A stretch of DNA of 64,000 nt from an uncultured delta proteobacterium (lineage in GTDB: Bacteria; Myxococcota_A; Polyangia; Polyangiales; Polyangiaceae). This document shows, one piece after another, positions 1 through 64,000 of the stretch. A model generated the notes under the pieces. The model was given only the letters and a program-made list of their open reading frames with translations. It ran no database searches and was not told the origin of the DNA. Position numbers and translations under genes: made by a program. The stretch spans positions 800,001-864,000 of the forward strand of contig CAWJCS010000006.1 of NCBI GenBank assembly GCA_963841435.1. The letters are read 5' to 3'. Position 1 is the stretch's first letter. Each line of letters opens with the position of its first letter.

Positions 1-774
1 TTCGACACGGCGTTCCACCACGACCTGCCGCGCGTGGCTCGGCTGTTGCCGATCCCGCGCCGCTACGAAGCGCAAGGGGTGCGGCGCTACGGTTTTCACG
101 GTCTGTCGTACGCGTTTCTGATGGCGGAGCTGGTGCGGCTCGGCGATCCCGTGGCGACCCGCGGTCGCGCCATCCTCGCGCACCTCGGCAACGGAGCGAG
201 CATGACGGCCGTGCGTGACGGCAAGAGCGTCGACACCAGCATGGGCTTCACTCCGACCAGCGGACTGGTGATGAGCACCCGCACGGGCGACCTGGATCCG
301 GGTCTCGTCTACTACCTGGCGCGCACCGAGGACATGACCGCCAAGCGATTTCAGCAGATGATCAACCACGAGTCCGGGCTAGTCGGTGTGTCGGAATCGA
401 GCTCCGACATGCGTGATCTGCTCGCACGCGAAGCCGGGGACGTACGGGCGGCGGAGGCCGTAGCGCTGTTTTGCTATCATGCGAAAAAGTGGGTCGGCTC
501 GTTCGCAGCCGCGCTCGGCGGTCTGGACACGCTGGTCTTCACCGGCGGCATTGGTGAAAATGCGCCGGCGGTGCGTGCGCGCATCTGCGAGGGACTCGGG
601 TTCCTCGGCATCGACCTCGACGAGGCGCGCAACGCGGACAACGCCGGGGTGATTTCCGCGGCATCGAGTCGAGCCACGGTTCGCGTCATCCCCACCGACG
701 AAGAGCTGATGATTGCGCGTTCGGTTGCAGAGCTATTGCATGGCGCTTCTGGCCAACCAGAGGACAGCGCATGA
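1..774 (+). CDS. ackA: Acetate kinase (5'-truncated by window edge)
   Basis: Frame is open from base 1 (FDTAFHHDLP). Motifs RRYGFHGLSY, HLGNGASM, DTSMGFTP, FTGGIGEN, PTDEELMIAR. Confidence 0.95.
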   Translation, partial: FDTAFHHDLPRVARLLPIPRRYEAQGVRRYGFHGLSYAFLMAELVRLGDPVATRGRAILAHLGNGASMTAVRDGKSVDTSMGFTPTSGLVMSTRTGDLDPGLVYYLARTEDMTAKRFQQMINHESGLVGVSESSSDMRDLLAREAGDVRAAEAVALFCYHAKKWVGSFAAALGGLDTLVFTGGIGENAPAVRARICEGLGFLGIDLDEARNADNAGVISAASSRATVRVIPTDEELMIARSVAELLHGASGQPEDSA

Positions 775-1688
775 GCATTGAAGCACCGCGTCGGCTCGAC
801 GAGCCAATCCAGCCCGACCACGGGGTCCGCAGAGCCTCGAGGGTACTTGCTCTGGCGGTGAAAAAGTTCGTGAAAATCGACGGCTCGCAGTCGGCCGCGG
901 CGTTCGCTCACAACGCATTCTTCTCGTTGTTCCCGCTGATCGTCGTGCTCGTCGCCATTGCCTCCGTCTTCGTCGATCGAGACCTGGCCGGGCGGAAGGT
1001 CGTCGCGTACGTCGAAGCCTACGTTCCGCTCGACGGTGGCATGAGGCGTCACGTCTTCGACACCATCAGCGGGGTAATCGAAGCGCGCCAGCAGGCCGGT
1101 GGTTTCGCGGCGCTGATGCTGGTTTGGACGGCCACGCAATTCTTGACGACGCTGATCAGCGCTACCAACCGAGCTTGGGGGGCCGAGGCGTACAATTGGT
1201 GGCGGCTGCCGCTGAAGAGCCTGGCCCTGTTGGCCACGCTGCTCGGCGCGGCTCTGCTCGGCGGCGGGCTGCCCATGCTGGCAACCGTTGCGAAGGACTG
1301 GCTGCTTCCGGCGCGAGAGTTCGGCCCCTGGGTCTACGCGCTGGGGCGCTTCGTCATCCCGGTGTTGGTGGCCTTTCTCAGCTTGAGCCTCTTTTACAGA
1401 ATGGCTCCGAGCCGTCCCACGCGCATGGATCAAGTATGGGTGGGGGCCCTCTGCGCGACGTTCCTGTTGCAGGTGGGCGCAACCCTGTTCCTGATTTACT
1501 TGCAGCGTTTTGCCACGCTCAACGCGGTCTATGGAGCACTGGGTGGGATCATGGCCCTGCTGTTGTGGGTCTACCTGTCCGGCTGCATCTTCATCTTCGG
1601 CGCGTGCCTGTGCGCCGCTCAGGCTGAAGCGCGTTCCATGCCGTTGGGCCGCGCCGTGGCGTTGAACCAAGGGACCATCGAGGCATGA
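771..1688 (+). CDS. YihY/virulence factor BrkB family inner-membrane protein
   Basis: [16 protein letters not shown]-terminal motif, about 6 TM segments, C-terminal [23 protein letters not shown] overlap with ackA. Confidence 0.88.
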
Positions 1689-4051
1689 CAAGCACCATTT
1701 CCAAGGACTTGCTCGAAAAGATGGACGCGTACTTTCGCGCCGCCAACTACCTGTCGGTCGGCCAGATCTACCTCTACGACAATCCGCTCCTGAAGCGCCC
1801 GCTGGCAGTCGCCGACGTGAAGCACATGCTGCTCGGCCACTGGGGTACCACCCCCGGACAGAACTTCATCTACGTGCACCTGAACCGTATCATCAAGCAA
1901 TACGACCTCGACATGATCTACGTCTCCGGCCCCGGACACGGCGGGCCGGCGGTCGTCGCCAACACCTACCTCGAGGGGACCTACAGCGAGATCTATCCCG
2001 ACATCAGCCAGGACGAGGCCGGTCTAAGAAAGCTCTTTCTCCAGTTCTCCTTCCCCGGCGGCATTCCGAGCCACGCCTCGCCCGAGTGTCCGGGCTCGAT
2101 CCACGAGGGCGGCGAGCTTGGCTATTCCCTGAGCCATTCGTTCGGGGCCGTGTTCGACAATCCAAAGCTCGTGGTTGCCTGCGTCGTGGGCGACGGCGAG
2201 GCGGAGACCGGGCCGCTGGCGACCGCCTGGCATTCGAACAAATTCCTCGACCCCGTCACGGACGGCGCCGTGCTGCCGATCTTGCACCTCAACGGCTACA
2301 AGATCGCCAACCCCACCATTCTCGCGCGCATCACGCGCGAGGAGCTGGCGCAGCTCCTCCGCGGCTATGGCTGGGCTCCGCTGTTCGTCGAGGGCCACGA
2401 GCCCGCCCTGATGCACGAGGCGATGGCCACGGCGCTGGATAGGGCAGTCGAGCAGATCAAGAAGATCCAGGAGGACGCCCGCGTTCACGGGAAGTTCGTG
2501 CGGCCGCGTTGGCCGATGATTGTCCTCGCCTCACCCAAGGGGTGGACGGGCCCCAAGGTCGTCGATGGTTTGCAGATTGAAGGCACTTTTCGCGCGCACC
2601 AAGTGCCGTTGTCCAACCCGGCGACTCATCCCGAGCACCTCGAGCTCTTGGAGGATTGGCTGCGGAGCTACCGGCCCGAGGAGTTGTTCGACGACGAGGG
2701 CCGTCTGCACGCCGAGCTCGCCGAGCTGGCGCCGAAAGGCGAGCGACGCATGGGCGCGAATCCGCATGCCAACGGCGGCATGCTGCTGCGCGACCTCAGA
2801 ATGCCAGACTTCCGGGAGTACGCGGCAGACGTTCCGTCGCCGGGCGTCCGCGGTATCGGCGACACGCACGTCCTCGGACCGTTCCTGCGCGACGTGGCGA
2901 AGCTCAATCAATCGCAGCGAAACTTCCGCGTCTTCGGCCCTGACGAGACGCTCTCGAACGGCCTCGAAGCCCTGTTCCAAGTCACCGAGCGCCAATGGGA
3001 CGCCGCGACGCTGCCAAATGACGAGTTTCTCGCCCCCGCGGGCCGCGTGATGGAGATGCTCAGCGAGCACCAGTGCGAGGGGTGGCTCGAGGGCTACCTG
3101 CTCACGGGGCGGCACGGCATCTTCAACTGCTACGAGGCGTTCATCCACATCGTCGACTCGATGTTCAACCAGCACGCCAAGTGGTTGAAGGTGACGGCGC
3201 ACCTGCCGTGGCGCCGCAAGATCGCGTCGTTGAACTACCTGCTCGCCTCCCACGTCTGGCGCCAAGATCACAACGGCTTCACCCACCAAGATCCCGGCTT
3301 CATCGACCACGTCGTGAACAAGAAGGCCGAGGTGGTGCGTGTCTACCTTCCTCCAGACGCGAACTGCCTGCTCTCGGTGATGGACCATTGCCTGCGCAGC
3401 CGCCACTACGTCAACGTCGTGATCGCGGGCAAGCACCCGGCCCCGCAGTGGCTCACGATGGATGCCGCCGTCAAGCACTGCACGGAAGGCATCGGCATCT
3501 GGCAGTGGGCCAGTAACGACCAGAACGTCGCGCCCGACGTGGTCATGGCCTGCGCGGGCGACGTCCCCACGCTGGAGACACTCGCGGCCGTGTCCATCCT
3601 GCGCGAGCATTTGCCCGAGCTCAGGATTCGCGTGGTCAACGTGGTCGACCTCATGCGCCTTCAGCCGCAAAGCGAGCATCCACACGGGCTCTCCGACCAG
3701 GATTTCGACGAGCTCTTCACCAAGGACAAGCCCGTCATCTTCGCCTTCCACGCCTACCCTTGGTTGATCCACCGGCTCACGTACCGCCGTACCAATCACG
3801 CCAACATTCACGTTCGCGGCTACAAGGAAGAGGGCACCATCACCACGCCGTTCGACATGCCGGTGCTGAACGAGCTCGACCGCTTCCACCTCGTGATGGA
3901 CGCCGTCGACCGCCTACCGCGGACCGGTGACCGCGGCGTCTACTTGAAGCAGCAGCTCAAGGACAAGCTCATGGAGCACAAGCTCTACATCGACGAGCAC
4001 GGCCAAGACCTGCCTGAGGTCCGGAATTGGAAGTGGGAGGCTTCAAGATGA
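1685..4051 (+). CDS. xfp: Phosphoketolase (xylulose-5-P/fructose-6-P)
   Basis: 788 aa. [28 protein letters not shown]-binding [34 protein letters not shown]. Confidence 0.96.
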
Positions 4052-6042
<1,991 letters not shown>

Positions 6043-6050
<8 letters not shown>

Positions 6051-6381
6051 AGATTCCGGCCAGGAACCCACGACCGGTGGGCAGGGCTTCGCCGAACAGG
6101 TCGGCGCGAAGGCCGCGCGCAAGCTCAACGCGAGGCGCCATCCCGCGCCAGGTGTCTGGTTCGGCCTGGGCATGATGGGTCTCGTGGGCTGGTCGGTAGC
6201 GGTGCCGACGCTGCTCGGGGCCGCACTCGGCTTTTGGTTGGACGAGCGGCATCCTGGGAAGCACGCGTGGACGCTCGCGCTGCTCGTGGTCGGGCTCGCG
6301 ATCGGTTGTTTGAATGCATGGCGCTGGGTGAGCAAGGAAGACCGCGCCATGCGCCAAGAAGAGGAAGATGGCGATGAATGA
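6043..6381 (+). CDS. atpQ: N-ATPase AtpQ (AtpZ/AtpI-like) subunit
   Basis: WFGLGMMGLVGWSVAVPTLLG...GCLNAWRWV, two TM segments, operon position. Confidence 0.85.
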
Positions 6382-6697
6382 AATGCTGACACTGACGCTT
6401 TCGTGGCTGGCCGGCGGCGCGCTCGGCGCAGGCTTCTTCGGCGGTCTTTGGTGGACCGTTCAGAGGAGCGTTCGGTCCAGACGGCCGGAGCTCTGGGTTC
6501 TCGGCAGTCTGCTGGGGCGGATGAGCCTCATGCTGGTCGGATTGTATTTCGTATCGGGCCGCGACTGGAGGCGGCTCCTCTCGTGTCTCTTGGGAGTGCT
6601 GATGGCCCGCGTCGTCGTCACTTGGGTGACGCGTAGAGGCAGCGAGAGCCGCGCCCCAGAGCTCCCGGAGGCCGGTCATGCGCCTTACTCCCGATGA
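6368..6697 (+). CDS. atpR: N-ATPase AtpR subunit
   Basis: FFGGLWWTV motif, three hydrophobic segments containing intramembrane Arg (SLLGRM, LMARVV). Lies between atpQ and atpB. Confidence 0.85.
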   Translation: MAMNEMLTLTLSWLAGGALGAGFFGGLWWTVQRSVRSRRPELWVLGSLLGRMSLMLVGLYFVSGRDWRRLLSCLLGVLMARVVVTWVTRRGSESRAPELPEAGHAPYSR

Positions 6698-7367
6698 GCT
6701 CGTCTTCTGGCAACACGGGTTCATCAAGCTCAACGCGACGATCGTGTTCACGTGGGGGCTGATGCTCGTATTGACCGTCGGCTCCAAGCTCGTCACGCGA
6801 AAGCTCTCCGTCGATCTCGAGCGTTCCCGCTGGCAGAACTTCTTGGAGATCGTCGTCACCGGCATCGAGAAGCAGATCGCAGACGTCGGCCTTCCCAACC
6901 CGGAGAAGTACATCGGCTATTTGGGCACGCTCTTCCTGTTCGTCGCCACGGCGAGCATCTTCACCGTGATTCCGGGCTACGAGCCGCCGACCGCCTCGCT
7001 GTCGACCACGCTCGCGCTCGCGCTGTCCGTGTTCGTGGCCGTGCCGCTTTTCGGCATCGAGGATCAGGGTTTCGTCGGCTATTTCAAGTCCTACGCGGAG
7101 CCGACCGTGATCATGTTGCCGTTCAACGTCATCAGCGAGCTTTCACGCACGCTGGCGCTGGCCGTCCGCCTGTTCGGAAACATGATGAGTGGGGCCATGA
7201 TCATCGGCATCCTCCTCACCATCACGCCGTTCGTCTTTCCCATCGTCATGACGGCGCTTGGTCTTTTGACGGGCATGGTTCAGGCCTACATCTTCAGCAT
7301 CCTGGCGGCGGTCTACATCGCCGCCGCCCTGCGCAGTCGCAAGCCCACGCCGGCTCCGACGACCTGA
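6678..7367 (+). CDS. atpB: N-type ATPase Fo subunit a
   Basis: SRTLALAVRLFGNMMSG (essential Arg), QAYIFSILAAVYI. Confidence 0.95.
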   Translation: MRLTPDELVFWQHGFIKLNATIVFTWGLMLVLTVGSKLVTRKLSVDLERSRWQNFLEIVVTGIEKQIADVGLPNPEKYIGYLGTLFLFVATASIFTVIPGYEPPTASLSTTLALALSVFVAVPLFGIEDQGFVGYFKSYAEPTVIMLPFNVISELSRTLALAVRLFGNMMSGAMIIGILLTITPFVFPIVMTALGLLTGMVQAYIFSILAAVYIAAALRSRKPTPAPTT

Positions 7368-7397
7368 GATGACAATGAACCCAGCGAAGGACCCACC

Positions 7398-7679
7398 ATG
7401 GACAGCATGACAATGATAGCAGTCGCATCGATCTTCACCGCAGGCCTCACGATCGCCGTTGGCTGCATGATGCCCGCGTTCGGTGAAGGGCGCTCCGTCG
7501 CGACGGCGCTCAGCGCGCTGGCGCAGCAGCCGGACGCCTCCGCGACCATCACTCGCACTCTGTTCGTCGGTCTGGCGATGATCGAGTCGATGGCCATCTA
7601 CTGCTTCGTCGTCTCGATGATTCTCATTTTCGCCAATCCGTTCTGGAATCACGTCATCGCTCAAGCCGCGGGGAAGTAA
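7398..7679 (+). CDS. atpE: N-type ATPase Fo subunit c
   Basis: Hairpin with PAFGEG, AQQPD loop, LAMIESMAIYC, FANPFW. Confidence 0.95.
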   Translation: MDSMTMIAVASIFTAGLTIAVGCMMPAFGEGRSVATALSALAQQPDASATITRTLFVGLAMIESMAIYCFVVSMILIFANPFWNHVIAQAAGK

Positions 7680-7680
7680 C

Positions 7681-8529
7681 GTGCTCATCGATTGGTTCAC
7701 GGTCGGCGCGCAGGCGCTCAACTTCGTCATCTTGGTGTGGCTGCTCCGGCGCTTCCTGTACAAGCCAATCGTCCTCGCCATCGACGCGCGAGAGAAGCGG
7801 ATCGCCCAGGAGCTCGCGGACGCCGGTGCGAAGCAGGCCGATGCAAAAAAGGAGCGCGAGGAGTTCCAGCACAAGAACGAGGAGCTCGACCGGCAGCGCG
7901 CAGAGCTCCTGAGCCGGGCGAAGGACGAGGCCAACGTCGAACGTCACCGGCTGATCGACGAAGCGCGCCAAGCGGCTGACGCCTTGAGCAAGAAGCGAAA
8001 GGAAGCGCTGAAGAACGACGCCCGGAACCTGAACCAAACCATCGGTCGCCGCGCCCAAGAGGAAGTGTTCGCCATCGCGCGAAAGGCGCTGACCGACCTC
8101 GCCACGACGAGCTTGGAGGAACGCATGGGCGAGGTGTTCACCCGCCGCCTGCGGAGCATGGACGACCCGGCGAAGGCGCGCCTCGCCCAGGCCCTCGACG
8201 CGGGGACCGAGCCGGCACTCGTGCGCAGTGCCTTCGACCTGCCCGCGGAGCAGCGCGCCGCGATACAGAAAGCTCTCAATGAAACCCTCTCTATGGCAGC
8301 CCGCATTCGGTTCGACACCGCTCCTGAGCTCATCAGTGGCATCGAGCTCGCGGCCAATGGGCAGAAGGTCGCTTGGTCCGTCGCGGACTACCTCGTGTCG
8401 CTCGAGAAGGGTGTCGCCGAGCTGCTCAATGAGCAGGACCGACCTGAGCCCAAGGCCGACCCCAAACCCGAAGCCAAGGCCGAGCCCAAACCCGACGCCA
8501 AGGCGGAGCCCGCCTCCAAGAGCCCATGA
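7681..8529 (+). CDS. atpF: N-type ATPase subunit b with delta-like C-terminal extension
   Basis: [27 protein letters not shown], coiled coil, C-terminal PELISGIEL...WSVADYL. No separate atpH in the operon. Confidence 0.92.
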
Positions 8530-10112
8530 GCGCGACGCCGGAAAGCCTGCAGCAAGTGCTGGATGGCGCATTCGCGACCATCGGCCGGGCGCGCGAAGGC
8601 TTCACGCCCGAGCTTACGCCACGTGAAGTGGGCACCATCGCGACGATCTCGACCGGCATCGCAAGAATTTCCGGCCTGCCCAATGTCGGCTTCGAAGAGC
8701 TAGTCGCGTTTGCCGGCGACGTTTTCGGCATCGCGTTCAACGTGGACGAGGACGAAGTCGGCGTCGTGCTGCTCGGTGCATACTGGCATTTGAACGCGGG
8801 GGACGAAGTAGAGCGCACCGGCCGGGTCATGGACGTGGCCGTCGGCGACGAGCTCTTGGGACGCGTCGTCGATCCGCTGGGGCGGCCGCTCGATGGCAGG
8901 GGGCCACTCGTGACGAGCAAGCGGTTGCCGATCGAGCGCCCTGCCGCGCCGATCATGGACCGTGCGCCGGTCACGGTGCCGCTCCAAACCGGCGTGAAAG
9001 TGCTCGATGCGCTCATTCCCATCGGGCGCGGGCAGCGCGAGTTGATCCTAGGCGACCGACAGACGGGCAAGACTGCCATCGCGCTCGACACCATTTTGAA
9101 CCAGCGAGGGCAGGACGTCGTGTGCGTCTATTGCGCCATCGGCCAGCGCGCTGCCGCCGTCGCAAAGGCCGTGGCCGCCCTACGGGAGAAGGGCGCCATG
9201 GACTACAGTGTCGTGGTCGTGACCGAGGGCAACGACCCGCCCGGTCTCGCCTACATTGCCCCCTACGCCGCGACCAGCATGGCGGAGCACTTCATGGAGG
9301 CGGGCCGCGACGTGCTGATCGTTTACGACGACCTCACGCAGCACGCTCGCGCCTACCGCGAGCTTTCGCTCTTGCTCCGCCGACCGCCTGGGCGGGAGGC
9401 GTTCCCGGGTGACATCTTCTACATCCACTCGCGCCTGCTCGAGCGTGCCACTCACCTCCGCCCCGAGCTTGGCAACGGCTCGCTCACCGCGCTGCCCATC
9501 ATCGAGACCGAGGCGCAGAACATCTCTGCGTACATTCCTACCAACCTGATTTCCATCACGGACGGGCAAATCTACCTCTCGCCGTCGCTTTTCGAGCTCG
9601 GGGTGCTGCCGGCGGTCAACGTGGGCAAGTCGGTGTCGCGTGTCGGCGGCAAAGCCCAACGGGCGGCCTATCGAGCGGTAGCGGGGGACCTCAAGCTTGC
9701 CTACGCGCAGTTCGAAGAGCTCGAGACCTTTGCGCGGTTCGGTGCCCGTCTGGATGAACGAACCCGCAAGAGTATCGAGCATGGGCGGCGCATCCGCGCC
9801 TGCTTGAAGCAGCCGGAATCCTCCCCAGTGTCCGTGCCGGCACAGATTGCCGTCCTCTTGGCGTTGAGCGCTGGACTTTTCGACACAGTACCGATCGAGC
9901 AAATGACGCAGGCCGAGCAGGCCGTGCACGAAGCGGCGACGAACCTGCCTGCGGAAGTGCGCGCGCGGTTCGAAACCGCGAAGGAGCTGAACGACGAGGA
10001 CCGCAAGACGATTGTCAACCTCGCCCGCCAAGCGCTCGCGCGCTTCCAGCCCAAGCCCGAAGCAGAAGCCAAGCCCGAAGCAGAAGCCAAGCCGCGGGAA
10101 GAGAAGTCATGA
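8526..10112 (+). CDS. atpA: N-type ATPase alpha subunit
   Basis: [46 protein letters not shown]. Confidence 0.96.
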
Positions 10113-11015
10113 GCGACACCACGGCGAGCTTGCGCCGGAAGATCACGAGTGCCGGGGACCTTCAGTCCGTGGTCCGTACGATGAAGACCCTGGCCGCTTC
10201 GAGCATTGGGCAATACGAAAAATCAGTCGCCGCGCTCGCGGACTACTATCGGACGGTCGAGCTGGGGCTTGGAGCCTGCTTTCGCGACATCGAGTCTGTC
10301 GCGCCGCAGTCGGACCCAACAGAGCGAAGCCGCGGCCGTACGATCGGTGCCGTCGTCTTCGGTTCCGATCAGGGCCTGGTCGGTCAGTTCAACGAGGTGG
10401 TGACGGAGCTCGCGATCAAGACGCTAGAATGCATGCCCGGCGAGCATCGAGTCTGGGCCGTCGGTGAGAGAGTTCAAGCGCGCCTTTCGGACGCGGGTCT
10501 AACCCCGATGAAGCTTTTCGCCGTTCCGAATTCCGTCAAAGGCATCACTCCGCTCGTCGGGCAGATTCTCCTGGAGAGCGAGACGCGGACCGGCGCACGC
10601 GAGGTGACGGAGCTTCATCTCTTTTACAACCGCCCGAACGCCGGAGCCGCCTATGTGCCCGTGGAAAAGCGGTTGCTCCCGCTGGACGACGACTGGCGCC
10701 GGAAGATTTTCGAACGACCCTGGCCGACCGCAGCCTTGCCCGAGGTGATCGGTGGCACCGGGACGCTGCGCGCGCTCGTCCGCGAGTATCTATTCATCTC
10801 GCTCTTCCGCGCCTGCGCCGAATCCCTCGCGAGCGAGAACGCCAGCCGCCTCGCGGCGATGGAGCGGGCCGACAAGAACATCGACGAGTTGCTCGAGACG
10901 CTCACCGGGACCTTTCATCGTTTGCGTCAGACCGGCATCGACGAAGAACTGTTCGAACGTCATCTCTGGCTTCGAGGCCCTGTCCAAAAAGAGGGTGCCT
11001 CGCAGCGCGGGGTGA
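10109..11015 (+). CDS. atpG: N-type ATPase gamma subunit (apparent +1 frameshift near 10956)
   Basis: [40 protein letters not shown]. Removing one A from gttcgaacgtc restores [12 protein letters not shown] and a stop at 11013-11015. As written the ORF runs to 11044. Confidence 0.9.
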
Positions 11016-11040
11016 CCCTGCAAGATCGGACCCCAAGAAC

Positions 11041-11910
11041 ATGAAACTCGACATCGATGACTTTCGGGTCGCTGCCGGCAAAAAGGTCAATCTCGACAAG
11101 TGGCCGACGCGGGTGGACCCCGTCTACGATTCGAAGGAGGAGTACAAAAAGTGCCTGCAAAAACAGGTGGAGGAGCTGAGCGCGCTGCAGCGGCTTCATT
11201 ACGCGTCCAATCGCTACGCGGTGCTCTTGATCTTTCAGGCGATGGACGCCGCCGGGAAAGACGGTGCCATCCGCCACGTGATGTCTGGCGTCAACCCGCA
11301 GGGTTGCCAAGTATTCAGCTTCAAACATCCGAGCGCCACGGAGCTCGACCACGACTTTCTGTGGCGCACCACTCGCTCGCTGCCGGAACGTGGCCGGATC
11401 GGGATCTTCAACCGGTCCTACTACGAGGAAGTGCTGATCGTGCGGGTGCATCCCGAGATCCTGCGCACCCAGAGGCTGCCGGACGAGCTCTTGGACGAGA
11501 AAACGGTGTGGCGGGGGCGCTACCGCTCGATCGTGCAGCTCGAAAAGCATCTGCGCCGGAACGGAACGCGCATCGTCAAGTTCTTCCTTCACCTCTCCGA
11601 GGAGGAACAGCGCAAGCGGTTCCTTTCCCGCATCGACGAGCCGGAGAAAAACTGGAAGTTCACCCTTGCCGACATCAAAGAGCGAGCGTTTTGGAAGGAC
11701 TACATGAAGGCCTACGAAGCCTGCCTGAGCAGCACGAGCACCAAGCATGCACCCTGGTACGTGGTGCCCGCGGACGACAAGGAGAACGCGCGCCTGATCG
11801 TCTCCGAGATTGTCGTCGAGCTATTCAAGGGGCTGAAAATGGCGTATCCGAAGCTTGCCGAGCAACGGGTGCGGGAGCTTCAGGAGATACGTCAGGGGCT
11901 CGCGAAATGA
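11041..11910 (+). CDS. ppk2: Polyphosphate kinase 2 family protein (likely class III)
   Basis: [53 protein letters not shown]. Confidence 0.92.
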
Positions 11911-11955
11911 CTGCGCATGGCTCGAGCCAGCGCCGCGTGGTCGCTTACGAGGTGC

Positions 11956-11971
11956 TGGCTCGAGTCTTGCA
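11956..11971 (+). promoter_or_regulatory. Putative sigma-54 promoter of the HPF-like gene
   Basis: TGGCTCG-AGTC-TTGCA (GG-N10-GC), about 55 bp upstream of the GTG at 12026. Confidence 0.65.
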
Positions 11972-12025
11972 ATGGAAGCGGGGGAGACCCATCGGTCGAA
12001 TCGCAACAAAAGGAAGGAACCGGTT

Positions 12026-12349
12026 GTGCACATTCAAGTCAATACCGACCACAATATCGAGGGGCACGAGCGGCTCACCGCGCACGTGAAGGGGGTGATC
12101 GAGGATTGTCTCGGCAATGCCAGCGAGCGGGTCACCCGTGTGGAGGTCCACCTCAGCGATCAGAACGCCGAGAAGCGGGGCACAAACGACAAGCGCTGCA
12201 TGATGGAAGCTCGCCTCGAGCATCACCAGCCCATCGCGGTCACGGACGAGGCCGCAACCTTGGACGAGGCCGTTCAGGGCGCCGCTGAGAAGTTGAAGAG
12301 AGCTGTCCATCACCTCCTGGCGAAGCTTCATGATGGCGATCGAGCTTGA
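12026..12349 (+). CDS. HPF/RaiA family ribosome-associated protein
   Basis: HIQVNTDHNIEG...VTRVEVHLSDQN...DKRCMMEAR...GAAEKLKR. AAGGAAGG RBS before the GTG. Confidence 0.85.
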   Translation: MHIQVNTDHNIEGHERLTAHVKGVIEDCLGNASERVTRVEVHLSDQNAEKRGTNDKRCMMEARLEHHQPIAVTDEAATLDEAVQGAAEKLKRAVHHLLAKLHDGDRA

Positions 12350-12371
12350 TCCAATATGAAATGAGGGGCGA

Positions 12372-13273
12372 CTAGCCGGCTGTTTCCCACCCAATCGTGG
12401 GGCTCGAGGGACCGGAACACCAGGGCGCAGTCGCGCCCGTGGGACGTTCGGAGCCTCCAGGTAGCGGAGCAGCGACGCCGCCAGAGCCTGGGGCCGTTCC
12501 CAGTGCAAGAAGTGCCCGGCTCCCGGAAAGCGCTCGAGCGTGCAGTTTTCCAGCATCGAGCAGAGTGCCTCACCCTGTCGGATCGGGATGATGCGATCGT
12601 TCTCGCCCCAAAAGAGCGCGATCGCCGGCAGAGCACGGATCTCCCGCGCTCGGTCCAGCACGTTCCGCGTCTGGCCGCGCCAGTCGATGACGTCGCGCAC
12701 GGTTCGCGCGAAGGCTCGAGCCGAGCCCGGCGCGGCATTCATACGGCTCAACAGTCGCCGTTGATCGGCGGGGAGCGAGCGACCGTTCAAGAAGGTCTGG
12801 AGCCAGGTGACCGCGCGCATCCACGGTTGGCCGGCATGTTCCACCACGAACGGGAGCGCCGCCAGGCGAAGCTCGATCGCCACATCCTTACCAAGGCCGC
12901 CCGGCGCGATGAGCGCCAGCCGGCGGATCGCGTCGGGGCGATACAATAGAAGCCACAAGGCCAACCCACCGCCATACGAATGCGCCACAACGTCGCATGT
13001 CGTCACGCCGATGTGGTCGAGCCAGGCCGCGACCAGCCTGGCCTGCCAGTCGAGGCGGTAGCTCGCGTCCGGGCGTGCCGACAGTCCGCACCCGGGCAGG
13101 TCGAGCCCGAGGACGCGATGTCTCCGCCCGAGCTGAGCCATGACCGGCCACCAGGTGCGCTCCGAGTCGGCGAGGCCGTGCAGCACGACGACGGTGCTGC
13201 CCGCCCCTCGCTCCGACCAATGGAGCTCGACGCCTGCGACGGAATGGCGAAAGGAGCTGGGTTGGCTCGACAT
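12372..13273 (-). CDS. Alpha/beta fold hydrolase (3' end uncertain)
   Basis: VLHGLADS, DLPGCGLS, nucleophile AHSYGG, WGENDRII, GAGHFLHWE. As written the frame runs on to 11945, antisense across the HPF gene. A single indel would give a stop at 12372 or 12328. Confidence 0.8.
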
Positions 13274-13463
13274 CAGCTGGCGGGGGCCTTCCGCAAGGAT
13301 CGTTCCAATCGAGGCGCCCGCAGGTCCTCTGCCCTGGCCGGCGTGCGTGAGCGCGGCGCGGCTCGCATCGGCGCGCACGATGCGAGCGCACGTCCTGCAC
13401 GCCGGCCCGACCAGGCGCATCCGATGCGCGGCACGACCCCTCGGACCAGGTGCGCGGGGTAGC

Positions 13464-15177
13464 ATGGCGCCGATGAAGCCCGTCACCCCGCGTCTGGTCG
13501 TCGGGCTGCAGGACCGGCTCGTGCGGCTCCTGGGGAGCAGCGCTGACGGCCGGTCCGATCTCGTGGGCGTGATGGTCCGCAGGGATGCGAGTGAAGCAAC
13601 GTCTTACTGGCTGCAGCTCGTCGTCTCGATCGGAATCGCGACGCTCGGCCTCGTCGTCGGCAGCAGTGCCGTCGTGATCGGCGCCATGCTCGTCGCCCCG
13701 CTCATGCGGCCGATCGTCGGACTGGCCATGGGGCTCGCCTCGGGGTCGCCCTTCCTCGTCCTTCGCTCGGCGGGGCGCATCGCGCTCAGCGTGGTCGTGG
13801 GCATCGGCGGCGCCGCCTCGATCACTCTGCTCTTGCCGTTCCACGAGCTGAACGCTGAGATTTCGGGGCGAGCATCACCGACCGTCCTCGACCTGATCAC
13901 GGCGGGCTTCTGCGCGCTGGCCGGCGTGTACGCGTCGCTGCGCCCTGGCTCCGACACCGCGGCCACGGCGGCGGGGACGTCGATCGGCATCTCGCTCGTG
14001 CCGCCTCTCTGCGCTAGCGGCTACGGCCTGGGGACCGCCGCGTGGCCGATCGCGGGGGGCGCAGCGCTGCTGTTTCTGACCAACCTGGTCGCCATCGTCG
14101 CCGTCGGGACGGTCTCCTTCGTCGCGGCGGGCTTCAACCGCGTCAACGTGGTCGGTCTCGAGCGTGATGAGCTGGCTCGGGAGTCGAACGGGGTCTCCGA
14201 TCGCTCGAAGGCTCGCCCAGAGGCTCTCGCGCTTGTTCGAGTCCCGCTTGGGACCAGCGCTCCGTTTCCTGATGCCGTTCATCCTCCTCGCCTTGGTCTA
14301 CGTGCCACTCAGGCGGGCGCTCGACGAGGTCGCATGGCAGGTCCGCGTTCGCGCTGCGATTCGCGAGGCGCTCGCACGCGAACCGTCGCGCGTGGTGCAA
14401 AGTCGAGTCAGAGTCGAACGTCACGAAGTCGAGGTGGTCGTCGTGCTCCTCGGCAGCACGAAGGACGCAGACACGGCCCGCAAGCGGCTGGGTGCCGCAA
14501 TCCATCCGGTCTCTGGGGTCACACCACACCTCGAGATCTTCGCGGTTCCCGACGCTGCTTCCTTCGCCGGGCTCGAGTCGACGCTCCTCACCCCTCACGC
14601 GGTGACACAGCCCGTCACGCCCGCTCCCTCCGCCGACGAACAACTCGACGCCGCGAGGAAGAGAATTCGCGGCGTCGTCGAACGGCTATGGCCGACGACT
14701 ACGGCCGGTGAGCCACTGGTCATCAACGTCGGCACTGCCGAGACTGGGCCTTTGCGAATCCGGGTCGTGCACATCGGGCAGGCGCTGAGCACCGACGGCT
14801 CCGAAGCGCTCCGACGCGCGGTCGAGTCGGGGCTCGACCGCGAAGCACGGCTCGTCAACGTGGCGGTCCCTCCCGGAGAGCTGACCCGCGAAGGGGGAGA
14901 CCTAGCGCTCGTGGCAAAGGTCGCTTCGGCGGTTCGTGCCACCGCGGGTGTTCCCAGCATCAGCGTCTGCGTGCTTCGTCCGGAACCGCCAGCGCCCGCG
15001 AAAACTCCAGTTCCTTCGGATCTCGAGCTGGCGCGTGCCCTGGAGCAGGCCCTGGCGGCTCACCCGCGCGTCACGACCACGGCCGGCAGCTCGTGGGCCA
15101 TTCGCTTCGTGCGGGGCGAATGCGATTCCCCCACACCCGCGGACGCCGGGGTTCCCGACGCGTCTTCATCCGAGTAG
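13464..15177 (+). CDS. DUF389 family multi-pass membrane protein (apparent +1 frameshift near 14190)
   Basis: IATLGL..SSAVVIGAMLVAPLM.PI, ISLVPPLCASG, LLFLTNLVAI. The frame switches in the G run of gaacggggtctccg into ORF 14164..15177. Confidence 0.82.
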
Positions 15178-15401
15178 TGGAGCTCGCGAGGAGAGCGTCG
15201 GAAGTGCTCGTCGGTGCCCCTGACGCGCGAGGGCGATACGGGCTCGCCGTGCAGTCAACATGATGCACCCATCGTTCAATTCGATGAGGTTCGTTTTCAC
15301 GCGCACCGGGGGAGACCCCGATGTCCGGTATTTTCCCCTCGCGCGGCGTGGCGCGCCACGCCCCCCTCCGTCGTCTTCCGCAAATCCTCCGTCGCTGCGC
15401 A

Positions 15402-15417
15402 TGGCACGCCGCTTGCT
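15402..15417 (+). promoter_or_regulatory. Sigma-54 (-24/-12) promoter
   Basis: TGGCACG-CCGC-TTGCT, a consensus match, just upstream of ATG 15432. Confidence 0.75.
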
Positions 15418-15431
15418 CTGGTAGCGGTCCT

Positions 15432-15936
15432 ATGGATGGACGGAAGCTCGCGCCTGTCACCGGTCTGCTCGTCCTCCTCGTGATTTTGTTCGGCGAAAGC
15501 GCTGCGCGGGCCGAAGAGTCGAACCGTTCGCGACGTGGACCGCCATCCCCACTATTTGTTCGAGGCGGAGCCTCACGCGCTACTCGGCCTCTTCGAGCCG
15601 CGCGCCTACGGTGCCGGCTTTCGCGGAACCATCCTGCTGTCGGACTCCGGGTTCATCCCTCGCGTGAACGACACGGTTGGCCTCGGCTTCGGCTTCGATT
15701 GGACCCGCGGCACGACCTGGGTGCCGATCGTGATGCAGTGGAATTTCTGGCTCAGTGACCACTGGTCGGTCTTCGGTGAGCCGGGCATCGCGCTTCGGCT
15801 GCGTGACGCCTACCGCGACCGTGGCCCCGATCTCACCCTCTATGCGGGCGGGCGCTGGGCGTTCGCTTCTAGCGCGACGCTCACGATACGCATCGGTTAC
15901 CCCGCGCTCGCGCTAGGCATCTCTTTCCTTCTCTAG
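15432..15936 (+). CDS. Secreted, probable small outer-membrane beta-barrel protein (apparent +1 frameshift near 15535)
   Basis: Signal peptide MDGRKLAPVTGLLVLLVILFGESAARA in one frame. Amphipathic beta strands (VGLGFGFDW, VMQWNFWL, LGISFLL-stop) in the next frame. Confidence 0.6.
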
Positions 15937-16004
15937 CGCGTGTTCGCGAGCGCGCGCTGGCCCGTGCCGGTGCGCCGATCACCTCGGCTGAACGTTGGGA
16001 CCTG

Positions 16005-16268
16005 GCATCGACGAATCCGCCGACGGTGCCGGCCCAACCGCCGCTCGAGCTCCGGTTCTTGTCGACAACGTCTCCCCGGTAGATGCCCTTGTACAAGAAG
16101 AAGGCGCTCGCATCGGTGCAGCAGCTCATGTAGCCGACGAGGCCGCCTGCGTGACCATGGCCCGTCACGTTGCCGACGGCGTAGACGTCGTGGATGTCTG
16201 CGCCGTACGCGTATCCGACACAGACCACCGGCCACGACGGTGGCGGCCGTATTCGACGTGTCGGGGTT
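16005..16268 (-). pseudogene. Fragment of a GLUG-motif repeat protein
   Basis: VAGGL/VGYAYGADIHDVYAVGNVTGHGHAGGLVGYMS...WAGTVGG across one frameshift. No start, signal peptide or proper end. Confidence 0.55.
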
Positions 16269-16453
16269 TCGGCACGCCACGTCGAGCGCGCGCAAGGGCA
16301 GAGGCCCGACTTGAAACCGTACGCGCGCCGACTAAGTTCCGAATGCTCGGCACGTTGCGCCCAGCCGTTCGGCGCGCAGTCTGGATCGCGTGGCGACGGG
16401 TGGGGTGAGCGCGCCTGGTACGCCGGCCGACGGCGTAGCGCGGCCCGTGCGAG

Positions 16454-17668
16454 CTACTGGGGCTCCGAGTACGAGAGGCCCATACCCGCGAAGTAGAGGC
16501 GATCGCAGGCGGTGTTCGGTTGTACCGCGAAGACCCCGCCGAGGGTCTCGAACCAGTCGAACGGGTCGCTCGTCGTCTGCCGGTAGGCGGCGCGCGCGGT
16601 TGACCGCCACGCATCCCAGTAAAACAGCGTGAGCCCGTCACTGGAGATGCCCGTCGGTCGCACGCCGAGCCCGTCGAACGCCTGAAACTCGCACGTGGCG
16701 ACCTCGCTCCCGGGCGGGAACGGCTCCGTGTCGCTGCGCACGGAGACGCGCAGGGGATGGTCGGAGCCCCCCGCGGGAGCCGCCGTGTAGAACAACGTGA
16801 GGTCGTCGGCCGACAGCACCGCGGAGCCGAGCAGAAGGTCGTTCGAAACGGCGTCTGCGTCGATGGCGCTGAATGCGCCTTCGCCGGGTGTGCCGAAAAC
16901 CCCGCTGCGAGCCCCGCGAAGTGACTCGTAGAAAAGCCCGTCATCGCCCCGCGAAAGCAGTCGGAGACCGTCGGCGCTCAGCCCGACGACGTTGGGATCA
17001 CCCAGCCGAACGGCAGTGCCGAACGCGTCGTCGCTCGTCGAGCAATCGGCCACGTACGCGACGCCCGTCGACGAGCCGGCCGCGACCCAGAGGATCGAGA
17101 GCTCGTCCGGCGTTATCGCGATGAGCGAGTCGGCGTCGCTCGAGCCGGCGCCGGCGCTCATCGCGGCACCCAGCGTTCGACCTGGCTCGCACACGCCGAA
17201 AGTCGAGGGAGGCGAGCCGGGTGACGTGTCGGAAGGGCAGTCCATACGCTCGGGAAGGCCACCGCTGCCCGAGTCTCCCGAGCTGCCGCTCTGGGTGCCG
17301 CCGCTCCCGCCGTCGCTACCCCCGGCGCCACCGCCAGCCGCTTTGCCGCCGCCGCCGTCTCCCGAGGAGGCACCGGCGCCGCCGCGACCGCCGCTGCCGC
17401 CCGAAGACTCGCTGCCGCCCGCTCCGAGGCCCGCCTCCCCCGCTGCGCCTGCGTCGTTCGCACCACTCTCGCCACCGCTGCCCCCGCTCGCGGCGGCAGT
17501 GCCCCCGAGCCCGCCCGACGAGCTACCACCCTTGCCGCCCGTGGCTCCGCTGCCGCCCTTGCCGGAGCCGCTCCCCTTGCCGGGGGGAGGCCGTTCTGCC
17601 GAGCTGGAGCAAGCCGCCGCAGCTGCGATGGCCAGTAGAAGGATCGACCCGTGACGCAGGGCGCCCAT
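16454..17668 (-). CDS. Lipoprotein with Gly-rich linker and PD40/TolB-like repeat domain
   Basis: Lipobox AAAC, about 110-aa Gly/Ser/Ala linker, repeats ITPDELSI, LSADGLRL, LSADDLTLFY, ISSDGLTLFY. Confidence 0.7.
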   Translation of the reverse strand: MGALRHGSILLLAIAAAAACSSSAERPPPGKGSGSGKGGSGATGGKGGSSSGGLGGTAAASGGSGGESGANDAGAAGEAGLGAGGSESSGGSGGRGGAGASSGDGGGGKAAGGGAGGSDGGSGGTQSGSSGDSGSGGLPERMDCPSDTSPGSPPSTFGVCEPGRTLGAAMSAGAGSSDADSLIAITPDELSILWVAAGSSTGVAYVADCSTSDDAFGTAVRLGDPNVVGLSADGLRLLSRGDDGLFYESLRGARSGVFGTPGEGAFSAIDADAVSNDLLLGSAVLSADDLTLFYTAAPAGGSDHPLRVSVRSDTEPFPPGSEVATCEFQAFDGLGVRPTGISSDGLTLFYWDAWRSTARAAYRQTTSDPFDWFETLGGVFAVQPNTACDRLYFAGMGLSYSEPQ

Positions 17669-17669
17669 G

Positions 17670-20600
17670 TTACTCGGCCGGCAGGCAGTCGTAAATCTGA
17701 CGCCACTGGTGGAGCGTCGGGGCGGTCGAGGAGAGCGGGGGAGCAGTCGGATTCAGGGTGATCGTGATGCGCAGGTAGTCGAGCGACGCACGCGGCGGCA
17801 TCGCGGCCGCGAGCGCTTGATCGACCGTGCCAGCACGGTACCAGGTGCCGGGCCCCGTTCCACTCGCTGGCTGCGCCGTGGCGACGAGTACGGGGGTGGC
17901 CGGCAGGTAAGTCGCGGCCAACGTCGCTTTGGTCTGAGCGAGGAACTGGATGCTGGTGCCGGTCGGAACGGTCGCCTGCCACTCGAAGGTGCGCCAAGCG
18001 ACGTGCGTCCCGGTGGGACAGCTCGCCACGTACTCGCGCGTCATGCTGGCCGCAGCGTACGTGGGCGTGACGACCGGCGGCGGCACGAAGCACACGCCAC
18101 CTCCGGTCGGGCACGTGCCGGTACAACAGTCGGCCGTGACGCTGCACGCGGCACCGATCGCCGAGCACGCGCTGATGTCTTCGCACTGGCGCGTGAGCGG
18201 GGAAGCGTTGGTGATGCGGCACTGTCGCGTGGCAGACGAGCCGCTCGCGAGGCAACAATCGTCGTCGCTCGCGCACGACGCGCCGAGGCCGCCGCACGGG
18301 CTGCTCACCCAGTCCGCGTCGGAGTTGCCGGCTCCGAGCTCCTGCCCGGGGAGGTAGAAGGCGGGATGGCTCGGGTCCAAGCCCCCCAACGTCCACGTCC
18401 CGTCGATGGCGGCGACCCAGAGCTTCTTCGTGGGCGGCACGCCCGAGTAGCAGGGCTCGTTGGGCTGGGCGTCCCAGGGATCGTCGTAGGCGATGTTGCC
18501 GAACATGCGCCGCGACGTGAAGACGACCCAGGTGTAGCCGCCCGCCTGCGTCGGGGCGACGGACGGCAGGTAGTTCAGCTGGTAGTCGTTCACACCCGTG
18601 GCGTTGCCGGTGTTGCCGCAGTTATCCGACTGCGCGATCGTGAAGGAAGCGTTCGTCGCGTGGTACTTGGTTTGGGCGGGGCTCGCTAGGCGTGACGCCG
18701 TCGGCAGGTAGGTTGCGGTGCCCGCGGCGTTCACGCCGTTCAGCGCGTTGAGGCGCATGGGTATCGCCGTCGTGCTCGCGTTGGCGGGGATGCTGGAGAG
18801 CCAGATCTCCGCCAGGGCACCCGCGACCGTGTTGATGTCGGAGGGCGACCAGCCGCCCGCCAGCACGCCGCCGCCCGAGGAGCTCTGCGAAGTGCGATAC
18901 TGGCGCTGGTAAAGCAGGCCGCCGTTCGCCGTGGCGCCGTTGGGCATGAAGGCGGGCCAGGCGACCTGCTCCCCGACGCCTGGGGTCACGTCGCGCGCGT
19001 TCGTGACATTGAAGCCGCTCGACGACGAGCCACACGGCGGGGAGCTGCACGAAAAGTCCACGACGACGAGCCGCGTGCCCCCGGAAACGGCAGACATTTT
19101 TCGCGGGTTACCCGAGCACGGCGATGGCGCCGTGGTCGTGGGGGTGCACGGCAGCTTGACGCCGCTGGCGCCCCAGAAGCCGAACGCGAGCATGGTCCCG
19201 TCCGGGGCGAAGCGCGGCGTCACCGCGGAAACGTTGGTCCAGTTCGTCACCGTGAGCGCCGTGACGTTCGTTGCGTTGAGCGAGTTCCCGAGCAGGTAGA
19301 GCCGCGAGTAGTCGGGCGGCGCGCGCCAGTTGTGGTCGCCGTTCCAGGACGAATTACCGCCGTGGGTCATGTAGAGCGACCCGTTGCGGTAAGGCGCCCC
19401 GAACGTGAAGCGGTCGCCCTGGATGTCGGCGTCGGCCGGCCAGTCCGAGCCCGCGCCGTTGTCGTAGTTGTTCAGCACCGGGACGGAATAGGGGGCGACG
19501 GACGAGTTGCTGATGTCGTACCGGCGGGACTGATTGAAGGTAATGCCGCCCGTGGGCCGGGCTCCGTTGGTGATCAAGCGCGTGCCGTCGTCGTTGACGG
19601 TGTGGCAGGCCGTGCACTTCTTCGTGCCCGACGAAAGCGAGTTGGATGTCGGCTGTACGGCGACCGTCGGCGTCGTGGCGCCGGGAGAGATGCGCATGAC
19701 CGCACCGGTGTCTCCGGCCTGGGGCGAGGTGTACGAGTTGTAGAACACCGTGCCCTTGAGCTGCCCGTCGACGAAATGGATCGAGCGGCTGATCTCGCGC
19801 TCGAGCGTGCCGCCGCCCGTGCGGCGCTGCACCCAGAGGTCCGCGTTCTGGCCGCGCGCCGTCTGCTCGAAGTACTGCCAAGCCGCTTGCGGGATCTCGA
19901 TCTGAGGATCGAGGCGGCTCGCGGTGACGCCTGCGTACGTCTTCGCCGCCGTGTTCTGCTCCTGGACGATGAGCGAATAGTTGAACAGCGTGTTCGGGTC
20001 GATGGCAGTCAGCCCGGTCGGGTAGCGGAGCGATACCTTCACGGCGCCGGCGGTCGACGAGGCGGATGCCGAGCTATAGAGATATTGGATCCAGGGAGCG
20101 GGGAGCCCGAGCGGCAGGTAGGTGGCGGCGTACGGGTAGAGCCACGTGGCGCTCGAGGCGGTGCCGGGAAGGTTCGGTGAGTTGCGGCAGTTCGCGGTGA
20201 CTGTGGGCGCGCACGCGTTGGCCACCGTGGAGAAGGCATTCACCACCGCATAAGGAGAAGTCTTGGAGGCCGGCGCGTTGGGGGTTGCCGTCGCATCCGA
20301 GATCGGCGCCTCGACGACGTTCACCTTGAACAGGATGTCGGTATACGCGCTCAGGCCGAGCGCGTAGGCGGTAACCCTCACCGAGCCGGCGACGGGCACG
20401 TTGAGCGTCAGCGCCCCGTTCGTGTCGTTGCTGCCCGTGACGGTGGCGCGGTCAACCTTGTCGAGGACCCAGGTCGTGCTGAAGGGGCTCGTGAACACGC
20501 AACCCGGGGGGCCGGGGGTGAGCGTGAAGGTCACGGCGCCCGCCGGGCTCGTCGTGAGGGGCGAAAAGGCGCTCACGGTGACGGTCGACGCCGACGGCGT

Positions 20601-21200
20601 GAGCGTCAGCGACGAACAGGGGACGCCCGCGTCGCCGCTCGCGCTCAGCGTGATCCCTCCGTCGGCGTTGGCGAGACCGGGGCCCGCGTCCAGGCCGGCC
20701 GGTGTATCCGACGTGACGTTGCAATACGGATCGCAGGGATCGAACTCCACACCGGCATCCTTGGGACAGACGGCGGGGGAGCCGAGCCCCTGCGGTCGCA
20801 GGCCGCCCGATCCCGTCAACGACTTCACCGTGACACGGTCGCCCGTGCAGGCGCCCCAAGCGCTGTCCGTACAGGTGCGCGTGCCTGACTGGCACGTGAC
20901 GTAGTCGTCGAAGACCTCGGACAGGCGACCGCAATCGACCGTTTCGCCCTCGGTGTCGCAGGGGCAGCCTTCGTTCGGGGTCACGCAGCGCTCGATCTCG
21001 CCGGGCCCGCCCGCGCCGCTGCTGATGGAGACGGCGGGCACCTTGCGCTCGGCGTCTCCACACGCGACGACCATCGCAACGGAAGTGAGCGCTCCCAGGA
21101 GGAGCGCGGTGAGATAGCGGCGCGTTGCGCGGCTCGGGGCGGCGGCCTCGCGAAGCCTACGCCACGCCCTGCTCACGAACTCAGCATGCCGGGCACTCAT
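17670..21200 (-). CDS. Large Cys-rich secreted lipoprotein with TolB-like propeller (myxobacterial type)
   Basis: 1176 aa. Lipobox VVAC, GTVFYNSY, CTACH, PRFAPDG, WVVFTSRRMFGN, KKLWVAAID, DPSHPAFYLPGQEL, Cys-rich C-terminal repeats. Ends 1 nt from the next gene. Confidence 0.75.
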   Translation of the reverse strand: MSARHAEFVSRAWRRLREAAAPSRATRRYLTALLLGALTSVAMVVACGDAERKVPAVSISSGAGGPGEIERCVTPNEGCPCDTEGETVDCGRLSEVFDDYVTCQSGTRTCTDSAWGACTGDRVTVKSLTGSGGLRPQGLGSPAVCPKDAGVEFDPCDPYCNVTSDTPAGLDAGPGLANADGGITLSASGDAGVPCSSLTLTPSASTVTVSAFSPLTTSPAGAVTFTLTPGPPGCVFTSPFSTTWVLDKVDRATVTGSNDTNGALTLNVPVAGSVRVTAYALGLSAYTDILFKVNVVEAPISDATATPNAPASKTSPYAVVNAFSTVANACAPTVTANCRNSPNLPGTASSATWLYPYAATYLPLGLPAPWIQYLYSSASASSTAGAVKVSLRYPTGLTAIDPNTLFNYSLIVQEQNTAAKTYAGVTASRLDPQIEIPQAAWQYFEQTARGQNADLWVQRRTGGGTLEREISRSIHFVDGQLKGTVFYNSYTSPQAGDTGAVMRISPGATTPTVAVQPTSNSLSSGTKKCTACHTVNDDGTRLITNGARPTGGITFNQSRRYDISNSSVAPYSVPVLNNYDNGAGSDWPADADIQGDRFTFGAPYRNGSLYMTHGGNSSWNGDHNWRAPPDYSRLYLLGNSLNATNVTALTVTNWTNVSAVTPRFAPDGTMLAFGFWGASGVKLPCTPTTTAPSPCSGNPRKMSAVSGGTRLVVVDFSCSSPPCGSSSSGFNVTNARDVTPGVGEQVAWPAFMPNGATANGGLLYQRQYRTSQSSSGGGVLAGGWSPSDINTVAGALAEIWLSSIPANASTTAIPMRLNALNGVNAAGTATYLPTASRLASPAQTKYHATNASFTIAQSDNCGNTGNATGVNDYQLNYLPSVAPTQAGGYTWVVFTSRRMFGNIAYDDPWDAQPNEPCYSGVPPTKKLWVAAIDGTWTLGGLDPSHPAFYLPGQELGAGNSDADWVSSPCGGLGASCASDDDCCLASGSSATRQCRITNASPLTRQCEDISACSAIGAACSVTADCCTGTCPTGGGVCFVPPPVVTPTYAAASMTREYVASCPTGTHVAWRTFEWQATVPTGTSIQFLAQTKATLAATYLPATPVLVATAQPASGTGPGTWYRAGTVDQALAAAMPPRASLDYLRITITLNPTAPPLSSTAPTLHQWRQIYDCLPAE

Positions 21201-21217
21201 CGACGGTAGGCGGAGGG

Positions 21218-21233
21218 TGCACGTTGCATGCCG
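21218..21233 (-). promoter_or_regulatory. Possible sigma-54 promoter
   Basis: Minus strand CGGCATG-CAAC-GTGCA (GG-N10-GC), 18 bp upstream of ATG 21200. Confidence 0.45.
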
Positions 21234-21464
21234 AAAAGGTTTTGCTCCAACCCATTGAGATTACGGAGAAAGCGGGCATCCCGTCCAGTGCTCGCAGCGC
21301 AGAATTGTCAGTCGTCCGCAAAAAGTAGCGCTCCGCCGCATGTAGGGTGATGCAGGAAGCGGTGGGAAAGCGGGGGCCTGGTTTTGGGGCAGTCGCTACA
21401 GCTCGCGACGTAGCACGGTCGATGCCCAGGGCAGCAAGTGGAGGCTGCCGCCTACCGGGCCCTG

Positions 21465-21672
21465 CATCTCTCGGGAAGCCGCCCAAGAAGCAGCGCTTGC
21501 TCTCGTCGCAAAGGCCGCTGTAGTAGGTCGTGACGAAGGTGCCGCCGGCCTCGACGAAGCGCGTGATGCGCTCGACGACGCCCGGCGCGAGCAGTCGAAG
21601 CTGCGGAGCAATCACCAGTTTGTAGCCACCGAACGCGAAGCGTCGGCTGTCGTAAATCGCATCTTGGTGCAA
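21465..21672 (-). pseudogene. Fragment of a GH42 beta-galactosidase trimerisation domain
   Basis: GYKLVIAPQLRLLAPGVVERITRFVEAGGTFVTTYYSGLCDESKRCFLGGFP. No catalytic domain around it. Confidence 0.7.
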
Positions 21673-21922
21673 GTTGTCGCCATGGCGATGGCCCGGCTCC
21701 GTGAGGTGAGGGAAGTGATGGTCGTAGCTGGGCTCGTCGCCGAGTAAGCCAAAGACCGCGTTCCGCAGGCGAGGCTCGCCGAACGTCGCCCGAATTCCGT
21801 CGGCTCGTGGCCAGGCGTCGGCGAGCCGCCATGTCGGTGAGCACGTTCACCTCCGGCGCCCTGTGGAGCGCGGTCATCGTTTCGTGATCGTTTGCGACTG
21901 ACCGGCACGAGCCCGGCGCGTC

Positions 21923-21962
21923 GTTGCCCGAGTTGCTCGAGTTGTCCGAGTTGCCCGAGTTG
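21923..21962. repeat. Intergenic 9-bp tandem repeat (GTTGYYCGA, 4 copies plus a partial)
   Basis: gttgcccga gttgctcga gttgtccga gttgcccga gttg. Confidence 0.85.
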
Positions 21963-22169
21963 AGTGGCGAGACCGAAGCCCCGCTATTTTACCGGAGCAA
22001 CGGCGCACGCGCCCGAGCGCTGCCCGAGTTCGGCGCCGCAGGTTGCCGTGATCCGCGCGGCGTCGTTGCGGCGACAGGCCCGTTTGCGCGGTGGTTGTCC
22101 TCCACCGTCGAGCGGGCATGCGGCTTGCACACGGCCCGACCTTCGCATCCAAACGCAGTGAGGGCCCCA

Positions 22170-25100
22170 ATGCGCGTGAACCGAACATCTTACTCCGGCC
22201 TGGTCGTGATCGCCCTGCTTGCCTCCGCGTGTGACGGCAAGCTGACGGACTCGTTCCTCGGCAAAACGTTCCGACGAGCTGAACGGTACCGACGCGAACG
22301 CCACGCTCGAGGGCCCGGGGCCCATCGTCAACGCCGGAGTCGAGAACCTCGGCGGAGGAACGGGTCCAGAAGATCGCCTGGTCTCGGGCGCCGTGCAGAC
22401 GGTCCTCGCTCACCCGACCGATCGGGAGCGATTGGTCATCGGTGCCGTCAACGGCGGGATCTGGACCACGCACAACGCCTACGCGGGCAATCCGCCCACC
22501 TGGACTCCGCGTACGAACACGCAACGCTCGCAGTCGATCGGAGCGATGGACTTCGACCCGATGAACCCGGAGAGTCTGCTGGCGGGCTACGGCGCCGCGA
22601 GCAGCTACGGCTTCGTCGCCGGGGAGCTCTCCGGACTGATAAGGTCGCCCGATTTCGGCGACACGTGGAGCCGGGTGGATGTGGCGTCCGCCGTCACGCC
22701 CGTCGGACGTGACATCCATGGCGTTGCGATCCGCGGTAACCTGATGCTGGTCGCCGACCGGCGTCCGCCGTCGGGAGAGGCCGGCGTGTTGCGCAGCGAC
22801 GACGGGGGGCAGAACTTCAGTCTCGCGGGTGTTCCAGCGGGCTCGGTGATGGATCTCGCGGGCGACCCTTCGGATCCGCAGCGCTTCTACGTCTCGATCG
22901 CCGGCGCCGGTATCTACACGACGGGCGATGGGGGGCAGATGTGGACGCCCGCGAGCGGACCGACGACTTGCCCGGGAACGCCGCCCTGCCTCGAGAACAG
23001 CCTGTACGACATCCTGATGAACACTGGGCTCGGCGAGGCATACACGGAGCTCGCCGTCGGTGGTGAGGGCAGGGTGTATGCCATCACCGTCCTTCAGGGG
23101 CAGCCCTGGTACATCGGCTACTCCGACAATCAGGGCGATGATTGGACCAGGATGGATATCCCGCGCATCCCGGTGGGACCGAACCTCACGATCCAGGATG
23201 TGTCCAACGACCCCATTGATCCCATCCAGATCACGACCGCTGCGCCCCACGGCCTCGAGGGCCGCGAGGAGGATCGGATCCACATCGAGGGGGTGCAGGG
23301 CAACGAGGCGGCCAACGGGGACTTTCGCTTCACGGTCGTGGACGACGACACGATCGTGCTCGCCCAGTGCCTCACCTACCCGGGCTGCCCCATCGTGGGG
23401 AACGTGCCGTTCGAGGCCAGCACGGCGATTCTCCTACCCTACACCGACACGAGCCCGGGCGAGGAAGGGGAGGAGATGGAGGATGAGGAGGACGAAGGCG
23501 CGCCCGGTGGCTCGGGTTCGGAGCACCTCTCGATTGGGGTCGATCCGACCGACCAGACCATCGTCTACATCGGCGGCGACTATCAGCGGCGGCCGACCTG
23601 GGACAGCACACTCGGCGCCTGGACCAACATCCTCGGCGCCCTCGCGCCGTCGGGCAACCTGTGGCGTGGCGAGGCCAGCGTGGCCCCGTCCGGCCAGCCT
23701 CCTGGGCAGGACCCGGGCCCGAACGGGCGCGTTCCGTCGCCGCAGTGGAAGAACCTGACCCACAACGCGCTCACGAGCCCGCCGGAGCTCGTTGGCGGCG
23801 GCACGTTCAGCGGCAGCGCGCCCCACGCCGACTCGCGCGACATGACGTTCGATTACTACGGCAATCTGATCGAGGTGGACGACGGGGGCATCTTTCGCCG
23901 AACGGGCCCGACGACGAGCCTCGGTGATTGGTACAGCCTGAACGGGAACCTCAGCATCACCGAGATCGCCTACCTCGCGTACGATCCCATCAGCGATCGA
24001 CTGATCGCCGGAGCGCAGGACGTGGGCAGTCCGCAGTCGCAGGCGCCGGTCGGAACGCCCGGAGCGGTCGTCTGGTACGACGTGAGGCCGGGCTCCGACG
24101 GCGGGCCCGTCCAGGTGGACGCGACGAACCCGAACCGCTCCGAGCGCTACACCTCGTATCAGGAGTGGGGATCCCCCACGCGCTGCGGGTACAACCCCCA
24201 GGGTCAGCCCGTGGACGTGGGCGGCAATGTCGTCGACGAGGGGCTGAACTGCCGCGAGCTGCCGCTGGGCATGCGGTGCGCCAACGTGCCCACCTGCTCC
24301 GATACGGGGCTCTCGTGCGACGCTGGCAAGTGTTCTGCGGTGCCGCGCGACCCCGGCTGCGAATGCGCCGCGTCCGCGACCTGTGAGCAGTGCGACGGCA
24401 GCGTGTTCCCGGTCGACGACCTGCCGACCGGCTATCCTTTCGGGCCGACGCTGGCGCTCAATCAGGGATCGAATCGTTTCGTGATCACCGCGCTCAACTC
24501 GCTGTACGAGTCGATCGACGGCGGCGAAAAGCTGTTCCAGGTGCACGACAAGGACGGCGGTCCGGCCGGCGCGACCAGCTACGACGCTCCGATCGTCAAC
24601 GGGCATGCCGACGACAGCGAGCTCATCTACATGGGCATCTGCAGCACGTTCCTGGTGCGTACGGTTCGACAAGCTCTCGCTCGATCCGGCGCCGTTCGCT
24701 CCCCTTGGGCGCCGCATCAACGATCTGGACGTTTCACCGACGGACAGCAAGGTCGTCTTCGCCGTCGCCTCCGACCAGGGCGGGTGCCCCGACGTGACCG
24801 GCCCCAACCGAGTCTCCATGACGACCGACGGGGGCCAGACTGCCTGGACGGATCTGACGGGTGACCTGTACGACCCGATGCAGTCACAGTCGGCGGGCAA
24901 TCTGTACGCCGTGCGCTTCGTGCCGGGAAGCCCGGATCGTCTGTTCATCGGGACGACGGGCGGCATCTTCGTGATGGCCATGAACGCGCCGGGGTTTTGG
25001 AACCAGCTGCACCCGAGCGACGCTGCGCTCGGGCTCCCCAACGTCATCGTCAAACGACTGGTCTACGATGCGCCCGGCGACAACCTGTTCGTAGGGTCCA

Positions 25101-27394
25101 TCGGGCGCGGTGCCTGGGCCATCACCCAGCCGACCCAGATCAATCTGCCGCCAGCGGCGAGCTGTGTGACGAGCGTCGAAAAAGTAGCCGACCAGGCGTG
25201 TAGCGCGACCCTCACCGTCACCGACGTTGATGACGGCTCGATCGATCCGGAAGGGGCAAATATGAACCCGACGCTCAGCGTCACGGGTCCGCTCCCATTG
25301 GGAGAAGGGGTCGTGACCCTGACCCTGAACGACGGGGACAACAACGAGACCTGCACCAGCGACTACAGCGTCGTTGACAAGACGCCCCCCGTCTTCGTCG
25401 ACACGGATCTCGCCCCGCTCGTGATCCCGCGTTGTGACTTCTCGAACCAGAACGTGGTGCTCGAGTTCCCCGTGGCCATCGACAATTGCTCGTCGTCGTC
25501 GGAGGTCACGGTCATCGGCACGGTCGCCCAGAGCACGAATCCGGCTTTCCCGCCGGGCGCGCTGTTGACCGACCCGAACGTGGCCCTTCCGCCGGGAACC
25601 TACACGGTCGAATGGATCGCCGTGGATGCTGATCTGAACCAGACCCCGGACCCGCTCGTCCAGACCATCTCCGTGCAACCCGCGCTCTTCGCGGGCCAAT
25701 CGCTGTTCGTGAACACCGGCTCCACGGTGCGCATCGCGGGGAGCCAGGCGCTCGGGAGCGTCGCCAACGCGGGCGGCGGGGTCACCGCGATCGGCAACGA
25801 CGCCTACGTGGGCGACGTCCGGAGCGTCGCCAACGTCAGCATCGGTGACCGCGCCATTGCCGGCAACGTCGTCTCGGCAGGCTCCGTGACGGTCGGCTTC
25901 GGCGCTCAGCTGCCCCCGGTTCAGCAATTCACGCCCGTCTCGCTACCGGCCCCGCTGGATCTCGCGGGCGTGCCTGCGCCATCGGGTGGGCCGCCCGTCA
26001 CGCTGGGCTCGACGCCGCTCCAGCCGGGCTCCTACGGGCAGACGACCGTGAACTCGGGGGAGGTTCTGACCCTCGGAGCGGGCGTGTACTCGTTCCTGTC
26101 CCTGACGCTCAACGATTCGGCGATCGTCACCGCCAGCGACGACACCGTGCTCTACGTGGGCACGAGCCAGCAGTGGCAGAGCTCGTTCCGCACGACGACC
26201 GGCACGCTCGCCCACGTGACCGCTGGCTATTTCGGCACGGACCTGCAGATGTCGGCGGATTTCGCCGGAACGCTGGTCGCGCCGAACGCCACCGTCCACA
26301 TGGGAACGAGCAACGCGCAAGCGTTCAGTGGCATCGTCCACGCAGCCACCATCGTGCTCGAGAACGACGCCGACTTCACGTGCGACCCCACGGCCTGCGC
26401 GTCGAGTCTCTGCGGCGGCCCGGTCGACGCTTGCTCCAACGGGCAAAAGGACCCCGGTGAGGAAGGGGTCGACTGCGGTGGTTCTTGCCCGAACGCCTGC
26501 AGCACTGCGTGCAGCGCCGCCACCTACGAGGCGGAAACCATGACCCAGTCAACGGGAGGTGCCTACTACGCCCAAGGTAGCCAGGTCCCCACGGGCTGGA
26601 ACATCTGGAGCGACGGGTACGTCTCGACTCAGCACGTCTTCACACCCGGCCCTGCACAGATCACGGTGCGCGCGCTGGGCGAGCAGGCCTTGGGTGTCCT
26701 GCCGCACATGGTCGTCAGTGTGGGCGGTACGACCGTTGGCGATGCCACGGTCGTGACGGGCACGTTCGCCGACTACACCTTCGCGTTCATGGCGAGTGGC
26801 GGTCAAAAGGAGGTGCGCGTCACTTTCGACAACGACGCGTACCAGCCGCCCCAGGACCGCAACCTGATCGTGGACAGCGTGACGGTGGACTGCGCCCCGG
26901 TGTTTACGATGGTAAACGGCTCCGTTTCGATGGAAGCCGAGCACTTCCACGGCACCACGCAGAACGGAAGCGCGGATCGCTGGTCCGTTCAGGGGGCGAG
27001 CCAGGCGTCCGGCGCCGCCTGCATGTCGATTGGGCCCGACAGCGGTGACATCTGGACCTCCAACGTGCAGAGCACGGCGCCGCGGCTCGACTTCAACGTC
27101 AGCTTCGATACCAGCGGCACCTTCTACCTGCACGTGCGGGCCGATGGAGCGAACGGTGCCGGCGATTCGTGCTGGGGCGGCGCTGACGCTTACCTCAACA
27201 CGAGCCACTTCGACTTCGCCGACAATCCCAACACCTGGGGCTGGATCACCCGGACCCTGCCGATCGCGACGCCGGGCCTCCACACCGTCCGCCTTTGGGC
27301 GCGCGAGGACGGGCTCCGGGCGGACAAGATCGTGATCAACACGAGCGCCACCCCTCCGGTCGGCGGTGGCCCTCCCGAAAGTACCCAGCAGTAG
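22170..27394 (+). CDS. Giant modular lipoprotein (~1740 aa): BNR/VPS10-like propellers, FCCH-like insert, HYR/Ig-like, beta-solenoid-like region, CBM60-like and a C-terminal beta-sandwich (two apparent +1 frameshifts near 22265 and 24660)
   Basis: Lipobox LASAC. BNR boxes RSPDFGDTW, RSDDGGQNF, YSDNQGDDW, TTDGGQTAW. PHADSR. VDKTPP..AIDNC. CSNGQKDPGEEGVDCGGSC. FDNDAYQPPQDRNLIVDSV. SMEAEHF...REDGLRADKI. Confidence 0.72.
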
Positions 27395-27461
27395 GGCGCT
27401 TTCGGCTTGCCACGGCGATGACGGTCATTGCCGTCGCCCCTTCGCAGTGGCGGGATGCCGC

Positions 27462-27785
<324 letters not shown>

Positions 27786-27800
27786 CGAAACTCCTTTTCT

Positions 27801-27823
27801 AATGGCAACGGGTCGTTGCCATT
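27801..27823. promoter_or_regulatory. TetR operator 1
   Basis: Perfect inverted repeat AATGGCAACG-ggt-CGTTGCCATT. Confidence 0.8.
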
Positions 27824-27854
27824 CGTATCGGCGAGGCTACCGTGGCTCCGGCCT

Positions 27855-27877
27855 GAAGGCAACGCAGCGTTGCCTTC
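27855..27877. promoter_or_regulatory. TetR operator 2
   Basis: Perfect inverted repeat GAAGGCAACGC-a-GCGTTGCCTTC. Shares the GGCAACG-N3-CGTTGCC core with operator 1. Confidence 0.8.
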
Positions 27878-27905
27878 TCGAAAAGGACGATGCTAGCGTC
27901 CGACC

Positions 27906-28583
27906 ATGCGTCGTTCCGCCGGGTCAGCGCGTCGCACCCAGGGGCTCCTCGGGGGACGGAGCGAGCAGGTGGTGCGTCGCGTGCTCGATGCCGCGATCGT
28001 CGAGCTCGCACGTTCGGGCTACGCCGGCTTTCGGATGGAAGGCGTTGCGTCTCGGGCAGCAGTCAACAAGACGACGATCTATCGGCGCTGGCCGAGCCGT
28101 GTGGCGCTTTGCGCTGCGCTCGTGAACCGGATGCGGACGCCCCTTCGCGAGACGCCGCTGCCGGACACCGGGCGGCTCGAGAATGATCTCGTCGAGGCAT
28201 TTGCACGCCGATTCGCCTTCGGTCGAAAGGTCGAGGGCCAGGCCTGGGCACGGCTGCTCGACGAGCGACACAGCCCCGAGGTCGAAACCATCATCGGAGC
28301 TACCGTGGACGAGCGTCGCGACGAGTGGAGGTCGATGGTCAAGCGCGCCATCGGCCGGGGTGAGCTGCCGCCCGGGACCGATGTGCGACTCGTGTTGGAT
28401 TTCGTCCGCGCCATCGTGGATGCCCGCAGCTCATCCCAACGACTCGATAGGACCTGGCTGACCCTTGCGGTCCGCACCGTGATCGTCGGCGCGCGCGCCG
28501 GAGCGCTGGTGCGAGGCCGCAAGACACGCTCGTCGGAGCTGTCCCCGAGGACGCCGCTAGCTAAACCGCGACTGTTACGCTAG
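27906..28583 (+). CDS. TetR/AcrR family transcriptional regulator
   Basis: VLDAAIVELARSGYAGFRMEGVASRAAVNKTTIYRRWPSR HTH. PDTGRLENDL and RAIGRGELPPGTD C-terminal motifs. Confidence 0.92.
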   Translation: MRRSAGSARRTQGLLGGRSEQVVRRVLDAAIVELARSGYAGFRMEGVASRAAVNKTTIYRRWPSRVALCAALVNRMRTPLRETPLPDTGRLENDLVEAFARRFAFGRKVEGQAWARLLDERHSPEVETIIGATVDERRDEWRSMVKRAIGRGELPPGTDVRLVLDFVRAIVDARSSSQRLDRTWLTLAVRTVIVGARAGALVRGRKTRSSELSPRTPLAKPRLLR

Positions 28584-28616
28584 CCTTCGGCGCATCTCGT
28601 GCGGGAGGCCAAGGAG

Positions 28617-30302
28617 ATGAAACGGCAACGGGATGAAGCGCCCCGCCATGTGGCTGCCCTCGGCGTCTCCGTGCTGGCCGTCGCAGGGTCGGCGCTCCTT
28701 TCCTGTGGCGACCCGGAACGCGGGCCGGCGAGCGGCGCTGGCACCAGGGGCGAAACGTCGTCCGCCTTCGACCCCGGCCGCAAGGACATGCATCGGCTGA
28801 ACACGGTCGAGTACAACGCGACGGTCGCGGACGTGCTCGGTACCAAGCTGCAGCCGGCCAACGCCAACTGGCGGGGCGGGGAGCTCGCCGGCTTCGACAA
28901 CATGGCGTCCGTGCTCGGCGTCGACGAGGCCCAGTACGCCCGCTATCTCGAAGCGGCGAAAACCCTTTCTACCGAGCTGTTCGCGGATGACGTGCTTCGC
29001 GCGCAGTTCGTCTCGTGTGACCCGAGTGACGCGGACTGTGCTCGCGGGAGCGTGGAAACCGCGGGGCTCCGACTGTTCCGTCGTCCCCTCGCGGCGGACG
29101 AAACCGAGACCTACCTCGGGGTGTATCGGCAGGCGCTCGCACTCGGCGACCCGCCGCTCGCCGCGCTCGAGCTTTCGTTCCAAGCCCTACTCGCGAGCGC
29201 GGAGTTCCTGTACCGCATCGAGCTCGACCCCGAACCGGAATCGAGCAAGGCCCACCCACTGGGAGGCTTCGAGCTCGCCTCTCGGCTATCGTACTTCCTG
29301 TGGAGCAGCGCCCCTGACGAAATGCTGCTCGGCGCGGCCGCCGACGGTTCCCTGCGACAACCGGAGACCTTGTCGGCAGTCGTGGATCGTATGCTCGACG
29401 ACCCGAAATCGGAGCGCTTCGTCAGCGAGTTCGGAGGGCAATGGCTCGGTGCTCGCCTCGTGGCGACGCATCCCGTCTCTCCGGATTTCTTCCTCTGGTC
29501 GCCGCAGGTGGCGCGCGCGGCCGGCGACGAGATGCTCCTCTACTTTGCCGAGTTCGTGAGGACCAATCGCTCGTGGTTCGAATTTCCGGTCGCGGACGTG
29601 AACTACGTGAACGACTGGCTCGCCATCTTCTACGGCATGCCTTCTGTGCAGGTCACCACGCGCGTCGAGTACACGGGAGACCAACGTGCGGGTTTCTTCG
29701 GCCTGGCTGGGTTTTTGGCTCTCTCGTCCTTCGACCGGCGCACCTCGCCCTCTCTGCGCGGGCGCTGGATCGCGAGCAACGTGCTGTGCACCGCGCCCCC
29801 GGATCCTCCACCCAACGTCCCCAAGCTCGAGGACGACGGTGTCGATCCCTCGAAGCTCAACATTCGCCAAGCCATGGAGCAGCACCGCAACACGCCTGCT
29901 TGCGCGAAATGCCACGAGCTGTTCGACGCCTACGGGCTCGCGCTCGAAGAGTACGACGCCATCGGCCAATTCCGAACGACGTACCCGGACGGGTCGCCCG
30001 TGGACGCTTCGGTGCGGCTGCCCCCGTCCGACGCCCATCCCGAAGGCATCGAGTTCGAAGGGCTGTCGGGACTCTCAAACGTGGTGGCGACGGACCCCAA
30101 CTTCGGAAAGTGCCTGGCGAAAAAGCTCCTCACCTACGGACTCGGTCAACCGGTGACGGCGAGCGACGAGCCGTTCCTGGAGCAGGCCGCCACCGACTGG
30201 CTCGCCCCCGGCGAAACACCGAGCATCCGGCGCCTCGTCCGCGCGCTCGTCTCGACGGAGGCGTTTCGTTCTCGCCGCGGCGAGCCAGAAGGGCAGCCAT
30301 GA
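28617..30302 (+). CDS. DUF1592-family protein (DUF1587/1595/1592/1588/1585) with CxxCH
   Basis: Lipobox LLSC, HRLNTVEYNATV, RLFRRPL, ELASRLSYFLWSSAPD, TSPSLRGRWI, CAKCH, YDAIGQFR. AAGGAG RBS. Confidence 0.88.
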   Translation: MKRQRDEAPRHVAALGVSVLAVAGSALLSCGDPERGPASGAGTRGETSSAFDPGRKDMHRLNTVEYNATVADVLGTKLQPANANWRGGELAGFDNMASVLGVDEAQYARYLEAAKTLSTELFADDVLRAQFVSCDPSDADCARGSVETAGLRLFRRPLAADETETYLGVYRQALALGDPPLAALELSFQALLASAEFLYRIELDPEPESSKAHPLGGFELASRLSYFLWSSAPDEMLLGAAADGSLRQPETLSAVVDRMLDDPKSERFVSEFGGQWLGARLVATHPVSPDFFLWSPQVARAAGDEMLLYFAEFVRTNRSWFEFPVADVNYVNDWLAIFYGMPSVQVTTRVEYTGDQRAGFFGLAGFLALSSFDRRTSPSLRGRWIASNVLCTAPPDPPPNVPKLEDDGVDPSKLNIRQAMEQHRNTPACAKCHELFDAYGLALEEYDAIGQFRTTYPDGSPVDASVRLPPSDAHPEGIEFEGLSGLSNVVATDPNFGKCLAKKLLTYGLGQPVTASDEPFLEQAATDWLAPGETPSIRRLVRALVSTEAFRSRRGEPEGQP

Positions 30303-31759
30303 ACCGTCGTCTCACCCGTCGAGCCGTGCTGCGCGGCGCCGGGGTGGCGCTCACGCTGCCCTTCTTGGAGTCCCTGGCGCCGCGAACCGTCCGCGCGCAG
30401 GCCGCAGCGCGGCGCGGACGTTTCCTCCCGATCTTCCTGCCGAACGGCGCCGCCGACTACTGGCGCCCGATCGGCGAGGGACAGGGCGACGCCTGGCGGC
30501 TCTCCTCCGTGCTCGAGCCGTTCGGAGCGTCGATCAAGGCGAAGCTCAGCATCTTGACGAACCTGGAGAACGGGTCGGTGTTCAACCCCGACGCGTCCCC
30601 CACCATCGAGCCGAGCCACAGTCGCCTCGCGGGCGCCTGGCTCACCTGCGTGAACGCGGAGGAAGCCCGGGCGTCTCTTGCGACGGGCGAAGCCAACGGC
30701 ATATCGCTCGATCAGGTGTTGGCACAAGGGGACGCCTTCAGGAGCGAGGCACCCATCGCCTCCTTGCAGGTCGGGCTCTCCACACCGCTCAGCAGCTGCG
30801 AGTCCGAACCCTGCTCCAGCAGCCGCAGCGTCTCCTGGGCGAGCACCACCCAGCCGATGTACAAGCAGGTGGACCCGCTCGAAGTGTTCCAGCGCATCAC
30901 CGGCGTGCTCGAGCCGAGTGATCCGAGCGATCCGGCTGCGCTCGAAGCAGACAAGCGCATCGCCCGCAACCGGAGTGTCCTCGACGCCGTGCTCGAGAAC
31001 GCGCAGCGGACGCGGACTCGCCTCGGGGCGAGCGACCGACGACGCATGGACGAGTTCTTGGATTCGGTGCGCGCGGTGGAGCGGACGGTGACGAACGTGT
31101 CAGCCGGCATGGGCGGACTCGCGTGTAACCCGAGAACGGCGCCGACCATGGCGCGGATCGAGCAGTCGGCGCTGGCACCGCGCCAGACCACGGAAACGTA
31201 CGACAAAGGCCTCCACGCCGACGCCATGAACGATCTGATTGCGATGGCATTCGAGTGCGACGTGACCCGTGTCATCTCCTACATGCTGGAGGACGAGCGC
31301 TCGGAGTTCACCTACGACCACGTGCAGAGGCGGGAGTTCACGGAAGAAAGCTCGACCCCCACGAGCGGCACCTGCCCCGAGTATCACCTTTCACAACACC
31401 AGGGCGGCGACGTCTTCGCCAGCATCACGTGGTGGAACGTAGGCAAGGTCGCGGAGCTTTGCCGCAAGCTCGACGCGCTCGAGGAAGCCCCGGGCGTAAG
31501 CGTGCTCGACAACACCGTCGTCTTCTTCGGCGCTTGCATGCACGGCGGCAATCACCTGGCCGAAGAGCTCCCGGTCGCGCTGATTGGCGGGAAGAATCTA
31601 GGCTTGCAGAACGATCAGCACCGCGTGCTCGAAAAGCGCCCGCTTCGGGACCTCTACTTCACGCTAATGAACGACGTGTACGGCCTCGGCGTGAGCGACT
31701 TCGGTCGGGATCTGACCGGCAGGCCGGCGGCGGCCATCGGCGAGATATTGGCGACGTGA
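30299..31759 (+). CDS. DUF1552-family protein (Tat-exported)
   Basis: LTRRAVLRGAGVALTLPFLES, ISLDQVLA, RSVLDAV, LGASDRRRMDEFLDSVR, AFECDVTRV, SVLDNT. ATGA overlap with the DUF1592 gene. Confidence 0.88.
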   Translation: MNRRLTRRAVLRGAGVALTLPFLESLAPRTVRAQAAARRGRFLPIFLPNGAADYWRPIGEGQGDAWRLSSVLEPFGASIKAKLSILTNLENGSVFNPDASPTIEPSHSRLAGAWLTCVNAEEARASLATGEANGISLDQVLAQGDAFRSEAPIASLQVGLSTPLSSCESEPCSSSRSVSWASTTQPMYKQVDPLEVFQRITGVLEPSDPSDPAALEADKRIARNRSVLDAVLENAQRTRTRLGASDRRRMDEFLDSVRAVERTVTNVSAGMGGLACNPRTAPTMARIEQSALAPRQTTETYDKGLHADAMNDLIAMAFECDVTRVISYMLEDERSEFTYDHVQRREFTEESSTPTSGTCPEYHLSQHQGGDVFASITWWNVGKVAELCRKLDALEEAPGVSVLDNTVVFFGACMHGGNHLAEELPVALIGGKNLGLQNDQHRVLEKRPLRDLYFTLMNDVYGLGVSDFGRDLTGRPAAAIGEILAT

Positions 31760-31893
31760 TGCCCCCGGGACTTGGGGCGGGGTGGGGGGATGGACCTCGA
31801 CTCGCTGGTCGAACGCTTCGGACCGGTGCCGGCGGAACGTTGGCCTGATCTCGCGTTGATGGGGCAGCTGCGCTGACGCTGTCGGGGTGGAAC

Positions 31894-31909
31894 CGGCATG
31901 GTTCCTGCT
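31894..31909 (+). promoter_or_regulatory. Putative sigma-54 promoter
   Basis: CGGCATG-GTTC-CTGCT (GG-N10-GC), upstream of the GGAGG RBS and ATG 31942. Confidence 0.55.
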
Positions 31910-31941
31910 TGAGCGACATCGAATCCAACTCGGAGGGTCGT

Positions 31942-32370
31942 ATGGATCACATCGCCAAGGTTTCCGATACGGTGGAGGCTCCCATCGCTCGGGTGTGGGA
32001 TGCCCTCGTAACACCCGACATCATCAAGCAGTACATGTTCGGCGCGAAGGTGAGCTCCGACTGGAGGGTTGGCAGCAAGATCAGCTGGTCGGGCGAATGG
32101 CAGGGCAAACCCTATGAGGACAAAGGAAAAATCCTAGAGTTTCGACCGGAAGAAAGGCTTAGCTACTCCCACTTCAGTCCGCTCCTCGGAAAGCCCGACG
32201 AGCCCGCAAACTACCACCGCGTCGTCATCGAGCTTTCGGAGCGCGCCGGAGGCACCGAAGTCACGATCTCTCAGGACAACAACGCGACCGACGAGGCCCG
32301 CGTCCACTCGGCCAAGAACTGGCGGGTGATGCTCGACGGCTTGAAGCAGGTGCTCGAAGCGCGCGGCTGA
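31942..32370 (+). CDS. SRPBCC/AHSA1 domain protein
   Basis: APIARVWDALVTPDIIKQYMFG..DWRVGS..YEDKGKILE..LSYSHFSP..NWRVMLDGLK. Confidence 0.85.
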   Translation: MDHIAKVSDTVEAPIARVWDALVTPDIIKQYMFGAKVSSDWRVGSKISWSGEWQGKPYEDKGKILEFRPEERLSYSHFSPLLGKPDEPANYHRVVIELSERAGGTEVTISQDNNATDEARVHSAKNWRVMLDGLKQVLEARG

Positions 32371-32468
32371 GCTCGCAGCCGAGCGCGCTCGCGACCGTCG
32401 CACAGAACCCGCTGCATTGCCCCCCTGCTCGCTACCAGCTGCGCTCGCGCGGCGCGAAAGGAGCTATC

Positions 32469-32849
32469 ATGGATAACCCGGTAGGTTGGTTCGAGATTTA
32501 CGTGAAAGACATGCCACGCGCGAAGGCGTTCTACGAGGCGGTGCTCGCCGTCAAGCTCGACAAGCTCGAGTCGACGGCTGGCGGAATCTCGGAAATGCGG
32601 GCATTCCCCATGCGTCAAGACGCTCCTGGCGCGGCGGGTGCGCTCGTCAAGATGGAAGGCGGGCCAGCTGGGGGTGGGGCAAGCACCATCGTTTATTTTA
32701 CGTCTGACGATTGCTCGCGGGAGGTCGCGCGTGTGAAGGAGCATGGCGGTAGCGTGAAGAAGGACAAGTTTTCGATCGGGCAGTACGGTTTCATCGCGCT
32801 GATCGAGGATCCGGAGGGCAACGTCATCGGCCTCCATTCGACGAAATGA
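32469..32849 (+). CDS. VOC (glyoxalase/bleomycin resistance) family protein
   Basis: NPVGWFEIYVKDMPRAKAFYEAV...IVYF...DPEGNVIGLHS. Confidence 0.9.
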   Translation: MDNPVGWFEIYVKDMPRAKAFYEAVLAVKLDKLESTAGGISEMRAFPMRQDAPGAAGALVKMEGGPAGGGASTIVYFTSDDCSREVARVKEHGGSVKKDKFSIGQYGFIALIEDPEGNVIGLHSTK

Positions 32850-32888
32850 GGACGGGGCAGAGGAGCGACCCGACGAGGCCGACGTGCA

Positions 32889-33671
32889 TCACTGGCGCGA
32901 GTCGGCTGGACGCCCGTAGTAGTCGTACAGGCGCTCCTCGAACTGGCGGTTGACGGGTGTCGCCGGATCGAACGGTGGGCTCTGCTCCACCTGCTGCCGC
33001 GTGAGGTCGACCACGGCCTTCTTCGTGTGCCAGTCGAGCGAACGAATCCACGACGGCGCAACGAGGACCTGCCGGCCGGGCCAGACTGGCTGGGTGTCAA
33101 CGACGGCGTAGCCGAGCGCCCACGTGTCGTCGTCCACGATGAAGTCCGAGATCCCACCGAGGTCGCCGTTCGACGCGGCTATGCGGAACCCGAGCACCTC
33201 GCTGACGGCATAGATCCGCGAATCGTGCTCGGCGAGGGCCTCGGTCGGGCGATGCGGCACCGCACGCCCGCTCGCCTCTGCAACGCGTGGATCCTCCGGC
33301 TGACGGAGCTCGTGGGGGGTTGCCGCAAACCCCCAGAGCGAGGCGCCCGCCCAGTAGAAGGGAAACCCGTAGAACTGGGCAAAGGCCATCTCGTGGGTGC
33401 GGGTGAGGGCCTCGTCCTCACCGAGCGGCGGCGCGCTTTCGATCTGCGCGCGGGTCAGGTGCACGTGCAGCCGCCGCGTCTCGTGGTCCGCGTGGCCGAG
33501 AGAAATCGGCGATATCAGCACTTTGCGCTTCGGAATCCACTTGCCGGTGTCGGCAACCAGATAGCGGAGCGCCCAGCGCTCGGCGTCGAAGAGGAAGTCC
33601 TTGCAACGGCCGATGTCGCCGTCGACTGCCGAAAGGACGTAGTTCGTGAGCTCGCGCACGCTTCTGAGCAT
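32889..33671 (-). CDS. PRC-barrel domain protein (two barrels)
   Basis: AVDGDIGRCKDFLFDAERWALRYLVADTG and ASNGDLGGISDFIVDDDTWALGYAVVDT. AAGGAGG RBS. Confidence 0.88.
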   Translation of the reverse strand: MLRSVRELTNYVLSAVDGDIGRCKDFLFDAERWALRYLVADTGKWIPKRKVLISPISLGHADHETRRLHVHLTRAQIESAPPLGEDEALTRTHEMAFAQFYGFPFYWAGASLWGFAATPHELRQPEDPRVAEASGRAVPHRPTEALAEHDSRIYAVSEVLGFRIAASNGDLGGISDFIVDDDTWALGYAVVDTQPVWPGRQVLVAPSWIRSLDWHTKKAVVDLTRQQVEQSPPFDPATPVNRQFEERLYDYYGRPADSRQ

Positions 33672-33696
33672 GGGTGCCTCCTTGCGCCGGAACTGA

Positions 33697-33713
33697 ATAC
33701 AAGAAACATGCCG
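33697..33713 (-). promoter_or_regulatory. Possible sigma-54-like promoter
   Basis: Minus strand CGGCATG-TTTC-TTGTA (GC changed to GT at -12), upstream of the PRC-barrel gene. Confidence 0.35.
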
Positions 33714-33905
33714 TCGTACGTAGTGACGACGGATCGCGCCGGGCTCGACGCAGCGGCTGCTCGGTCGGGTACGCATGTTTGCCGCGCGCCGTGAATGACG
33801 CGACGCGCGGCCACGACGGGGCGTTTTGTCGCGCCTTGCTGAGCTGCGGCGCGCGTGCCGTTGGGCACGCACGGCGAGGCAGTGGGTCTCGCGTGGCGTG
33901 AGAGC

Positions 33906-36443
33906 CTATTGGAGAATCGCGGGCGACGGGTTGCCGGTGTAGACCTGCGTGCAGCGGGGCTTCGTCGGATCCGGCGGGCAGCTCAAGCCCTGGTAGAAGC
34001 TCAGCGGGTTCGCGAGCGGGGCGTAGCCGCTCGGGATCGACTGGTTCGAGAACGTCGCGAAGTACGAGAGGCAGGCGTCGCGCCACCAGCGCGCTTCATA
34101 GTGCTGGATTTGCAGGAAATCGGCGACGCTCTTGAAACGCGCGCCGTCGATGTAGCCATCGATGCCTGCCCACGTCTCGCGCATCGTCGCGACGGCGTCC
34201 ACGCCGCGGCTGTAGCGGTAGACGAGCTCCTCCCACAGGCTCTTTCCCGTATCGAGGCCAGCCTGCCAGCCCACGTGATGGAAGAAGAGCAGATCGTCGT
34301 CGGGCGTGGTCGCCAGGTTTTCGAACTCGTCGCGCACCGGAGCAAAGTACTGAGCCACGGCGTTGCTCCCCGTGCTCGTCCGGTCGAAGCCGAGGCCCTG
34401 CGTATCGGCCTTGTGATAGTAAACGGGGTTCCACTCGGCGCGGCTCAGGTCGCTCACCCAGGGAGCGGGACCGTAGTGGTGGTCACTGCCCATGATGTGA
34501 ACGAGGCCGAGCGGCGTCATGTAATCGACGATGGCCTGGCGGGAGCTCATCATCATCTGAGTGACGGGGCCGACCACGACGGGATCGTTGGAGAACGTCT
34601 GGCGTACCCACTCGTCGGCGATGCCCTGCGCCGTGAGATCGGCGTCCCACGCCAGGCGACCGAACGCGTACCAGTTCGCCTGGTTCATGTGGGAGCCGGT
34701 CCAGTTCGTGTCGTCCCCCACGTTCGATACGCCGGCGATGGCGCTCAACGTGTGGCCTTCGAGCGAGCCGTCAATCACCTTGGCGACGGTCGAGCCCGCG
34801 CCATTTGCATACGTGTCGGCGTCGAGCACCTCTTTGAACAGTGCCCCGAGGTACGCAAGGTGCGTGTCCTCGCCCAGGTACTCCTTGGTGATCTGGAGCT
34901 CGAGCGCGATCGGGGTTTTGGGCATGCCTCCGAACAACGGGTGGAACGGCTCGCGCGGCTGGAAATCCAAGGGGCCGTTCTTCGCCTGCACGAGGACGTT
35001 GTCGTCGAAGGAGCCGTCGAGCGGATGAAACTCGTCGTACGCTTGCTTGATTCGGTCGGGCGGGCTGTCGTTCGAATAGACGAAGGCTCGCCACATGACG
35101 ATGCCGCCGTGCGGTGCGATGGCCTCGGCGAGCATGTTGGCGCCTTCTGCGTGCGTGCGGCCGTAGTCCTGGGGGCCGGGCTGGCCCTCCGAGTTCGCCT
35201 TCACGAGGAAGCCGCCGAAGTCCGGGATCTGCTGGTAGAGCTCGTCGGCCTTGCTCGCCCACCACTGCTTGACGCTCGCGTCGTGTGGATCGGCGGTGGA
35301 AAGCCCGCCGATCTCCACGGGAGCGCTGAAGCGCGCCGTCAGGTAGACGGCGATGCCGTAGGGGCGCAGCACGTCGGCAATTGCCTTGAGCTTCGCGATG
35401 TAGCTCGTCGTCAGCACCTGCGCGTCGGCGTTGACGTTCGTGAGCACGGCGCCGTTGATGCCGATGGACGCGTTGGCTCGCGCGTAGTCCGTGTACTTCG
35501 GCGAGAGGGTGGCCGGCAGGGCGTTCCAGTCCCAGATCGAGCGACCGGCGTAACCGCGCTCCACGGTACGATCGAGGTTGTCCCAGTGATTGAGCAGGCG
35601 ACGCTTGATCCGCGGGGAGCTCGCGAGCGAAAGGCCGTCGAGCGAGCGGTGCATTTGCAAATGCCGGAGCAGCGCGAACGACCCGTAGAGCGTGCCAATC
35701 TCGGTGTTGCCCGTCACGACGATGACCGATGCGCCGCCGATGTCCGCGGGCTCGACGAGGTAGCCCTCGGGCCCGAGCGCGGCGACCTGTGCGGCGAGCG
35801 GGAGATCGCTGATGGGAGCCGTGGCGACCGTGCCTACGACGATCGAGCCGGCGCTCGGCGTCGTTCCCGTCCCGATCGTCGCGCCGGTGAGCCCGCCGAT
35901 GCCCTTCACGAGCTCGGCGACGGCGGCGTCAACGCTCGCGCCGCTTCCCACTTTCACAATGTCCTTCAGCGCGGACTGATACTCGGCGAGCCTCCCCGGA
36001 ATCGGCACCTTGGGATACCGCAGCCACAGATCGGCGCCCGTCTCGTCGGGCAGCGAGTCCGGCTTCGGGTACGGCTCTTCAATCCCGCCGCCGCTACCGC
36101 CCGCGGCGCCACTATCGCCGCCCGAACCCGCGCTTCCGCCCACGCCGCCCGCGGCCCCAGCGGTCCCAGCGGCCCCGGCGGCGCTCCCTCCGACACCACT
36201 GCCCGACGCCCCGGCCGCCGCAGAGCCACCTGCCGCGCCGCTGGTGCCACCACCCGAGAGGCCTGCGCTGCCACCAGCCAAGGGAGGCTGAGCGCCGCCG
36301 CCCGCAGCAGCTGCCATCCCGCCCGCGCCACCGTTCGACGCTGGCCGCCCCTCGGACGAGCATCCGAGCGTGAGCGCGAGACCGACGGCGCCGGCAACCC
36401 TGGCGGCTTGCCTCCACAGGAGCCGAGGACGGGAAGTCGACAT
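33906..36443 (-). CDS. aguA: Alpha-glucuronidase (GH67) with lipoprotein signal and Gly-rich linker
   Basis: LWLRY, NHWDNLDRTVERGYAG, YARANASIGING, FGGFLVKANSEGQPGP, KNGPLDFQPREP, ELQITKEYLG, HHYGPAP. Lipobox TLGC. Confidence 0.93.
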   Translation of the reverse strand: MSTSRPRLLWRQAARVAGAVGLALTLGCSSEGRPASNGGAGGMAAAAGGGAQPPLAGGSAGLSGGGTSGAAGGSAAAGASGSGVGGSAAGAAGTAGAAGGVGGSAGSGGDSGAAGGSGGGIEEPYPKPDSLPDETGADLWLRYPKVPIPGRLAEYQSALKDIVKVGSGASVDAAVAELVKGIGGLTGATIGTGTTPSAGSIVVGTVATAPISDLPLAAQVAALGPEGYLVEPADIGGASVIVVTGNTEIGTLYGSFALLRHLQMHRSLDGLSLASSPRIKRRLLNHWDNLDRTVERGYAGRSIWDWNALPATLSPKYTDYARANASIGINGAVLTNVNADAQVLTTSYIAKLKAIADVLRPYGIAVYLTARFSAPVEIGGLSTADPHDASVKQWWASKADELYQQIPDFGGFLVKANSEGQPGPQDYGRTHAEGANMLAEAIAPHGGIVMWRAFVYSNDSPPDRIKQAYDEFHPLDGSFDDNVLVQAKNGPLDFQPREPFHPLFGGMPKTPIALELQITKEYLGEDTHLAYLGALFKEVLDADTYANGAGSTVAKVIDGSLEGHTLSAIAGVSNVGDDTNWTGSHMNQANWYAFGRLAWDADLTAQGIADEWVRQTFSNDPVVVGPVTQMMMSSRQAIVDYMTPLGLVHIMGSDHHYGPAPWVSDLSRAEWNPVYYHKADTQGLGFDRTSTGSNAVAQYFAPVRDEFENLATTPDDDLLFFHHVGWQAGLDTGKSLWEELVYRYSRGVDAVATMRETWAGIDGYIDGARFKSVADFLQIQHYEARWWRDACLSYFATFSNQSIPSGYAPLANPLSFYQGLSCPPDPTKPRCTQVYTGNPSPAILQ

Positions 36444-36726
36444 TCTTGAAAGCGATTCCAAAACGCGGGGGATGAGACTCTCTAATTCTAGCGAAGCTCA
36501 GGTGCCAGGATCCTTCGGAACTGACGCAGGTTGCTCAACGGAACAGCCTTTCGCCAGCTCAAACCCTCTCCGCCGCCTCCGGGCATGGGGGCGAAGCGGC
36601 CTCATGCGCCTCGCGAGCGAATCCGGATGTTGACGCACTGAAATATCGATTGCGCGGACCGCACGAGTGCCGCCCGAAAGCGCCACCGGTGGTAGCCTTC
36701 GAGTCGTGCAGTTGGTGTCGGGCGGA

Positions 36727-37605
36727 GTGGCGCGCTCACTCGTCCGTCGGATGGGCCTCGTGCTCCTGATGGGCGGCGCCGCTCTGCCTGGGTGCGCCGG
36801 CCAGAGCGACGGTGGTAAGGCTTCGGGATCGGTAGGCGGCGCCGCGGCCGGCGGTGGAGCTGGCGCGGTCGGAGGGACCGGTGGGTCCGCGGGCAGCGTT
36901 GGGGGAGGCATGGGTGGTTCCGCGGTCGTGTCGGGCGCAGGCGGCAGCATCGGGGGGATGGGTGTCGCGGGCGCTCCGGGCAGCGGCGGCGGGGTGAGCG
37001 GCGGTCGCTCGGGGGGTGGCGGAGTCGCGGGAGGAAGCGGCGTCGTGGGAGGAAGCGGCGTCGTGGGAGGAAGCGGCGTCGCGGGTGACATGGGTGGGGC
37101 CGGGGAAGAAGCGGGCGCTGGAGGTGGCAGCGGAACTGCCGGCGGGATGGGAGGCGCTCCGAGCGTCGGGCCCTGCGACATCTACGTGGACGCCGGCGTT
37201 CCCTGTGTCGGCGCGTACAGCATGGTGAGGGTGCTCGCGAGCGCGTACGGTGGGCCGCTCTATCAGGTGCGAAAGGGTGGGCCTGACCCAAACCTCGGTG
37301 AGGGCGGCGAGACACAGGACATTGGCGTCACCGCGAGCGGCTTCGGTGATGCGGCCGCACAAGATGCATTCTGCGGCAGCGAAAGGTGCACCGTATCGGT
37401 CTTGTATGATCAGTCGGGAAAAGGGAACGACCTGAAAGCCGCAGGTCAAAGCTGTTACCAATCCGCGCCACCGCCGACGGCCTACGAAGCGGCCGCCGAC
37501 GCCCACCCGCTGAACGTTCGCGGTCAGGACGTCTACGCGCTCTTCACGGGGCACAACGAGGGGTATCGCAACAACCAGGCCGCGGACACCTGCGGCAGGT
37601 CATGA
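36727..37605 (+). pseudogene. 3'-truncated GH54 alpha-L-arabinofuranosidase B lipoprotein
   Basis: Lipobox LPGC, Gly linker, GPCDIY..CVGAYSMVR..YGGPLYQVR..AAAQDAFC..LYDQSGKGNDL..GYRNN, then a stop. The catalytic-region motifs (CCFDYGN, DLExG) are absent. Confidence 0.8.
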
Positions 37606-37751
37606 TGAGCGTGGAGCACCGGCTGAGCCTGCCTTTTGCGTTGCTTTGTTTCCGCCGCCTTGAATAGCCCCCGTTCGGGCACCTCCCGAGGAACCAGTTC
37701 ACCCGCATGACCCCGTGCGGTCTTCGGACCGCACAAAGGACGGACCCCTCG

Positions 37752-39500
37752 ATGTATTTCGCTCGCTCGGCCCCGACGCTTTTCGTTTCCCTTTTGGCGG
37801 TCACCGCGGCGTTCGGCTGCTCGTCCGGCGAGGATCCTGCGCCCGCGTCGTCCGGCGGCGCCACGGGCGGCGTCGGCGGCGGCGTCGGCGGGAGCGGTGG
37901 CGCCGCCGCCGCCGCGGCAGGCACGGCGGGGGGCAGCGGCGCTGCGCCCGTGGGTGGCACCGCGGGCGCGCTCACCACGGGCGGCGCCTCCGGAGCCAGC
38001 GGGGCCGGGGCAGTCGCCGGCAGTGCGGGGGCCGTCGGCGGCACGGCGGGTTTCGGCGCCGGGGGCGGCGCCGGTGATTCGAGCGTTGGCGGGTTCGCCG
38101 GCAGCTCTGGCAGCCCGACGGGCGGCAGCGCGGGCGCTTCGGACGGTGGGGCCGCGGGCACGACCACCGGCGGAAGCGGCGGAAGCGCCGGCGCGACACC
38201 GGGCAACTGCAACTTCACCGTGGAGGCACAAACCGCCGACAAGGCCGGCACCAACGGCATCCCCACGGTCGGTATCGTAAACTGGTCGGTCGATCTGCCG
38301 AGCCTCACGAAGGCCAGCATCGTGTTCGGCGCCCAGGGCGGCGCGACGACGATGACCGCGCCCGTCAACGTCACGACGGGTCCGAGCTTCCGAACGCTAC
38401 TGCTCGGCATGAAGGCCTCGAAGACCTACGACTTCCACGTCGAGGTCGAGGGGGGCGGCATGAGTTGCTCGAGCATGCCGTCGTCGATCACCACGGGCGC
38501 GTTGCCCTCCGCGCTGCCGCGCGTCACCCGGACGACGGGCTCCGCGGCAGCGTCGCAGGCCAAGGGCTTTCTCACGGTCAGCACGGGCTTGGCCGGCGGC
38601 GGTGGGATGGGAGGGGGCGGCGCGTCGTACGCGTTCATCCTGGATGCCGACGGGGACATCGTGTGGTGGACGACGGCCCCCGCGCAATGCAGCCGCGCCA
38701 AGATGAGCGGCGACGGTCAGCACATGTGGATGGTGTCGCTGAACGTCGGCAACGGCCAGAAAGACGGCGGCGAGGTCGATCGCGTTTCGATGGACGGCCT
38801 CACGCGAAACACCAAGATCCCCGGCTTCTCGAACTGCCACCACGACATCACCGTGCTCCCGACGGGTGGCAAGGCGGCGTGCCTATCTTGGATCCAGCAA
38901 AGCGGCGATCAACCGAGCGACCTCATCGAGGGTGATGGCGACGGCAACATCACCACCGTCGCACGCATCGATTCCACCGTCTACGCGAGCAGCCGCTTCC
39001 ATGCCAACGCGCTTCACTACCATCCGACCGACGACAGCTACACCATCAGCGACCGCAACCCGAACCTGTTCGTCAAGATCAGCCACGCCGGCAAGGTGCT
39101 CTGGCAGCTCGGCGGGAGCTGCTCGGGGGCGCCTGCACCTTCGTGTGTCGGGGGCAGCTGGCAAGTGAACCACGGGCACGACATGCCCGACGACGGCAGC
39201 GGGGCGTTCCTGTTCTTCAACAACGGCTCGAGCGGCTCGTCCACCGTCTTCAAGTACCAGTTGAACGAGACCGGAGCGTTCACGGCCACCGAGGTTTGGA
39301 CGTACAAGCCCGGCACCACGAGCAACGTGCTCGGCGACGTGCAGCAGCTGCCCAACGGCAACGTGCTCGTGGCGTTCTCGACCGCGAGCGTGGTCCACGA
39401 AATCGACTCGAGTCGAACGCTCGTGCAGCAGCTGAGCGGCGGCATCGGCGGCTACGTCGAGTGGCGCGAGACGTTGTACGGCCCGCCCGCGCGTTACTGA
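37752..39500 (+). CDS. Arylsulfate sulfotransferase (ASST)-like beta-propeller lipoprotein
   Basis: Lipobox AFGC, Gly linker, LLGMKASKTYDF, ILDADGDIVWW, CHHD, FHANAL, WQLGG, NHGH, FNNG, GDVQQLPNGNVLV. Confidence 0.75.
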   Translation: MYFARSAPTLFVSLLAVTAAFGCSSGEDPAPASSGGATGGVGGGVGGSGGAAAAAAGTAGGSGAAPVGGTAGALTTGGASGASGAGAVAGSAGAVGGTAGFGAGGGAGDSSVGGFAGSSGSPTGGSAGASDGGAAGTTTGGSGGSAGATPGNCNFTVEAQTADKAGTNGIPTVGIVNWSVDLPSLTKASIVFGAQGGATTMTAPVNVTTGPSFRTLLLGMKASKTYDFHVEVEGGGMSCSSMPSSITTGALPSALPRVTRTTGSAAASQAKGFLTVSTGLAGGGGMGGGGASYAFILDADGDIVWWTTAPAQCSRAKMSGDGQHMWMVSLNVGNGQKDGGEVDRVSMDGLTRNTKIPGFSNCHHDITVLPTGGKAACLSWIQQSGDQPSDLIEGDGDGNITTVARIDSTVYASSRFHANALHYHPTDDSYTISDRNPNLFVKISHAGKVLWQLGGSCSGAPAPSCVGGSWQVNHGHDMPDDGSGAFLFFNNGSSGSSTVFKYQLNETGAFTATEVWTYKPGTTSNVLGDVQQLPNGNVLVAFSTASVVHEIDSSRTLVQQLSGGIGGYVEWRETLYGPPARY

Positions 39501-39543
39501 CGCTCCTCGCGATCGCCGGCTGGGCGGTCTCTTCGGGACGGCC

Positions 39544-40605
39544 CTACCAGGCTCGCCGGTACTGCTTCGGCGCCGGGAGCTCGGCGCCGAGCGCGCGGGC
39601 CGCGCGGCGAGCGAAGTACGGATCGCGCAGCATCTCTCGCGCGAGCAGCACGAGATCGGCTTGGCCCGATCGGATGACGTGATCGGCTTGCTCGGGCGAC
39701 ACGATGAGCCCGACCGCTCCCGTCGCGAGCCCCGATCGCCGCCGGATCTCCGCAGCAAGGCCGGTCTGGTAGCCGGGCCCGACCGGGAACTTCACTCCGG
39801 GCACGAGCCCCCCGCTCGACACGTTGACGAGCGACACGCCGTCGTGTCTTATCGCTTCGGCGAGCGCAGAGGATTGCTCGAGATCCCAGCCGCCCTCGTG
39901 CCAATCGGTCGCCGAGACACGCACGAAGAGCGGGAGCTGCTCGGGCCAGACGCTCCGCACTGCGGCGATCACACGCCGTAAGAGGCGGATCCTATTTTCG
40001 AACGAGCCCCCGTGATCGTCAGCCCGTCGGTTCGAAAGGGGCGACAGGAACTCGTGCAAGAGGTAGCCGTGGGCGGCATGGATTTCGACCACCTCGAACC
40101 CCGCTTCGAGCGCGCGCCGCGCCGCGCCGGTGAACGCATGCACGATCTGGTCGAGCTCGTCGCGCGCCAGCGCTTGGGGAACCTGGCTCCGTTCGTCGAA
40201 CGGCACGGCGCTCGGCGCCACGATCGGCGTCCAGCCGCCCCCGTCCGGCGCGAGCGACGCGCCGCCGTCCCATGGCACGGCCGTGCTCGCCTTGCGCCCG
40301 GCATGCGCCAGCTGAATGCCGGCGATCGCGCCCTGCTCCTTGACGAACCGCGCAATCGGCTCCCACGCGGCGACGTGCGAATCGAGCCAGAGCCCCGTGC
40401 ACCCGGGGCTGATCCGACCGCGCGCTTCGACCGCCGTGGCCTCCGCCATCACGAGCGCTGCCCCGCCTACCGCCCGGCTGCCGAGGTGCACGAGGTGCCA
40501 GGTGCTCGGGTGCCCCTCCGTGGCAGAGTACTGGCACATTGACGAGACTGCGATGCGGTTCTTTAGGGTGAGGCCCGCGAGCTCGAGGGGAGCGAAGAGG
40601 TGCAT
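39544..40605 (-). CDS. NADH:flavin oxidoreductase (Old Yellow Enzyme, YqjM/XenA type)
   Basis: NRIAVSSMCQYSA, IQLAHAGRKAS, EIHAAHGYLLHEFLSPLSNRR, AREMLRDPY, PKQYRRAW. Confidence 0.93.
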   Translation of the reverse strand: MHLFAPLELAGLTLKNRIAVSSMCQYSATEGHPSTWHLVHLGSRAVGGAALVMAEATAVEARGRISPGCTGLWLDSHVAAWEPIARFVKEQGAIAGIQLAHAGRKASTAVPWDGGASLAPDGGGWTPIVAPSAVPFDERSQVPQALARDELDQIVHAFTGAARRALEAGFEVVEIHAAHGYLLHEFLSPLSNRRADDHGGSFENRIRLLRRVIAAVRSVWPEQLPLFVRVSATDWHEGGWDLEQSSALAEAIRHDGVSLVNVSSGGLVPGVKFPVGPGYQTGLAAEIRRRSGLATGAVGLIVSPEQADHVIRSGQADLVLLAREMLRDPYFARRAARALGAELPAPKQYRRAW

Positions 40606-40744
40606 GCCCCTGCACTACCACTTCGGAGGCGACTGGCGCGCCCCAGGGAGGGCTGTGCAATCCGATCGCTTCCGCCCTGTCGAGTCATCGGGCCCACAAC
40701 ACCCCGTGAGCCACGCGACCGCTGCCGCGTCGGTGAGTAGGCTC

Positions 40745-41365
40745 ATGGCGACTCATCCTAGCGATCCCACGACGGCCGGCAATGGCGGCTTTGGTGTTCG
40801 CAGGTGTTGCGGGCTGGTGCTCGGAGGCTGGCTAGCGTTGCTGGTCGAGGGTTGTGGCGTTCGTTTCGGTGGGACGAGACCGCCCGAACCGCTGCCTGTC
40901 GATCCTGCGATGATGTGTGACGGCCGTCCCGTGAAAGCTCGGCCCCCACCACCGCCCGGCCGCCCGCAAGTACCCGCGAAGGGCTCCGCGGCGCGGGCGA
41001 TCCTCGAGGCGTATTGCGAGCGCTCCGATGAGCTCCGAGACTGCTACGGCGACACGCTCTGGCGCGATCGCAATGCGGAAGGGATGGTCACCGCGCGGCT
41101 GGTTCTCGATCGGGGCGGACGGCCGAGCAACGTCTGCTTCCTGGATACCGCGATCAACGATGCCGAAGCACTTCGCTGCATTCGCGACGTCTTGGCGTCC
41201 GTCGTCACCCCCCCGCTCGCCAAGCCGACTCGGGTGGTCTTGCCAGTGCGGCTGGTGAGGACTACCGGCGGCGGGGTCGAAGAAAACCACGGCCCATGCG
41301 AGGAGCTCCGCAGAGAACGGGAATTCTCCGATGGCCAGACCCGCGCATCGAATACCTGGCCGTAG
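40745..41365 (+). CDS. Putative lipoprotein with AgmX/PglI/TonB-C-like domain
   Basis: LVEGC. ELRDCYGDTLWRDRNAEGMVTARLVLDRGGRPSNV..ALRCI..VVLPVRL. The 3' end runs into the integrase remnant. Confidence 0.55.
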   Translation: MATHPSDPTTAGNGGFGVRRCCGLVLGGWLALLVEGCGVRFGGTRPPEPLPVDPAMMCDGRPVKARPPPPPGRPQVPAKGSAARAILEAYCERSDELRDCYGDTLWRDRNAEGMVTARLVLDRGGRPSNVCFLDTAINDAEALRCIRDVLASVVTPPLAKPTRVVLPVRLVRTTGGGVEENHGPCEELRREREFSDGQTRASNTWP

Positions 41366-41500
41366 AGGCCGTCACGGTCACGGATGTACCTCGCGACCGT
41401 ATCCTTGCTCACGTCGTGCCCGAGCTTGGCGAGTGCTGCAGCGATGCGGCGCCGACTCCACAGCGGATCCTCGGCGGCGATGCGCTCGATCAAGGCGAGC
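41339..41500 (-). mobile_element. Internally deleted integrase-core/transposase remnant
   Basis: LIERIAAEDPLWSRRRIAAALAKLGHDVSKDTVARYI (HTH) joined directly to RDRDGLYGQVFDARV (second catalytic Asp region of rve-type integrases). Confidence 0.7.
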
Positions 41501-41559
41501 TTGCTGATCGGCTCGCTGTAGGACAACAGGCTGCCTATCGGCCTCTCTGACCTCAGGGA

Positions 41560-42475
41560 TGTCGTGTTTGCGGCGGGCAGGGAGAGGCCCGCAGACATCG
41601 ACGACCGGCGCTGGGCAGTCATCGTAGTGGCAGTCACAGTACCGCAACGTCGGACACGAGAAGACGCCGGCAAACTCCCACGCGGTCGCCGGATTGCAGG
41701 TCGGACAGTCGAAGACGACGCTAACCCGGTGATGCTTGAGGTCAAGTAGCCCGTGATGGTGTGTCCGAACTCGGTATAACCACTAATAGGGCAGGGTGGT
41801 GTCGAGCAGGGGTCGTGGCCGCCGAGCGTGATGTGCAGCGTACCCACCGTGCCCTCGTAAGGGCTCCCCCAGACATTGGTAATGCCCGGTATGGTACTGT
41901 TCGGGGTCGGGACCACCGGAGCGGGCGGCGCGCTGAACACGGTCAACGTGGGATCAGAGGGCACCGTGGGCCCGATACCCAGCGTCGGAGTCACGTCTAG
42001 CGGAACGCTCGACACCGTTCGCGTTGCCGGGGCGATGGCATGGATCGAGTGCGGGCCGGCGGTGAGGGTCGCGGGCAGCTCGATCATCGCGTTCCAGGAA
42101 TCTCTGAATGGAACGGCCACCTCCTGCCCATCCACACAAATCCGGAAAATCGCCGTCGAACGCGCCGTCGAGGAGCACCGCGCCGCCAGCGCCTTGTGCA
42201 GGCGTCAGCACGGCGTTCAGAATCTCGTTGCTCACCGTGCCCGCGGGCGCGGACGCGAGCTCGTCACATGTAGTAACGCCCAAGCCGCACACGCCGGCAA
42301 CACAATCGCCGGAAGCGCACTCCGAGCCTGCCACGCAGGGCTGCCCGTCCCTCGAGAGAACACAATTCCCGGCGCCGTCGCACGCCTCGGTCGAGCTGCA
42401 GGTCCTTCCGCGGGGAGCATTGGCGAACGCGCAGTCCTCGACCGTCGCACAGCGGCCCGAGGCACCGCATTACAA
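41560..42475 (-). pseudogene. 5'-truncated, frameshifted Cys-rich secreted protein remnant
   Basis: CSSTEACDGAGNC..GQPCVAGSECASGDCVAGVC followed by an Ig-like stretch across a frameshift near 42135. No intact start or signal peptide. Confidence 0.5.
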
Positions 42476-42548
42476 ATGACTATTGGCTGGTCGCTGCAGG
42501 GTGCCAAGGATTGAGGCGCCGTACATCTACACATCGCGGAGGTTGGCC

Positions 42549-42956
42549 ATGGATGGGCTCATCGGGTGGATTGTCATCGCCAGCGTCGTAAGCTCGATTG
42601 TTGGCGTCCTCTTCTGGGTAGCAATTGCCGTGTTCGCGGCCAAGGCAGCCGCCGAGGTGGCGCGCTCGGGCGGTGGGGGACCGTGGCCCGCCGCCGGCGT
42701 CGGCGGCCTCGACCCTCAATTCTTGCGCGCCATGCAGCAGCTTTCCGCGATCATCGCTCAGGCGCAGGCGGGACAGCGCGGCTCGAACAACGACGGTGCC
42801 ATGCAAGGCCAGTTCGCTTCCCAGATGCTGGCTGCCCAGCGCCAGTTTCACGCTCTCGATGATCTGAGCCGGCAAAAGCACGAAACGTTCGTGAGCGGCA
42901 TGCTGAGTGACGCCTCGGCGGCCGGTCTCGACGTGAGCGGTTGGAACATCAAGTAG
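42549..42956 (+). CDS. Hypothetical protein: one N-terminal TM helix and a Gln/Ala-rich helical tail
   Basis: GGAGG RBS. MDGLIGWIVIASVVSSIVGVLFWVAIAVFAAK. Ends 30 bp before the next gene. Confidence 0.7.
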   Translation: MDGLIGWIVIASVVSSIVGVLFWVAIAVFAAKAAAEVARSGGGGPWPAAGVGGLDPQFLRAMQQLSAIIAQAQAGQRGSNNDGAMQGQFASQMLAAQRQFHALDDLSRQKHETFVSGMLSDASAAGLDVSGWNIK

Positions 42957-42986
42957 CGTGCCGCTCTGGCCTGCGGAGGACGATCC

Positions 42987-45249
42987 ATGCTGACGGATGA
43001 GCTCATGCAGCGCCGGGATCGCGCGGCACAGCGTCACGATCGCGCACTCGATCGCTTTCCCGATCGCGCCGGGGCGACCTTCGAAAGGGAGCTCGACGCC
43101 GTCATCGAAGAGCTCTGTGCCGTGTGCGCGCAAATCGGCGGCGATGAGCGAGGCGCCGAGGTCGTGCGCTCCTTCACCTGGCTCGCGGACGCCTGTTTCG
43201 ATCGCGGTCTCGGACGAGACCCGGTCTGGCTGGAGAAGGGCCGGGGCTACTACCTCCGCGCGGAGGCGTCGCTTGGCAGCGGAGACCTCTTGCTCAGGGC
43301 TAAGCTCGACTACAACCTCGGCAACACCCTTCGCGGTCTGAGCGAGGGGAGCAAGCTCCCCCTGCTGAGGGAAGCAGAAGGGCGGTACCGCCTCGCCCTC
43401 GATCTCTTCCGCAAGCATGCGCCGAATCTGGTTGCGGCCGGGGAGACAGCCGTCGCCTCGATCACCCAGCAGCGCGCGCTGGCCGAGCGCTTGGCCGGCA
43501 TGGCGAGCGGACTCGCGGAGTTGCAGACCATTGAAGCGCAAGCTAGCTCTGGCGACGAGGAGGGTGCGGCCGCAGCGCTCAAAGCCTTCGCCGCCAGCGC
43601 GCCCAGTGCGGAGTCGGCTGTGCAGGGCCTCGGCCAGGAGCTCGATATGATGGCGGCGACGCTCGGTCTGCCCGTGGGGTTCGTCCAGGCGGCCAAAGAG
43701 CAGTTCTACGAGGAGGCCGCCAAGGTTGGGCTCGGTGCCTCGGCGCCCATGCGCGCCATTTTCGGTCAGCTCGAAAGCCGCTATCGCGCCGACGTCAGCT
43801 CCGGAAAGGTGAGCGCCGCTCGGCAAGAGGTCATCGAGAGCACGATCGCCCAGCTCCGTGACCTCCTGGTCGAGCAACCTCACGAAGATCCCACGGCGAT
43901 GGCCTCGTGGTTGGCTCGCATGCGCGCGCTGATGGGCCAGTTCGTCGAGACGATCGAGAACCCCAGCTCCGGATCTCAGGCAAACCAGACGCTGGAGGGC
44001 CGTTACGCTCGATTTCGCGCCGTCGTGTCGGAGGAGGAGCGGCAGCCTCAGCGCTACCACGGAGAACGGGACACGACGGGGCAGATCTTCGTCGAGCTCG
44101 CCAAGCTCAGCGAAACCATCGCGAGATTCGAACTCGGACGCCCAGCGGGCGCTCGCCGTCGAGCGAGACCGGCTAAGACCCCTGGCGGGGCGCTGGCGCG
44201 AATACACGCTGCGGCACCACCTAATCCTTGCCCAGCCCGACCGCTGGTCGCGTGACTCGGTCCAGGTGGAAAGCAATACGATTGCCTACTTCGGGGATGC
44301 TCGGACGGCGCCGCACATCGTTAGCTACTGCCGGGAGCAGGGGTTCCGGCTCTTCGACGCCGGTAACCTCGATCCCTCCGCGGCGGTCTGGTCCGCCGTG
44401 CGTTCGGCGGCAGTCGTCGTGGCAAAGCTCCAGGGCCCGCGGGGCCCCGCGTGGGCAGGGACTTGCTACGCGCTCGGACTGGCGGGCTGCACCGGTGTTC
44501 CGGTCGTGCTCCTCACCGAGCCGGGTCAGGCCCCGCCGTTCGACCTGGACGCTCCCCCCATTGTGCTCGAGGAGGGCGGCAACCTGGCGGCAGAGCTCGC
44601 CGAGCGGATTGACGCCGCGCTCTACGCGCGTCGGGCGCTCGATGCCAGCGAGAGCACCGTCGCTGCGACGGTCTCGGCGGCGCGTTCCATGTTCGAGGGA
44701 GGCCTCGGCGGAACGCTGTTCATCAATTTGAAGGGTGAAAGCGCCGAGGACCCGGTGCACGTGCGGGCGCTCCTCGTCCAGGCGTTGGGCGTCACCGGGC
44801 GCGGTGCGCCGCTGCTGCTCACGCCCGCCGTTCCGGTGCCATACCCCGCACCAAGCGAGCGCTCGTGCTTTCACGTGACGCCCTTCGATCGCCCCGGCAA
44901 GGCCGCTCGCTTCGAGGCCGTGCGTGCGCTCGCCCGTCGCGCGTGCGCTGACGCGGGCATCACCTACCTCCACGGCGACGAGGCGGCCGATGGCCGCATC
45001 TTGCGCGCCATCTGGAACGACATCGGCCGCTCCGAGCACGTGCTCGTCGACCTTACCGATCAGAACCCCAACGTCGCCTACGAGCTTGGCATCGCGCACG
45101 CGCTCGGCCGCAAAGTCCTCGCCATCGGCCAAGCCGGCAGCGAAAAGGCACTCTTTCCGTCCATCGCCAAGGAACGCATCACCCCTTATGCGCCAGCAGC
45201 ACCCGACGAGGCCCTCGCGCCGGTGCTGAAGCGGTTCCTGGGCGGCTAA
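42987..45249 (+). CDS. TPR-like/helical protein with two tandem nucleoside 2-deoxyribosyltransferase (NDT/DRHyd)-like domains (apparent +1 frameshift near 44128)
   Basis: GGAGGA RBS. AKLDYNLGNTL..LREAEGRYRLALDLF. The frame of ORF 44266 is open back to 44101. C-terminal CFHVTPF..IWNDIGRSEHVLVDLTDQNPNVAYELGIAHALGRKV, preceded by a degenerate copy AVRSAAVVVAKL..TCYALGLA..PVVLL..PPFDL. Confidence 0.7.
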
Positions 45250-45541
45250 GCCGCTTGCCGAACGCAGTCGCGCTAAGGGGTGTCGCAACCGCCGGCGAGC
45301 GTCGCCATGCTGTCGAGCCACTCGCGCTTGCGAGAAAGAGGTCGTCCCGCGCCCGCCGCCTGATCCGAGCGCTACCGCGCCGCCGCCGGCTCCGGGTGAT
45401 CGGGGACGGCGCGGCTGACCGCGGCGGGTCTGAGCTCCGCGAGTCCCCGCTAGGTTCCCGGGCCCCAATCGCCTTCCGGACCTCCAGCCTCTCGCCCGCG
45501 CTTTCGACGACCCGCACGGCGCGAGCTAGCTTCCCCGAGCG

Positions 45542-46387
45542 ATGCAACCAGGTGAGGAGAGCAAGACCGCGATCATGGTGTGCGCCGCCCGGGCGCTCGC
45601 CCACGGCTTGGTCGACGAGCCGCGCTTTTCGGATCCGACCGCGCTCGTGCTCTTGCCGGACGACGAGCGACGCCGGGTCGAGCACCTGCGTACGGCGGAG
45701 GTGCCGCGCGCCTTGGGGGCACGGGTCAAGCGCGCGTTCACCGAGGGACGGTCGAAGACGATGGTGGCACGTACCGTCGCCATCGACGACGTGGTGCGTG
45801 AGGCGGCGTCGCCAGAGCTCGTGATCCTCGGCGCCGGGCTCGACGGGCGCGCGTTTCGCATGCCCGAGCTCGCGCGCACCATCGTGTTCGAGGTCGATCA
45901 TCCCGATTCGCAGCGGAAGAAGCGCGAGCGCGCGGCCGGGCTCGTGCCGACGGCGGCTGAGCTCCGTTTCGTTCCGGTCGATTTCCGAACGGACGATCTG
46001 GACGCCGCGCTCACGGTCTCGGGCCACGATCCGAGGCTCCCCACGACCTGGATCTGGGAGGGCGTGGTCATGTACCTGACGCTCGCCGAGATCGAGGCGA
46101 CGCTCGCGGTGATCGCGCGCCGCTCGGCGGCCGGGAGCTGCCTCGTCATCGTCTACCACGCTCCAGCGTGGGTGCTCAGGATCGTGGGTGGCGTCACCCG
46201 GCGGCTCGGCGAGCCTCTGCGCTCCTCGTTCCGCCCGGAGGGGATGCGCGTGCTGCTCGCCAGGCACGGCTTTCGCGCCACGAGCGATGCCAGCATCGCT
46301 ACCATCGGCGCCGAGCTCTCGCCCTCGGTCGCGCGCGCCACGCGACCGATCACGCACCTCCGGCTGGTCACGTCCGTGCGCGACTGA
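45542..46387 (+). CDS. Class I SAM-dependent methyltransferase (leucine carboxyl methyltransferase-like)
   Basis: SKTAIMVCAARA, RTVAIDD, LVILGAGLDGRAFRM, FEVDHP, WIWEGVVMYL. Confidence 0.9.
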   Translation: MQPGEESKTAIMVCAARALAHGLVDEPRFSDPTALVLLPDDERRRVEHLRTAEVPRALGARVKRAFTEGRSKTMVARTVAIDDVVREAASPELVILGAGLDGRAFRMPELARTIVFEVDHPDSQRKKRERAAGLVPTAAELRFVPVDFRTDDLDAALTVSGHDPRLPTTWIWEGVVMYLTLAEIEATLAVIARRSAAGSCLVIVYHAPAWVLRIVGGVTRRLGEPLRSSFRPEGMRVLLARHGFRATSDASIATIGAELSPSVARATRPITHLRLVTSVRD

Positions 46388-46430
46388 AGCGGTGACACCG
46401 CTTGCAACCCGTCGTTCAGGACTGGGGCTT

Positions 46431-47591
46431 TCAGTCGTCCGACGGATCCGCCATGTCGGGATCGTCGGCGCGAGCGCGCACGTGCTCGGCGAACTTCGCG
46501 CGCTGCTCGGGAGTCAGGATGGCGAGCACGGTCTGCACGAACGCGACGCGCTCCTTCGCCATGGCCTTGGCCATGTCCGGCGCTCGGGTTCCGACACCCG
46601 CCTTCTTGGCGTCGAACTTGTCGCCTTCGAAGGCGTCACCGAGGCCCTTCATGTGCTTCATGGCCGCTTGCATGGTGCTTTTCATGGACGCCTGGCGGGT
46701 TTTCATCTGCGCCTCGAGCTTGGTGCGAAGCTTGCCCTTTTGCTCGCTCGTCAGGCCAAGGTCCTTGGCCAGCATCTCGACCACACGCCCGGCGTGCATG
46801 CCCGGACCCTGTGGTCCACCGGGTCCCATGCCCGGGCCAGGACCGCCCTTTTCGTGCATGCCGGGTCCGCCCTTTTCGTGCATGCCGGGACCGCCCTTTT
46901 CGTGCATGCCGGGTCCAGGACCGCCCTTTTCGTGCATGCCGGGTCCAGGACCGTCCTTTTCGTGCATGCCGGGTCCCCCGGATCCCATGCCGCCAGGTCC
47001 CATGCCGTGCTCGCCCATGCCCCTGCCCCGTTCGCGCAGGGCGGCGACGAGCTTCTTGCGCTGGTCCGCGTCGAGCGTCTTGTGCAGGCGATTCATCGCG
47101 TCCTGCACGGTCGGCGTCGTGGCGGCGATCGCGGTGCCGATCGCGCGAACGTCAGCGTCCGTCTTCGCGCGATCGATCTTGCCGGCAGCGACGCCGTCGG
47201 CAAGGTCACTGGTGAGCTTCTGACGCGGCTCCTTGCCAGCGTCGGCAACCTTCTCGAGGTCGCCTTCGATACCGTTGACGGCCGACTGCTGGTCCGCCCT
47301 GAGCTCGAGCGAGTCGAGCGTCATGATGAACATGTCGGCCATCGTGTGCGAATGCGTGCGGTGCCTGTGGGTCGCGGCAGGTGTGGCGACGGGCGCGGGC
47401 GCTGGTGCGGGCGCGCTTTCCGGCGCTTCCGCCGCGGCGACGGGTGCCGGAGCTTCAGAAGGTGGCGGGGGCGGAGCCTCGGCAGCTGACGACGGGCCCG
47501 TAGATGCTTGTCCGCTCATCGTACACGCCGGCAGCCCGCAGGCGGCGAGTAGGACGAGGACAGCCTGACAGGATCCGATTGGTTTTCTCAT
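46431..47591 (-). CDS. Spy/CpxP (LTXXQ) family periplasmic lipoprotein with Met/His repeat insert
   Basis: Signal and lipobox LPAC. LELRADQQ, LDADQRKKL, LGLTSEQK, ILTPEQRAKF. Confidence 0.82.
   Translation of the reverse strand: MRKPIGSCQAVLVLLAACGLPACTMSGQASTGPSSAAEAPPPPPSEAPAPVAAAEAPESAPAPAPAPVATPAATHRHRTHSHTMADMFIMTLDSLELRADQQSAVNGIEGDLEKVADAGKEPRQKLTSDLADGVAAGKIDRAKTDADVRAIGTAIAATTPTVQDAMNRLHKTLDADQRKKLVAALRERGRGMGEHGMGPGGMGSGGPGMHEKDGPGPGMHEKGGPGPGMHEKGGPGMHEKGGPGMHEKGGPGPGMGPGGPQGPGMHAGRVVEMLAKDLGLTSEQKGKLRTKLEAQMKTRQASMKSTMQAAMKHMKGLGDAFEGDKFDAKKAGVGTRAPDMAKAMAKERVAFVQTVLAILTPEQRAKFAEHVRARADDPDMADPSDD
46843..46973 (-). repeat. Five-copy 24/30-bp coding repeat (PGMHEK[GD]G)
   Basis: ccgcccttttcgtgcatgccggg occurs 5 times on the + strand (one with a single mismatch). 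Confidence 0.9.
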
Positions 47592-47793
47592 GGCGCTCTC
47601 CGAGCCCGGAGCCTGCTCCGATCCGGGCCCCGCCGGCAAGCGCGACTGCCCATCGGAGCGCGTGGGGCGGGCGACACGGGCGCGAAACCCGCACCTCGTC
47701 ACGAGGGCGAGCCAGCTGGTCGAGCATCACCACGCCTCGTCACGGCGCGCAAAGTAGCCGTCCGCCGCCTGCAAACAGCGCGTCCCCGCGCAG

Positions 47794-48894
47794 TCACGGA
47801 CTCTGGCGTCCGTCGGCGACGGCGTCGAAGTCGAGGACCGCCTTCAGCAGGCGCCCTCGGCGTTGCACGCCGCCCGTGTTCACCGCCATGATCAGACTGA
47901 AGTAGCCGTCGAGCAAGCGATGAACGCGAGCGTCGACGGGGCCGTACTTGGCCTCGTATCGCTCGCGAAATCGGGTTTGCCAATCGCGGGCTCGAAACAG
48001 CGATAGCCCCGGTTCGTCCCAGCGCACGCGGTAGCGATAGTCGCCGCCCTCGTCGAATCCGCCGACCTCCACCCACTCCGCGCGCAGCGCCAGGAGCTCA
48101 CCCTTCGCATACGATTCGTATTTGACGAGATCGAACAGCGGGGGACCCTCGACGACCCCGGCAACCGACACCGGGTCGATCAACACGAGCCGCTGGCCGT
48201 CCTCCGAAGCGCCCCTCAGCGGCCGCCAGAGCAGATTCTCGAGGAATAGGTCCCCGTGCAGGCGAACCTGGGGCGCCGCGTCCAGAGCCGCGAGCAGCGT
48301 GGCATCAGCGCGAAAGCGCGCGAACGATGCGCGCGCGCCGCGCCGCAACCCGCCATCGAAGCGTAGCTCTGGCGCGCCGATCACCGGTGCGAGCACGGGA
48401 TCGGTCTCGAGAGAGCCCAGCGCTTGCTCCACCGCCATCACGACATGCACCGACAGCGGCTCGCCAACCGCCGCGACGGGGACGTGCACCTGCTCGAAGA
48501 CGGACTGTGCGAGCACGTCCTCTAGCTCGTCGATCTCCCGCTGCGAAAGCGTGCCCTGGCGCGCCAGTTGCCCGCCGTCGACGTGCTCCGCGAAGAACGG
48601 CACCTCGTAGCCGACGCGGGGCGGCTCCGCGCTCGCGTCGTCCCAGCTCGCCAAGAGGGGCGGAAACGCCGCGCGCGCCGCTTCGGGCAGCGTCTTCAGG
48701 TACGCGATCTCCCGCCGCAACGCGCCAACGCCCCACGGGCCCGGCGGAGCGCTTCCCTTCGAGCTCTTTCGCACCCGGAGCGAGCCGTCGGCAAGCTCGA
48801 CGACCTCCGTACGCTCCCAGTAGCCGTCACGGAGCACGCGTACGACGCGCCGGCTCGCCCCGCTCTCGGCGCCGAGACTCGCCGCTTCCGTCAT
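47794..48894 (-). CDS. APH/choline-kinase-like phosphotransferase
   Basis: VRKSSK, LRREIAYL, catalytic HGDLFLENLL, LIDP, LFDLVK. Confidence 0.72.
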   Translation of the reverse strand: MTEAASLGAESGASRRVVRVLRDGYWERTEVVELADGSLRVRKSSKGSAPPGPWGVGALRREIAYLKTLPEAARAAFPPLLASWDDASAEPPRVGYEVPFFAEHVDGGQLARQGTLSQREIDELEDVLAQSVFEQVHVPVAAVGEPLSVHVVMAVEQALGSLETDPVLAPVIGAPELRFDGGLRRGARASFARFRADATLLAALDAAPQVRLHGDLFLENLLWRPLRGASEDGQRLVLIDPVSVAGVVEGPPLFDLVKYESYAKGELLALRAEWVEVGGFDEGGDYRYRVRWDEPGLSLFRARDWQTRFRERYEAKYGPVDARVHRLLDGYFSLIMAVNTGGVQRRGRLLKAVLDFDAVADGRQSP

Positions 48895-49010
48895 GGGCTT
48901 GCCGCGCTCGACGCTGCAGGGCGCACGCCGCGTGACCGTGCGCGAAGTCGCGCGCGCGCCGACACCCGGCGTTCACCCCGAGGCCGTCTGCTAGAGTCGA
49001 GCCCGGCGCC

Positions 49011-49754
49011 ATGGCCTCTGTGCCTGACATCATCCGCAACGCGGAGGGCGAACGCCTCGACTTCACGTTCCACGAAGGAAGCGACTCGAGCAGTCCGGTC
49101 GTCGTGATCGGTCACGGTGTGACGGGCCACAAAGATCGCCCCTTCCTCGTCGCGCTCGCCGAGGGGCTGTCGCGCGCGGGGATCGCAGCGCTGCGGCTGT
49201 CGTTTTCCGGCAACGCTGGCTCGGAAGGTCGCTTCGCAGAATCGACCATCTCGAAGGAAGTCCGCGACCTCGCGTCCGTGCTGGACGCGCTCGGCGGCCG
49301 CAAAATCGCCTACGCGGGGCACAGCATGGGCGGGGTGGTGGGCGTGCTCGGCGCTCGCCGAGACCCGAGGATCCGCGTCCTCGTCTCGCTCGCGGCGATC
49401 GTGCACACGCGTGCTTTCGCCGAGCGTGCTTTCGGCCACCTCGAACCTGGCACGGGGTTGATGTTCGACAAGCCCGGCTGCGTGCTCTCGCAAGCGTATC
49501 TCGACGACCTTCGAATCATCGATTCGGTCGTCGCGCATGCCGGGGAGGTTACCGTGCCCTGGCTGTTCGTGCACGGCACGCGCGACGAGCTCGTTCCCAT
49601 CAACGACACGCACGATGCCCACGCGCGAGCGCGGGCGCCCACGCGACTCGTCGTGCTGGACGAGGCCGATCACGTCTTCGAGCCCGGCCTCACGCCGCGG
49701 ATGGTCGAAGCCGTCGTCGAGTTCTGCCGCACGAACCTGCTCGCGGCGCGCTAA
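49011..49754 (+). CDS. Alpha/beta fold hydrolase
   Basis: HGVTGHKD, FSGNAGSEGRF, GHSMGG, VHGTRDELVP, ADHVF. Confidence 0.9.
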   Translation: MASVPDIIRNAEGERLDFTFHEGSDSSSPVVVIGHGVTGHKDRPFLVALAEGLSRAGIAALRLSFSGNAGSEGRFAESTISKEVRDLASVLDALGGRKIAYAGHSMGGVVGVLGARRDPRIRVLVSLAAIVHTRAFAERAFGHLEPGTGLMFDKPGCVLSQAYLDDLRIIDSVVAHAGEVTVPWLFVHGTRDELVPINDTHDAHARARAPTRLVVLDEADHVFEPGLTPRMVEAVVEFCRTNLLAAR

Positions 49755-49951
49755 CACTACTGTCAGAGATTCGCGTTTCCTTCGAGAAATTCGCAGATTG
49801 GCGAGCGGCGAACTTTTCGGACGGCGGCGCCCACGTCTTGCGTCCATTTCGTGCTCGAAGACGGCCGCCCGCTGGCCGCGCCAGTTGCTTTCGTGGCTCA
49901 TGTTCTCTCTGCCGGATCGTGATCTGTTCCTCCAAGACTCTGACAGTAGTG
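49755..49951. mobile_element. 197-bp non-autonomous element (MITE or internally deleted IS)
   Basis: Perfect 14-bp TIRs CACTACTGTCAGAG (49755-49768) and CTCTGACAGTAGTG (49938-49951), flanked by a CTAA direct repeat (49751-49754, 49952-49955). Confidence 0.85.
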
Positions 49952-50022
49952 CTAATGCACCGCTCATCGAATCCGAACGACCCATCGTGGACGACGGTTC
50001 TGCTCGTCACGTGTGCGGCGCG

Positions 50023-50580
50023 CTACGGACGCCCGAGCTGCTCGAACACCTCGCGATAGAAATCCGCGTGGCTGCCCCAGGTCTGGCCCGTGATGATGCG
50101 GCCGTCGCGTACGCACTCCTGGTTCTTCCATTCTCCGCCGCAGGCCTCGAGCTCGAAACGCACGTTCTCGTAACAGGTGAGCTTCATGCCGCGACCGAGA
50201 CCCGCCGCAAGCAGGATCTGAATGCCGTGACAGATCGACAGAATCCACTTCTCCTGTCGATGGAAGGTCTGCACGATCGAGATGAGCTTGGGATTGTGGC
50301 GCAAAAATTCGGGGGCACGACCGCCGATCAGAAGCACCGCCGCGTAATCGTCGACCTTCACGTCATCGAACGTGATGTCGCTCTCGATGAGGTAGCCGGG
50401 CTTCTCGATGTACGTGTTCCAGCCGGGATAAAAGTCGTGAATCACCGCGTTGAGCCGCTTCTTCTGCGTGGAGGCAATGACGGGGACGAAGCCCGCCTCC
50501 CGAAAGCGCTGCTGCGCATAGAGGATCTCGAAGGATTCGCCAGCGTCGTCCGTCACGATGAGGATCTTCTTCCCACTCAT
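50023..50580 (-). CDS. DJ-1/PfpI family protein
   Basis: KKILIVTDDAGESFE, EKPGY, GGRAPEFLR, nucleophile ICHGIQIL, TGQTW. Confidence 0.9.
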   Translation of the reverse strand: MSGKKILIVTDDAGESFEILYAQQRFREAGFVPVIASTQKKRLNAVIHDFYPGWNTYIEKPGYLIESDITFDDVKVDDYAAVLLIGGRAPEFLRHNPKLISIVQTFHRQEKWILSICHGIQILLAAGLGRGMKLTCYENVRFELEACGGEWKNQECVRDGRIITGQTWGSHADFYREVFEQLGRP

Positions 50581-50723
50581 GGTGAGTTTTCATACCGCAG
50601 CCCCGTGACCGCGTCGACCGCCGTCGGAAAGTAGACGCACCGCCTCGCGGACCGCGCGCCACGCTCACTCGACTTCATCGAGGCGGGAAAACTGCGCCCA
50701 GGGTCGGTGGGGGGGACGCACGG

Positions 50724-52817
50724 CTACTTTCCGTACCCGGCCGCGACCACGTTGGCCTGAACCTTGTCTTCCGTCGCGTCGGAAGGATAGCCAGTGACGA
50801 TGCATCCTTCGTAGAACGTGCCGTCGCTCAGGTTCGCGCCTCCGCTCGGTTTGCAGCAGTCTCCTCCGCTGCCGAGCACGATGGCGCCCTGTTTCTTCAT
50901 CGGGCTCCACCCACCGGGCAGGCCCCCCTTGTAGTAGGTGCTCAACGCACCCGCTGCCGCGTCGCCACCCCTGAGCGAATACTCGGTCGTTCCGTTGTTC
51001 TTCAGCACGGCGGTGACGTAGGTGCTGGTCTGGGACGGGTCGTTCTGGTTCTTTCCCGAGCTGCCCTGGGAAAAGAGCCCGTACTCGAGATCGGCGAGCA
51101 CCCATGGGCCAGAGCCCGCGCCGGTGCCCCAAGCGGTGATGGAGCTCAGATTGAGGGCGTCCATCGTTCCGGCTCCGTCCGCGTTGCGGTCGGTTTCGCT
51201 GTTGCCGTAGTCGAAGCAGCAGCCAGAGTTGTAGTGCTTGCCGCTCGTCACCATGTACATGCCCTCGGGCTCATTGCCCGTCGCGATGCCCGACGTCGAA
51301 GCGTCAACCCAGTAGCTGTTGCCTGGGTTGATGTAGAGCGAGTAAACCTTGTGACCGCCGACGTTCAGCGATTCGGTCGTCGCTTTGGCCGGGCTGCTCT
51401 GCGGCGAGCCAGGGACTTGCGTCGAGCCCTGGTACCAGAGGTCGTTGCCGTTTCCTGATTGGTCGTAGACGGCCGTGATGACGCACGTGGTTCCCGAACA
51501 GAACTCGTCCTGCGAGACGCCATCGGCGATCCCACCGGGCGCCAGCGTCAGGATGTCCTTGGTCATGCCGCCCGAGTTGCGCACCTGGTAGAGCTTGCCG
51601 TTGTAGGCTCCGAAGAGGGCCCGGGTCGTGCTGTGCGCTGCGACGCAAGGGTTGCCTGCCGCCTGGTAGATATCGCAGGGCTCTTCGCTGCCCCCGCCCG
51701 CCGCCCCCGCCATGCCGGCCATACCCGCCGCGCCGGCGCCCATGCCACCCGCGCCCATGCCGCCCGCGCCCATGCCGCCCGCGCCCATGCCGCCCGCGCC
51801 CATGCCACCCGCGCCCATGCCACCCGCGCCCATGCCACCCGCGCCCATGCCGCCCGCGCCCATGCCACCAGCACCACCAGCGCCGCTGACCTCAACTTTC
51901 GCGAGCACGATCGTGCCGGACGTCGTCGGCTTCGTGCTTTGCGGGGTCCAGGTCATCGTGTTGCCCGAAACGCAGTACGAGTGCTTCGTGTCGCCCGAGT
52001 CGCCCGTGATCGTGATCGTGTTGTTCGCGGTCGTGTAGTTTCCGCCCGTGGACGGTGCGAACGATACGACGCCGAGCCCGCCGTTCTGGTGAACGGTGCC
52101 CGAGCAGTTGCACCCGCCGCCGTCGGCGTCCGTGCAAGTGAGCGACGAGTAGCCCGCATTGACGAGGAGGTTTGCAGCCCCCTCGCAAGTCACGGGAGCC
52201 GAAGAGATGATCAGGCACGACGGCGCCAGAGTGAACTGTTCGCTGCCCGACGTGATCGTCTCGTCCAAATACGAGCCATCCTGCTTGGCGGTCCACGTTC
52301 CGGTCACTTGTAGGGACCCCGTGACCGGGGCGGACAGGCAGCCCGCACCGAACAAGGACAGATCGAGCTCGCCGCCAACGTCGAGGCACGACGACATCAC
52401 GGTCCAGGTGCCGACAACGTCCCCGCCGCACGCCGTGGCGCCGTCGCAACTCCCGACCGATCCGCTACTTCCCCCGCTCGCCGGGCTTCCGCCTGCACCG
52501 AGGCTGCCCCCATTGCCCGCCCCGGCGAAAGTGCCTGCTCCTCCTCCGACGCCGGAGCCAGCGCGTCCGCCTGCTCCGGCGCCTGCGGTTCCGCCCGTAC
52601 CCGGCGAGCCGTTGGAGTTGGTCCCGCACCCACCCGAAACACCGGCGAACACCATCGCCGTTGCGAGGGCCCCGCGCTTCAATTGAGTCGAAAGATTTCC
52701 GTCCGACGAGAACCTCCGGGCTGCAGAGGCGCGTTTGAGCCAAAACGGGTGCCAACTTTTCATTGAGTGCGACCTCTGGAAGACGCTTCCGTAGAGGTTA
52801 TTGCGCGCTGCCGCCAT
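50724..52817 (-). CDS. abfB: GH54 alpha-L-arabinofuranosidase B with an N-terminal Cys-rich domain (start uncertain; alternative ATG at 52763)
   Basis: PCDIY..CVAAHSTTRAL, YDQSGNGNDL, PEGMYMV, CCFDYGNSE, GPWVLADLEYG, GAIVLGSGGD, GTFYEG, VQANVVAAGY. N-terminal ACGGDVVGTW domain. Confidence 0.9.
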   Translation of the reverse strand: MAAARNNLYGSVFQRSHSMKSWHPFWLKRASAARRFSSDGNLSTQLKRGALATAMVFAGVSGGCGTNSNGSPGTGGTAGAGAGGRAGSGVGGGAGTFAGAGNGGSLGAGGSPASGGSSGSVGSCDGATACGGDVVGTWTVMSSCLDVGGELDLSLFGAGCLSAPVTGSLQVTGTWTAKQDGSYLDETITSGSEQFTLAPSCLIISSAPVTCEGAANLLVNAGYSSLTCTDADGGGCNCSGTVHQNGGLGVVSFAPSTGGNYTTANNTITITGDSGDTKHSYCVSGNTMTWTPQSTKPTTSGTIVLAKVEVSGAGGAGGMGAGGMGAGGMGAGGMGAGGMGAGGMGAGGMGAGGMGAGGMGAGAAGMAGMAGAAGGGSEEPCDIYQAAGNPCVAAHSTTRALFGAYNGKLYQVRNSGGMTKDILTLAPGGIADGVSQDEFCSGTTCVITAVYDQSGNGNDLWYQGSTQVPGSPQSSPAKATTESLNVGGHKVYSLYINPGNSYWVDASTSGIATGNEPEGMYMVTSGKHYNSGCCFDYGNSETDRNADGAGTMDALNLSSITAWGTGAGSGPWVLADLEYGLFSQGSSGKNQNDPSQTSTYVTAVLKNNGTTEYSLRGGDAAAGALSTYYKGGLPGGWSPMKKQGAIVLGSGGDCCKPSGGANLSDGTFYEGCIVTGYPSDATEDKVQANVVAAGYGK
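51736..51870 (-). repeat. 15-bp coding tandem repeat, 9 copies (GGMGA)
   Basis: gcgcccatgccRccc nine times on the + strand (last copy ends in cca). Confidence 0.92.
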
Positions 52818-52959
52818 GAATTGCCTCGCGCCGAGGCGAATTCCGAATCCCGGGGCGCAACCCTTGCGTCTCGCCGAGCTTGCTGCGCTCGCGACATCGC
52901 GGCGCTGAAGCCGCGCTACGCTCAGCTCGCCGGTTCGATTCGACGAGCGTCAGCGTCGG

Positions 52960-53826
52960 TCACTGCGCGATGCAGTTGTCTTGCATGATGGCCCAGATCG
53001 CATCCGCGATCGCCCTCGCGCCGGCCTGTGAGGCCTGGATACCGCTACCGTCCGTGTACTCCGGGTGACCCTGCCAGATGGGCTGCAGGTCGAGGAAGTA
53101 GCAAGGCACGACGCTCGCCTCGCACGCCGGCTGGACCTTTTCGCGCAGCTTGGCGACACCGGGGATGTTCGGAAGCTCGGGCATCAAGTAGTAGATGACC
53201 TGCTCGACGCTGCCGTCGCTCGCTACTTCTGCCAAGAGCTCGGCGAAGTTGTCGGCAGCCGTCGCGACGGACGCGTCGGAGCCTCCGCCGATGATCGTGT
53301 CCCAGGTGCCCCCGTCCATCACCAGTACCTTGACCTTGGTGGAGCCCGCCTCTCGTGATCGGTATTGTTGGGCGACGTCGGCCATGAAGTGGCTTGGCTG
53401 CGCCAGCACCACGTAGCCCTCGCCGTCCCCGAGCGCCCCGGCGTTCCGCGCGTAATCCTGGACGCGGGTATACTGATCTCCGGGAAAATAGATCCAGGTA
53501 TCGCCTATCCAGACGACCTCATTCGCTTTCACGAGCCCGGGCTGGCAAGAATCCGGAGCGCCCGCCGCGTCATCCGGCCCAGCGTCCATTCCGCTTGCCC
53601 CGCTGACCCCGCCGCTTGCTCCACTGACCCCGCCGCTTGCCCCTCCTCCACTCACCGCGCCCGTCGCAGCTCCCGCTCCGACGGCTCCCGAGCTCCCGCC
53701 CGTGCCCGCCGCCACCCCCGCACCGGCCTCTTCGTCCCCCAGCCGGACGACCTCGCCCCCACAGCTGAAAATGACGGCGCCGGCGGTCAGCACGATGATA
53801 CGCCGGGCGAGCGCCGCGCGAGCCAT
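52960..53826 (-). CDS. SGNH/GDSL-fold lipoprotein with altered catalytic residues
   Basis: Lipobox IFSC, Gly linker, VVWIGDTW, VLVMDGGTWD, C-terminal TDGSGIQASQAGARAIADAIW. Confidence 0.7.
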   Translation of the reverse strand: MARAALARRIIVLTAGAVIFSCGGEVVRLGDEEAGAGVAAGTGGSSGAVGAGAATGAVSGGGASGGVSGASGGVSGASGMDAGPDDAAGAPDSCQPGLVKANEVVWIGDTWIYFPGDQYTRVQDYARNAGALGDGEGYVVLAQPSHFMADVAQQYRSREAGSTKVKVLVMDGGTWDTIIGGGSDASVATAADNFAELLAEVASDGSVEQVIYYLMPELPNIPGVAKLREKVQPACEASVVPCYFLDLQPIWQGHPEYTDGSGIQASQAGARAIADAIWAIMQDNCIAQ

Positions 53827-53832
53827 CGCAGG

Positions 53833-55029
53833 ATGCTATCACCTCCGTTGATTCCGACCAGGCTCCTGTTCGTGCCGCTCGCGCTCGCGGCCGGAGCCGG
53901 CGTCGCCGTCGCCGAGCCGAAGGCCCCGCCCGCCACGGCACGTCTGCAGGTTCGGTCGAGCCCGGGGTGTGCGTCGCGAGCGGCGCTCGTCGCGCGCGTG
54001 CTCGCCCGCTTGCCGCAGGTGCGCTTCGTCAACGAAGGCGCATCGCTGTCGATCCGCGCGCGCTTCGAGCCCGCACCATCGGGAGGCGTCAAGAGCGTTC
54101 TCGTTCTCAATCCGCCGGGAGCGAACTCCACGACGCGGCGGTTGGTCGCCCGCTCGTGCGAGGAAGCCGTCGATGCCGCGGCGCTCATCATCGCGGTCGC
54201 GCTCGGTCGACCCGAAGGCGAGTCGGAGCGTGCAGCTGCGTCCGGTGTTACCGGCGCGGGCGGAGCCTCTGGAGCGACTGGCACGGCCGGCACGGCTGGC
54301 ACGGCCGGCACGGCCGGCGAGACGGCAGAAAACCCCGACGACGCCCCGACGACACCCCCCCCTGCGGCAGCGGCGCCGTCGCGCCCCGAGAACGAGCCCG
54401 AACGACCGCCCGAAGAACCCGCGGAGCGGCCCACCGCACCCACTCCCGTAACGGCCGGCGAGGCGACGAGCCCGGACGTTGCGGGATCGGATGGGTCGGG
54501 CTCCGTGCGCGTCGCCTTGGGGGTGAACGTCGCGGGGCAATCGTTCTTCGGGCCCGCCCCCTCGTTCATGCCTGGTGTCGCGGCCTACGCCATCGCCGAC
54601 ATCGACCACCCGGCGCCCTGGGCGTCCGCGCTCGTGCTCGGCGTGACCCACGCGTGGAGGGTGGGACTCGTCACGGATGGCGGCACGGCTTCCTTCGCGC
54701 TCGACGCCGCGAGCCTCGACGCCTGCCCGCTCCGCGTGCCCGTTTCGTTCATCGAGGCGCGCGCCTGCGCGTCGGGCCTCGTCGGGCGCCTGTCGGCCAA
54801 GGGTAGCTCCACGTACAACTCACCGGGTCGGGTCGCTCGCCCGTTTGCCGTCGTGGGCGGCGCCGCGCTGCTCACGGTGCGGCTCGGGCCGATCGTCGAG
54901 TGCGCGCTCCGCGGCTCGGTCGGTGCAAACCTCGTTCGCGATTCCTTCGAGTTCGCCCCGACCGTGTTTCACTCGGTTCCGGCCGTGACCGAAGCCGCGA
55001 GCCTGGGGCTCGGCGTTCACTTCGAGTAG
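53833..55029 (+). CDS. Secreted, probable outer-membrane protein of the myxobacterial ECF-module type
   Basis: Signal peptide, PGCASRAAL..RRLVARSCEEAVDAAALIIAVAL, Pro-rich linker, beta-strand C-terminus ending LGLGVHFE. Confidence 0.65.
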   Translation: MLSPPLIPTRLLFVPLALAAGAGVAVAEPKAPPATARLQVRSSPGCASRAALVARVLARLPQVRFVNEGASLSIRARFEPAPSGGVKSVLVLNPPGANSTTRRLVARSCEEAVDAAALIIAVALGRPEGESERAAASGVTGAGGASGATGTAGTAGTAGTAGETAENPDDAPTTPPPAAAAPSRPENEPERPPEEPAERPTAPTPVTAGEATSPDVAGSDGSGSVRVALGVNVAGQSFFGPAPSFMPGVAAYAIADIDHPAPWASALVLGVTHAWRVGLVTDGGTASFALDAASLDACPLRVPVSFIEARACASGLVGRLSAKGSSTYNSPGRVARPFAVVGGAALLTVRLGPIVECALRGSVGANLVRDSFEFAPTVFHSVPAVTEAASLGLGVHFE

Positions 55030-55057
55030 CCGTGGCGCGGGTCGCCGCAGCCGGCAC

Positions 55058-55804
55058 TCACTTTTGCCCCGTGAGCCCCTTCACGCGATCGGCAAGCGGG
55101 CTACCGGGCTGCTCCTTTCCGAACCGATCGGCCAGCGCGCGCGCTTCGCCGGTACGGCCGAGGCCAACGAGCGCTTCGACCTTGAGCGCATTCGCTTCGG
55201 GGCGAAAGCTGCCCGCCGGGTACTTCGACAGGTAGCGCTGCAGGACTTCCAACGCGCGCTCGTTGGCGCCCGTCGCGAGCGCCGAACGAGCGGCGTCGAG
55301 CAGCGCGATCTGGTTGCGAAGGTCGGCCACGGGAGCGGCCGCGCGACCCGGCGCCGCGCGACCGGCAGTCGTCGATGCGGCCCGCGCGGGGGGTGCCGGG
55401 GCTCGCTCGACCTCGGGAACCGCCGCGACGTCCGGCGCGACGGGCGCCGGCGGCGGCGCCTTCACTTCGGGCGCGCTCGAAGAAAAGGGGCGCGACGGCG
55501 CGGGGGTCGCCCGCGGCCACGCGACCACGAGCGCTCCACCAACGGCGACTGCCACGACGACACCGGAAATCCAGGGCACGAGCGCGCTCGAGCCCGTGGC
55601 TGCTTCGGGCGCGAGCGTACCGCTTCCCGAACCGCCGCTTCCCGCGCCGATGGCGGGCGGAGCAACTCCGATTGCCTTCGCCATGCGCTCGGTCAGCGCC
55701 CGTGACGGCTCCTCGCGCGAGCCGGCTCGAAGCAGGCGCTGCTCGAGCTCGGTGCCGCCGGCGTCTCGCAATGGCTCCGGCAATCGTTTCGTCGAGGTGC
55801 TCAT
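55058..55804 (-). CDS. Putative anti-sigma factor (one TM, Pro-rich linker, C-terminal TPR)
   Basis: ATGA-coupled to the ECF sigma. QIALLDAARSAL..LQRYLSKYPAGSFRPEANALKVEAL..PGSPLADRV. Confidence 0.78.
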   Translation of the reverse strand: MSTSTKRLPEPLRDAGGTELEQRLLRAGSREEPSRALTERMAKAIGVAPPAIGAGSGGSGSGTLAPEAATGSSALVPWISGVVVAVAVGGALVVAWPRATPAPSRPFSSSAPEVKAPPPAPVAPDVAAVPEVERAPAPPARAASTTAGRAAPGRAAAPVADLRNQIALLDAARSALATGANERALEVLQRYLSKYPAGSFRPEANALKVEALVGLGRTGEARALADRFGKEQPGSPLADRVKGLTGQK

Positions 55805-56382
55805 GGCTTGCTCCGCTGCATGGCTCGCTCGATACGAGCAACCGCGTTGCGGAACTGTTCGCGGGCCCGGCGGAGACGCGACGCAACGCTGCCGAGCGGA
55901 ATCCCGAGCAACGACGCGATCTCGGGCGAGGAAAGCCCCTGAGTCTCGTAGAGCACGAACACCTCCGCGAGCTCGGCGTTCAGCCTGGACAGCGCCATGT
56001 CACAGAGCTCAACGTCGGCGTGCGCGTCGTGGGCGTCGCGAGCCCCCGACGCGCGCTGGTCCATGTCTTCGTCGAGATGCCAGCGCATCGTCTTGCGATG
56101 CAGCGTGTGCGCGACACGAAGCGCCGTTCCGATGAGGAATGCCTGCTCCGCATGCGCCTTTATGTCCGACAAGCGGCCCGCGGCGATCAAGAACGTCTCC
56201 TGCGTAGCATCTGCGGCTTCATCCTCCGTCAAGCCACGACGGCGCAGTGTACGCCACACTACGGCATGGTGGTTTGCGAACAGCTGTTCGAGCTGCGCGC
56301 GGTCCGCCGCGGAGGACGGTAGAGGACCGTCGCGCTCCTTTACCGTTACCGTCTCGATCTCCGCACGGGCAACTGCGACCAC
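55801..56382 (-). CDS. ECF RNA polymerase sigma factor
   Basis: Region 2 VWRTLRRRGL..AADATQETFL. Region 4 EVFVLYETQGLSSPEIASLLGIPLGSVASRLRRAR. Confidence 0.93.
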   Translation of the reverse strand: MVAVARAEIETVTVKERDGPLPSSAADRAQLEQLFANHHAVVWRTLRRRGLTEDEAADATQETFLIAAGRLSDIKAHAEQAFLIGTALRVAHTLHRKTMRWHLDEDMDQRASGARDAHDAHADVELCDMALSRLNAELAEVFVLYETQGLSSPEIASLLGIPLGSVASRLRRAREQFRNAVARIERAMQRSKP

Positions 56383-56564
56383 GACCTGATTCGACTATGC
56401 GACCTCCACGCTCGTTCGATCAAGGAAAGTAACGACGACACCGAAATGGATTCGACCAGCAAAAACGGGCACCGGCGTGGGCCCGAACTTTTCTTGATCG
56501 ATCGCCGCGTGTGGTCGCATGTGCTGAAGGGTGCGGCGTCCCGTGCCTGCACGCCCAATCCCGC

Positions 56565-58043
56565 ATGTCCCGTTCCGTTCTCGCGCCGGACCCGACGGCT
56601 TTGCCCCGTGGAGGCGACGCGGTGCCTCCTTCGAGCGTGCGAGCGAACCGGGGTGGGAAACCGAGCGCGCTCGGAGGCGCGACGAGCAGCCGTGCCGCAC
56701 GCAACGACGGGGCGGCGCCCGTCAGGACCGCGGAGCTGCTCGGACGGCTCACGCTCGCCTGCGACGCGGCAGCCGATACCGCGCCGGGCATGGCCGTGCG
56801 TTCCACGGTGCTCGCCGTCGAGCTCGGGAAGCTAGCGGGTGCCACCGCTCGACAGCTGCGAGAGACCTATTGGCTGACACTTCTCGGACACCTGAGCGGC
56901 ACGGGCTTCGCTCGGGATCGGGGCACGATGTCGGAGCGGCTCGTCGCCCAACGTCGGGATGTGCTGGCGAGCGTGCTCAGCGATCATCGGCAAGGGCGGG
57001 CAGGTTTTTCGACGGACGCCCGCGAGACGACGGAGCTTTCGTCCTGCCTCTACGAGATCGCGCAGCTCGTCGAGCTCGCGCGTGACCTCGACGGGCGCGA
57101 CGCTGCACTCGAGACTGCGCGAAGGCTCGGGGGAGACCATTTCGATCCGCTCGTCTCGAGGGCGCTCGGCGAGCAAGGGGAGGCCCTGTTCGAGGCCGTC
57201 GACGATCCCCACATCTTCGAGCGCTTCCTGGAGCTCGAGCCCGGGCCCGTCGAATGGGCGGACGAGCGCGGGCTCGACTGCGTCGCTTGTGCGCTCGCCG
57301 CCTTCGCCGACCTCGCGAGCCCGATCTTCGTGGGCCACTCGACCGGCGTCGCCGCGCTCGCCGCGCGAACGGCTTTTCAGCTGGGCCTCGGTGACGGTGA
57401 GACACGCGCCCTGCGCCTGGGGGCCCTGCTGCACGACATCGGGCGGGTGAGCGTGCCGCAAGACATCTGGGCGCGTCGCGGCCCGCTGGACTGGGCGGCC
57501 TGGGAGCGCGTGCGCCTGCACACGCACTTCACGGGGCGAGTGCTCTGGCCGATCCGTGCGTTGGCCGAAGTGGCCGACATCGCCACGTCCGCGCACGAGC
57601 GGCTCGACGGCTCCGGCTACCCCCAACATCGCTCCGCGCGCACGCTGTCCGCGCCGGCTCGCGTGCTCGCCGCTGCCCACGCCGCCCATTCGATGAGCGA
57701 GGACCGCCCCCATCGGCTCGCGCTCGACTCCGACGCGATAGCGCGCGAGCTCGTCTTAGAGGCAGCCGCGGGGCGCTTGGATCCTCGCGCCGTCGATGCC
57801 GTGCTCGCTTGTCTCGGGCTGCCCGATCGGGCCGCGCCACCGAGCTCGCACGGACTCTCGGGGCGAGAGCTCGAAGTGTCACAACTTCTTGCGCGGGGTA
57901 AATCCGACAGGGAAATCGGCGCGTCGCTTCACATCTCCCCGCGTACCGTACAAGTTCACGTCGCGCGCATACTCGACAAGCTCGGAGTGCGAAGCCGCGC
58001 GGGCGCTGCCATCTGGCTCATCGAGCACGACCTCGCGAGCTGA
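56565..58043 (+). CDS. HD-GYP domain protein with C-terminal LuxR HTH (start uncertain)
   Basis: GHSTGVA, LLHDIGRV, HERLDGSGYP. LSGRELEVSQLLARGKSDREIGASLHISPRTVQVHVARILDKLGV. Confidence 0.88.
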   Translation: MSRSVLAPDPTALPRGGDAVPPSSVRANRGGKPSALGGATSSRAARNDGAAPVRTAELLGRLTLACDAAADTAPGMAVRSTVLAVELGKLAGATARQLRETYWLTLLGHLSGTGFARDRGTMSERLVAQRRDVLASVLSDHRQGRAGFSTDARETTELSSCLYEIAQLVELARDLDGRDAALETARRLGGDHFDPLVSRALGEQGEALFEAVDDPHIFERFLELEPGPVEWADERGLDCVACALAAFADLASPIFVGHSTGVAALAARTAFQLGLGDGETRALRLGALLHDIGRVSVPQDIWARRGPLDWAAWERVRLHTHFTGRVLWPIRALAEVADIATSAHERLDGSGYPQHRSARTLSAPARVLAAAHAAHSMSEDRPHRLALDSDAIARELVLEAAAGRLDPRAVDAVLACLGLPDRAAPPSSHGLSGRELEVSQLLARGKSDREIGASLHISPRTVQVHVARILDKLGVRSRAGAAIWLIEHDLAS

Positions 58044-58421
58044 CGCTTCGACCCACGCGCTCCGCGCGCGTCCGTTGTCGTAGTCGTCATCCGTTGTCGT
58101 AGCCGGCGTGGGGGAGCATCCGGCAGGTTGCCGCCAACTACGTATTTCGACGTATCCGCTCTCGTTCGCATCCGAAAAATTCGTTGATCGGAGCCGCGTG
58201 GCCCGCACGGTGATCGCTCGCTTCCTTTTTCTGATCGATCCCGGGAGCTTGTCGCATGAACGTACCGAAAGCTCCGGCCAAAGACTCCCGATCGAGAGCT
58301 CCTCCTGGTGACGGGTCCTGCCGGGATCTGCTTGGCCAGCGCCGCAGTGCGGGCGTGGCGACGAGTGGTTGGACGGCGTGCCCCCAATCCCTCGTCCCGA
58401 AGACACCCAAGGAAAGAACCC

Positions 58422-59513
58422 ATGAAACACCGTAAACTCACGCTGTCGTCCATTACGTCCCTCGGACTCGGTATTGCAGGGCTTTGGGTCACGGCGTGCA
58501 GCTCGGGCGACGACGGAACCGCAAACACGGCTCCTGGCACGGGCGGTACGGGCGCGAGCGGCGGCTCGTCGGGAACGGGCGCGCTCGCGGGCACCGGTGG
58601 TACCAGCGGCACCGGAACGGGTGGCGCGGGCGGCAGCGCGGGCGTGAGCACAGGCGGTAGCGCGGGCGTGAGCACGGGCGGCAGCGCTGGTGTAAGCACG
58701 GGCGGTAGCGCGGGCGTGAGCACAGGCGGCGGCGCGGGCGCGGGAGCTGGCGGCAGCGCCGGTGTGAGCACGGGCGGCGGCTCGGGTGCCGGCGCCGGTG
58801 GCATGGGTGGCACGGACATCGGTGGTGACGGCGGCACGGCTGGCAGCACGGGCGGCGCAGGAGCCGGCGGCGTGAGCGGCGCGGCGGGCGCGGCGGGAGG
58901 CGGAGCCGCAGGCGCCGGTGCCGGCGGCATGAGCGGAGGCGGCGGGACCGCGGGCTCGGGCGGCGGAGACAACCTGAACAGCGGGCCCAACACGATGGGC
59001 TGGATCGGCTGCTCGATGGGAGAGAACGTCGCCAGGGGCTACACGCGGGCCGGCGGCACCCGCATGTGGGGCGACTACGGCAACGGCGGCGCCGTCGTTC
59101 AGAACTGGACCACCAACAACTCCAGCAACTGGCAGGGCTTCGATCGGCAGTCGAGCATGTACGGCAAGCCGGTCGCCATCTGGATCATGATCTGCATCTT
59201 CTCGACCGGGGCGACGATGGATGAGGTCCGCACGATGGTGAACAACGCCAAGACCCACGCCGCGGACGGCGCGTACATCTACATCACGGGCCAGCCGCTC
59301 TACACGGACGGCCACGTCTGCACGCTCGCCGGCAACGGTGGTCCCGAGTTGACGGACATGCAGGCCCAGCAAATGGCCATGGAAGATCCTCAGGTCCACT
59401 ACGCCGGAGTGCTCGGCCCGCTCGCGCAGGGCGAGTATCAGAGCGATTCCTGCCATGCGAACAACGCAGGCGAGGACAAGCTCGGCAAACAGGTCCTCGC
59501 GATCTGGCACTGA
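58422..59513 (+). CDS. Lipoprotein with Gly-rich linker and SGNH-like C-terminal domain
   Basis: Lipobox VTAC, WIGCSM (block I-like), DSCHAN..G (block V-like). AAGGA RBS. Confidence 0.65.
   Translation: MKHRKLTLSSITSLGLGIAGLWVTACSSGDDGTANTAPGTGGTGASGGSSGTGALAGTGGTSGTGTGGAGGSAGVSTGGSAGVSTGGSAGVSTGGSAGVSTGGGAGAGAGGSAGVSTGGGSGAGAGGMGGTDIGGDGGTAGSTGGAGAGGVSGAAGAAGGGAAGAGAGGMSGGGGTAGSGGGDNLNSGPNTMGWIGCSMGENVARGYTRAGGTRMWGDYGNGGAVVQNWTTNNSSNWQGFDRQSSMYGKPVAIWIMICIFSTGATMDEVRTMVNNAKTHAADGAYIYITGQPLYTDGHVCTLAGNGGPELTDMQAQQMAMEDPQVHYAGVLGPLAQGEYQSDSCHANNAGEDKLGKQVLAIWH
58629..58772 (+). repeat. 24-bp coding repeat, 5 copies (GGSAGVST)
   Basis: Four adjacent units at 58629-58724 and a fifth at 58749-58772. 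Confidence 0.88.
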
Positions 59514-59609
59514 TGACAGCGCGTTTTTGAACGCGGCCCGGGCCGCTCGGGCACGCCTCGCGTGCGCGAGCCGAGTCGTGTTGACACGAACGATCGCGTA
59601 GGAGAACGG

Positions 59610-61007
59610 ATGAAGAACAGACTGGCACTCCTGGTGCTCGCCAGCGCCGCCCTGCTTAGCAGCTCCGCCGTCGCCGAAGATCGAAAGCCCGCGGCGGGGC
59701 CCACCGCGACCGACGTGCAGAAGGCCGCCACACTCGAGCTTTACGGCGCCCTCTTGCCCTTCGTCGAATACGTCCAAGCCGAAAATCCCACGCCGGTAGG
59801 GTTCTCGGAGGGGCCAGGTCACATCGGCACCACGGTAGCCAACTACGACGGGCTCGACGGGCCCCCGCGCGGTCGCATGTTGTCCGGAACGTCGCACTTT
59901 GGCGTGCGTGCGAGCCTCGCGCTCGTCGACCAGCTCAGGATCCTCGGGCAGTTCGAGACCGCGATGCCCATCGACGGCGACCCGAATCCCTGGGAAGCGC
60001 AGCTCCCCAATCGCAACAGCTATCTCGGTTTCACGGGCGATTGGGGCACGGTGGCATTCGGTCTTTTGGACACGCCCTACAAGTGGACCACGACGACGAT
60101 GGTAAACCCCATCAAAGGCGGTTACGTCGCCGACTACACGCCCGTCATCGGAACCCCCGGCTTTCTCGCGACCGCCGTCAACCCGGCCCAGCGCTGGGGC
60201 ATCAGCGGCGAGTCGAACGCCGCCTTCTACCGTCGAGAAGCCAACAGCCTCCAGTACTGGAGCCCCACCGTCTTCGGACTTTACGGGCGGGCAAGCTACA
60301 CGCTCGACGAGCTACGGCCGAGCGACAGTGTCGCGAGCGTTCGATCGAACCCCTATATCGTCTCCTTGGCGGCCGGCTTCGACCTCGACAAGGCCCTCGG
60401 CGGGGCCGAATTCGCGGGGCTCAGGATTCGTTACGCTTGGGAGTCGCACCACGACTACTTCGGCCTGGCCTACATCTACAATGCCCTCTCCGGAGCGCCC
60501 GACCGGCAAACCCGCACGGCAAACGATTGGGGGAACAAACTCACCGTCCAGTACACCCTTCCCATCACGCCCGACGTGAAAACGCGCGTCGTGGGGATCG
60601 GAGAGGAGCTGAAATACACGCTGCATGCGACGCTCCCGAACGACGCCAACATGTATTCGCGGCCCGCTTTCTACGCGCTGCTCGAGCAGACGGTCTTCGA
60701 GCACCACGTGTGGGGCGCCTACGGACGGGCGTATTCGGGCAAATGCACGCGTGTTCCGCAGGCGGATGGAACGCCTATCCCGTGCTCGACGGCGTTCGTG
60801 GGTGCAAAGCTCATGGAAGCCGGCTACATGTACGCGTTCACCGACAAGGTGCAGGCGTACGTCATGGGGTATCGCCTCGTCAACGAGCGCTCGGCGCTCT
60901 ACGTCACGACGCCGCACTTGCCACGCGAAGGCCTCTCCCCCGGCCTCGACACGACGGGTGTGGGCGTGGGCTTTTACTACGCGTTTGGCACCGATCTGCT
61001 CGACTGA
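59610..61007 (+). CDS. Gram-negative porin family protein
   Basis: Signal peptide, LELYG, SHFGVRAS, GQFET, NRNSYLGFTGDWGTVAFG..DTPYK, NSLQYWSP, terminal GVGFYYAF. Confidence 0.82.
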   Translation: MKNRLALLVLASAALLSSSAVAEDRKPAAGPTATDVQKAATLELYGALLPFVEYVQAENPTPVGFSEGPGHIGTTVANYDGLDGPPRGRMLSGTSHFGVRASLALVDQLRILGQFETAMPIDGDPNPWEAQLPNRNSYLGFTGDWGTVAFGLLDTPYKWTTTTMVNPIKGGYVADYTPVIGTPGFLATAVNPAQRWGISGESNAAFYRREANSLQYWSPTVFGLYGRASYTLDELRPSDSVASVRSNPYIVSLAAGFDLDKALGGAEFAGLRIRYAWESHHDYFGLAYIYNALSGAPDRQTRTANDWGNKLTVQYTLPITPDVKTRVVGIGEELKYTLHATLPNDANMYSRPAFYALLEQTVFEHHVWGAYGRAYSGKCTRVPQADGTPIPCSTAFVGAKLMEAGYMYAFTDKVQAYVMGYRLVNERSALYVTTPHLPREGLSPGLDTTGVGVGFYYAFGTDLLD

Positions 61008-61095
61008 GCCGATCGAGCCGCGAAGCTCGTCGAAGCCTACGGCGCCCTCGAGTCGCCGAGCCGATCCCGCGCCAGCCAACGGCCCAGAGGCGCGC

Positions 61096-62683
61096 TCAGC
61101 TGGGCGCGACCCAGAGCCCGGGAATGGGGCTCACGCCGTCCTTGACGTAGACCTCGCTCGCGAGCTCGCTCATCGCGTTCGTGCCGAGGAAGGCCTGCGC
61201 GACCGTCACCCAGAGCCGATTGTGGAGGCCGGAAACGCTCTGGAACTGGCCGCCCACGAGGCCGAGCTTGGTGCCGCCGAACACGATTGCCGCGTGCCCA
61301 TCGCGAGTATGGCTCGCCTCGGCGACCTCGGTGATCATGGGGATGACGCAGCGATCGAGCAGACTGCCGCCGTCCGGGTCGAGCGGATCCACTTCGAGCC
61401 TGAAGTCGTCGATGATGTCGGCCGTCTTCTGGAAATACCAGCGGTTGGCGTTGACCATGGCATCCCACACGTAGGCGCTCGCGTCGGGACGCGGGCCGTT
61501 GAAGAAGGACGCCTCGCCGACGCGGTGGCTGAGCGGGTGGTGCATCCAAATGGTCTTCGGGTCGTTGGGATCGAGCCCTGCGAAGGAAACGTGGTTGGTC
61601 CCGGGGGCCCACTGGAAGGTAGCGACACGAACGATGTCGCACGCCAGCGCGGCCCGGAGGATGGCGGCGTGCGCCTTACCGACGGCTTCGTGCGTCGCCT
61701 CGTCGGACGTGTTGGCTTCGGGGAATTGGTAGTCGACGGTCAGCGCATCGCCCGAGCGGCCCGTGAGGCCGCGGTCCGGCAGCGGCGGCACGCGACAATC
61801 GACTCCATGGCCACCGCCCGCGAGCTGCTCGCTGAGCTGGGCTTCGAGCTTGCGCACGCTCGTGGCGTGGGCATCGATCTTGTCGCGCTCGCTCAGGGGA
61901 GCGAGCTTTCTGAGGTGGGCGAGCTCGCGCAGCGAATAGTCGAGCACGCTCTTTCGGAGCAGGAGAAGCTTCGTCGCCTCCGGATCGCTCATCGTGCCAC
62001 CGGGCACGAAGCCGCTGAAGAGGTCGTTGTAGGCCGTGAGCGGGACCAGCTGTGGGAGCAGAGGCTGGTTCTCCACGATTGTGCCGCCGGGAATGGCGGA
62101 ATTCACGGACTGCTTTTCGTAGCCGTAGGATAGACAACGCGTCAACGTCTCGTAGGAGTTGACACGGCGATCGCAGATCACGTTGTAGTGACCCTTGCCG
62201 ATGACCGTCCCGAGATCGTTCGTTCTCGAAAGCTCAGGCACGTGCTTCAAGAAGATCTGGTCCCACGACGGCCCGCCCGCGCAGCCGTCGTCCGTTTCTC
62301 CGCCGTTGGCGCGCGTCCCCGGCGAGCTTGCGCCCGTGGTGGCGAACGAGGTGCCGTCCTCGTGGCCGCCACCCTTGCCACGCAGGCCGTCCATGTCGAA
62401 GCCGTGCAGGACGATCGTGTGCGGGCGAAGCTCCGCGGTATCGAATGGAGAGACGATGTAGCCGGGTCCCTGTGCCGTCTTCGAACGTCGTGTACGCGGT
62501 GCCGCTGCCGGTGGGAATGAACTGGTTTCTGATCGTGCCCACGGGCCAGTGCATCATCAAGAAGCGGGGAGGTGGAGCGGCACCCTCGGCGGCGGCTTCC
62601 AGGTTGCCGAGCAGGATCTCGAGGCCGAAGGCGCCGCCGATGGCGGCGAGGAACGAGCGTCGAGCGAAGCGATAGGACCGCAT
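61096..62683 (-). CDS. DUF1552-family protein (apparent +1 frameshift near 62484)
   Basis: Tat-like ARRSFLAAIG, RFLMMHWPVG, GPSWDQ, RKSVLDY, ERDKIDAHATSVRKLE, ALACDIVRVAT, SLLDR. Confidence 0.82.
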
Positions 62684-62684
62684 G

Positions 62685-64000
62685 TCACCGCCCTTCCGAG
62701 CGACGGCGGGTGGCCCGCCGCCGCCGAGTCGCGAGCAGAAAGAGAAAGAGGGCCGCGAGCAGGCGCGGACGCTCGTGCGCCGTGCGTCGCGTCGTTCGGC
62801 ACCCGCAGCCGGGGTCGTGGCGCGTCATTGGCGGGTCGGTCCGCGTGACGCATCGGCCGCTCGGTGCGCAGCGGGTTCCCGGCGCGCAATCGGCGTCGTC
62901 ATCGCAGCCGCATTCGCAGAGCCCTTGCCCGTTGCAGCTCGGCCGCAGGCACGCCGCCGTCTCTTCACACGACTCGCTGCAGCAGACGCCTCCGACGCAG
63001 AAGCCGCTCGTGCACTCCGCGCGGGTCAAACATCGAACGCCGAGCACGGCCACGGCCGCGGGCCCGCACGTTCCGTCTCCGCCCTCGACCTTCAAATCGG
63101 CCCGGCAGCGTTCGCTCGCCGTGCACTCCCGATCGCAACAGAGCCCGTCCTCGCATTGCCCGCTCGCGCACGTGTCGCCGAAAGTGCACGGGCTCCCCAT
63201 CACCGCCGTCTCTGCTTCGCCGCACGTACCGTCGTGGCCCGTAACCTTGAGCGCTGCCGTGCAGGCCTCCGTCGCCGAGCATTCACGGTCACAGCAAACG
63301 CCGTCGGCGCAGGCGCCGCTTTCGCAAATGCCGCAGCCCGGGAGATAGCAGCCGCCGTCCGCCCCGCCGTCGCACGCCTCGCCCGGCCCCCGTCTCGGTC
63401 GGCACGTCTGGTCGGAGGCGCAATAGCGGCTCTTTGGGCAGTCTTCGTCGGCTTGGCAGGGCGCACACTCGACGCTCCGTCCGTCACAAACAAGGGTGCC
63501 GCAAGGTGGGCTTCCCTCGGAGCCGGCGGGGGAGACCAAGCAGAATCCCGTCGGTCGCGGCGCCCTCGGCGACGGAGCAAGCGCCGCACGACCCGGTGCA
63601 CGCGACGTTACAGCACCGGTCGTCAACGCAATGCCCGCTCGCGCAATCCGTGTCGGCCGAGCAGCCTTCTCCGTCGGCGAGCCCGAGCGAAAAGACGTAG
63701 CCCGTGCCACGAAGGTTGTCGTCGTAGTGCGCGCCGACCACGGCGTGCTCCGGGGCGAGCGCGACGGACCAGCCGAACAAGTCGTTGTAGGCCCCGTCGC
63801 CCGCGACGAGCTGCTCCTCCTCGGTCCAGTCGCTGCCGTCCCGGGCGAAAACGTAGGCTCCACCTCGCGAGGAGTCTTTCGCGTACGCCCCAATCAAGGC
63901 ACGCTCGGCACCGAGCGAAACGGCGCCGCCGAACCGGTCGCCATCGACCCCGTCGCTCGCGACGAGCTTCCGTTCCTCGCTCCAGCTGCCGCCGTTGCGG
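62685..64000 (-). CDS. FG-GAP repeat and Cys-rich surface protein with MYXO-CTERM-type tail (5' part outside window; apparent +1 frameshift near 63549)
   Basis: KLVASDG..DRFGGAVSL..ALIGAY, FGWSVAL..VVGAH. Repeated CxSGxCxDGxCC. C-terminal PGCGCR + hydrophobic helix + RRRR. Confidence 0.8.

Follow-up and report, generated by a model that had tools for sequence, protein, structure and literature searches.

The stretch of DNA analysed here (64,000 nucleotides, hereafter the window) contains two co-oriented genes spaced by 30 nt, the first encoding a small membrane protein (ORF1, from an ATG at 42549 to a TAG at 42956) and the second, which begins with an ATG at 42987, a large multidomain protein that is now divided between ORF2 (42987-44255) and ORF3 (44266-45249) (Table 1). 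Ribosome-binding-type motifs precede both starts (GGAGG for ORF1 and GGAGGA for ORF2), and a scan of the locus for promoters and terminators gave nothing informative. ORF2 and ORF3 are the halves of a single gene of about 750 aa: residues 6-380 of ORF2 align with residues 8-381 of an intact homologue (P0002, 753 aa) at 50% identity, and the ORF3 frame, read from nt 44143, aligns with residues 385-748 of the same protein at 57% identity. Because the two frames align consecutively to P0002, a single inserted base within a short interval (44127-44142) accounts for the split. A preliminary description of this DNA had read the layout in the same way, as two co-oriented genes with good ribosome-binding sites 30 bp apart, the second restored to one frame of about 750 aa by removal of a surplus base near 44128, and both points are borne out.

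Table 1. Features of the two-gene locus and its flanks (positions within the window).
Feature	Positions	Strand	Basis
Transposase-type helix-turn-helix remnant, sub-threshold, upstream	41356..41499	-	Domain scan, genome repeat search
ORF1, small protein of 135 aa	42549..42956	+	Seven homologues, alignment
ORF1 conserved C-terminal motif LSRQKHETFVSGMLSDASAAGLDVSGWNIK	42864..42953	+	ORF1-family alignments
Big gene, residues 1-165: three-repeat TPR-like module and capping helix	42987..43481	+	Model mac2dc06e66e1, structure alignment
Big gene, residues 166-380: all-helical middle, no recognised fold	43482..44126	+	Model, conserved with P0002
One-base insertion interval, ORF2 frame to ORF3 frame	44127..44142	+	P0002 alignments, frame scan
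Conserved helix and strand ahead of NDT-like domain 1	44143..44268	+	ORF3 frame, upstream of the sole possible start, GTG 44266
NDT-like domain 1, CYALG with Ala	44269..44631	+	hhalign to domain 2, PF05014 in homologues
NDT/DNPH1/TIR-like domain 2 with VDLTDQNPNVAYELG	44851..45249	+	PF05014, model m5b9d9b8e8214, structure matches
IS91-family transposase gene fragment, roughly 100 nt, downstream	45302..45401	+	23 other genomic matches

The ORF3 frame contains no ATG, GTG or TTG from 43933 up to the GTG at 44266, and a product begun there would be short of 43 conserved residues. A programmed frameshift was rejected, given that homologues are single-frame and that three split homologues from other metagenome-assembled genomes (L011, L016 and L038) are each broken at a different position. 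The effector copy in this genome is probably inactive or decaying if the extra base is genuine; with the gene broken, no conclusion follows on function in this organism. That the break is such an error, leaving a gene of about 750 aa intact and the cassette functional, appears somewhat unlikely. The genome assembly comprises 6 contigs and may therefore be long-read, and the three split homologues are likewise interrupted, elsewhere in the gene. Contigs derived from a public soil run, in which 14% of the sampled words were present, cover only 43600-43783 and 44614-44646 and stop short of the insertion interval. Against an error, homopolymers in the interval do not exceed 3 nt, indel errors should be infrequent in an assembly that holds 223 open frames of at least 1000 aa (maximum 3799 aa), and the transposase fragments on both sides fit a decaying insert.

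These fragments replace the integrase remnant and gene debris of the preliminary description, both being transposase-derived. Part of the upstream helix-turn-helix remnant (nt 41393-41464) is 92% identical to one other stretch of the genome, and the downstream IS91-family fragment recurs in 23 other genomic places at 76-92% identity, a full copy of this family (L070, 530 aa) carrying Y2_Tnp and Zn_Tnp_IS91. The flanks are about 70% identical in relatives, too diverged for setting the insertion borders, and searches for direct and inverted repeats around the cassette gave only short chance-like matches. No DNA match to 42549-45249 was found in 30 relatives, a search of 40 relatives returned no close homologue (best match partial, E 3.4e-11), and ORF1 was found in only one of 401 genomes of the phylum, namely the source genome itself. 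The cassette was most likely acquired horizontally, and in the source genome it is probably an isolated, decaying insert. A viral origin was considered separately and rejected, viral contigs having yielded a single short local motif match and no relative of ORF1.

The product of the large gene can be described from predicted structures of its parts. The N-terminal model has a pLDDT of 89, and its residues 1-165 superpose (VIA-align) on 3wxx_A with Z 13.4 and rmsd 2.0 over 129 aligned residues, on CHIP (7tb1) with Z 12.8 and on TPR2B of Sti1 (3upv) with Z 12.6 and rmsd 1.9. Across 3wxx_A, 7tb1_A, 3upv_A, 5lyn_B and 1elw_B, Z ranges from 11.2 to 13.4, values commonplace among helical repeats, with rmsd 1.9-2.5 over 115-129 residues; against the peptide-binding three-TPR modules the rmsd is about 2 Å over 124-129 residues. 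Foldseek E-values for the model are weak (0.012 or higher), and no Pfam TPR family matches ORF2 at E≤1. The modelled fold, rather than Pfam TPR models, thus supports a TPR-like N-terminus of the peptide-binding three-TPR type, in keeping with the TPR-like N-terminal helices proposed earlier; the long helical middle proposed alongside them is indeed all-helical in the model and is conserved with P0002.

The C-terminal half consists, as anticipated, of two consecutive NDT-like domains. ORF3 matches PF05014 at 31.7 bits (E 1.8e-7; Pfam gathering cut-off 28.8), and the same family matches domain 1 of homologues, such as P0007 at 39.8 bits. The two domains are homologous to each other (hhalign probability 98.2%, E 4.7e-14), and through this sequence homology to domain 2 only, domain 1 is assigned a putative NDT/DNPH1-type fold. 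In the tandem-domain model (pLDDT 95, pTM 0.94), domain 2 is closest to DNPH1 (8rps_B, Z 14.8) and MilB (4jem_B, Z 14.7), followed by NDTs (Z about 12.7-13), with rmsd 2.2-3.0 across 113-127 residues and 12-24% identity for these folds; TIR domains follow at Z 12.1-13.1, led by the SfSTING TIR domain (7un8_E, Z 13.1). The predicted fold of domain 2 is accordingly NDT/TIR-like. At the sequence level, none of four Pfam TIR models (PF13676, PF01582, PF08937 and PF10137) matches ORF3 at E≤1, a PADLOC TIR effector model (PDLC00733) matches it locally over 47 residues around the Glu motif (E 2.7e-6), and a PDB sequence-profile search gave weak matches to Rcl/DNPH1 (E about 0.006).

The two domains differ at the catalytic position. 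Domain 2 retains Glu within VDLTDQNPNVAYELG (codon 45082-45084), and a column count found Glu here in all 82 aligned sequences, an invariance that argues for catalysis by this domain. In domain 1, the motif CYALG carries Ala (codon 44470-44472) where most homologues carry Glu: the count is 55 Glu, 12 Ala (the window protein included), 8 Asp and 7 other residues among the 82. The preliminary description had correctly placed a catalytic Glu in the last domain and YALG in the first; its dead, regulatory first copy is no feature of the family, since 55 of 82 homologues keep the domain 1 Glu and an Ala-bearing ‘dead’ domain 1 characterizes this lineage only.

ORF1 has a single N-terminal hydrophobic (membrane) helix, spanning residues 4-31 (nt 42558-42641), and its C-terminal part is probably cytoplasmic. 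Seven homologues were found, which measure 119-141 aa and share 40-47% identity with it, and in every full-length member of the family LSRQKHETFVSGMLSDASAAGLDVSGWNIK forms the extreme C-terminus, the tail being near-invariant (…SDASAAGLDVSxW). Searches of Pfam and PADLOC returned zero matches to ORF1, known pore or ligand-binding domains being absent.

With the C-terminal half as query, 3587 proteins were retrieved at E≤1e-3 and 183 at E≤1e-30, the latter a minimum number of representatives, counted as clusters at 50% identity. Homologues are fused: among the 150 matches listed, 97 are at least 650 aa long with the match at the C-terminus, as in the intact P0002, and intact members mostly measure about 700-780 aa. 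The ORF2-type N-terminus is common to 66 of the 150 matches listed; other N-termini vary, DUF1232 being fused in three homologues (P0010, P0014 and P0040) and a TIR_2 domain inserted in another (P0090). The family is patchily distributed over many phyla and has no curated model of its own in NCBIfam, in PADLOC or as a full-length Pfam entry, generic PF05014 alone matching; its neighbours in the Protein Atlas are all sub-threshold (similarity 0.84).

Homologue loci were searched with a 10-sequence alignment as query. Of 35 genome loci, 4 (L025, L038, L041 and L043) carry an ORF1-type gene immediately ahead of the big gene, and the same gene order occurs in a metagenome contig (L058) and in the window, so that this type of partner is recurrent, not universal. 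On a quick tree its occurrences are scattered (4 changes, no clustering), a second-round ORF1 profile found no additional partners over the 35 loci, and a metagenome scan with the ORF1 family returned three short contigs, namely the L058 pair, one ending too early and one with a weak match. The membrane-anchored partner of the preliminary description therefore stands as a gene that recurs in other genomes, though not as a general companion. Elsewhere in the family, the big gene neighbours DUF1232 proteins (L031 and L039) or a DUF4190 protein (L029). Conflict-type genes lie within 4 kb in 7 of 20 homologue loci, a raw count without a background rate, and comprise TIR, SLATT, TPR-S-protease, GmrSD, ResIII-PLD, a restriction-modification methylase with an integrase, and PIN with IS110. 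At 12 of the 20 the neighbours are housekeeping or unannotated only, and at a further one (L020) there is just an ambiguous kinase-WD40 gene.

Taken together, we interpret the locus as a horizontally acquired two-gene conflict-type N-glycosidase module, here probably inactivated, whose role in defence is a prediction; we put the probability of this reading at about one half. Gene 1 encodes a one-helix membrane protein with a near-invariant C-terminal tail, and gene 2, when intact, encodes a cytoplasmic protein of about 750 aa with a clamp-type three-repeat TPR module, a helical linker and tandem NDT/DNPH1-like (DrHyd, TIR-related) domains. NDT, DNPH1 and retron RcaT enzymes function as dimers, and an intramolecular pseudo-dimer is the most likely arrangement of the tandem domains; in this lineage only domain 2 keeps the catalytic Glu. 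The big protein may cleave NAD+ or nucleotides as an N-glycosidase effector, putatively held or controlled at the membrane by the tail of its partner bound in the TPR groove, and acting in a conflict or abortive-infection response. A predicted complex of ORF1 residues 36-135 and the two halves of the large protein, run without controls, reached a score of 0.23, the mark being 0.32. As a whole, the interpretation offered in the preliminary description is partly supported; its TPR sensor that would activate the effector, the regulation of a pseudo-dimer and protection against phage are predictions.

A more specific elaboration, which we hold to be unlikely as it stands, is a membrane-coupled immune switch in which the ORF1 tail serves as a tethered ligand in the TPR groove, in the way that co-chaperone TPR domains grip the tails of Hsp70 and Hsp90, and a change in this contact frees or assembles the pseudo-dimeric N-glycosidase. 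Envelope perturbation or phage entry would loosen or alter the tail contact, the freed enzyme would deplete NAD+ or nucleotides, and membrane proteins of the DUF1232 and DUF4190 types could take over the tethering in other family branches.

Two other readings of the proteins themselves were weighed. The nearest solved folds, DNPH1 and MilB, belong to metabolic or biosynthetic enzymes rather than immune effectors, and a housekeeping or specialised-metabolism nucleotide N-glycosidase (sanitising, as DNPH1, or biosynthetic, as MilB/BcmB), with TPR module and membrane partner serving localisation, would suit both these top structural matches and the 13 loci at which housekeeping, unannotated or ambiguous kinase-WD40 neighbours alone were seen. 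This reading is nonetheless quite doubtful in view of the weak, partial matches in the 40 relatives, the patchiness across phyla, the variable N-termini (TIR and DUF1232 included), the TIR, SLATT or restriction-type neighbours at 7 of 20 loci and the lack of conserved biosynthetic neighbours. Still less probable is an arrangement in which the tandem domains are nucleotide sensors or signal generators and the small membrane protein takes the effector role, for instance through oligomerisation within the membrane. In its favour, proteins of the TIR-DrHyd-SLOG clade can serve as sensors or produce signals (PMC9503650), membrane proteins recur as partners and the lineage of the window protein is without the domain 1 Glu; against it, ORF1 offers a single helix with no pore or ligand-binding domain known to Pfam or PADLOC, the partner is missing from most family members and the invariant Glu of domain 2 favours catalysis.

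Bacterial and eukaryotic immunity both draw on NDT/DrHyd and TIR enzymes as a central class of effectors, and the present family, of at least 183 clusters, lies outside the scanned defence databases and has no family-specific model. Three of its features lend themselves to direct tests: the putative fused pseudo-dimer, one of whose active sites has disappeared in some members, the TPR module of the clamp type, and the small membrane partner, whose tail is invariant. Should intact pairs prove to give phage protection, NADase-type effectors would gain a membrane-coupled mode of control.

That the architecture belongs to no named system, as first suspected, agrees with all sources consulted. PADLOC v2, applied to the window ORFs, ten intact homologues and four ORF1-family members, produced no full-length match, only local TIR-effector matches and PDC-M23A at 15.9 bits; NCBIfam has no matching entry, and in a literature search that covered few subscription journals, architecture and partner were undescribed. 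DNPH1/Rcl, MilB/BcmB and NDTs (PF05014; DrHyd superfamily) share with domain 2 the Rossmannoid fold and an xELGxA motif whose Glu opens the equivalent helix. These are small, single-domain, homodimeric metabolic enzymes, whereas the window protein carries two diverged tandem copies behind a TPR and helical region and has a membrane partner gene. RcaT, of Retron-Sen2 and Retron-Eco1 (Ec86), presumably has an NDT-like fold as well, as its published label suggests. A preprint calls RcaT deoxyribosyltransferase-like and describes a retron defence effector that forms a conserved dimer, needs its catalytic Glu and is active in an NAD+-dependent way (bioRxiv 10.64898/2026.10.13.758329). RcaT is a dimer under the control of msDNA, whereas the window protein is a tandem fusion for which the TPR module and membrane protein would, by analogy, be the control elements. 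Neither a reverse transcriptase nor msr/msd RNA accompanies it, the ORFs and frames scanned over 33855-52817 having shown no RT domain and 42000-45700 no Rfam match.

TIR NADase effectors (SARM1, SPARTA TIR-APAZ, TIR-STING and the CBASS/Thoeris TIRs) have a fold related to that of domain 2, and two articles treat DrHyd domains as relatives of TIR and predict that, as effectors of conflict systems, they act as NADases or generate signals (PMC9503650, PMC7159879), the former placing TIR and DrHyd in one clade. Unlike these effectors, ORF3 is NDT/DNPH1-like in its motif and best matches, and the partner sensors of known TIR systems (SAVED, STING, Ago and ThsA) are absent from the window cassette. 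Proteins of the MAP3K_TRAF_bd and TPR-S type (PF13281 and PF20308) also combine TPR-type repeats (the TPR-S model) with what we take to be a DrHyd-like nucleotide-processing domain (the MAP3K_TRAF_bd region). They are weak language-model neighbours of the window protein (score 0.83-0.84, below evidence level), neither Pfam model matches ORF2 or ORF3 at E≤1, and one such protein shares an island with a homologue (L009). By comparison with them, the window cassette has the reverse domain order, with the TPR module first, a duplicated enzyme domain and an added membrane partner.

Two of the three open frames on the + strand of window positions 42549-45249 (see table) are pieces of one large gene. 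The closest intact relative, a protein of 753 amino acids (P0002; P-numbers denote homologous proteins and L-numbers homologue loci elsewhere), aligns consecutively to both, with residues 8-381 matching ORF2 residues 6-380 (50% identity) and residues 385-748 matching the ORF3 frame from nucleotide 44143 (57% identity). ORF2 and ORF3 thus represent one protein of ~750 amino acids, and a single extra base lies within 44127-44142, as the preliminary description had proposed.

Features of the locus in window coordinates
Feature	Position	Strand	Remarks
Transposase-type HTH remnant	41356-41499	-	sub-threshold, E ~1e-3
ORF1	42549-42956	+	135 aa; start 8-12 nt past GGAGG
ORF2	42987-44255	+	422 aa; start 30 nt past ORF1 stop, GGAGGA ahead
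ORF3	GTG 44266 to 45249	+	327 aa; frame next to that of ORF2
IS91-family transposase gene fragment	45302-45401		~100 nt; downstream of the large gene

The assembly does contain the frameshift, and the copy in the window is broken. The ORF3 frame is open back to 43933 with no ATG, GTG or TTG ahead of 44266, and translation from that GTG would omit 43 conserved residues, which the predicted model of the tandem region shows as a helix plus a strand. Since this codon lies only 10 nt past the ORF2 stop, some reinitiation may be possible. That the extra base is an assembly error seems unlikely: indel errors are not dense in this assembly, given that 223 open frames reach at least 1000 amino acids (the longest 3799), and 44127-44142 holds no homopolymer of more than three bases. 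Reads from public runs gave no coverage of this interval. Three other metagenome-assembled genomes (L011, L016 and L038) carry homologues in two frames, a pattern that either frequent decay or assembly errors could explain. Programmed frameshifting is disfavoured, each of these three being broken at another position.

The C-terminal tandem region was modelled with very high confidence (pLDDT 95, pTM 0.94). Its second domain (model residues 239-370) resembles human DNPH1 (8rps_B; Z 14.8, rmsd 2.8, 123 residues aligned), the CMP N-glycosidase MilB (4jem_B; Z 14.7), BcmB (Z 13.4) and several nucleoside deoxyribosyltransferases (Z ~12.7-13), as well as the TIR domains of SfSTING (Z 13.1), SPARTA (Z 12.7) and SARM1 (Z 12.1). 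Domain 1 is likewise NDT-like, since its profile matches that of domain 2 (probability 98.2%, E 4.7e-14, 74 columns, YALG over YELG), PF05014 scores above threshold on domain 1 of several homologues (for example P0007, 39.8 bits) and the order of secondary-structure elements is identical in the two modelled domains. The two NDT-like domains expected at the outset are therefore present. In an alignment of 82 sequences, the domain 2 Glu is invariant (82/82), and the nearby Asn residues and DLT motif are invariant or nearly so; the equivalent position of domain 1 is Glu in 55 sequences and Asp in 8, with Ala in 12 (among them the window protein and P0002) and a different residue in the last 7. 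Because Glu is retained there in 55 of 82, the degenerate domain 1 is, judging from this alignment, a trait of the window's branch and not family-wide; of the dead and live pair in the preliminary description, the live copy stands and the dead one does not generalize.

Queried with the C-terminal 370 residues, a full HMMER scan matched 3587 proteins at E<=0.001, of which 368 reach E<=1e-10 and 183 reach E<=1e-30. Family members come from Gemmatimonadota, Acidobacteriota, Burkholderiales, Planctomycetota, Myxococcota, Nitrospirota, Bacteroidota, Ignavibacteriota and others; the family was essentially absent from the viral contigs searched. Homologues are indeed fused: among the best 150 of the 3587 representatives, 97 have at least 650 amino acids (87 within 650-830, median 715.5), the matched region of these long proteins being the C-terminus, and 32 of fewer than 470 amino acids are stand-alone tandem-domain proteins or fragments. 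An ORF2-type N-terminus is common to 66 of these 150 by phmmer. Others have different N-termini or added parts, including DUF1232 (P0010 and P0014; at the C-terminus in P0040), an inserted TIR_2 domain (P0090) and a C-terminal Cys-rich extension (P0003). The sole Pfam match is PF05014, often below threshold, and NCBIfam gave none. The assignment sought through PADLOC did not follow, nothing being found beyond a local match of ~50 residues to a TIR effector model.

An all-helical structure is predicted for the first 382 residues (pLDDT 89, pTM 0.68). Foldseek returned nothing at E<=0.001 for this model, its top rows being TPR proteins. An exhaustive VIA-align search matched residues 1 to ~165 to small three-repeat peptide-binding TPR modules at low rmsd along almost the full length of the target chain: the T3SS chaperone 3wxx_A (Z 13.4, rmsd 2.0, 129 aligned), CHIP 7tb1_A (Z 12.8, rmsd 2.1, 127/127), Sti1 TPR2B 3upv_A (Z 12.6, rmsd 1.9, 124/125), Sgt2 5lyn_B and HOP TPR1 1elw_B. 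As helical repeats commonly reach such Z scores, the TPR fold anticipated earlier is likely and a clamp function a lead; no fold could be recognised in the middle region (~166-380).

ORF1 has a single long hydrophobic stretch (residues 4-31) and seven database relatives (119-141 aa, 40-47% identity). The family conserves this N-terminal helix; the middle varies and is rich in Gln, and the sequence closes with the near-invariant LSRQRHETFVSGMLSDASAAGLDVSxW, at most a few residues from the C-terminus in all full-length members. Such an invariant extreme C-terminal tail, paired with a clamp-type TPR fold, suggests that ORF1 may dock directly onto the TPR-like module. The proposed upstream membrane partner does recur: it immediately precedes the large gene in 4 of the 35 genome loci that match strongly (L041, and L025, L038 and L043 as short forms) and lies upstream in one of three short metagenome contigs matched by the ORF1 family (L058, with an ORF2-type gene 238 nt 3'; L057 stops 218 nt past the ORF1-family gene and L059 matches weakly), but it is missing from most loci. 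A quick maximum-likelihood tree built from 43 tandem regions, in which the P-numbered proteins have no known gene context, requires four changes in partner presence, which is not clustered. The small membrane protein would be an accessory that recurs in the family; alternatively, the large protein could be the sensor and the membrane protein the effector.

DUF1232 recurs beside or fused to the tandem gene in branches without an ORF1-type partner: immediately downstream in L031 (9116-10021) and L039 (8279-9100), and as a DUF1232-like gene upstream in L040 (1750-2370). A DUF4190 protein lies upstream in L029; we take both domains to be membrane-associated. A Cys-rich module of the CxxCxGxG type, with a beta-rich domain behind it, forms the P0003 C-terminus (~760-939) and a separate gene just upstream of the L043 homologue (5438-5974), and may be a further accessory.

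Among 20 loci scanned within 4 kb (120 ORFs of at least 140 aa; four further loci left out), a raw count without background gave seven with conflict-type or mobile neighbours: MAP3K_TRAF_bd/TPR-S, TIR_2, SLATT_1 and SLATT_3 (L009); TIR_2 and TPR-S with trypsin and subtilase (L013); GmrSD (L024); TIR/ThsB with WD40 (L029); a ResIII-PLD helicase (L034); an Eco57I-type methylase and integrase (L039); and PIN and IS110 (L043, where a second, displaced ORF1-family copy adjoins the transposase). A kinase-WD40 neighbour in L020 is ambiguous, and the remaining 12 have housekeeping or unannotated neighbours. The association with immune genes is suggestive only, and residence in defence islands may hold for part of the family. 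In L009 (1024-8452, Gemmatimonadota), genes for the MAP3K_TRAF_bd/TPR-S protein and for a TIR_2 protein whose N-terminus is DUF1232-like cluster with the tandem gene and a pair of SLATT-domain genes in what looks like a dense conflict-gene island.

As a query, ORF3 found only weak partial matches in 6 of 40 relatives (best E 3.4e-11 over ~95 residues), no DNA match to 42549-45249 occurred in 30 relatives, and the ORF1 family was present in one of 401 genomes of the phylum, the window's own. GC content dips slightly over 41100-44400, to 0.64-0.68 against ~0.70 in the flanks, and 40650-42550 upstream holds no clear gene. The HTH remnant shares 72 nt (92% identity) with one other place in the genome, C3:748021-748090; since that copy adjoins the end of an unrelated gene, both look like relics. 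The IS91-family fragment matches 23 further places, several clustered on contigs C4 and C6 ~6-10 kb apart, and a full copy (Y2_Tnp and Zn_Tnp_IS91) exists. The window contains no tRNA, and 42000-45700 no Rfam match. Ordinary genes lie further out (arylsulfotransferase, Old Yellow Enzyme, LCM methyltransferase, LTXXQ protein, APH-like kinase and hydrolase); the arylsulfotransferase-like gene (37707-39500) has three genomic paralogues (72-79% DNA identity), and repeats of the GPGMHEKGGPG type follow one another inside the LTXXQ/Spy-like periplasmic protein (46431-47702, -).

Several features suggest a horizontally mobile conflict module with a predicted N-glycosidase effector at its core: the Glu never varies, the N-terminal modules differ and include TIR, the family is scattered patchily across phyla, other immune genes are partly associated with it, and transposase debris lies nearby. 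Alternatively, the protein could be a metabolic N-glycosidase. Two computational surveys relate the DrHyd (NDT/Rcl) superfamily to TIR and SLOG and treat DrHyd as an NADase or signal-generating effector domain of prokaryotic conflict systems (PMC9503650, PMC7159879).

As the preliminary description supposed, this matches no named system in the sources covered: neither the architecture nor the ORF1 family is described in PADLOC v2, NCBIfam, Pfam beyond PF05014 or the literature covered (main texts, with most subscription journals outside its scope). The building blocks, a DrHyd/TIR-like effector, a TPR and a membrane accessory, are known in kind; what sets this family apart as a variant is that its enzyme domains are fused in tandem, that one catalytic Glu is sometimes lost and that the membrane partner bears a conserved tail. 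NDT and DNPH1 enzymes are dimers. Retron RcaT, too, is reported to function as a dimer and to depend on a catalytic Glu (bioRxiv 10.64898/2026.10.13.758329). Because all three act as dimers, the tandem fusion may reasonably be supposed to form an internal pseudo-dimer.
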